In this document: positions 1-43,864 of the stretch, one piece after another | Position numbering within the stretch: the first letter of the stretch is position 1 | Layout: each line of letters starts with the position of its first letter | NCBI GenBank assembly: GCA_016748015.1 | Contig: JAAOMT010000478.1 | Coordinates: forward strand, 1 to 43,864 | Direction of reading: 5' to 3' | Length of the DNA: 43,864 bases | Source of the DNA: Geosiphon pyriformis uo1 | Taxonomy: Eukaryota > Fungi > Glomeromycota | The notes under the pieces: model-generated | What the model was told of the DNA's origin: nothing | Databases searched by the model: none | The model's input: the letters and a program-made list of their open reading frames with translations, nothing else | Position numbers and translations under genes: made by a program

Positions 1-1857
1 GGTTGCGTGTTAGTCCAGTGAACAATTTTTTGGCTGGGATGGTGAAGATCTTTCTGGGCAATGAGCTTACTTTGGTGAACAACCTCCCCACTGCATTTTG
101 TAGTCCTGGTCGGTTCCCGTTGTCCTCTGTTCTTGGAAAGTCTCTGTATTTTGATTCGGTCAAATCTCTTAAACGTTTTGGTGTCGCTTTTGGTGATCGG
201 CTTTTTGATAAGAAAGGTGTTTTGTTGGATTGGAAAACTTTTCATTGTTGGAAGAGGTTGGATCCACATGGCCCTGTGCCTCACTGGTTCATGGTTTCTT
301 CTGAGTTTTTGAAAGGTCAGGGTTATTCATTTTCTGGTTCTGTTGGCTCTGCAGGTAAGCTTGGTTTGGACATTTTGGGGTCTGGGGAATTTTCTGCAGT
401 TAAAGATGGATTGCATGACATTTGGTCAGGCTTTTTTGAAGTTTTCACGGATGGGTCTTTGAAGAATGCAGGCTCTGCTGAGATCGCCTGTGGTGCTGCT
501 GCATACTTTCCGGTCTTGGATAAGAGCATTAGTGTCACTGTTCGTGGTCTTTTGTCTTCTACTATGGCCGAGTTACAGGCTGTCGCTTTGGCTTTGGAGT
601 GTGTTCCTTCTTCAAGTACTGTGGTGTTACATCTTGACAGCCAGGCTGCCATTAACACATGTGTGTCTGAGATGTCTTTGGTTGTCTCTGATTTCCGTAA
701 TCAATGCTGGCTGGAAAGGCGTCATATTTTTAATTTGGTCAGGGATAAGGATCTCAGCGTGAGTTGGGTTAAGGTGAAAGGACACTCTGGGATTCCTGGT
801 AATGTGAGAGCTGACTTGGCTGTTGGGGCTGCCTCTGGGTCTCTCTTTTCCCTTTGTGCTAATGTGCGTGAACATTTTTTGGTTGCTGAGAGTATTGCTG
901 TTTCTGGTAATGCCCGTCATTTTGTCAGGAATATTTTTCGATCAATTTGTTGTGCTCATTGGGAAGCTGGGCCTGGTTGTGATGTAGTTCTGGATGCGAT
1001 GATTGGTTGCATAGACTGGGTTGTCACGGCGAAGGTGTGGCATTCTGGTTCTCATATGCTTGCTGGGTTCACTAGCCGCGCATCCTCAACGCTTCGCACT
1101 TATGTTATAAAGGCTGTGCACAGGAGGTTGCCGGTGGCAGTAAGGAAGAGGTTGTATGATAAGTGCTACCCTAGTGTGTTGTGTTTGTTTTGCGGTAAGG
1201 TGGAGTTCTCTGACCACGTTTTTACTTGTGTTCATGAATCTGGCATTCGTGGTGAGATTTTGGTGAAGGCTTCTGTCTGTTGGTCAGCTTTGGCTGGTGG
1301 TTTCCCTGCTTCTGCTGTGTTGCGGGTTTTGTCTCAATGTTCCATTAATGTTGGGCTGTACACTTTGGTGTGCAAAGGGTTTGTGCTGGAGGAGTGGTAT
1401 GAGGAGGCTTGCGATGTTTTTGAGAATAGAAAAGTGGCCACTGCTCGGATTGTTGATTATGTTAGATTCGTTGTTGAATTACATCGTGCTAAAGTATGGT
1501 TGGCTAGAGCCAGCCACCAGGTGGTGATGGAGAAGGCTGGTCTGGTCTGTGATGTTGGTGTTGTTTCTGGGCTCCCTTGTGGTGTGTCTTCGGTTTTGTC
1601 TGATGGTATTGTGAGATTGCTTGGTTTGGCCAATTCCTTTGCTGTTAGCTTTGGTCGTCGGAAGCCTTATTGTTTCTTTTTTGGTCTGGGTGGCAGTGTG
1701 TGGGTAGTTATAGATGTGTAGTGTTGCCTTGTCTGGCCTAAGTGGCTAGCCACATGTAGAAAGTGCGTGAGTTGCATTTAGTTTGAGCCTCTTAGTTTGG
1801 TTCTATGTACTAGATAGCAATTGGACTGCACTCATTAAATGGGTTAATAAAAAAAAT
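1..1857 (+). mobile_element. 3' end of a non-LTR (LINE, L1-like with RNase H) retrotransposon: ORF2 C-terminus, 3' UTR and short A-tail
   Basis: RNase H and Cys/His zinc-binding region in ORF 3..1721. The 3' UTR (1722-1846) is homologous to that of the element at 31927-38653 and ends in an A-run at ~1849-1856. Confidence 0.9.
3..1721 (+). CDS. LINE ORF2 C-terminal part (RNase H plus zinc-binding domain), truncated by the window edge
   Basis: RNase H motifs FTDGS, AELQAV, LDSQAA and KVKGHSG..GNVRAD; CLFC..EFSDHVFTC; 572 codons without a stop. Confidence 0.85.
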   Translation: MRVSPVNNFLAGMVKIFLGNELTLVNNLPTAFCSPGRFPLSSVLGKSLYFDSVKSLKRFGVAFGDRLFDKKGVLLDWKTFHCWKRLDPHGPVPHWFMVSSEFLKGQGYSFSGSVGSAGKLGLDILGSGEFSAVKDGLHDIWSGFFEVFTDGSLKNAGSAEIACGAAAYFPVLDKSISVTVRGLLSSTMAELQAVALALECVPSSSTVVLHLDSQAAINTCVSEMSLVVSDFRNQCWLERRHIFNLVRDKDLSVSWVKVKGHSGIPGNVRADLAVGAASGSLFSLCANVREHFLVAESIAVSGNARHFVRNIFRSICCAHWEAGPGCDVVLDAMIGCIDWVVTAKVWHSGSHMLAGFTSRASSTLRTYVIKAVHRRLPVAVRKRLYDKCYPSVLCLFCGKVEFSDHVFTCVHESGIRGEILVKASVCWSALAGGFPASAVLRVLSQCSINVGLYTLVCKGFVLEEWYEEACDVFENRKVATARIVDYVRFVVELHRAKVWLARASHQVVMEKAGLVCDVGVVSGLPCGVSSVLSDGIVRLLGLANSFAVSFGRRKPYCFFFGLGGSVWVVIDV

Positions 1858-4790
1858 TTAAACATAATTAGTGAGTTTTTTAATATTATTAATATTGTAA
1901 TTATTTAAACAAAGTTATTATTATATTTATTAATATTAAAATTAAAGATATTTTATTAACCATTAGCAGCTTTTTAATTTTTGTTGTAAAGTTTAATAAG
2001 TTTTATAAATATTTAAAAAAAAATTTATAAATTTTTGATCTTTTTAAACTATATTTTAAAAAAACAAATAAGAATATTAAGTTTTTATATTATAATTTTA
2101 TGCAAAACTATTTAGATAAATAATTCTTATATTTGGTTTTTGTGGTATTTTAGTTTATTATAAATTATAAAATTCAGTTTAGTTTTATTAACAAAAATAT
2201 TTGTAATTAATAAAATTGTCTAATCAAAAAAATTTTTAGGTAAAAGACAAATTTGTTTTATAATTTTCTAAATAAAGTTTTATATTACTTATCTTTTTAT
2301 AATTTGAAGCTTTTTAAACAAGTTTAAACTAAAAAAAAATTATATTAATTATACTTTTTATTAATGCTTTTAGAATTTTAAACAAAATTTTCAAACACAA
2401 ACTTTTGAATTTACAAATATTTAGTTAGACTTTTTACAATCTGTTGTGTTTTTTTGTTAGGCTTAAGATTTTTTATTTAAATAATTTTTTGTTCTATAAA
2501 GTTTTTTTTATTGTTAACATAGTTAATCTTTTTTGGCTTAATAATATTTCTGTTTTAAATATTCTGAGTTATTTGGAGTATTTTAGAGTAGTTAAGTTTT
2601 TTAAGTATTTTAAAATAGTTTTTGCTAATTAATTTTTAAATAGTTATGATATATGTTTTTTATGAAAAAATTTTTGGTATTGAAAATATCTAGATTTTAA
2701 AAACTTTATTTTATCATGATTTTTTTTAGTTTTAAATTTTATTATTACTGGTAATTTTATTAAATTTTTTTTAAATAAGTGGTTTTTTTATTAATATAAA
2801 TGTATTAAATTTAAAGAAATTTGTTTCTATATATTTCAATTTAATAGAAACAGATGTATTAAATTTTACTGTTTTTATAAACAATTTAATAAAAAGTTTT
2901 AGTTTAATTTCTGTTAAAATAATATTATAACTTACTTAATAATTTAAAAAAGAAAATTAAAGTTAATATTTATGGTTTTTTATCTTTAATTTTAATTAAG
3001 TTATAAGTAATAATATTGACTTTTAAATATATACTGTTTTCTATTAGTGTTTTAATATATTTAAATTGTTAAATTGGTTTAAATACATATTAAACTAAGT
3101 TGATTTTGTTTATGCCAAACTTTTATAATTTTTATTGAATTAAGTATTATTATATTGTTAACATTATTAAAAATAAAAACATTTTAGTAAAATAAACAAA
3201 AATTAAAAGATATTTTAATATTTAAAATAATGATTATATTAAAAAATTAGCAAATAGTACCTTTTTTTTAAGTTTAAAATTATTTTTTAATATTAAAAAG
3301 CAATTTTTGATTATAAATAGCAATATTATTTTAAATAATACTTATTGTTTATTAAATTGTTAAATAACACAATTTGTTAAGTTTCTTAAAAAATAAATTC
3401 TGATATTAGTATTATTGATATTTTTTGCTAATAATATTAATTGAGCTATTATTTTAATATAATACTTTAATTTACATATAATTTTAGAGTATATTAGTAA
3501 AGTTTTAATATGTTTATATACTTATATGCTAAAAACTCTATATAATGAACTTCTTGTTATTATTAAAAAAAATTATATAACAAATATTATCTTAGTATAT
3601 TATATATAAACTACAATAAAGTAGAAACATTTAATTACAGCTTTATTTGTTGTTTTAATTTTCTTGTTTATGTAAGTTTATTAGCTAATAAAACAAAATT
3701 TTGAAAGTCTTTAATTAGAACTAATTTGGTTATTTTAATTGTTCTTTAATTTTTAGTTTTTAATACCAATAATATTAGTTTTTATATAATTTTATACAGA
3801 AGTTTTATGTTTAATTTATAAATAATTAAAACCAAGTTTGTTTTTATTAATAAACTGGTTTTGTTATACTTAATTAATTTTATTCAAAATTTAATAATTA
3901 GTTATAGAAAAAAAGTATGGTTATTTAATTTTATGTATTATGCTTTTATAGAAAAAAAAAATTTTGTCTGATATTAAATCAAGTATGTTATTTGTTTAAA
4001 GTTTTTTAATTCTTATTTTCAAAAGAATAATATATTTGTTAAATATAGTTAAAAGTCATATAGTTAATTTTGGTTTTAAAGTTAAGTGTTTATTTTTTAC
4101 TAATATTAATTTTAATGTTTTTGTTAATATAGCTATTTAGTATTATTTTAATTAACTAAGTAACTGATTACATATAATAAGCATATAAATTATATTTAAT
4201 TTAAAATTCAAAGCAGTTATATTGTATTAAATAGTAATAAATAAATAAATAAATAAAAATTAGTTTGTATTTATTTTATACTTGATTATTTAATTTCTAT
4301 TATAATTCAGACTTTTATAAAAAACATAACTTAATATAATATATATAAATATAAATATGTTCATAATTTTGTAAATAAAATTCACAAAAAAAACAGTTTT
4401 ATAATTTATACAAATGTTTAATATTATTATTATCTTATTTTTTAATATAAGCCAAATAAAAAAAAGATCCAAAAATAAAAAATTGATTTTAAAACAATTC
4501 AAAAGATAATAATATAAATATATTTAAAATTTAAAAACTTTTATCAAAAACTAAAAATAAGAAAAAAAAGTTTTATTATTATTATAAATATAACTTAAAT
4601 ATTAATAAGAATATTAACAATATATATGATATTTTTTTTTAAAAAAAAATGAAATTTATTATGACTTTTATTATATAAAAAAGATACAACTAAAACTAAT
4701 AACAATAATAAAAATAATAATAACAATGCTGAAATGAAATAAGATTAACAAGCACTTAAAACATACAGTTAAATGAACACTTAAAGAATT
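1858..4790. other. AT desert, probably hypermutated repeat relic
   Basis: Very low GC, CpG essentially absent, no credible ORFs; composition changes near the gene island. Confidence 0.7.
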
Positions 4791-5277
4791 TTTTTTAAGC
4801 TTTGTTGGATGAAGCTGTCCTTTGTAACACCAATTAAATGATAAATTATGTTGGCTAATAATAGCCAATATTGTCTATTATTGTATAACTCAATCCATCT
4901 GAAAATTTTTAAACTGTTACTAAACTTAGAATTCGCAGACTAATCTTTATCAATCACTTAAAAGCTTGAAAAGAACTGACATTTTGATGAAATTAATTGA
5001 TCAGACAAAATTAAATTGGACACGAGACATCAAGCAAAATTTGTGAAAAACCCAGCTTTAGGATCTATTTATCAAAAATCTATTAAAACCTTTTAATGAT
5101 CTGTAAAAAAAATTTCAGTACAATTAGAGTACAAATATTAAATGTATATAATTAAATAATGTCCTCTTTAATTATGAATTAATATAGAAACCCATAGTTA
5201 GATATTAAAATCTTCCAACACGAAAGGCTCAAACCCTCCAATTAGCATAATCTTGTAATGATGTTAAAACATTATAA

Positions 5278-6011
5278 TCATTCATCTTTCTTTGCAGCTT
5301 TCTTTGCTTTTTTGATCGATGCCTTGTCCGTTTGCGGTTGTGAATCGGTGAATGCGCCAAAGGGACTGACGTTTTTAAATGGCCGCTTTAATTCACCTTC
5401 AGGCTTCTTTCTAAAGAGATGAATTTGAATGATGTTGCTCAGAATTGCGTTTTTGACAGGAAGAACTGTCTGGATGAACAGTGGTTGGGTGAAGTTGAAG
5501 TAAATATGTAGAACAGCCATGATTCCGACGCCTATCAAAGTTTGTTTAACTAGTTCATTTAATTTCTCCAAATCATAGTCGCGGAAAGTCGTTTTAACCA
5601 GCTTCTCTGGCTCTGAGGTGAAAGGTTTACTTGGCTCAATATATTCAAACGTCGTCATATCTATATAAAAAAACCAGAACTTTTAATCAAGATTCTAATG
5701 ATTGATAAAATGACAAGGTATCAGTACCGTTTGTTGCGTTTATCTTCAAATAGACGTAATAATATATGGCCAAAATCAATAATTGTGCGCTAGCATAAGC
5801 AAGGCGAACATATAAAAGTACGTCAGGGTTTTCAACATCAAACTTGCGACCAAGTTGAATACTGAAAAACACGAGGGCAAGGTTTGCAATCTACCATTCA
5901 AAAGAACGTTAGCCCTTTTGAGTTTTCAATTCTGATCAAGACATTACTAAATGATTATTAAATATACTGAAAAACAAGTTAAAAGAATAAATATTATACC
6001 TGTTGATTCAT
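5278..6011 (-). CDS. PHO88: Pho88/Snd3 ER membrane protein (SRP-independent targeting), 3 exons
   Basis: Exons 6011-6000 (MNQQ), 5890-5729 and 5660-5278 with GT-AG introns; motifs TTFRDYDLEKL, MAVLHIYFNFTQPLFIQ and ELKRPFK. Confidence 0.9.
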
Positions 6012-6474
6012 TTTGTACTCAAAGAAGAAAGTTACCTGTTGAAGGGGAAAAAAGTAAATCGATTGTATTTCTTAATCATAAAATAAGCTACGTGGCAAAA
6101 AAGACCTATCGGTCGGGGTTTAGATCTTCATTGTTGATCTGCTGAATAATTGTAACAATCTTCACATGTTATGCAATTTTAATGCTTTTGACCCTTTATT
6201 AAAGCAAAGATGCAAAATTTTTTTTGATAGATCTATATCCAAAAATAAAGTATAATAAAACAATAAAACTCTATAAATATTAAAATGGTCCAAAAAAAAC
6301 ATTCATAATGATCGTGCATGTGGATCATAAAAATTATCATGATTGAAGATTATACAAAACAAATCGTCTATCAAATACACACCAAAATAACTTTTAGGTA
6401 AGCGAAATAAATGTTTGACATCACCATTTAAGACCCTCCACCTTATACCCAAAGGAAGATTTTAAACAAGTTGT

Positions 6475-9400
6475 TCAGCAATATATTTTAATTACAGAAT
6501 CAGCACCACCGCTTGCCAGCCAAGGAAGGGTTGGGTGATATTGAACACACATTACACCTTCATCAGATTTTCGCCGATGTGAACCAAATTCTTGGATGCA
6601 AGTGTGTGTATTGAAAATGTCCCATAGACGAACGGAAGAATCATGACCTATTCCCATAAATTCAAATATCAGGTTAGATTCGATCTATTATTCATTTTTA
6701 AACAATCTAAAATATTTCCAGTACCTCCTGATATCAAAATCATTCCCGAAGGGTCAACATCAAGCGTTGTCACGGAATCCAGATGGGCAAGCATTGAAAA
6801 AGTGGGTTGCCCTAATATAAGAAATTAATATAGGACAAGAATAATTTATTTCCAAGAAATTATAAATTCTATCAAAAATTTTACCTGTATTTATATCAAA
6901 GAATCTTATGTATTGATCCTCATGTGCAGAAAATATTAAGGGGAGAGTTGGATGAGTTATGATTCTATTAATTTGTGTCCCAGGAGTATGGTCATAAGTT
7001 TCATCACTCTTGAATTCCACAACACACTGTCCAGTTTCAATATCAAACATTTTGATGATTGAATTTCGATAAGAAACAGCAATTCTTTTCAAGTCTGTGT
7101 GGACAAAGTCAACTGAGGTTGGTATAGGTGGTCGGCCTTCATAAAAAAGATGAAAATTTTCATAAAATTTCTCGAGGCACATCCAATAAGCAATAATATA
7201 TAAAACCATTTTAACATACCTTCACCGTTAACTAATTTCCCGCTATTGGAGCCGTAATAGCTCCAAGAGGTTTTTAAAGCAGACCCTTCTATATTTGTAT
7301 CCCAAATCTTTACCGTACCATCAGCTGATGCTGATGCCAATAGTTGAGTATTTAAGTTTCTTAATGGAAACAACCTTATATCCCAAATGGCGTCGGAATG
7401 ACCAATGTATGTATTCAAATTTAAGGAAGTGTCTGAATCATAAAAGTTTTAGAAAATTATGAAAAAGATTGTAACAAAATGAAACATCGAAAATCCAGTT
7501 TATAGATAGGCAATATAATTACCGACAGGAGCGTAAATCTCACGTTTAGGCGAAGGCAAATTCCATACGCGAATCGTTGCATCTACACTAGCTGAGTAGC
7601 ATCTTCGCTGTTCCGAGGCCAATATAACCGAACTGACAGCTCCCACATGCCCTCTATAAGTGATAGATGGCTCAATGTCTTGTATGGGTGTAGGCCTTTC
7701 AAAAAATGGCATTATAAGTAGACTTCCATATATAAATTTGGTTATATATTGTGCAGATTAAAGCAATTCATACTTTTGAGATATTGGAGTCTTTAAATCC
7801 CATAATTTCACGGTTCCATCTTCAGAGCCCGAAACAACCACAAGCTCAGTTTGATTCCAACAGAGAGATCTTACTGTATCAAGATGGCTAAAAGCAAAAT
7901 ATTCACTATTTATTTATGTATTGGTTAAAATAGTTTTGAAACAAAAGCTCACCTCCTTAAGGTAAATCTCGGCCGCCACATCTTTTGTTCGGTACCATTT
8001 TGGTGAAATTTATCGGCCTATTAAGCGAAAATATTAAATATTTAATGTTAAATAATGTCTATAGGTCAGAATGTGCTTTCAACAAATTGTTACCTCAACT
8101 TTTTGTGTATTTTCATCTTCTTCGACGGTAAAACTAACGTTGGAAAGTTCATCTAACTGAGGATCTGACCCATTGTTATTTGCTATTAAATGTGGCAGTT
8201 CAAGAAGGTAGGTTATATAGAGCATATATCTCAGCAATTATTCTGAACAAACGAACCCATAATTTCTTGGCTCCTTCGTTTTTTTGCATTTTTCATAAAC
8301 TTCATGACTTTGCCTTCTGAAAGGTTGAACTTTTTTTGCACATCTTTTGTCTATTTTGAAAAAGGTTTTATCTCGCGCTTTGTCAGTGAAAGGAAAATAA
8401 AACAAAATGGGCTTAACATACCAGCTGCTCTTCCTCTTCCTTGATCTCTTCAGCACTTTTGCGATGACCAGTTTTATTAACTGGTCGTCCCTGGGTTATT
8501 TTTGTTTTCGATTCTTCTGGGGATCTCGGTTTTAATAATACTCTGGATTCTTCCTTACTATAATCTTCATCCCCTTGCCCATTGGTCGGTGATGATTGGT
8601 TTACACCATTTTTTTTAGTTAATGAAGAGCTTGAAGATAATAATACAAAATTGTTCCTGTGTTCATAGTTCGGAGAATCAGGCGAGGAACGTTCCTCCTC
8701 TGGATATTTTGTCTCATCTTGAACTTTTGAATCAATAAATAGAGAATTATCGACATTTTCGGTTATGATAGTTGAATTTTCACTTTGAGATACATTTTGA
8801 TCTAACACGAGATTCAAATTATCTCCAGGTGATATTGATGAAGCAGTAGTTGGCTTGGATGGTCGTTTTATTAAAGTGTTGTCTGTTAATTTTCGTTGAT
8901 CTCCTAGATTGCTTATCTCTGGAGTAGTTCCAACGAATACTGTGTTAGATTTATTGTTTCTCCGTACTAAATTAGTCGGTTCCAGAGGTGTTGGGGGAAT
9001 ATTAGATCTAGCCTCATTCAATCCACCATTTGTGACAGCATTTGTAAGATAATCAATTTCTTGCATACATCTAAAAGAAATTGAATCTTATTAATAACTT
9101 TATATGATAAAATCAAGAAGCAACCCGAATCAAAACCCTTGCTGTCGAGATCCATACGCTTTTAGAAGTTCACGACTTTTACCGCGATTTTTAGGGTCCC
9201 TTGTTGTAGCTATATTTATATTTTTAGTGGACCCCGTGCCTGATATTACGGGTAAGATAGATCCTGACTCACCGACTGCTTGAAGACTAAATGTTGTAGC
9301 TATTCACAATAACAAATAATTAACAGGAAGTAGGAAAAGATTTTAAATCACACGAGCTTCAGAAAAAATGTCTGATCACATCATAAGACTTACAAAAATC

Positions 9401-10025
9401 ACCAAAATCCTAACTTACGTCCATCTTCGCTAGTTGTCGATTCTCCTACTATCGATTTTGTGTTTAAGGTATTAGATGCCGAAGCTAAATATTTGCTCCT
9501 GAGAATCATGAAAACTTTTTTTATAAAAAACCTTTAATTCATCAAACAAAAAAATTGTATGACGAATGATCTCGCCTTACCTCTCTTGTCTTAAAGCGTA
9601 CTCGAGCATTTTAACTCTTCTCATTAAATCAGTTTTCATATTTTCAATACCCCGGCGTTCACCTTCTAATAAAGCAATGCGAGCCTTGAAAATATATTTA
9701 AAAAATCAACGATTTTCAATAATTATAAATTTAATATCACAATTCGAAATTGCGGAAAAGGGAAAATTTCTTCGGGAAAAGACAAGATTAGCTACGATTT
9801 GATCGGTTACTTTTAAATTTCGCACTCGAAATTAATAGTGTAAAAGACATAGTTTTTTGAGCAAAGCAACACGCTTACTTTCATCTCTGCTCGCTCAATT
9901 TCCCATTCATTTCTGTCCCGCTCGTAACGACGCCATTCAGACTGTAGAAAATGAAGAACTCCTGGGAGAGTGTATTCTGGTGGCTGAGGGGGTTGTGTTT
10001 GCTGTTGCCCATATGTCTGTGCCAT
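6475..10025 (-). CDS. Striatin (STRIPAK scaffold; Far8/PRO11 family), multi-exon
   Basis: N-terminal [32 protein letters not shown]|[35 protein letters not shown]; C-terminal WD40 repeats ending [14 protein letters not shown]; traced introns are GT-AG. Confidence 0.93.
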
Positions 10026-10443
10026 TCCAGATTAGATGAAGTTCCACAAAATGAAGTCGGAATAGATCAGTCGAAAGGAAACTGAAATCAAAGTGGATGA
10101 TGATCTGACAACGAGGAGAAAAGGTGTTGGGAGAATCGCAAGTGGTCAAGCGAGATTTAAATGGAAAAATACAAGGAGCCTCAGAATTTCGCGCAAAACC
10201 ATAAGAAATTGTGAAAAAACTTTCAAGATCTACGAAGTTGTGGTTTGGTTTGCGGAGTGAATTGCATCGAGGAGTTATGGTTTTGTGTAGATTTTAGCCA
10301 ACATTTGTTTATACCAGATGCCACGCTACGTCATCCACTTGACACATGTATTTTGTACTTTTGATTATCGAAAATTTTAAAACTCGCCTCCGGTTAAATA
10401 CTTCGGCTTAACAGCAAATTCTGTTTTCTTTTAAACAACAGAT

Positions 10444-12547
<2,104 letters not shown>

Positions 12548-12731
12548 TAAATTCATTCGTGTTTGAAGTTTATATGAAGTCCCGAGATATGCGAGGAAAT
12601 GAATTCAAGGTAGATATCCTATAGGAACATTCGTGTTTATTTTTTATTGATATTAAACTAATAATTCCAAGACACACAATATAGCGTGGATCAAGCGGCT
12701 TATTTTTCAGAGTATGACAATCAATCGATCT

Positions 12732-13730
12732 TTATTCATCGTCCTCCTCCTCTTCACCTTTGAAAAGAATTTCAAGTATGATTAATATTGTAGTTTCAAA
12801 ATGTCAGAAATCTTCAGCATCCATACCTTTAGCAGGTTGTCGTTGACGTTTTCTCTTGACGCGACCAGGACGACCACCACCTTTAAAAAAATGAAGAGAT
12901 CAATTAATAATGTATGAAACAAATACAGAAAAAGTTATCGAATTCAAAACGATACCGTAAGGTGAGGTTAGGGCGAAGTCAATATGCTTTTGGGAATCGA
13001 GACTATTGTGAAATGTTTAAGTGTTATATTAGATATAATCAAATTTATTGCATTTTTAAAAAGAGTTAATGAAAATTTTATTTCTCTAAATACCGAACAA
13101 TGAAACTTGGGATGTTAACGATTTGCTTGCCGACTCTAAATTCCGTGGTTGGCGTTATTTCTGGTTAATATCAATGGATTATAAAATCAAAAAATAATCC
13201 AATAAACCTAAATACCGAATATGGCGTTGTCTGATCAGAACACGAGCATGATGAATTGATTTCGCGAGACCCGATTTGAAAACTTGAGTTTGTAACCGTC
13301 TTTCCAAGAAATCTTCAATTTTTAAAGCCAAAACATAATCGAGTTTCATCTTAGCTTCATCCAATACTCCAATTCTCACAAGTCTTCTAATAAGCGCATT
13401 GCCCTCGAAAAGACGGCGAGGATCTTTATCATCCAAAGTGAGCAGCTCACGAGCTGCACGGCGAATATTGGATAAGGTATAAGCAACCCGCCAGATTTCA
13501 CGCTTATTTCGAAGACCATATTCTCCAATAAGTGTTAACTCTTGATCAATTCGCTCTTTTTCAAATGGGCGACGGGGAACCTTGTAAGTTTTGGAGCCTG
13601 CAGCAAACCAAAGGAAAATTTTCAAAAAATGGAGGGTGTCATCACTCCTTTATTTTTTTATTAAATTGCATGATATTCAATCCTCTCGAGGTTAACTTTC
13701 TTAAAACATACACTTTGTACCTCCTGGCAT
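12732..13730 (-). CDS. RPS9: 40S ribosomal protein S9 (uS4), 6 exons
   Basis: MPGGTK(C)[12 protein letters not shown]...[12 protein letters not shown]...[45 protein letters not shown]...[11 protein letters not shown]. Confidence 0.96.
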
Positions 13731-14059
13731 TTTTCAAACGTCAACGGGATCTAAAAAAAAGTAAGGGTTCCGGGCAAACAAAAAGAAATTTAATTTGGGG
13801 AAAATTCATCCTTATAAAAAATTTTTCATTGACATGTGACAATACACCAATGGGATCGAGAATCGTAGATTGAAGTATTTGAAGAAAATTATTCTCGAAT
13901 TTTGAACTGTCCAAGTTTTTATCTTGTTAATTCAAGCGAAAGGTATATATCTTCTCTTCTAAGTTTATTACCAACCTTTCATGAATTTAATTTTGAGGCT
14001 AGAGACCTAGTGCACTGAAATTTCTCTTGTCTTTTTTTTATTTTAAGTAGAATAAAAAC

Positions 14060-14715
14060 ATGCCACACTCATATGGTATCCGTGCCCGTACGAGGCATAT
14101 GTTTGCACGTAGATTTCGTGAAAAGGGATCCATCAGACTTTCCACTTACCTTAAAATTTACAAAGTTGGTGATATAGTCGACATTAAGGCTAACGGAGCC
14201 GTTCAAAAAGGAATGCCCCATAAATTCTATCATGGGTGAGTGGAGGCATAATACTCAACTGAGCAAATCCCATGATCTATCATATATGATTGAAATCTTC
14301 CATTTCTTTCGTTTGATTTAGTCGTACGGGCATTATTTACAACGTAACTAAATCCGCCGTTGGTGTGATTATCAATAAGCGCGTTGGTAATCGCTTTCTT
14401 GAGAAAAGAGTTAATGTCCGAGTTGAGCACATAAAGCACTCTAAATGTAGAGATGATTTTTTGCGTCGTGTTAAAGAAAATGCCCGCCTGAAACATGAGG
14501 CTAGAGCGAAAGGAGGTTGTGTATTCAAGAAAATTTTTTAAAAATATAACGCTTTTGCATTCTGTTCTAACACTTTGATGCTGTAATTATTTAATGAATC
14601 AGAGAAGGTTAACCTTAAGCGACAACCTGAATTGCCGCGAACTGCTCGATTTGTTTCAACGGCGAAAAATATCCCCGAGACTATCGCACCAATCGCCTAT
14701 GACACCCTTATCTAG
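14060..14715 (+). CDS. RPL21: 60S ribosomal protein L21 (eL21), 3 exons
   Basis: [15 protein letters not shown]...[29 protein letters not shown]...[16 protein letters not shown]...PIAYDTLI*. Confidence 0.96.
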
Positions 14716-15463
14716 ATGCCGTATAGGATGCTAAAATATGATTTATTGGATTTATTATTTGTTAAGGGAAATCAAAACCAAGAATCCTTTCTTTGCTTTT
14801 GCAGATGAATAATAATCTGGCTTGACTTGCAGACATTGAATAATTTTTTTTGACCAATTCCAAAAGAATAGACCAAATGGCTTAATTTTTAATGAAGGTT
14901 CCTGAATAATCCTTGTGAAAGAATCGACTTGAGTTCTTATTTCCCTTCACACCAGAGATCCAAATTTTGAGGCTTATCAATGAAAAAATTGTTGGCTAAG
15001 TTTTATAATAGACATACGCTAAGGGAATAGTAATCAATTTATAAATTTGGTTAAGATGGCACTACGTTGTAAAAGTAGAACTTGGAATTCTATTTGTAGC
15101 AAATAACAGAGCCTCCCAGCTTTTAAGCTAATCATCTAATAACTAAAACTAGAAGGCTGATAATAAAACTTTCTGATTTCAAAGACTAATATCAGATAAG
15201 TTGATTAGAAGCAACTTAGTCAAGTGGTAAAAATTATGTCACGATAGTATCTTTTTTTTCTTCGACTTTCTGTACACCTAATACCTCTGGTTTGACATAT
15301 TTCTAATAGATAATCTTCGTCAAAATTATCCACGGCTCTTAATGCATTTTGATCTGTTATTCCAAGTTCTGTTCGATCCAGCTCACGTGAAACATCAGAT
15401 AAAGGGAGTATAAAGAAACATTGACCGCGTAAGATTTTAATTTACCTTCATAAACACCAGAAA

Positions 15464-18400
15464 ATGGCGGAAGAATATCAAGTTCCCGAGGTCAACCAAG
15501 TAGCTGAAACTCCGCAACTATCTGCGGAAGTTATCGAACCATCTCGAACTGAACCACCCAACGTGGAACCTATAACCCAAGAGCTGACAATGGAAGAGGT
15601 GGTCGAAAAAACGCCTCCCAATTTACAAGATGCTGCTGTTCCAGTTTCTATTAGTGAAACAGTTTCAAATTTGGTTCTCACGGTTCCTGATGAACAAGCA
15701 ACTCCTTTTCTTGAAGAGTCTGTTCACTCTCCCTTTGTTGTGTCAACGAAACAAGATGAAACACAAGAGCCACCTCTAATTATTGAAGAAATTGAAGATG
15801 TTACGGAGATCATCGTTGATCAACAACAGAAACCGACTGAGGCCCTCGTTGACCAAGAAAAAGAACAAACTGAGGCCTTCATTGATCAACAAGAGGAACA
15901 GAACGAGGTCTTCATGGTCCAACAACAGGAACAAACTGAGGTCATCGTTGATCAAATACAGGAAGAAAAGGAGACCATCGTTGATGAAAAACTAGAAAAA
16001 ATTGAACCTTTCCCTCATCAAAAAATGTTAACTGAACCTATCATTGAGCAGCAAAAGGAGCAAATTGATGCCTTTGTCCAACAACAAGAACAGACTGATG
16101 CCGCCTCTGAAAAGCAACAAGAACAAATTGATTCTATTGTTCAATCGGTTCTAGAAAACCCCGAAATTGTAGAAGCAAAAGAAGACAAAACTGGTATTAT
16201 TCCTATTGATGCACAGATTTCTCCAACAACTTTGCCTATGGATTCGGCAGACGCCAACCAACAAGAACAAAAAGTTGAAAATGAATCATCGGATTTTTCA
16301 ACCGCACCTACAGACTTGACTAATTTATCCCAAGCGACATCTAGTTTGCTAGTAACCGAAATTAATTCTACAGAAGATATGGATTCCGATATAACCTCTG
16401 CTATTTTAGAAACTTCAGGGGACTATAAAAATGTTCCACCCCCCGCCTCACTTACCACAACAACTGGTGACGTGCAATTTCATGATGCGATGGCTAAAGT
16501 GAAAGCCATAGCAGCGAAGCTACAACAACAAGCTGCTGCTGCCGCTCAGAGTGCCTCAAACAACGTAGAGGCAGTAGCTAGTCCCTCCCCAAGTGGTAGA
16601 TTTTACTGATTTTTTCATTCAAATTATTCATTATTTATCCTAATACTTTCGTTTTAGGTTCTCATCAAGGAATAAAACGATCTCACGAGGATAGCTATAG
16701 CTCACATGGAACAAGAGATAGTAGTAGGGAAGATTATCGCGAAGATTATCGCCGTGATTACCGTCGACCATCAGAGAGAAATCGATACGAGGATTATGGA
16801 AGAGACTCAAAAAGAACTGCATATGATAGTGGTTCTTCAAGACCAGAATGTATTTTTATCTTATTTTTTTGATGTTTATTTTTCTAGAATGGTCTCAAAA
16901 ATTAGCCAAGAATTTTCATTAAAAGCCTCAAAAATTTTCCAGACGATAGCGGAAGGCATCGTTATGGTCTTGGCAGCGAAGAACGTCGAGCACATCACAG
17001 TTTGCATTATGGCCCAAGTGCAGATAATTCTCGTTCTGGCAATGTTCACGAAGAATTCAAAGTACCAAATGCAGTTGTTGGCCTAGTAATTGGTCGTGGA
17101 GGTGAAAATTTGAAAAGAATTGAAAAAACTACAGGTGCTAGAATCCAGTTTTCACAAGGCGAGCTTTCAAGTAAAAATCTTCCTTTCATTTTCATCAATA
17201 TTTTGTGATGGCATGCCAAAGACTGATATTATATTTTTCTAGATCAACCTCCTGATGTAGTTGAGAGGCGAGTCACTATCACTGGTACTATGGAAGATGT
17301 ACAAGCTGCTAAAGCAATGATTCAACAATTAGTTGATGACGCTACCAGTGGAAACACCTCTGGGCGCCGGGACTCATTTGGACCAAGCCGCACCACCATT
17401 ACGATTCACATTCCCAGCTCTAAAGTTGGTGTTGTGATAGGTCGTGGTGGTGAGACAATACGTGATTTGCAAGATAGAAGCGGAGCAAGAATTAATGTAA
17501 CTCCTGACAGTGCTGCTTCTCCAAATGCTAACGATCGTCCTGTAACCTTAATCGGAGATGATAATGCCGTTCAGCGGGCAAAAGCTCTTATAGACGAAAT
17601 TGTTAACACAGGAGATCAACCTCCTGACAGGGTATAGCTTGATTTTTTAATAAGCTTCAATTTCTTGAATAGGCCACTATAAAATTAATGTTCCTTATTT
17701 TTCGTAGGGTCATCCCAAAGATTATCCTATTAGCAATTATGCTAGCGGTGGTAATTCTTATGGTCATGATTCTCATGGATCAGGGAATTATGGTGGAAGT
17801 GGTCATTATGGTGGTCCACCTGGACCATATAATACTCCGCCTCCAGGTAAATCCTCACAGGAAACAGTAACTATTCAAGTTCCTAATGACACGGTTGGAT
17901 TGATAATTGGAAAAGGTAATAAAATTTTTCATTCAGTAATCATTATAGCTTTAGATTTTTAAAAAATGCCCTTAAAAAAATTTCAGGTGGAGAAACTGTA
18001 AGGCTTCTTCAACAACAATCTGGGGCTAAAATACAAATTGAACCTGTTCATGGCCCTCCGCCAGCTGACCGTAACGTTCATATTATTGGTAAGTGACGGA
18101 ATATTTAAGTGATTGTTTGCTTATGCCAAATTAAATGCCGCGAATTCAATGCCAGTCGTTCGATTGCTGTTTTGTGTTCATGATGATGATGCTCGTTGTA
18201 GGGACTGCTGAAAATGTTTCTGTCGCGAAATCTTTGATTCTTGAAAAAGCTGCTTCTGGAAATGTACATGTCGTTTGCCATCGCTTGTTGAGTGTGATTG
18301 CCTTGATTTTAAAAAATTTTTGATTTGATAAAAATGCTATTTTCTATTTTGGTTGTTTATAAATTCTGGTTTGCGTTTTTTATATTTTTTTGGCATTTGC

Positions 18401-19624
18401 CGATCCTACGAATTTTAATTAATAGCGTGAAAGGCCTCTACGTCACGATCAAGGAAGAGGGTAGGTTTGGTTTGGTTTGTAATCCATGATACTCATGTCC
18501 TAATTTCATCACATTAAAATAAAAATGTTTAACAACTTTCAGAGATTACGGACAAATTGGATATCAGCAGAGCAGTGGATATCAACAGGGTGGTTATCAA
18601 CAAACAAATTACCACCAACAAGGCAGTAGTAATTATCAACACAGTGGAGGGTATCAGCAAAGTTCCTACCCAACAAATACTTATCCTCAACCACCATCAC
18701 AACAAACCACTTATGGTCAAAGTAATCCTGTCGAGTATAATCAGCCTAGTCACAATACCGGACATGGTGTATATGCTCCTTCAACAACCTCCTCTTATGG
18801 AAACTCAGCTCAACAATCTCCCGTTACCACGAACACGGTTTATCCTCAATACGGGACTTATACTCAGCCTCAAGCTTCTTCGACTTACAATCAATATCCA
18901 GCTCAGCCGCAATATGCGGCTTATGCCCAACAAACACCATATTCGCAGCAGCAACCACAACAGGCTGGGCAACCAACTGTTCAAGTTCCAAACATGGGAC
19001 CTCCCGCACAAAATCCAGTTCAAACTCAAGGTAACTACGATTTGCGTAATATCTTGATCGATACTTTTGCCCAAATCAAAAAAGCCAGAATATAGGGGTC
19101 AACATGAAGAATCCTTGAATGATCAATGTCTACAATGCTTTTTATATATTTTTCTTACCAAATCAATTATCAATAATTTATACCTTATAGTAGCTACGGG
19201 ATATTATCAACAACAATCAATAACCACCGACCCAACCAAATCTGACAGTAAGCCAGATCCTCAGACAGCGTCTACTGCCCCATATGGTTATCCACAATAT
19301 GCTTATAGCTATGGAACCGCTTCTGTCGCCCCGATGCAATACCAACAGCCAGCGACGCAACCGACTGTTCCAACAACAAATTCTGCCGCAGCTACGTATC
19401 AGGCTGTAACTAGTGGGTATGCAACAGTTGCACCGGTTTCTTCGGTGCAAGGTTCGGCGGATCAAACACATGCCGCTGCTTATGCCAATTATTACGCCCA
19501 GTATCCGCAAGATCAATATAATCAGCAAAATTATTATCAGCAATATTATCAACAACAGCAACAAACTTCGTACAATTATCAAACGCCTTCGACAAATGGA
19601 CAAAATGCAGAGGCTCCGAAATAG
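15464..19624 (+). CDS. FUBP/KHSRP-like RNA-binding protein with three KH domains, an acidic N-terminal extension and a Q/Y/P-rich C-terminus
   Basis: FHDAMAKVKAIAAKL helix; KH loops VIGRGGENL, VIGRGGETI and IIGKGGETV; C-terminal AAAYANYYAQY motif; exons joined in frame, including a 35-nt exon at 18426-18460. Confidence 0.85.
15812..16144 (+). repeat. Coding minisatellite, ~10 units of 33 bp (two of 30 bp)
   Basis: Units start at 15812, 15845, 15878, 15911, 15944, 15977, 16010, 16040, 16073 and 16103; peptides IVDQQQKPTEA / LVDQEKEQTEA / FIDQQEEQNEV and so on. Confidence 0.85.
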
Positions 19625-20231
19625 TTAAGAATTGGGTTTGTTGTGAAATGAACTGCATGTTACTTCAATTTTGCATCGCATTTTGCTGTATATACTGATA
19701 ATGATTTTTGTGAACGTCCTCCTGTCTTGATGTATCCGCGCTCACCATGAAGTTTTACCCATGATGACAGAATGGGTTCCATATCTGCTTGTATATCACC
19801 ATTATGCTTTTCTTTTTAATTATTTCAGCATTACTTGTCAACTGCTCTCGCATTTCAGTGTTTATCAATGGCCAGGTTTTGCATGATTGCATTTCTTTAG
19901 TAATATTTAGGAGGTTTACAGTGCCAATTTTGTACATCCCAATCGCAATTTGAATAAATTAAACAAAAGTTTCATTGGGACTTTTGATCAATTTTGGACT
20001 AAATTGAAATAATATATTCACGTGGAAAACAAAATATTGTGGCTAACAACAGTCTATTTTATTAGATATTTAAAAGTGGAGTTTAATGATAAAAATATTA
20101 ATATGTATTAACTTGAGCCTGTAAATAAAATTGAAAGAGCAAAGTTTGAAACTGATAAACATTCAGCTGTGATGAAATTCTTTAGATCACACAGAAACGT
20201 GCATTAGAAACCCGCGATCCAGGAATTATTG

Positions 20232-20719
20232 TTAACGATAATGCCCCGGCTCGGGAAACTTCACCCCATCAAAAGTGATTTTACATTTTTTGCATACAGT
20301 CTTTTTTCGCGCGTATCCGCAAAACCGGGGCAAGCCTAGGCAAAACGCCCAGAAGAGGGTGCAAAATGTACTATTCCATGAATCAGTCAGCGAGCATCAC
20401 AAGTTTAATTGGAAAAATGAGACATGGAATTATATAGGTATTTCAAATTTGACACGTACTAATTTGATCGCAGTTCATGAAAACCTCCTTTAGAGCAGGG
20501 ACCCAATTGCGAAGCTATCCTATGTTGTTCAATGATTGCTGGGTCTGGTGAAAGTATTAGAGGAAATATGCATTTTTAAAATTGAAAGGTTTTCTCTCAG
20601 CAGAAAGTTTCAAGAACTTTTGATTCTTTTATTTAGAGTTCGGGTTAGGAGTAAATTCGCAAAATCATTATTGTACCTTCACTCGTTTTATAAAAATCCG
20701 CGTCACCAGGATAAGACAT
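20232..20719 (-). CDS. 88-aa cysteine-rich membrane-associated protein, BRI3 (brain protein I3)/LITAF-like; absent from the ORF track
   Basis: Exons 20719-20677, 20544-20460 and 20370-20232 with GT-AG introns total 267 nt: MSYPGDADFYKTSEDPAIIEQHRIASQLGPCSKGGFHELRSNYTFCTLFWAFCLGLPRFCGYARKKTVCKKCKITFDGVKFPEPGHYR*. Confidence 0.8.
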
Positions 20720-21336
20720 TATTTAAATTATAAAAGGGATATCGTTCTTGAGTGTTTAGTTAAATTTATATATATTTTTGTTTACGTTTGTTTTGCTATA
20801 TATGTAATTTAACAGAAATTATATTATATGAGCAAAGTCAAAAATCTATTTTTATACAAATTTATACAAAATAAAACTTAACAATTAATTTACAATTAAT
20901 GGTGCTTATATAATTTATATATATATAATATAAATAAGTGTTAATTAATATTAAAAAAAAATTTAAAACAAAAATCAATTTATTTTTTGTATTTTGTATA
21001 TTTGTAATTTTTGTTAATAAACTAAAAGATTTAATTGTTTAAACTATTTAAAATTTAAAATTTAACTTGAATTTATTGAATATATAATTTTTTCCATTTT
21101 TGTATTGGATTTTGGTTTTTTCTTAATTTTATAAATAATATTTTCACATTTAAAAATAATTTTTATTTGTAGTTTTATCTCCAAATTTTAATTTACATAA
21201 TTTTTTTTACATAACATCCAATTTTTATTTTAATAAACTAATTCAATTCTGTACATCGTTGAAAGATTACACTGATCCTATAATAATTTTGATTTTTGAA
21301 AATTTTTAGGCCATCATCTGATCAGACACACTATAA

Positions 21337-21821
21337 ATGCCTCAACACCCATTAATCACATTTCGACATCTGCTTCGTGAAGTAAATTCTCAGGTAGTTT
21401 AATAAATTTTCATTCATTTTTTCTTTATAAGTGATCACTAAATTATCTCATCTGCTAAAAAAAACCACCCAGTTCACAAAACTAAACAAAAATCCTCTCT
21501 GGAGAAACGAACTTTTCCGTGCCTTTCGTCAAAAGGGATATGTTAAAAATGATGCAAAAAAAGAACAATTATTACGTGATGCCCAAAATGTTTTGACTTT
21601 TTTGGAAAGTAATCGGAAATTTAGGGTAGGGAATTCAGATGTCCTTGAAAATCAATTTTCGATAGTTGATTATACTGATAGAATTAATGGTTGGCCCAAT
21701 TTGAAATTAGGAATTATTGGACAAGGCAAATCCGACACACAAGCAAAGCGTTCAAGAGCGTGTGGAAATGACAGCACATCGAGTGGGTTTGGAACTTCCG
21801 AAAGTCTATAATGAGGCTTAA
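21337..21821 (+). CDS. FMC1: Mitochondrial ATP synthase assembly factor FMC1-like (LYR family), 3 exons
   Basis: MPQHPLITFRHLLREVNSQ|FTKLNKNPLWRNELFRAFR...AQNVLTFLESNRKFR|ELLDKANP...ERVEMTAHRVGLELP. Confidence 0.82.
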
Positions 21822-22220
21822 TAATGAGTGAACTTCTACCTGGTAATTATTCTGATTAAAGAAATTGGTTAACTACAAGTTTTCTAAATCAAGGCTTTTA
21901 ATTGATCTTCATAAAATTTAAAGCTGTCATTTTTGAAGAAAAATTTTTTTTTTTATTTAAAAACTTGCTCCTTGATTCGTGTGGTTAGAGATGTGATATT
22001 GGTTTATCACAAATGTGTTCATAGAAGTTCCATTAAAAATATTAGATAGGGAAATATTATATAAAATCTTAATCGCGAATTCGAAAATCGTGGGTAAAGT
22101 CAATTAGAAAATGAAACCTATTTAAATAGTATAAGAAAAAAAAAGTTCAAAAATAACTCTTATCTAATGAAAAAATTAAAATCATCTAATTTTCAATTGG
22201 AAAATAATTTGTTTCTTATA

Positions 22221-22821
22221 TTAACCCAACCGGTGACTAAATTCTGGAAAGAAAATACTTCTCTCAGGAACCTTTTTAATCCTTTCATCTTTGATCATTC
22301 TTTAGTAAGAAAATTCATTTATTAGAAGGGACAAGTAAGATTCTCGTTCTGGTAAATCCCGCAAATCAAATACACTCCATTAACTTACCTATTATCCTTT
22401 CTAGGATCCTCTCCTTCTACTCTGATACTCATTTGTGGCGTTTTTGCCTCAATTACATAGTGGTTATCACAATGGGGACAATATTCGTCGGTTTCATCAA
22501 AACTTTCCATGTCTTTTCGAAAAACCTTTTTGCATTTCTTACATGCGAATACCATTTCAGAGCTTTTGCGAAGCTCATGATCTGATGCCTCGGCATGGCA
22601 CTCTGCACAGTCAAACCATCGTTTACAGCAAGAGGCTCTAATTGATACCTTTTTTGAAAGATTTATTTAATGGTGGAAAATTATATTTTAATTGTTATTT
22701 ATGATAAACATCAAAAACAGATGAAAAATAAGGGAACGGAGAAAATACAACTCAGCAGTAATTAACGTCTACCCTTAGTCTCTCTCCATAATACCTGTGG
22801 GTTTAGAATGTGTTTACACAT
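22221..22821 (-). CDS. CHY-type zinc finger protein, 3 exons; absent from the ORF track
   Basis: MCKHILNPQ|VSIRASCCKRWFDCAECHAEASDHELRKSSEMVFACKKCKKVFRKD...EYCPHCDNHYVIEAKTP...|MIKDERIKK. The exact C-terminus is less certain. Confidence 0.87.
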
Positions 22822-23087
22822 TGTAAAATGATTTTCGTCCCAAATTCTGATGCAGCAATATATTTATAGATTTATCCACGTGCAAAATACCAATCGATTA
22901 CTTACAAGAATCCAATTGTACAATTGTTTTAGGCTCAGCCTGTTAGCACAAACTCAAAACTCCGCTAGGCCACTTTTAAGTTATACTTCCTTTCAATTTT
23001 CAGAATTTGAACCACTTTTTCTTTCGTCCTTGGTCACATAATTAGAAAACAACTTGTTTTAAATAAATACCTTAAACTAAAATCGTC

Positions 23088-24122
23088 ATGAAACTCTGGA
23101 GCGCGGCAAACTTTTCTGACCAGGGAACTATGGACGAAGATAACCCTTTCGAATGTTTCAAGCTGACGCGTACACAACGTTTATATGGCTTTGGTATATG
23201 GTAAACAGCTTAAAGATTTTCTTTTAAGCTTTTTCGACATGAATAGTCTCCAATTGAAATGACTCATGAGCTTTTTTGAACTATTCTCAGCTTCGTTTCC
23301 GGTTTCTTAATTAGTATTCTGGTGATTTTATTCTCTTATGAGTCATTCATGAAAGTGGGAATAAAAATTTTACACATATTAATAATTTTGGTGAAAAAAG
23401 TCAACTCTGACGCTCATATCAGGAAATATAGTCGGCTTTGCCATTTTATATACGATTGGTAATGTCGTGTCTCTTCTCAGGTAAGAGTTTTCAACATATA
23501 GCCGTATTTTTACGATCGTTCATCAATTACATTTTCTTCAAATAATTCAATTAAAGTACCGGATTTCTTGTCGGTTTTACAAAGCAAATCAAGACAATGT
23601 TCGCCCCAGGTATATAAAAACTTTAAAAGTGCATGATTTGGTCGAAATATATCTAATTCTTTCAATTTGAATTTTCAGTTCGTTGGGTTGCATCTGCTGT
23701 CTTTCTTGGGTCAATGGTAACTACTTTAATTGTAGCTTTCTTGGTATGTATTCATTCTTTTATTCATTGCGAGAAAACATATGGCAAGATATTTATTAAT
23801 GATATTTTAATGAATAGTTGGAGATCTTCATTCTTTGTTTGATTCTGTGCGTTGTTCAATTTCTAGCCTTATTTTGGTACAGGTAAAGTACTCAAACCTG
23901 AAAATTAAATACTTTTAATAATTAACGAGTCGTTAAAAGTGACTCAAACAAACATTTTTTCTTTCATTTCTAGCGCAAGTTATATTCCTTATGGCCGGTA
24001 AGCAAATAAAGATTTAAGTTAGTCTTTTGTGAATATAACTTCATCTTACTCATTTTTATCATCTTTTCAATAGAACAATTATCAAGAAAGTATTTGGCAG
24101 TTGCGTTGAGAACATAGTATAA
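23088..24122 (+). CDS. SFT2: Got1/Sft2-family vesicle transport protein (SFT2D1-like), 8 short exons; absent from the ORF track
   Basis: FKLTRTQRLYGFGIC...FAILYTIGNVVSLLSTGFLVGFTKQIKTMFAPVRW...VQFLALFWYSASYIPYGR. Confidence 0.88.
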
Positions 24123-24200
24123 AGTGCGAGATCTCCTTAAGTATAAGAATAGTCTCAAAGTTTCAACCCCAAAATGGACTTCATAACATTACTTAGGATA

Positions 24201-24232
24201 ATAGTATAGTATAGTATAGTATTGTATTGTAT
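24201..24232. repeat. (ATAGT)4(ATTGT)2 pentanucleotide microsatellite
   Basis: Read directly from the sequence. Confidence 0.8.
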
Positions 24233-24507
24233 AATTCGCGTGAGTTTTAATTATCTTATTTATTTACATGTCCACTCATAATTTTTTAGTCGAGGAAGTG
24301 ACTTGTCTTAAAAAAGCTTAACTTAATATTGCAGTAATGATATTTTCCAAAGTATTAACTCCAATTGTTTTATTGTCATTTTATTTGGCGGAATCCAATA
24401 AAAACCAACATTCATGTGTAATATATTTATATGAAAGGATTGTCATTCTTTAAATTACCAAATATATTTTTTATTTACATTTGACCATTTTTATTATTCT
24501 ACCCTCA

Positions 24508-25967
24508 ATGACTGAGCAAGCGACACAGTATGTTTCGATCATTTGTACCAAGACTTGTTTGCAAATTTGTACCTATGACAACCAGCCAGAATTCGTTACT
24601 GTTATCAGCACGTAGTAGAACCTGCCTTTCTCGATCTTCACTAATGACAGAACTAAATCAACGAAATTTGGTTGGTTGTCAAAGGTAAATTAACAAGCCA
24701 AAACAAGAAAGCCTTATCAAATAGAAGGCCCAGCTGCTTATGTAATTTATTTGTTATTTTTTGCATAGTCACAAAAAGTCTCTGGTGTATACAAGGACCG
24801 GAGACGCTGGTACGGCAATGCTCGTGAATGTAGGAGGGGTGATTTATTTCTGAAAATTTAATTTTACTTAACCTTATATGATCTATTGTTTGTTTTAGGT
24901 ACTTCCAGCTTGTATAATGGTGAGCGACGACTAAAAACCGACGAAATTTTTCATGCGTTGGGGGACGTTGACGAACTGAATTCAAGTGTAGGGTAGGTGG
25001 AACTGTTCTTTGATTCAACAGTTGAATTGAAAACATTGTTGGATCTTTAAAAAGACTTTTATTTTAATTATTTCTGCAGAATTGCCAATCATTATTGCAA
25101 AAAAGTTCAGAATGGGTTGGAAGATCGATTGATCTGGGTACTTGAAACAAATTCAACATGAAGATTTTTTACCCATAATTCGATTTTCTAATGCGTTAAA
25201 GTCTATGTCTTCAAATGGAAAATGGGTTTTTGAAAGATTCAATGCAAGCTGATTGAACTATCTTCTAATATCGCCACACCTCGTGCCACGTCTGGTGACG
25301 CTAAATTGGGCACGCTATGAAAAATTTTTATCTTCGACCATTTGAAATCACACAAAATTATGCCTAGAACTGAACATTCTTGTCCTTATTTCAGCATATA
25401 CTGCATTCGAAGCAACGAATGTAGACACCTTGGAATCATGGATTGATGAGCTGGACGAGGTTAGTGTTTCTGAAGGATGATATAAATTGGTTTTTACTAA
25501 TTTGCTCATCCATTTAATTACAGCAACTTCCTCCGCTGAAACATTTCATTCTACCGTCGGGAGGCGAGAGTGCTATCTTTTTGCATCAATGCCGATCGGT
25601 TTATATCATATAATTCTGTGCATATTTATTGATAATTGTTAAATTCATTTTTCAAATCTCTCGCTCGATAGATTTGCAGAAGAGCTGAACGTGCTGTCGT
25701 ATGCGCAGCCCAAAAAGGTGTTACAGATCTTGATGTTCAACGATTTCTGAATCGGTAAACTTTTCAGATTTAAAAATAAACCATAAAACCAAACTTTCAA
25801 TCTGAAATATCTACGGAAATTTGGACTTTAATAGGTTGAGCGATTTCTTTTTTGTCGCCGCTCGATTTGCCGCAAAATTTGACGGCTCAACAGAAAACTT
25901 TTACCAGCAACGACGAAAAGATAAGGAGAGTAGTTTGGTGACGCGTGAACTGAATGACAGCAGCTGA
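24508..25967 (+). CDS. MMAB: ATP:cob(I)alamin adenosyltransferase (PduO/MMAB type); alternative starts at 24508 and 24530; absent from the ORF track
   Basis: [40 protein letters not shown]..., [26 protein letters not shown] and [15 protein letters not shown]; stop TGA at 25965-25967. Confidence 0.93.
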
Positions 25968-26453
25968 TCTTTCATGAGCTGGAAATAATAGCCATCATAT
26001 AATCGAACCAAATTTGCAATTTTTTTATAATTACACTTTTGATACAATTTTGGCTTATCGCAAATTTACTCAAACTGAAAATTTACCCATGACCAAAAAA
26101 GCGGCCCACCATTGACTATGGAACTTAACTTTATTCCAAAAATGTTTAAAAAGTCCTTTTTTCTGTTATATCCCATCTCACTTCTATCCCATCACTCTAG
26201 ATAGCATTAATCTCCAACCCAACATCTTCACGGCTAATATGTACAACAACACGCTCTTTGGGCATGTCTTCTGATTTTTCCAAATAAGAAAAAAGCTACG
26301 GAGCAAAAACCACGAGGTTAAGGATAAAAACATAAAGGAACGTCGTTGGAGTGGGAAATAAACTTTGGTGGTGACAGCGGTTATTTTTGGTTATTTCGGA
26401 AATAACAATAATTATTATGATTACTAGTACGGAATCTTGATATATCATTTGCA

Positions 26454-27384
26454 TTACAACATAGTTAATTCCTAAATTGTATTTTAGTTTATAGTTAATT
26501 AAAAAGCGCATGTGGTAAGGAAAAGAGAGCATTATCAGACAAGAGGTTACCATAATGGCATTGACAATGTCGTTGTTGTTGTTGTGAAGGGCCCTTATAG
26601 CTTGACTGCGAGAGACGTTCTAAATAAGAATCCAGTTTGATAAAATGAAATTAATTTTTATTTCAAGTTAAAATAAAAGCAAAGCATCAAAACGTACAGC
26701 TTGATTCATGACCAATTCTACATCTTTAGGTTCGATCCCGGCGACATCCACTACATCATCATCATCATCATCATCGGCAACCTCTACCTTTGGTTTTTCT
26801 TGAGCAGCGACAGCAGCTTCAGCAGCTTGGAATTGCTGGGCGGCATTTGCTTGGGCTTGAGAATTTAGATCTTCAATTTTCGCTTCACCAAAAACAATGT
26901 AGCAGTCGGAATTTGCGGATTTGAAGACATCAGGGTTGGAGATGACAAAGAGAAGCTAATTTGATTTTTCGTGTATAATAACCAAGCAAATTTTTGTTAA
27001 AATAAAATTTTATTACGAAATGATTTATATCGTCCGTACGTTTTTCGGTCGGCGGATAGTGACGCGATTAATCCCCGGAACGACCTTTAGGCCTAATTTT
27101 GACATTGCTTTGCGCGCCTTTTTCTCGCCGCGACTTTGCAGCTTGGCAATATCGGCAGGTGCTGTACCAGGTGGAATACCACCTTCTTCTTCCAAGTCGG
27201 GAATATCATCGTCAGAGTCGTCGTCGGATTCCACGGTAGCCGATTTATTGAGGTCGTCGTTAGTTTGCAAAGTTTTCAAGCTAGCGCTAATATCCTCAAC
27301 TTTATTCTCCGATAATTTCTCTTCCTCAATCTTTTTAGCCTCCCCCTCGGTAATTTCCACTATCTTCTGTTCGACGTCGGCCAT
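26454..27384 (-). CDS. EGD2: Nascent polypeptide-associated complex subunit alpha, 4 exons
   Basis: [31 protein letters not shown]|[25 protein letters not shown]; UBA region [10 protein letters not shown]|[19 protein letters not shown]|ELTML*. Confidence 0.95.
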
Positions 27385-27582
27385 GCTAATAACAGGTAAG
27401 AGTTGCAAATGTTCGTTTCGAGGTAAAAGTCAGTGTATGTAGAGAAGCTAAATTATTTAATAAGGTAGCACATAAAAACAGCGTTTCCTAGTTGGCAAGC
27501 GAAGATCAGAAAACTGTCGAGCGAACACTTTGAGGTTTCAGACTTTTTAATAGAACAGGTTTATGAGGGATCAATCGATTCT

Positions 27583-27601
27583 AAAAAAAAAAAAAAAAAA
27601 A
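27583..27601. repeat. A19 homopolymer in the EGD2/AMFR-like divergent intergenic region
   Basis: Read directly; could act as a nucleosome-disfavouring poly(dA:dT) tract (inference). Confidence 0.8.
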
Positions 27602-27982
27602 GTGTCTTTAACCCGCGAAATGGTTAAAATATCTTTATAATTTAGCATCCAAAGGCATCCATCCATTAATAATTGACGCGTATTCTTTGCTGTTTGTAAA
27701 ATCTTTCGAAGTGAATCCGCCTAAGTACTACGACTTACATGGTAAATGCGGCCTCTTTTGAAACGTCAAAGGCAAATGAGGAAGAATTTGGCTTTGCGAG
27801 ATTTTTCTTTACCGTTGATGGCTCGAAGGAAATCAATCAGCTGGCGTGTACAATATTTCCCCAATCAGAGTTCGCCTGTTTGATGACATCATTAATTTTA
27901 TAAATGTATATAAATTGAGCTAGCTTAGTTTCAGGTATTCTCTCACTACCAAATTCTCAAATACTTTAAGTGCTTCTAGACA

Positions 27983-29524
27983 ATGTCAATTGACATTTTC
28001 AGTTATTCCCTTCAAGGGATCGACCTTTTAGATTTTGACTATAGAATTTTTGTAAGTTTCTTTTTGAACTTCTTCTGTTAGCCTATCTAATCACATAAAC
28101 ATAAACATTTTTCTTTTAGATTATTATCAATTTCGCATGTTGTTTCTTGTATCTTCTGGGGAAATTCACCCTTAAATTCTTTTTTGGAAAACTAAGAGTA
28201 ATTGAAAGCCAGGTATTTTAGAAATTGAGAGATCTTTCTTCGAGATAATTTACGTATACAATTCACTGACAATACGCTTTTTTATACTTCATTTCAGCAT
28301 ATGTATGATAGGCTACTCAATTTTCTTTTATTTAAGTTTGTATTTATAGGGGCCATATTAGAACCCAAATTGGAGCAGCTCCTCATATGGTCCACATGGT
28401 TTAGCATTCTTGGATTTTTAAGGATATTCAGCATGCTTTGCCGGGATCGATTTGAATATGTAAATTAAATGATTTGTTCATTTGTATATAATTTTATTCG
28501 AGATAATTGACTTGGCTCTACTTTGTAGTTAACATTTTCCCCAAATACACCTATTCAAGAACATGTACGGATACTATCCCTTTTGATTCTAATTTTAATA
28601 TCGGACGTATTTTGGTTTATAATGTGTTTGTCAGTGTTTCAGTCGATGTTTCTTTTATTGACATTCGAGGTATGAAAAGTATCTTTTCTCTACTTTTGAT
28701 CTGAAACACATTGATTAACAGCATAAAAATTTTTTGACAGTGCTTTACTCTTTTTCTTGACACTGTTCAAACGCTTGTAAAATATTTAATTCATCTGGGG
28801 GATCTCTATAGACAGGGTGTTTGGGAATCTAAAGGACTTTTTCTGTACTATACCGAATTTGTAACGGATTCTCTGATCCTTATTGCGACTTTGGGCCATT
28901 ATTTGCATATCATGGTAAGAATATTTTTATGAAGAACTTTATTCTTTTTCTGGATATTTATAAGCTTTTATAATTTAAGATACTTCATGGCGTCTCATTT
29001 ACTTTGATTGATGCTGTAATATTTTTGAATATGCGGAGTGTCTTTAACAATTTGAGAAAGAAAATTGTAGCATATTACAACTATTCACAAGCCGTTGCTA
29101 ATATGCAAAGCCAGTAAGTGATTAGATGAATTATTTTAGTTCATGAGTCACGATTTAATTATCTATTTTATAATACTATTAGATACCCAGATGCGACAGG
29201 ATCTGAACTTCAAGAGTATAATGATGATTGTGCAATATGTCGAGATTCGATGTCATACGCAAAAAAACTGCCATGCGGGCATATGTTCCATTTGTAAGTT
29301 AACATTTACTAAAATCAAATTATCTTCTCGGGCAATCCATTTAAAGTTTTCGCAATAGGTCGTGTCTTCGTTCGTGGTTAGAACACCATGGATCTTGTCC
29401 AACGTGTCGACGCTCCTTTATCAAAAACGAAACGCTCTTATCTGGCAAGGAGAATCTTTTGAGAAACAATATAGATGCATCATATGAAAGTTCAATGCAA
29501 ATGAACGATTCTTCCATTCGATAA
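27983..29524 (+). CDS. AMFR/gp78-like (Hrd1 family) ER membrane RING-H2 E3 ubiquitin ligase, 8 coding exons
   Basis: INFACCFL..FFFGKLRVIESQ|HMYDRLLNFLLFKFVF..LCRDRFEY|LTFSP..; RING CAICRDSMSYAKKLPCGHMFHLSCLRSWLEHHGSCPTCR. The start codon is less certain. Confidence 0.88.
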
Positions 29525-30399
29525 GCACATGATTGGCAATCTTGGAGGTTTCGAACTTTTGATTTCTCGACTTGATAATGCAAGAAAAACAATTGGATTT
29601 TGGAAGGTAAGCCAAAAATTGCGAATTTCGCAAGCCAAATGGCAACCCTAATCTTCAAAGATGGGAAAGAAGAGATTGTCACGCGAACGTTTGCGCGTAT
29701 AGTCCATTTGTTCGGAGAGTCATTTGAGGACTGACGCATAAGCGGATGATTGTTGAGTTTCAGAAGATTTCATATATACCGGCTGCTTGCAGCAATGGAA
29801 TATAATTTGAGGGCCAATATTATATCAAATATATTGGGAGGAGAGGACGAAAATGGTAGAATCAACGAGAATAGTTGAACCCAGAGGGTTTAAGCACTTC
29901 TTATAATGCAGAGTCAAAGGGAACATTTGAACAGCTAGCAAAATTCGGGATTTGATTTGTTTCAAATTATTTTGCATCTGCAATCCTAGGTTATTGTTTT
30001 TAACGTAAATTAAAATTTTTCATGGAAATTTATCATAATTATATTTTTAAACAATAATTGTCGAGTTCCCTTATATCATCATCCTTGCAACCCTTCCATT
30101 GGCATTTAAATAGGCAAAGTCAAATATTTCGGACGAAAATCTGTTACACAATAACATCCTCAGTAACGTGATCTCCCACAAAAATAATTTTAGTAATCAA
30201 TCCAAAAGTATAACTCAGGCCGTGACTTAGTTGTTCGGGTTTATTCAATTTGGTTTGCGTTGGCTTTATTTTGTTTGATCTTTTCATTTTTTATCTTGAA
30301 TAAAGCATTATTATATTCATAGTTAGATCTTTTAACCCGTGATATTTTATGATTTTCATTCAATTCTTAATTCTTTTAATTTTTTTATTGGTTGATTAT

Positions 30400-31926
30400 T
30401 TTGTTTATCACTTAATCTTTTTGCTTTAACAAAATATGATTTAATTATTAACTATTTTTAAGCATGTAATATATATTGTAATTAGAAATAAATTATATAC
30501 TTTTTACACATAACCAGTCATTTGAATTTACATTAAAATTACATTAAGTTAAACATTAAAACTTTTTCAAATTATTGTTTATTTTAATTTTAGTAGCTTT
30601 ATAACTTTTTAAATATAATTTTTTTAATAAGCTATAATTGCATTAAAGTTATTTTAATCTTAGAAAATACTAATTTTTTCTATTATAACAAAAACATAGA
30701 ATTATATATTAATAAATATTTTAATACAATTAAGTAAATTGTTATTTAAGTTTTAAAAAAAGCTTTATATTTCTTAAGTAAAAATAAAAAATTTCAGTTT
30801 TATACTAAAATTATTAAAATCAAATTTTAAATTAAGCTTTTAAAAAATAATTTTTTTATTAAGTTTTGTAATAATAACCAGTAAATATTTATAAATTGAA
30901 AAATTAAATCAATTTTTTTAATAAATTTAAAAAAACCAGTATTATAAATTAAAACCAAATTTTTTGATTTTAATACTTGTAATAATATTAATAATTAATT
31001 AATTAATTATTATTTTTATTTTTACAAAATAAACAAAAAATAATATAACTTTAACCAAAATAAAAAGTAAATAAAAGTATTATATTTTATAAATATTAAA
31101 CTAAATAATACTTAAAAACTTTTTAAAGAAAATTAATAAACAAAAATATTAAAAACACATTGTTTTTAAATAATCTTAAAAAAAATTGTTTATAATTATA
31201 TTAAAAATACTATATTTGTTATTAATAAAAATTATTTTTTTATTTAAATTTTTATATATAATTAACTATTTAAATTTATGTTAAAACATTATTAAATTGA
31301 ATTAAAAAAAGCCAAAAAAAAGTTCAATTTACAAATTTTATTAACAGAAATATTCAAATAATAACTATTAAAGATAAATTGACTTATTTATTATAATAAT
31401 ATATTTACTTAAAAAATATGTTTTTATAATATTTATTTTATTATTATTTATTTAATTAAAGTTTATTTTAGTCTTAAAATTAGCAAAATTTTTAAACAAA
31501 CTAATTAAAATTAAAGCAAAACTTTTAATAATATCATTTTTTTAACCAATTTAGTTTTTGTTTTAAAATTAAATTGATTATTTATAGTTAAAAAAAAATA
31601 ATCAAAGTAACCAAAAAACTAATTAGTTAAATAACAGATTTTATTAATATAATTAACTTAAAAATTTAAAACTTCAAAAAATTTAACTTAAAATTAATTA
31701 TAAAATTAATAATTGTAATAACAAAAATAATTAAAAATTAATAACAAAAAAAGTCAATAATATAAAAGTTTTGATATATAAATTAAAACTAATAAAAAAA
31801 ATATTAGAATTATTTACAACTTAATTAAAAACTTAATTAAAAAAAATAAAAATATCTTATAATCAAATAATTTAAACTTTAATATTTATAATAACAATAA
31901 TATTCAAATTTTTTTTATTAATATAT
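30400..31926. other. AT desert, probably hypermutated repeat relic
   Basis: A hand count over 30481-31140 gives roughly 11% GC with no CpG. Confidence 0.75.
31911..31926. repeat. Target-site duplication, left copy (TTTTTTATTAATATAT)
   Basis: Identical 16-mer at 38654-38669; abuts the poly(A) tail of the LINE. Confidence 0.7.
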
Positions 31927-32055
31927 TTTTTTTTATCATTTAACAAGTAAAGTCCAAACACTACTTAGTACTATACATCAAAGAAATGATTTAAACTAAG
32001 CACAAATTATGTACTTTCTACATGTGACCAGCCATTCGAGCCAGTCAGGACAACA

Positions 32056-35000
32056 CTACACAATTATATTAACAGAAACTGGGTCATTAATACTTAAGAA
32101 AAAAGAACAAGATTTGTGAAAGCCAAAACGGATGCCAAAAACTTCAACAATACCAAGCAATTTAACTACACCACCTAAGAACCTCGACACCAAACCAGAA
32201 ACTGAGACAGAAATTGAGTCATCCATTGAGATTAGACCATTTCTTTTCATGTATGTGTGATGCTTGGCATGGACCAGCCAAATGTTATTTCTGAAAGCAA
32301 CACAAAAAGAGCACACAAAATCAGCAATCTTGATGCCAGCAACTTTGGGATTATGGAAGATGGAAACAGCCTTCTGAATCCATCCTTTGAATACAAAACC
32401 CTTGTAAAGAGCTGAGAATACCAGAAAATCTGAAGCACAGGTCAACAGCAGCTGCAATACACTTGAAGAAGAGAGGGCAAGACCAGAAAGTGTTTTCCAA
32501 GAAGACATACAGGATTCCAAAACCTGATGACAAGCTGAATCATCAAAAACACATGATCAGATACCTCCACCTCACCACAATACAGACACAGAACACTAGG
32601 ATAACATCTATTATAAATGCACTTTCGAACAGCCATGGGAAGCCAATGGTGTAAAGCCTTCATAAGATAAGTATGAATGTCAACAGTGCGTCTGCTGGTA
32701 AAATCTGTTGCCATATGTGAATCAGAATGCCAAACTCTGAAAGAACTAGGCCAATCAACATCCAAGTGCAAATCTCCAGATAGAAATCCAGAACTGGAAC
32801 TGACCTTCCAACACACCCGACAAACAGCATGAAAAACATTTCGAACAAAGTGTCTAGAATTACCAGAGACAATACTATCATCCACCAACAAAAAATGTTC
32901 ATCAACACAAGGAGGAAGAAACCAATCAGAGAGAGTTGTAGTGTTAGTGATGCTATCAGCCCAATTATTTCCCAACATACCAGAGTGACTCTTAACTTTG
33001 TGCCAGCTAACTCGTAAATTTTTACTGTGAATAACATTCCTAATATGCTGGTGCTCAACCCAACACTGATTGTGAAAGTCAGAATACACCAAGTTAATTT
33101 CTGACATGTAAGCATCCAAGGCTGCCTGACTGTCTGAAAACAGACAAACAGAACGAGCCACAAGTATGCACTCTAGAGCCAATGCTATAGCCTGCAATTC
33201 CGCCAAAGTAGACGACACCAAACCCCGAACACTGATACCTAAACCCAAGTTAATGTCCTCAAAAAATGCAGCAGTCCCAGCCCTACAACCAGTCGTGCCC
33301 AAATTTTTCAATGACCCATCTGTATACACAGACAAACTATCAGTGCCAACCCGAGAAAGACAATCACATACAGATGCAAAATCACCAGAACCACAAATGT
33401 CTACAGGACCAACACCAACCGAGACCAAAAGAAAAGAACGGAAAGCCACAAGAAACTCAACTGAACATTTGAACCACTCAGAGACTGGACCATGAGGATC
33501 TAGCCTCTTCCACCACTTAAAGATGAGCCAGCTAAAGACATCACCATGACGATCCCAAAGCTGGTCCACGAAGGCAATGCCATAATACTAAAAGAACGGT
33601 AAAAACTTGAAAAACAAAGATTTATCAAGAATAACAGACATAAGAACCCTACCACGAAACCAGAAGGCACTGGCCAAAAAACCACCCAAAGACAGTTTGC
33701 AGTCAAGAAGAATGGAAACCACACCAGCCAAGAAATTATTAAAAACACTGACACGAATACAAGTAAGAGAGATTAAAGAATGGATCAGCCACCAACACAG
33801 AACTTACAAGTCATGAGACCTGTAACTAAACAAACATCCCAAAATCTCACTAGAGTTCACAAAACTAATAAGTGAAGCAACCTTACTTTCTGACTGACAC
33901 TATGAAAAGGACTTTAAACCATAAAAAAAAGAATGGTAAATCATATTACTAGGAAAATCCAGCGGAAGACCAGATTTAAGTTTCAAGCCTTTGTGAACCA
34001 GAGCATCCCATTTGTTGCAAGTACCAACAGAAACAAAGCTGAACTGCGTTCTATAGCTGATTATAGGATGGAAGACTGCCAACACCAAATACAAAAATTG
34101 CTTATCCAAAACCATTTTCTTCAGGACCAGATTGGTGAAAAAACAAACATCTAAATTTGCCTTAGCCAAACTAGGCTTCAAAAGACCCTCAGTCGAGATA
34201 AAAATACCCAAGTACTAATGAGATTTACTCTTTTTGGCAATGGAAATCGGCGAGCCACTGATGGAAAGAAAAGAATTGCTGACCCTGCAATTGATGGGAA
34301 TGACCACTGTCTTGTCATTATTGATTGAAATGTTATTAATTTGAAAAAATTTGCCAGCTACATTGAGAATATGCTGAGTAGCATTTTGACTGCTACCAAC
34401 CCAGATTGTATCATCGACAAAAGCACTAGCAGCAAAAAAAGAAAAGAGCCCAGCCTGAGATTTAGCATGACCACTTTTAGACACAAAATGAGAATTTAAT
34501 CTATACTTGCACACACTTTCTTGATGCTTGACTTCACACAACAGAGGATCATAAAATATACATCACAAAAGGGAGGAAAAAACCTCTCCTTGATCCAGAC
34601 CATCATGCACGTGATAGCCATTTGTCAACCCAAAATCTGTCATCACACAGTTGGTGCAATTCTTATGAATACTGCCAAAAAACCGAATAAATTTACTGCA
34701 CATCTTAATCTTGACCAAACTATTCTTAAGGTGCTCCCAGCCAACTGAATTGTAAGCCTTTTGCATGTCTTGCAAAACCAATTATAGCTCTCAGTTTTTC
34801 TCCAGAGTGTCTTCAACAACTGAACCAATAGCAAAAATAGGTGACTGAGTCATTGTACTCTTTAAAACTGAAAAATTGTTATTATGTAGGACATCATGAG
34901 AGCTGCAAACCAGTGAGATTCTGTTTGAAAGAATCTTGGAAAGAATTTTGCAAGCTGTTTCGATCAAAGCAATAGAACAAGTATTTGTGAGAACATCTTC

Positions 35001-36725
35001 CCACTCATAGGGCTTGGGAATCATTGAAATCCAAGCCTTTTTTCAAGAACCAGATACTGATTCACAAGATAAACAAGAATTCAACAGGACCAGAAGCAAA
35101 CCCAAAACTGACTTATCACAATGTTTCTATAGTTCATTAGAAATACCTGAGAGACCAATGGCTTTGCCATCAGACAGATTGGAGACCACATGATGCAACT
35201 CATCAAAATCAATTGCACACATCACCTCAGAGAAGGCCTCATCAAAAACGTAGTCCAAAGATCAGTACTGATGAGACCAAGTATCAGAAACATCATTGAC
35301 CACCACATGCTTCCTGGTCCATCCTTCTATAATATCATCTACTTTGGATTTTACCAAATCAGACTCAAGAACTAACTCATTACTCACAACCAAATGATCT
35401 AAAACCACCTTGTGAAAGAGTCATTCCAGCATGCTTCTAATCATGTAATCTTTATCCACCTCAAAACTCTTTATTCTCTTATCTATAATAGACCTGATGT
35501 TTGCTTCTTTAGCTCTTAAAGACTCAGTGAGTTTGGACGGATGATAAGATCTCCTAGCACTAAAGAGAGCAGAACAAACATCATTAGTGCCAGCACCAGA
35601 ATCCACCACACTCTGCACAACTGAAGTCTTATCATCGTTCAAAGAAACCCAACATCCCATAAGAGACTCAAAATTTGCAACACATTTCTTACATGAAACC
35701 TTGACAATTTTGGAAACCAAAAGCTTCAATTTGTGAAATCTTGAAGATTCCTTGGTGAAAACATTATCGAAGTCTTTGAACCACTTTTTCTTGAACACTT
35801 CACCAGCTGAGAAAACCATTATCTTGTGAACAATGTCCCACATTGCATCCAAGTCTGAAAACTGTGTAGAGGCAACAAACTCATTTGAGAACATTGTAGT
35901 ATTGGCCAACGTGGCACCTTTAAAATTGTTCCATCTAATCTTATCAGCACTCTTAAAATCGAACTTCTAATGATCTTTATTTGTCTGTTTGTGAAGAGAA
36001 TTCAACTATGCATTTAAAAGCCCACCCAAGCCTATGGACACAGAAACAGTCTGGTAATCCATGTCATAATGTTTGCTAACCTTCAAAACATCATGATGTA
36101 CAATCGCATTGACCAGACTTGGGGAAACAAATACATAATCAATAGTCTTCTTCACACCTCTTGAATTCTCTCACATAGGACTTTTTACAACTGGACTACT
36201 TAACAGAGAGTTGACTAGCCCCAAATTAAGGCATTTCCTAAAACTCATGCTTTTATGCAAACCATTTTCATTGAAATCACCCCCAAGAATGATGAAAGAA
36301 GATTCATTAACAGCCTTTGTGATGAGAGAATTAATCTTACCAGTCTGAGAGAACTGAACCACCAAAGAAGCACCTGCGTAAAGCCCTAAAATTGATACCG
36401 AAAGTTTATTCTTAAACAGCAACTTGATAGATAGGAGCCAACCAGGCACCTCAGAAACCTTGCACACATGTCTCACCAAAGAAAAATCCACGAAGATCAC
36501 AACACTAGCATCCAGATAACCAGAATCCAAGCCAGAGGTAAACACCCTTACATCATCAAATTTGTTGATGATCCAGGAGCGAACTCTTCTCATTAACTTT
36601 GTCTCTGTAAAAATTGAAATCAAATTGTTTATGTTATTGTGCCAATAAATAATGTCATCCTGTTTTGCAGGATTATTTATTCCTCTAATATTGCATGTGG
36701 CAACCTTCCAAACAAGCTCACTCAT
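32056..36725 (-). pseudogene. LINE ORF2 (endonuclease, reverse transcriptase, RNase H, zinc-binding), disrupted by stops and frameshifts
   Basis: Collinear ORF fragments 36171-36725, 35421-35909, 34791-35024, 34563-34781, 34215-34541, 33900-34211, 32442-33569 and 32056-32520. Confidence 0.9.
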
Positions 36726-38505
36726 TGAGAAGGGAATTGAAAGTTCACACTGCCAGCCAAAACCGAACTTTCAAAATGAGCAGACAAGCTCAAAACAGAT
36801 TTGAAGAGTCTCTCTAACATATTTTCCAACCTGGTAACTTGGGGAAACACTGATAAGTCCACAATTACAGCAGTCTCACCCAAAACTGTTCCTATTACTA
36901 TATCACCCTCCGGATTCTGTGATGGGAGGGTTACTGGCAGCTAACATCCAAGGCTAGGCTGGGAAACTGCCAGCATGAGTGAATCCAACCTCTTAGCCAA
37001 CTCACCAATTTGTCTCACAAGACTGATGAGACTGCTTTCAATACTGACTAGACGTTTTTCCAATTCATTTACAACAGAAGGAAGAGGTTCATCATTAACA
37101 ATGGAATCAAATCATGACTTGCTACCAGAGGGGAGGGGAGTGGAAGAAGCACCAGCAACCAATGCCCAAGTTTTATTACCAAATACTAGAGGATGGGAGA
37201 TGGAAGTAGATTTCTTTGTGTAAATCCTCACCAATCTAAGCTGGTCCTGAGCTAAAAGGGAAGCCCTTTTGCCACTCAGAAATGCAGCATTCTTGACAAA
37301 CCTACAACTAAGAGACATATGACCAAAATTCTTGCAAACCACACATAACACCAAAGAAAGATGAAACCAGTGGAGACCAACACCCTTTATAACCGAAGTC
37401 ACTGCCATTGCATTAACCATATCTAATTCAGAACCAAAACACACAAAGGCACAGCAAACATGAGAATAATTCGAGGAATTGTGATCAATGAAGCAAGTTT
37501 TTTCACCAATAGAACCAATAAAGTCTCACAAATCATGAGCTGTGGTTCTCATGAGGAGAGTATGTAGCAGAGCCCTAAAATTATTTCTGGCATCCCATAA
37601 TTGTTTGTCGATATCAGCCCTGGCCACACAAACCACATCTTTCCTGATGAAGATGGACCACTTAGAAGCCAATAACTCAATTTGTGTCTGATCTTCTAAT
37701 TCGATAATCATCTTTTGCCACAAACCCACTAACTGCATTTTGATCACCTTAATCTTCCCAAATTTAGACACTGCAGCATGCACAGCCTCCACAGAAGTTC
37801 CCAGAGAAATTTTCTTCAACACAATAGCCCAATTCGTACGATTGTTTACCAAATGCTTAAGATTGGTGTTTATCACAATACCATGATCATTTGCCAACTT
37901 CCCAGCAGCCATCATTGCCTTTTCCGAAATGAAAGTCACACAAATAACTCCACCAAATTTTGAGAAAGTAGAAGCCCCCCCAAAACCATTTACACTTGAA
38001 AAAATTTTCCTGATAAAACTCAATTTTTTCTGAGAAGACCTCCTAGCAATGGCCACAAGATCAATATCTAAAGCAAAGGATTTGCGAACAGGCACTTGAA
38101 TAGATGGTTTGATAGGTAGAAGGGGCAGGAAATGAAAGGAATCATCTAACATGTCATTATCTGTATTAACAGTACTATAATCAATCATACCCAAAGGCTT
38201 CCCTAACACCTCTTTGGTCTTCACACACAAACTTTTTGGCATTGATTAGGATCTCCTTCCGCGAAAGCACCACTCTTATCATAGTCAACACTGGTTTCCT
38301 CAACCAAGCACTCCTCCTCCATGTCAATACTCTCAGACTCAGTAGTGTCACCTGTCTTAGAACTCTATAAACAAGCACCAGGAGCTTTAGCAGCAATCCC
38401 TCTATTATCAATACTTTCTGCCAATACACCTCTTTTCTTTTTCTTCCTTGACACAACCACCTTGAAACCACTCTCAGAACCAGAAACTTTAATAGTCTTC
38501 TTCAT
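36722..38505 (-). pseudogene. LINE ORF1 (nucleic-acid-binding, zinc knuckle), disrupted
   Basis: Fragments 37526-38242 and 37112-37444 (CVVCKNFGHMSLSC knuckle); homologous to 39822-40271. Confidence 0.8.
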
Positions 38506-38653
38506 AACAGCAATAACAGGGCCAACAGTGGCCTTGTAATTAAAGAACGGTTTTGATTTATTGTACTGAATGGTAAAAAACTTTTTTCAAAAAAACTTTT
38601 GACTCTTTTTTAGGAATTTTGGACAAAAGAGAAAAAGAAATTTTTTTTATATA

Positions 38654-38669
38654 TTTTTTATTAATATAT
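38654..38669. repeat. Target-site duplication, right copy
   Basis: Identical to 31911-31926. Confidence 0.7.
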
Positions 38670-39365
38670 AATATTTATACAAAATACTAATTTTTAAAAC
38701 AGCAAAATTTAAAATTTTTAAAAACTTAAAAATTATAACAATAAAGTATTAACAATAATAAAAATTAAGAAAATAAAAAATAAAACAGATTTGACTACCA
38801 ACTTAAAAAATTAAATTATTAATTTAAAAAATTAATTAATTTGGTTTAAAATAGTTTTTAAAATAATACTTTTTTTTTGGTTAATTAAAATAAAAATTTT
38901 AATACAGTTTTTTTAATCAATATAAACCAGTTGTTAAAAACAATAATAACAAAAAAAACTTCTTAAAATAAACAATAATATATTACTATAAACTAACAAA
39001 TTTTAACTTAACAAAAAAACTTTACCAAAATACTTTAAATATTATTAATATTATTAAAAATATATTAAAAAAAACATTATAAAAAACAATAAAAACAAAA
39101 AAAAACAAAATTATTATAAAAAATTTTACAATTTTAAAAATAATTAAAAAAACAAAATTATTAATAACAGATTTAATAACAATATTTAAAAAACTTAAAC
39201 AAAATTTATATAAAACTACTTAATATTGTTTTTTAAAATTAATTTAAATTTAATAAAAGTCAATTTAATTTTAAAAATAATATTAAGTATTAAAATTAAA
39301 ACTATTTATTTAAAAAATTTTTAATAACTAATAATTGTTTTTTAAATACTATTAAAGATAATACA
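38670..39365. other. AT desert between two head-to-head LINEs
   Basis: Very low GC; contiguous with 30400-31926 once the LINE is removed. Confidence 0.7.
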
Positions 39366-39369
39366 AAAC

Positions 39370-41656
39370 TTCTTTCTCTTTTATATCCAAAAAACTCCAA
39401 AGAACATTTTTCTGAAAAAAAAGTTTTTTGTTTTTTTCTTATTAGCTTATATTAATATTTCTTTATCCAACAATCCTTTTATCATGAATTTAAAAGCCAC
39501 TTCAGGTAACAACATGTCTAAGAAAAAGGCACTCAAGAGTGTTTTTTATGGCCTTGCTAGTGGTTTTTTTTACATAAGAAAAAAGTAGTTCTTGAGAAGA
39601 TCAAATACTTTGGTAATGAAAAAAATATCTTTTTGAACAAGTCTGAATCTGATAACAATGTGTATTTTAATGTTAATAGTTTATCTGGAGATGACAAAAA
39701 TATTAGCATAACTGGTATTAATGGTGGCTCTTTTTTAAGCTCAGCTGCCAATATTCTTAGAGCAAAATGAGTTAATATTAGTGCTAATTTTGGCTTTCTA
39801 CTCAGTTCTCCCGATTTTGTTATGGATGATGATGAAAAAGTCTTTCTTTCTTCTTGTTTCCCAATCTCCTTAGATAAAAAATGGATTAACACTAAAATTG
39901 TTAAATTTCAAGTGGAGGTTGCTATTAAAAAGTTGTTTGCTTTGGACATCAATCTTTTGACAGTGGAAAACAAATTGGTAACAATGAAAACTCAAGTAAT
40001 CAAGAAATTATTTTCAGTAATTAATAGTTTTGGGGGGACCACTACTTTCTTAAAATTTGAAAAGATTATTAAATTCACATTTACATCAGAAAAAAACATG
40101 AACAAAGTGACATCATTGGCTAAAGAAAATAGAATTAAAATAAACAATAATCTCAAAAGACAAGAAATACATTTAGATTGGGCTGTAGTTATCAAAAAAA
40201 TTCCTATGAATATGCTAAAAAATATGATTTTCACTGCAGTGGCTGAATATGATAAAATAGTGTTGATCTGATTGCAATTGGTTGGGTTGTAGCAAAAGGC
40301 TGTAATGAAATTTGCTAAATTGGCTCAGGCTGATTATTTGGTAGTGAGATGGTCATTCCTAATCAGAAAAAATTTGGTGTATGTGGCTAAAGCTATGGAA
40401 AATTGAGATATCTGGGCATTAAGGGATCAGTTTAAAGCATTTTTGTTTACTTTATTAATGGAAACAATTGCACATAATCTTGGGATTTTTTTAAAAGAGG
40501 CTGGTAGAAAAACTTTCTTTATTAATCAATTATTGAAAACTGGCAATAGAATTCACTGTGCTGTAGTTTGTTTTAAATTTGATAAGACATTAAAGTTTGC
40601 TTTTTACATGGAGCCAATTTTTAATAATGTTAAGCTCTTTTGAACAAAAATGAATCTGGTGCAGTATGAAAAATATAGAAGGTTTGGTTATTCTGCTTTG
40701 GAGTATAACATATTAATTGCATCCACTTTTAAGTCTTCAAAACCATTTAAAAAAGTTGCTTCAGATGAATGTTGCCTTTAGTTGGCAAAGTTATATGAGA
40801 AAAAAAGTGTTCCTATTTTCTGTCCTGCTGTCTTTAATAGCAAGTTTTGGGTACAGATAGTCTTACTTGCTTTCTCTTTTGGTGGTTTTGGCTTAGGCCC
40901 TAACTTGTCTTTCTCTGATATTCCCCATGTTGAAAAAAGTTTGTCTGTTAGTCAAATTGACTTATTTATTAATGCTCACTTGAATTCTTTCAAATGTTCC
41001 TTAGAGTTGTTGACAGATTAAGTGTCTGGCATTTTGCATAGATTAAACAGTATAGATCTGATGCCTTTGGTGTCTGCCTTTTGATGTCATCCTTCTATTG
41101 TATTCATTTTGGCTAATACAAACTCAAGTGTAAATATGATTTTGAATAGTTTTTCTATCTTTTTTGTTATTTCTTTTTTGATTATAGATGATACAGTTTT
41201 GGATTTGAGCCTGAATAAATCCAAGATTCTTATCATCAAGGTAGGTAGATTGGAATTTAAATTAGTTACTTTGGAGGTTTCTATTAATATAGTCTTGGTA
41301 AGGTTAGATCAATTGTATACTGGTTTAGACTCTTCTATATCTTCTTTTTCTCTATAAGTGATTTTATCTGGAAGATAGTCACATGTAATGTTAGGAGTTT
41401 GAACAATTTGGTTAAACAGAAAAATATTATTAAATGGCACATGAATTTATGCAACTCAATTTCTATTTTCACTAAGATAAAACTTAAGAGTTGTGCTGGG
41501 CTTTGACTTAAGAACAAGTTTTCTAGTTTAAGGGTTTTTAGCTTTGAATTGAATTCTGGCCATTTGGGCTTAGAAGTTGTAATAATTTTGAATGAAAATT
41601 TTGCTCATTATATATGCAAAGTTTCTAAAGTTCCTGAATGTCTTATTTTTGTTTGT
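39370..41656 (+). mobile_element. Heavily mutated LINE 5' portion (5' UTR, ORF1 from ~39484 to 41357, start of ORF2 endonuclease), interrupted by an LTR element
   Basis: KKLFALDINL..IKKLFSVINSFGG..WAVVIKKIP aligns with RKSFALDIDL..IRKIFSSVNGFGG..WAIVLKKIS; FIWKIVTCNVRSLNNLVKQ..ISIFTKIKL aligns with the ORF2 start at 36725. Confidence 0.88.
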
Positions 41657-42105
41657 TGTTACTTATAAAGAAAACATATAAAAAAAATAGTAGAAAAACA
41701 GATAGACCAATAGGAAAGTAGTAATTAGCACATAAGCATATTGCTTAGCAATATGAAGCAATGTCAGAAATTATGGCATATTGCTTAGCAATGTGAAGCA
41801 ATGTTAAAAAATTAGGGCATATTGCTCAGCAATGTGAGCATTGCTTAAAAAATTATAGCACATTGCTCAAGAATGTGAATGATCTTGTAAAATCTAAATT
41901 AGGTATATATAGCAAGAGCATTAGAAGCAGAAAAAACAGAATAATTACCAAGATCTTCCCATTAACACATCTCTATTAGAATTATCAATATTAATAAATA
42001 ATTATTCACTATCTAAACTTTTTTCCCCATTATTAACACTTCATGTTAATAGTATCAAATACTTAATTACATTGGAACAATAGCTCTTGATCACAGTTAT
42101 TAACA
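41657..42105 (+). repeat. Putative 5' LTR (449 bp)
   Basis: Starts TGTTA where LINE homology stops and ends TAACA; internal tandem repeats; TATATATA at 41904. The partner LTR is not in the window. Confidence 0.65.
41736..41880. repeat. ~3.5 tandem units of 40-41 bp, each with a palindromic core
   Basis: Units start at 41736, 41776, 41817 and 41858; core CATATTGCT-T-AGCAATATG and variants. Confidence 0.85.
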
Positions 42106-43864
42106 GGATACTAACTTTATTGCTTTGGCTTATATTTTATTTTTTTAATTTTTTTTTGTATTTTTATTTCTTTTATTGTTTATTAATTGATTAAAAATTA
42201 AATGCTGAGTTATTGATGTCAAGAATAACTTGGTAAAAGACCCCAAAGGAAGAGTATAGCAATTAAAAAATTTACAGATAGCTTACCAGAAAAACACAAC
42301 TGCCAGAATAAACTGGCCACTATACTGAAGAAAAAAATTTGACAGAATTGCAATTCTGGAAGGCTACTAATAAAACAACTATTGAATCTCTATTCATTAT
42401 ACAAAAAACTCCAATCCAAAACCTTCAAATCATGAAAACTTTTAAATATTACCAACATAATTCAGCTACTAAACACCAAGTTACAAATTTGTTATTTGAT
42501 TTGAGACCCCAAATAATTATCTGTAACATTTGGTGCTTTCTGTAAGATATAGTTTTACAAAAAATCAGCAACAACAACCATCCAAAAGTGACAAAATTAG
42601 AAAAAATAGAGACAAATCATTTAAGATTTACCAAATTTTTATTTCAGCATTATTGTTAACACTTAAGATTAACCAACAATAACCTATCAGCAAAATCTGC
42701 CTTTAACTTTTACATTAATGAAAAAATCTTATATTTGCTAGGAGTATTAGTAAAAACTGACTCAACAAGAAGAAATTTCTACAATGAATTAATTCAAAAT
42801 ACCAGCCTACTAGTAAATTATAACTTTATGGCAATCCTTACTGAAATCAATAGAGAAATTGAAAATCACACTCAACAAAGATATCCAATTACCTATGTAA
42901 ACAAAGGCAAAGAAAAACTACAAACACCAGCAGTAATATCTTAAAAAATACAACCACCCACTTGGAAGAAAACAAGAGTAGAATTACTAATCAACCCATC
43001 ATATTACTATATATCTGAAAGTGCCATTAACATTTTATCACCAGGCATGTCCACCTCAAATGTGAAACTATCATTAGTCCAACTTTTATTTCAAAGTAAA
43101 CAAAAAAAGCAGAGTTATTAGAAATCTATGGTAATTATTTTGAAGAATTTAAATCATAATCAATGATGCCATCAGAATTTCGATCACTATCACCTCCACC
43201 AGATTTTGGAATCACAAGTCTTTGTGAAGTAACTGAATCAAAAGAAAAGGAAAACAAAAATCAAGAATTTAATTACTAAAACCCAATTTCAGAAAACCCA
43301 AAAAATCAAACTCAGCAAAATCAGAACAATCCAAATTCCAATATCATTAATTAGCAAAACTTACCTCCAGAACTTGTGATAGATCTGTTACCAGTTGTCA
43401 CACCACCACAACAGCCAATACAACCACAACAACTACTTTAACAACCACCATAACAACAGCAACAAATTACAGCACAAATGATTTACATTCCAATTGTTAA
43501 AATAGAAAAATTTACTGGCAAAGAAAACAATGCTCAAGTATGGCTTAATAACATAAGAAAAGCCATTACAGCCAATGGATAGAACAATACTAGAGCATTA
43601 CAAGCCATTTTTTATTTTCTCCAGGATATCACTGACTTATAATATCAGAATTTGACCTAGAAACCCCAAACTTTCAATGCATTTAAGCTAGAATTTCTAA
43701 AATATTTTAGCAACAGCAACAGCATTAATTGTTTGGTTAATATATTTACTACTATTAAGCAATATTATCAGACAAAATTAGAGATATTGTTTAGCATGAA
43801 ATTACTCTTATAAATTTTATCATTAATTAGCATATATTATTGTTTCAAATTATCACTTATTACA

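What the first reader, a model, noticed from the sequence alone, without database searches (positions are those of the whole stretch)
24508..24811. B12 adenosyltransferase with a built-in mitochondrial/cytosolic switch: the second start codon sits inside a splice donor
Seen: ATG 24508 opens a 20-nt exon (ATG ACT GAG CAA GCG ACA CA) followed by a canonical GTATGT donor at 24528. Splicing to the acceptor at 24768 gives in-frame [19 protein letters not shown], the bare catalytic domain. The ATG within that donor (GT-ATG-T, 24530) opens a 155-nt exon, [41 protein letters not shown].... This peptide is R/S/L-rich with no acidic residue for 40 aa, and the exon splices at 24685 in the same phase to the same acceptor. 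Known: animal MMAB is mitochondrial and serves methylmalonyl-CoA mutase. Inference: mutually exclusive isoforms would place adenosylcobalamin synthesis in both compartments. That implies a cytosolic client (for example a class II ribonucleotide reductase, if encoded) or a B12-trafficking role, possibly regulated by donor or TSS choice.
Basis: partly seen in the sequence, partly recalled or inferred. Interest (0 to 1): 0.82.

Follow-up and report, generated by a model that had tools for sequence, protein, structure and literature searches.

The report
B12 enzyme gene with splice switch
The single vitamin-B12 adenosyltransferase gene of the fungus Geosiphon pyriformis can make two proteins, one with and one without a mitochondrial address tag, by choosing between two splice donors, and this layout is kept across the arbuscular-mycorrhizal fungi.

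Summary
ATG 24508 opens a 20-nt exon. It is followed by a GTATGT donor that contains a second ATG (24530). That ATG opens a 155-nt, 52-codon presequence-like ORF ending at a second donor (24685). Both donors share the acceptor at 24768 in the same phase.

The window is a whole contig of Geosiphon pyriformis, and the gene is its only MMAB (PF01923).

A spliced RNA contig shows the short junction 24527^24769. The long junction was not seen in that single run.

Nine taxa, covering all orders of Glomeromycotina sampled here, carry the same nested layout in their DNA:
- The first exon is 11, 14, 17 or 20 nt, always phase 2.
- Donor 1 is invariably A|GTATGT.
- The second ORF is open for 44-54 codons and is basic and acid-poor.

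Rhizophagus irregularis has both products annotated (213 and 251 aa). An intron-free environmental mRNA shows the long form with ATG1 still upstream.

New here: the two DNA-conserved blocks of the alternative exon are a 28-nt inverted repeat, and its 3' arm contains donor 2.

No class II ribonucleotide reductase was found. Only MUT and MetH carry B12-binding domains, so a cytosolic client is unknown. Localisation is inferred, not shown.

The parts
24498..24527 (+). First exon, short version. At least 10 nt of 5' leader, then ATG1 (24508) and 20 coding nt (MTEQAT, phase 2).
   Evidence: The RNA contig begins at 24498 and joins 24527 to 24769. Translation. Homologous mini-exons of 11-20 nt occur in eight relatives.
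24528..24533 (+). Donor 1, GTATGT, with the second start codon ATG2 (24530-24532) nested in it. The preceding exon base is A, which is position -3 of ATG2.
   Evidence: It is invariant as A|GTATGT in all nine taxa. The other eight donors of this gene have G at -1.
24530..24684 (+). Alternative coding part of exon 1 (155 nt, 51 codons + 2 nt). It encodes a basic, acid-poor, S/T/L-rich presequence-like peptide. It is intron sequence when donor 1 is used.
   Evidence: ORF. Composition. Homologous N-termini in 10 other Glomeromycotina sequences. Unique in the genome.
24508..24615 (+). Out-of-frame ORF of 35 codons that ATG1 opens when donor 1 is not spliced. It overlaps ATG2, so translation from ATG2 needs leaky scanning.
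   Evidence: The same holds in the relatives (8-36 codons).
24570..24597 (+). 5' arm of a conserved inverted repeat (predicted RNA helix) inside the alternative exon. It covers codons PMTTSQNSL.
   Evidence: the repeat finder I1. In the MFE fold, z = -3.8. Conserved block 1 in alignments A1 and A2.
24660..24687 (+). 3' arm of the inverted repeat. It covers codons QRNLVGCQ and the first three bases of donor 2.
   Evidence: RNAalifold finds the helix on its own. 86% of cells are paired against 14-48% when slid. The helix is in the MFE of 5 of 6 species.
24685..24690 (+). Donor 2 (GTAAAT), which is weaker-looking and variable among species.
   Evidence: gtaaat, gtaatt, gtaaat, gtttgt, gttaga, gtcaga in six species.
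24767..24809 (+). Shared acceptor AG (24767-24768) and exon 2 (24769-24809), which encodes [13 protein letters not shown], the start of the catalytic domain.
   Evidence: Joints. Translation.
24899..25967 (+). Exons 3-9 of MMAB: 24899-24992, 25080-25137, 25237-25309, 25395-25459, 25524-25598, 25672-25754, 25835-25967 (stop TGA at 25965-25967).
   Evidence: GT..AG joints in RNA contigs. In-frame model of 258 or 213 aa. Identical to the C-terminal 205 residues of the annotated protein P0164. PF01923 hit.

Best explanation
This is the single MMAB gene (PduO-type ATP:cob(I)alamin adenosyltransferase) of Geosiphon pyriformis. Its first exon has two competing 5' splice sites that use one acceptor.

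Splicing at donor 1 (24528) leaves ATG1 (24508) in frame. It gives a 213-aa enzyme with a 7-residue acidic N-terminus and no targeting signal, predicted to be cytosolic.

Splicing at donor 2 (24685) keeps 157 more nucleotides. ATG1 then opens only a 35-codon out-of-frame ORF. The ATG nested in the unspliced donor 1 (24530, with A at -3) opens a 52-residue basic presequence in frame with the enzyme. That gives a 258-aa precursor predicted to enter mitochondria and serve methylmalonyl-CoA mutase.

Translation from ATG2 requires leaky scanning past ATG1, probably helped by a very short 5' leader.

A conserved inverted repeat inside the alternative exon is predicted to fold donor 2 into a long stem. 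This would make donor 1 the default choice and could set the ratio of the two forms.

Shown: the layout, its conservation, the short junction in Geosiphon RNA, and the long junction and both annotated products in relatives. Inferred: the two compartments, leaky scanning, and the role of the helix.
For: Sequence and frames.

Organism and family: P0164 is 'G9A89_000066 [Geosiphon pyriformis]' on a contig of 43864 bases, with PF01923. The gene is single-copy.

RNA:
- A spliced contig runs 24498-24527^24769-24808^24898..., with all joints GT..AG.
- An intron-free JGI contig, L022, carries ATG1, the unspliced GTATGT, the presequence and exon 2 onwards.
- R. irregularis has 213-aa and 251-aa products with consecutive accessions that are identical downstream. 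They come from one locus with the same layout.

Conservation:
- ATG1 is followed by 11, 14, 17 or 20 nt (always phase 2), then A|GTATGT, then an ORF giving a 44-54-residue N-terminus. This holds in Geosiphon, Ambispora, Paraglomus, R. clarus, R. irregularis, Diversispora, Dentiscutata and the environmental mRNA.
- In Acaulospora the first exon (51 nt), a candidate donor 2 and the only usable acceptors are all in phase 0.
- The presequences have 6-8 R+K and 0-2 D+E, with the acidic residues late. The other frames are closed.
- The short peptides are acidic, with no R or K.

Client: MUT with a basic N-terminal exon, MeaB and MetH are present.

Helix.

Short leaders promote leaky scanning (PMC13219423).
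Against: - In Geosiphon only the short junction was seen, in one run kept as contigs. Contigs drop rare variants.
- No cytosolic AdoCbl-dependent enzyme was found. There is no class II RNR, and B12-binding domains occur only in MUT and MetH.
- Several fungi that have MUT appear to have only a short, presequence-less MMAB model (Table S1 of PMC8085122). The short form might therefore still serve mitochondria.
- ATG1 as an overlapping upstream ORF should depress translation from ATG2 and could expose the long mRNA to decay.
- The context of ATG1 is not uniformly weak (-3 is T, T, A, T, A, C, A).
- Covariation support for the helix is weak. There is one compensatory pair and the shuffle control is not significant. 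Dentiscutata does not fold it in its MFE.
- No dedicated targeting predictor was available.
Confidence: 0.72

Rival explanations
1. Both products end up serving mitochondria, or the short form is imported by an internal signal. In that case the two N-termini tune amount or import efficiency and do not define two compartments.
For: No cytosolic AdoCbl client was found in this genome. MMAB models of Mortierellomycotina, Kickxellomycotina and Paraphysoderma have only short acidic N-termini, although several of those lineages have MUT (Table S1 of PMC8085122).
Against: An acidic N-terminus with no R or K is unlike a presequence. If the short form could reach the matrix, it is hard to explain why a separate presequence exon stayed open and in phase in all sampled orders of Glomeromycotina. 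Mucorales keep MMAB without MUT, which points to a role that does not depend on MUT.
Confidence: 0.17
2. Only the long, presequence-bearing protein matters. On this view ATG1 plus donor 1 is a regulatory device, an upstream ORF with unproductive splicing, and its in-frame product is incidental.
For: Animal MMAB has a single mitochondrial product. ATG1 acts as an overlapping upstream ORF on the long mRNA.
Against: The mini-exon varies in length only by multiples of three (11, 14, 17, 20 nt) and always stays in frame. Acaulospora shifts the exon, the donor and the acceptor together to phase 0. The short form is the assembled RNA species in Geosiphon at k-mer depth 112. The same MxSE/MTDD-type mini-exon is the only form in Mortierellomycotina.
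Confidence: 0.06
3. In Geosiphon the presequence ORF is a relic that is no longer used. Only the short isoform is made.
For: No contig of the one available run covers 24534-24768.
Against: The ORF is intact and both donors are intact. The conserved blocks and the helix are the best-paired of all species, 13/13 and 6/6. P(open by chance) is about 0.02-0.04. MUT and MeaB are retained and need AdoCbl.
Confidence: 0.05

Closest known systems
[quoted passage not shown]
   Same: It belongs to the same family and has the same catalytic core (YTRTGDxG... motif, PF01923). It is a presequence-bearing precursor that serves methylmalonyl-CoA mutase. The human enzyme is described as mitochondrial (PMC8633584, abstract).
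   Different: Animals are described with one mitochondrial product. Here an upstream mini-exon and a donor that contains the second ATG give a second product without a presequence, and this is conserved across Glomeromycotina. No paper found in six literature searches describes a presequence-less MMAB isoform.
Alternative-splicing-controlled targeting: Yarrowia lipolytica MDH2 (PMC3372373), human cytoplasmic MECR (PMC9815647), and events in Saccharomycotina such as PTC7 (PMC7491326; PTC7 is recalled from memory)
   Same: One gene yields two products that differ only in an N- or C-terminal targeting signal, and the choice is made by splicing.
   Different: Here two 5' splice sites compete and the second start codon lies inside the first donor. 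Splicing therefore decides which of two out-of-frame AUGs is in frame with the enzyme. The enzyme is a B12-handling enzyme. The event predates the radiation of the sampled Glomeromycotina orders.
Alternative start codon use by leaky scanning on short 5' leaders (PMC13219423, PMC11974929)
   Same: Two AUGs lie close to the cap. Use of the downstream AUG probably depends on leaky scanning, and the outcome is isoforms with or without a presequence.
   Different: In those cases both AUGs are in one frame on one mRNA. Here they are in different frames, and splicing selects which one is productive.
Fungal TPP riboswitch that controls alternative 5' splice sites (Neurospora NMT1; recalled from memory, not checked here)
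   Same: A conserved RNA structure lies next to one of two competing 5' splice sites in the first intron region of a vitamin-related gene.
   Different: There is no match to any Rfam riboswitch. No ligand pocket is evident, because the element is a plain long stem. Covariation is weak. The structure lies in coding sequence.

Membership tests
[quoted passage not shown] | Match to PF01923 above the curated cut-off | tested here: met
   Exon 3 alone scores 26.1 bits against a cut-off of 24. The six-frame genome search gives 31.7 bits. The annotated product P0164 carries PF01923.
[quoted passage not shown] | Collinear full-length similarity to MMAB proteins, including the N-terminal (V/I)YT(R/K)TGDxG motif | tested here: met
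   A local BLASTP of the exon model gives 60% identity over 191 aa to Paraphysoderma MMAB P0038 and 41-56% to further full-length hits. The motif [10 protein letters not shown] is present.
[quoted passage not shown] | Adenosyltransferase activity and hand-over of AdoCbl to the mutase | not testable with these tools
   This needs an enzyme assay. MUT and MeaB are present in the genome.
Dual-targeting genes that work by alternative 5' splice sites | Two donors compete for one acceptor, and both give an open frame into the common part | tested here: met
   The same holds in six further genomic loci and in R. irregularis.
Dual-targeting genes that work by alternative 5' splice sites | Both junctions are observed in RNA of the organism | tested here: inconclusive
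   The short junction is seen in Geosiphon. The long junction is not seen there, with only one run kept as contigs. The long junction is seen in the mRNA contig L022 of a relative, and both products are annotated in R. irregularis.
Dual-targeting genes that work by alternative 5' splice sites | One N-terminus is a mitochondrial presequence and the other is not | tested here: inconclusive
   Only composition was tested. The long N-terminus has 6-8 R+K and 0-2 late D+E and is S/T/L-rich. The short one has 1-3 D+E and no R or K. TargetP and MitoFates were not available.
Dual-targeting genes that work by alternative 5' splice sites | Different localisation of the two products | not testable with these tools
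   This needs imaging or fractionation.
Riboswitch-controlled alternative splicing (cobalamin or TPP riboswitch) | Match to a known aptamer family | tested here: not met
   A cmscan of 24200-24950 at E <= 1 gave only a chance hit to an unrelated sRNA at E = 0.82.
Riboswitch-controlled alternative splicing (cobalamin or TPP riboswitch) | Conserved structure at the regulated splice site, supported by covariation | tested here: inconclusive
   The helix is found by RNAalifold, by an inverted-repeat scan and in the MFE of 5 of 6 species. 86% of cells are paired against 14-48% when slid. There is only 1 compensatory pair and the shuffles are not significant.

The most novel reading that the evidence does not exclude
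The conserved stem that holds donor 2 may be a true cis-acting switch. It could be opened by a protein, by temperature or by a metabolite, and so set how much B12 adenosyltransferase goes to mitochondria and how much stays in the cytosol. The presequence-less form may then carry out a cytosolic, mutase-independent function of MMAB. That function could be the same one that makes Mucorales keep MMAB without MUT, and in Glomerales it could supply AdoCbl to class II RNR.
Probability: 0.2. Interest if true: 0.85.

Novelty: new variant of a known kind. Interest (0 to 1): 0.68.

Why it matters
In animals, adenosylcobalamin is made only inside mitochondria. A conserved presequence-less MMAB isoform in a whole fungal subphylum would mean that coenzyme B12 is also made or handled in the cytosol.

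This bears on three things:
- how class II RNR of Glomerales gets its cofactor;
- why Mucorales keep MMAB without the mutase (PMC8085122);
- B12 use in mycorrhizal fungi and in the Geosiphon-Nostoc symbiosis.

The design is compact and easy to test. One donor doubles as a start codon, so splicing decides which of two out-of-frame AUGs is productive. A conserved stem at the competing donor offers a handle for studying regulation.

It also corrects gene models. The Geosiphon entry is a chimera with the upstream gene. Several relatives are annotated with only one isoform or with truncated starts.

Tried and rejected
- Chance ORF in an intron: rejected.
- Alternative TSS as the only switch: not needed, since the long mRNA of a relative keeps ATG1.
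- Class II RNR as the cytosolic client in Geosiphon: not found with TIGR02504, TIGR02505, PF17975 or PF02867. The single RNR locus on C583 scores as generic or class I-like. PF08471 was uninformative because its control failed.
- Other B12-binding proteins: only MUT and MetH.
- Known riboswitch: none.
- Repeat or transposon origin of the alternative exon: it is unique in the genome.
- Intron retention giving a presequence in Mortierellomycotina: Entomortierella has an open, in-frame intron, but in Actinomortierella wolfii the nested ATG is followed by a stop after two codons. The feature is therefore not conserved.
- Calcarisporiella and Paraphysoderma lack the nested layout.
- Annotated fusion with the upstream Got1/Sft2-like gene: not supported, because an RNA contig reads through the proposed donor.
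- The representative search with exon 3 gave no 100% self-hit and many fragments. It served only to reach P0038.
One search aligned short peptides copied from earlier output.

Full report
**Observation**

- ATG1 lies at 24508 and opens a 20-nt exon (MTEQAT, phase 2).
- The exon is followed by GTATGT at 24528.
- The ATG inside that donor (24530) opens a frame that stays open up to the TAA at 24686-24688.
- A second donor lies at 24685 (AAAG|GTAAAT).
- The acceptor AG at 24767-24768 serves both donors in the same phase.
- The two readings are MTEQATH|[12 protein letters not shown] and a 52-residue N-terminus ending ...LVGCQS|[12 protein letters not shown].

The long N-terminus has 7 R+K, one acidic residue (position 41) and 13 S+T.

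Chance is an unlikely explanation.
- 51 sense codons have a probability of about 0.015-0.04 at the composition of this gene's introns or of the window.
- The other seven introns have no open frame above 32 codons.
- The two other frames of the 155-nt stretch hold 4 and 2 stops.
- Its G+C (0.38) lies between that of most exons (0.45-0.49; one exon is 0.36) and that of the other introns (0.25-0.33).

**Gene and organism**

I built the model from RNA joints and homology. It has nine exons and gives 258 aa (long) or 213 aa (short).

Exon 3 alone matches PF01923. The genome search finds PF01923 only at this locus.

I searched exon by exon, by reference. The joined spliced protein was sent to no search tool. 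It was only translated and compared locally in scripts.

A representative search with exon 3 led to P0038 (Paraphysoderma MMAB, 60% identical over 191 aa). A word search with P0038 then returned P0164, 'hypothetical protein G9A89_000066 [Geosiphon pyriformis]', on a contig of 43864 bases, which is the length of this window. The organism is therefore Geosiphon pyriformis.

P0164 (359 aa) is a chimera. A Got1/Sft2-like N-terminal part (PF04178) is joined to MMAB as ...GRTIIKK|QATHHKK....

**RNA evidence**

Only one public run holds the stretch. The tool guessed DNA. However, its contigs lack the introns, and every joint is GT..AG, so the run derives from RNA.

One 296-nt contig (k-mer depth 112) reads 24498-24527 ^ 24769-24808 ^ 24898-24991 ^ 25079-25136 ^ 25236-25309. 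The short junction is therefore real, and transcription starts at or upstream of 24498.

No contig covers 24534-24768. Contigs drop rare variants, so this does not show that the long form is absent.

A second contig reads 24073-24188 without splicing at the donor that the chimeric annotation uses. The upstream gene therefore ends on its own.

**Orthologues**

N-termini of annotated Glomeromycotina MMABs fall in two classes.
- Long ones are homologous to the Geosiphon presequence. These are Ambispora gerdemannii, Dentiscutata, Cetraspora, Gigaspora, Diversispora eburnea and R. irregularis (251 aa).
- Short acidic ones are R. clarus (MTDDN...), R. irregularis and R. diaphanus (213 aa).

In R. 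irregularis the two products have consecutive accessions in several assemblies and are identical downstream. The gene range of the 251-aa product starts at ATG1.

I fetched the DNA of the loci. The same nested layout is present in:
- Ambispora gerdemannii (20 nt)
- Paraglomus occultum (11 nt)
- R. clarus (17 nt)
- R. irregularis (17 nt)
- Diversispora epigaea (17 nt)
- Dentiscutata erythropus (14 nt)

In each case the mini-exon is followed by A|GTATGT. The nested ATG then opens an ORF giving a 44-54-residue N-terminus, which ends at a second donor in phase 2. The short introns are 232-250 nt and the long introns 84-101 nt.

The mini-exon differs in length only by multiples of three, and it always encodes an acidic peptide without R or K.

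Donor 1 is invariant. Donor 2 varies: gtaaat, gtaatt, gtttgt, gttaga, gtcaga.

The base before donor 1 is A in all taxa, which puts A at -3 of ATG2. The other eight donors of the Geosiphon gene all have G at -1.

Acaulospora morrowiae at first looked like an exception, because its first exon is 51 nt and in phase 0. However, the only usable acceptors there are also in phase 0, and a phase-0 donor (AGAATG|gtcggt) closes the presequence ORF. This fits a coordinated shift of all three elements. There is no RNA evidence for that model.

**The long mRNA**

L022 is a 1006-nt JGI contig with an uninterrupted 257-aa ORF. It is intron-free, so it comes from RNA.

It begins 6 nt before an ATG1-type codon. 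It then carries a 17-nt mini-exon, the unspliced GTATGT, the presequence and the spliced exon 2 onwards.

The long form therefore shares the upstream start site, and the choice is made by the splice donor.

On such an mRNA, ATG1 opens an out-of-frame ORF that overlaps ATG2. It is 35 codons in Geosiphon and 8-36 codons in the relatives. ATG2 therefore needs leaky scanning.

Both transcript contigs begin only 6-10 nt before ATG1. Leaders under about 30 nt promote leaky scanning (PMC13219423). The leader length is only suggested by contig ends and has not been mapped.

**A conserved stem at donor 2 (new here)**

In DNA alignments of the region, the invariant columns cluster in four places: donor 1, two blocks inside the alternative exon, and donor 2.

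The two blocks are reverse complements of each other. The arms are 24570-24597 and 24660-24687, 28 nt long and 86% Watson-Crick, with 62 nt between them. The 3' arm includes the GT of donor 2.

Further evidence on the stem:
- The Geosiphon stretch folds to -52.7 kcal/mol with z = -3.8, and the stem is its main feature.
- RNAalifold finds the helix without being told.
- It appears in the MFE of 5 of 6 species, with z = -3.9, -3.3, -1.3, -2.5, -3.7 and 0.0.
- For a 19-pair version, 86% of cells pair, against 14-48% when the partner is slid.
- Most substitutions are transitions that keep a G.U pair. There is only one compensatory pair, and the shuffle control is not significant.

The structure is therefore well supported by complementarity of otherwise unexplained conserved blocks, but not by covariation. 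It would explain why a presequence, normally free to drift, keeps the motifs T(T/V/I)(N/S)Q.SL and QR.(L/M)VG(C/S)Q.

My inference is that the stem hides donor 2 and so makes the invariant donor 1 the default. This agrees with the Geosiphon contig. No Rfam family matches.

**Clients**

The genome has the following (the search is exon by exon in six frames, so absence is likely but not proven):
- MUT, with a basic first exon
- MeaB/MMAA
- MetH
- B12-binding domains only in MUT and MetH
- A single RNR large-subunit locus, which fits the general Pfam model far better than NrdJ
- No hit for the RTPR-type class II models

Table S1 of PMC8085122 lists class II RNR in Rhizophagus and Glomus but not in Diversispora or Gigaspora. 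It also lists MMAB without MUT in Mucorales.

Class II RNR can therefore explain a cytosolic form only in Glomerales. Elsewhere the client is unknown.

**Outgroups**

- Mortierellomycotina share a 14-nt MASE mini-exon and a GTATG donor but have no conserved second ORF.
- Calcarisporiella has a 26-nt first exon with a GC donor and no second ORF.
- Paraphysoderma has no intron there.
- Many zygomycete models start with short acidic N-termini.

The short form therefore looks older. The presequence exon may have arisen from the 5' part of intron 1, seeded by the ATG of the consensus donor. This is a hypothesis.

**Literature**

Six searches found no description of a presequence-less MMAB isoform or of this layout. 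PMC11974929, a survey of alternative-start mitochondrial isoforms, does not mention MMAB.

The general principle, splicing that toggles a targeting signal, is known (PMC3372373, PMC9815647, PMC7491326).

**Verdict**

- The compartments, the translation mechanism and the role of the stem are inferred.
- I class it as a new variant of a known kind, of clear interest for B12 trafficking and for mycorrhizal fungi.

Noticed in passing
window 23700-24527 (upstream gene exons ...-23881, 23972-23996, 24073-24188+): The public protein G9A89_000066 (P0164, 359 aa) fuses a Got1/Sft2-like gene (PF04178) to MMAB through a donor at about 24094/24095 and an acceptor inside the mini-exon (...GRTIIKK|QATHHKK). 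An RNA contig reads through that donor to 24188, so these look like two separate genes.
   Followed up: partly
window 25310-25394: Intron 5 of MMAB appears to be a GC-AG intron (TTGG|gcacgc ... ttcag|CAT). Both RNA contigs stop exactly at this junction (25309 and 25394), so the junction itself is not seen. The annotated protein agrees with the GC-AG model.
   Followed up: partly
window 25394-26400 and beyond: The RNA contig that covers exons 6-9 has a k-mer depth of 1622, against 112 for exons 1-5. It runs on for at least 430 nt past the stop codon, and by its length for about 950 nt. This is either a long 3' UTR or an overlapping, highly expressed neighbour transcript.
   Followed up: no
L021:2501-2760 (Acaulospora morrowiae): Here the first exon is 51 nt (phase 0), a phase-0 donor closes the presequence ORF, and the only acceptors near exon 2 are phase 0. 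The mini-exon, the second donor and the acceptor all seem to have moved together from phase 2 to phase 0. The public model there is frame-shifted.
   Followed up: partly
L023:2001-2125, L025:1431-1535, L024:2001-2090, L026:1501-1560: MMAB of Mortierellomycotina shares the mini-exon and the GTATG donor but not the presequence ORF. Calcarisporiella, Paraphysoderma and many Kickxellomycotina models have only short acidic N-termini, even where MUT is reported. This raises the question of where AdoCbl is made in those fungi.
   Followed up: partly
window 24192-24238: A short tandem repeat (tatag/tattg units) lies between the upstream gene and MMAB. The read tool skipped it as a repeat.
   Followed up: no
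window 2001-4000 and 30001-32000: Two blocks have very low G+C (13.5% and 14.2%). The second overlaps a first-reader note on RIP-like hypermutation.
   Followed up: no
other pieces of the same genome (notes s1-486419, s1-518351): Earlier first-reader notes on this genome propose a presequence hidden in intron 1 of FKBP12 and a structured leader upstream of a BtuF/CBA1-like B12 uptake gene. Neither was checked here. The first would be a second case of the same design.
   Followed up: no

Follow-up and report, generated by a model that had tools for sequence, protein, structure and literature searches.

Gradual C>T decay, with CpG as the main and TpC as the second target, as the probable origin of AT-rich repeat deserts in the fungus Geosiphon pyriformis

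The AT-rich block at 30400-31926 of contig JAAOMT010000478.1 of Geosiphon pyriformis is best explained, with a probability that we put at roughly 0.6, as the end state of repeats eroded by gradual, methylation-linked C>T decay, in which CpG is lost fastest and TpC about twice as fast as cytosine after a purine. The contig was analyzed at its full length of 43,864 nt, hereafter the window. Cytosine was lost in one direction and on both strands, the context ranking was seen in the LINEs, AT-rich DNA among the genes lacked the signature, and both another desert and one fragment of the block were of LINE origin. Geosiphon belongs to the Archaeosporales in Glomeromycotina, and LTR sequence is reported to make up 41.2% of its genome (PMC11952901). 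As a relative of the arbuscular mycorrhizal (AM) fungi, it lies outside Dikarya, where the sequence-only reading of this DNA knew of no comparable system.

The composition of the block was counted on both strands, with 2000 mononucleotide shuffles as the dinucleotide null. The GC content was 10.3%, in line with the 11% and the lack of CpG estimated at the outset. TpC was found 37 times compared with 69.9 ± 6.0 in the shuffles, none of which was that low, and the TpC deficit thus outlasted correction for composition. ApC was in excess (93 versus 71.9 ± 6.2, p = 0.0005), and CpG was absent (0 versus 3.9, p = 0.013). CpA occurred as expected (73 versus 71.8), and TpA was below expectation, not above it (270 versus 305). 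In the sub-block 30481-31140 (10.9% GC, no CpG), an earlier hand count of 42 ApC/GpT and about 15 TpC/GpA proved exact. The CpG-free run around the block spans 30338-32037, and the surviving CpG at 30338 is 62 nt from the block edge.

Two other deserts of the window, desert 1 (1860-4720) and desert 3 (38640-39370), had looked alike by eye and were alike by count, with 257 ApC, 105 TpC, and no CpG between them. The 5' neighbors of the surviving cytosines were indistinguishable between the block and desert 1 (p = 0.85), and all three deserts lay at a floor of 9-13% GC. In the pooled deserts, 15-34% of cytosines survived in purine-C-H contexts versus 3-7% in TCH. CCT (3/157) and TCC (2/67) were nearly gone, and CCA (32/131) and ACC (28/83) survived. 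The claim that many CpA/TpG are left held against composition but not against the better-kept LINEs of the window, since C/(C+T) before A was 0.63 in those LINEs and only 0.13 in the deserts. CpA was lost along with the other contexts and was simply not favored, being retained only relative to composition. The RIP indices of the block were 1.12 and 0.78, which would pass as positive under the usual cut-offs. The block scores as RIP-positive because ApC survives, not because CpA is lost, and index-based RIP calls can be misleading for this reason.

The host gene region at 5000-30250, which carries Pho88, WD40, ribosomal S4/S9, KH, and NAC domain genes, was used as the control. The genes of the window are intron-rich and lie between transposons. 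Control segments were picked within this region by GC alone, not by annotation, giving 54 segments with a total of 5514 nt at 22% GC. They contained 366 ApC and 525 TpC, with a CpG observed/expected ratio (o/e) of 0.95 (p = 6e-11 relative to the block). Even the 19 segments richest in AT (17% GC) had 125 ApC, 156 TpC, and a CpG o/e of 0.66. Since the ApC:TpC relation was opposite and CpG was kept, these results indicated that the signature is not a genome-wide bias of AT-rich non-coding DNA. Within the window the loss was confined to repeat DNA, which agrees with the proposed targeting of repeats and the expected absence of the signature from single-copy DNA. Among the genes, the AT-rich stretch 20785-21257 runs for 472 nt without CpG, and the wider interval 20600-21500 has no TpC deficit. 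Scans with transposon proteins gave no match in 20785-21257. At 15770-16024, six 33-nt tandem units form acidic Q/E-rich repeats at the N-terminus of the KH-domain gene.

The clearest case of a desert with a known past was desert 1 (plus strand, 12.8% GC). Its part at 1860-4240 is a LINE ORF2 together with the LINE 3' end (157 bits to ORF2 proteins versus a null of 26), depleted by C>T/G>A changes, and DNA alignments of 1.7-2.3 kb link the desert with the window's two LINEs. At conserved codons, 125 of 178 C/G were lost and 151 of 154 A/T were kept. Cytosine survived at 32 of 95 sites after a purine; at TpC and CpC the counts were 7 of 46 and 7 of 43, respectively (p = 0.006). Desert 1 is a dead LINE, which is direct proof that such deserts are repeats. 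Earlier stages of decay are present as well. The 3' part of a young LINE (1-1857, plus strand, 46% GC), with an open 572-codon frame and RNase H, served as the reference for the family spectrum. The 5' part of an older LINE (39400-41680, plus strand, 30% GC) and the gag region of a decayed Gypsy element (41700-43864, plus strand, 29% GC), the latter without a visible TpC bias, have almost no CpG; the older LINE is at an intermediate stage. Across both, 39812-43181 (29% GC) runs for 3369 nt without CpG, so that CpG was exhausted long before the non-CpG cytosines. At the start of the Gypsy element (41736-41851), probably in its LTR, a unit of 35-41 nt occurs three or four times in tandem.

The block itself is mostly decayed DNA of unassigned origin and is probably a nest of old repeats. 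A decayed LINE 3'-end fragment of 49 nt was found at 30480-30528 on the minus strand (40.8 bits versus a shuffled null of up to 25.7), and compared with the LINE at 31994-32042 it had 15 differences, of which 12 were C>T or G>A. A second, more decayed 3'-end fragment at 31249-31310 (minus strand) shares a purine/pyrimidine-identical run with 30501-30540; this assignment is weaker, as its 23 bits are at null level. At 30561-30601 (minus strand) there was a borderline DNA match to the LINE ORF1 at 40121-40161 (30.6 bits versus a null of up to 25.7), and the protein-level scan of this stretch against LINE ORF1 was at null level. A derivation of the block by deletion between ORF1 and the 3' end stays borderline. 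Two tandem 750-nt LINE copies were ruled out, because the homology stops within about 60 nt. With a decay-aware codon aligner, which did recover desert 1 at 157 bits, the rest of the block gave nothing above null against 120 ORF2, 70 ORF1, and 23 gag proteins, and Tandem Repeats Finder reported three weak arrays in its left part. We infer that this remainder was repeat DNA too.

A mid-aged, near full-length LINE (31926-38640, minus strand; ORF1 and ORF2 with RNase H; 39% GC, CpG o/e 0.22) lies between the block and desert 3. The latter has 9% GC and the same signature by composition; its origin is unassigned, and it is possibly the other half of the block. A weak, possible target-site duplication of 16 nt, all A/T, has its left copy at 31911-31926; the right one occupies 38654-38669, at a distance of 14 nt from the 5' end of this LINE. 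The same length was reached in 1 of 81 other desert windows. Because the mid-aged LINE splits the block from desert 3, with this possible duplication, the desert is probably older than the insertion, and the LINE probably inserted into it. Around desert 3, two diverging LINEs of different subfamilies have similar A/T-tract 5' ends (38560-38640 and 39370-39450), with only the desert between them.

The mutation spectrum was derived from proteins of the LINE family. The query frame 3-1718 gave the ORF2 set (the best 120 of 200 protein matches), 119 of which were from Geosiphon pyriformis (G9A89 tags) and one of which was the window's own. The close set comprised 25 of these 119 copies, namely those in which 200 or more codons aligned and no more than 3% required a transversion. 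The copies are annotated proteins, and the spectrum covers amino-acid-changing sites only. At 544 informative C/G sites, C>T/G>A was found in 1099 of 10231 site-copies, versus 194 of 9468 (0.02) for the reverse change, and the loss was thus one-directional on both strands. The C>T/G>A rates in the 25 copies were 0.28 at CpG and, outside CpG, 0.11 at TpC, 0.10 at CpC, 0.08 at ApC, and 0.06 at GpC; pyrimidine-C differed from purine-C with p = 3e-9 over sites. TpC and CCC/TCC were the fastest non-CpG contexts, and ACA and GCA were mutated at 0.07-0.08. CpG was at the top whatever its 5' base, and TCG (57/232, 0.25) was no faster than ACG (105/358), CCG (74/247), or GCG (84/297), which reached 0.28-0.30. 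The ranking in the LINEs is CpG > TpC > purine-C.

This preference was replicated by an amino-acid-class test, in which CpG sites could not be removed and the effect is therefore diluted. Among 71 copies in seven other ORF2 clusters (from the 94 copies outside the close set), the rate was 0.140 at TpC versus 0.108 at purine-C (p = 6e-5), and in 59 of 70 ORF1 proteins it was 0.172 versus 0.110 (p = 3e-7). In 23 Gypsy gag proteins, the TpC bias was not significant (0.135 versus 0.112, p = 0.26). Single copies of the window gave a 5' bias of 0.84 versus 0.67 in desert 1 and of 0.50 versus 0.22 in the older LINE (p = 0.014). The single mid-aged LINE had none (0.16 versus 0.17; 0.19 versus 0.19), and in the gag of the window the bias was reversed but not significant (0.40 versus 0.27). 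The proposed preference for a 5' pyrimidine thus stands for LINEs, mainly as TpC; it is a roughly 1.5- to 2.5-fold modifier with CpG as the main target, and it does not extend significantly to Gypsy gag.

At the DNA level, 4700 read-derived contigs from one public run (X1) were placed on positions 1-1840 of the young LINE; three further runs contributed 0 or 1 contig, which carries no weight. A transition was found at 580 of 842 C/G places (219 C>T at 303 C and 361 G>A at 539 G), with only 72 other changes at C/G. Over the last 100-160 nt (1675-1840), the summed contig depth rose to as much as five times the level in the body of the LINE. Several contigs joined positions 925, 970, 985, and 1235 to about 1709-1719, and many loose ends lay at 1709-1710; many short or chimeric LINE copies seem to share the 3' end of the young LINE. 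Among the public "hypothetical proteins" of Geosiphon, many are gene models pieced together from decayed LINE copies, and their differences are mostly C>T/G>A. Metagenome contigs (one-protein and alignment queries) and viral contigs yielded no related LINE loci.

The LINE sequence of the window was then decayed in silico to the GC of the deserts, and 16 trinucleotide classes were compared. The deviance was 1575 for CpA-type RIP, 1111 for CpA plus CpG, 221 for uniform decay, 171 for CpG plus uniform decay, and 167 for TpCpG, and these five models were rejected. The early rates of the LINE family, used without fitting, gave a deviance of 61, and a hand-fitted model (CpG x5, TpC x2, CCY x2.5) reached 17. 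For the block alone, with back-mutation and transversions added, TpC x2-3 fitted best from either a LINE or a gene-region start. The early rates thus largely predict the end state of the deserts. The young LINE has 39 CpG in 1800 nt, and the decay of CpG alone can therefore not bring GC from 46 to 10%. CpG-only decay is also ruled out by the non-CpG C>T rates of 0.06-0.11, compared with the reverse rate of 0.02, and by the misfit of CpG plus uniform decay. The statement that passive decay of methylated CpG is insufficient was borne out.

The tempo of the loss was read from the same copies. Among the 119 copies, those with more transversions had generally lost more C/G (rho = 0.50), with losses of about 0.04-0.24 in the copies listed. 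In 24 copies, that is, the close set minus one lone-cluster copy, the two strands were mutated equally (0.105 and 0.097; per-copy strand bias p = 0.81). Neither clustering (p = 0.14) nor same-strand runs (p = 0.72) were found in these annotated, lightly mutated copies; annotated proteins under-sample the heavily mutated copies in which bursts would show, and shared ancestry (mean sharing 0.27) makes the p-values optimistic. The per-copy rates formed a smooth range of 0.05-0.15 that tracked transversions, and tandem GG>AA/CC>TT changes were seen 6 times versus 6.0 expected by chance. Because the loss tracks transversions and is unclustered, gradual decay is favored over a one-shot RIP, and the label of RIP-like hypermutation given to the block was not supported in this respect. 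Desert 1 had about 1.2 hits per C/G site, whereas transversions came to about 0.04 per base and reverse transitions to 0.02; per transversion column it had about 15 C hits versus about 10 in the copies. The older LINE had more transversions (24/125) yet less C loss than desert 1. Neither of them fits a strict clock, and alignment noise and subfamily distance blur both; projection onto DNA inflates transversions (0.078 as DNA versus 0.007 as protein for the mid-aged LINE).

A gradual, methylation-linked process would work as follows. The repeats would be cytosine-methylated at CpG and, more weakly, in non-CpG contexts with a preference for 5' T. A DNMT1/DNMT5-type enzyme may mark CpG, and a DIM-2- or RID-type enzyme that prefers 5' T may mark the non-CpG sites. 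The marked cytosines would deaminate to T over many cell divisions, either by passive deamination of 5mC or by a Dim2-type mitotic mutator. The loss would accumulate until GC is about 10%, and new LINEs would then insert into the AT-rich remains. High CG methylation is reported for the transposons of Rhizophagus (10.1101/2021.03.30.436303), and CG and CHH methylation for those of Phycomyces (PMC11258239). Since these relatives methylate their repeats, a likely substrate for such decay may be present in Geosiphon. Neurospora DIM2 is reported to methylate all contexts, with its flanking preference left open (PMC11315935). In Zymoseptoria, Dim2 reportedly drives mitotic C>T change in repeats at CpA; that this known mutator prefers CpA, not TpC, counts against methylation-linked decay of the kind proposed here (PMC8016269). 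The repeat decay may also have been selected as a defence, as the sequence-only reading had it.

The nearest competitor, which we regard as unlikely although ahead of the other alternatives, is that Geosiphon, and perhaps the early-branching AM fungi, run homology-triggered RIP with a retained RID-type enzyme of CpG/TpC target, acting in many weak rounds at a sexual or parasexual stage. The restriction to repeats, the action on both strands, the sharp edge marked by the CpG at 30338, and the common GC floor of the deserts all agree with it. Many weak rounds would look clock-like too, and the ratio of C loss to transversions is somewhat higher in desert 1 than in the copies. This reading is weakened by the lack of clusters and strand runs, by the smooth per-copy rates, and by CpA not being favored. 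By a rough reading of depth, some 200 copies at 80% identity or more also persist, with an open 572-codon frame. RID in AM fungi is disputed: PMC8298701, itself citing another study, states that they keep RID and DIM-2, whereas two surveys place RID outside Mucoromycota and do not list it for AM fungi in their accessible parts (PMC5751038, PMC13297926). Motif VI of RID is reported as QT/ET instead of NV (PMC6572847). Less probable still is ordinary neutral decay, by which the deserts would be the oldest junk, shaped by a general AT bias, a mild 5'-pyrimidine effect, and CpG deamination, with introns differing only by constraint. It would account for the scaling with transversions, and the deserts are indeed rich in indels and overlain by younger insertions, but the AT-rich gene-region segments keep CpG and have more TpC than ApC. 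Moreover, the hits per site in desert 1 far outnumber its transversions and reverse transitions, and spontaneous fungal mutation spectra are far less skewed.

An origin in editing of retroelement cDNA by a TpC-preferring cytidine deaminase, or in UV dipyrimidine damage in poorly repaired repeats, is improbable. APOBEC3-type enzymes and UV favor TpC and CCC/TCC, which were indeed the fastest non-CpG contexts here; yet CpG led whatever its 5' base. Editing of cDNA should be one-stranded and clustered, and no one-strand clustered hypermutation was found in the 24 copies, which disfavors a single-strand deaminase as the driver. UV should spare ACA and GCA and yield tandem CC>TT, but non-dipyrimidine cytosines were not spared and tandem changes did not exceed chance. 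It is very unlikely that the block was never GC-rich, being either an element AT-rich by nature or an artefact of the assembly, with a chance resemblance to desert 1. Most of the block matches nothing tested, and reads were placed on the young LINE only, which would suit this idea; the LINE 3'-end fragment with its C>T/G>A differences and the context profile shared with desert 1 speak against it. So does the finding that a share of 0.90 of the words sampled from 26000-34500, an interval in which the block makes up 18%, is present in one run, which is possibly the source run and not independent.

In published surveys, as far as their accessible parts go, RIP-like signatures are restricted to ascomycetes plus TpCpG in Pucciniomycotina, with none in a mycorrhizal fungus examined. 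A kingdom-wide survey of 2025 reports them only in ascomycetes, with Gigaspora, Rhizophagus, and Diversispora in its table; Geosiphon was not found in the accessible supplementary files (PMC12543289). RIP signatures were also reported as undetected in Gigaspora margarita and Mucoromycotina (10.1101/2021.03.30.436303). The accessible parts of PMC7862722 and PMC12344493 give background on the topic only. Our literature search, which covered few subscription papers, returned no report of such a pattern in Geosiphon or Glomeromycotina. The age of repeat-directed mutation in fungi, and whether it has any tie to sex in Glomeromycotina, can be tested from existing assemblies. If true RIP were at work, it would predate the split of Dikarya and Mucoromycota. 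RIP acts before meiosis, and RIP in Geosiphon would thus be a genomic trace of hidden sex in a lineage that has long passed as an ancient asexual. The context ranking allows a concrete prediction of what a methylome should show and of which specificity a DIM-2/RID-type enzyme of Glomeromycotina would have.

The ranking CpG > TpC > purine-C, in repeats driven to 10% GC, is the context of none of the three described fungal systems. The pattern resembles the RIP of Neurospora crassa and other Pezizomycotina (RID, DIM-2) in its one-way C>T change on both strands, its AT deserts, and its sharp edges. The repeats had an excess of C>T/G>A on both strands, and the non-repeat neighbors were spared, as judged from control segments chosen by GC and from the CpG at 30338. 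It differs from Neurospora-type RIP in that neither a CpA preference nor a gain of TpA was found, and there was no sign of a burst in the annotated, lightly mutated copies. The Dim2 mitotic mutator of Zymoseptoria tritici is alike in being gradual and confined to repeats, for which the evidence here is the correlation with transversions and the lack of clustering; the tie to a methyltransferase is established there and would be an extrapolation in Geosiphon. More than 98% of its C>T changes are reported at CpA, with CpG spared, whereas in Geosiphon CpG was the top target, TpC was next, and CpA was not favored (PMC8016269).

The TpCpG hypermutation of Pucciniomycotina is also a C>T change of repeats in which CpG and a 5' T have a role. 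The reported target there is TpCpG, whereas in Geosiphon TpCpG was no faster than VpCpG and the 5' effect acted on non-CpG sites (PMC3318451). Rhizophagus irregularis (CG) and Phycomyces blakesleeanus (CG, CHH) likewise concentrate 5mC on transposons, and the available reports on them describe methylation, not erasure to 10% GC. Taken together, the process in Geosiphon ends as RIP does, its context sets it apart from the Neurospora type, and among repeat-directed C>T mutation systems it is best regarded as a variant.
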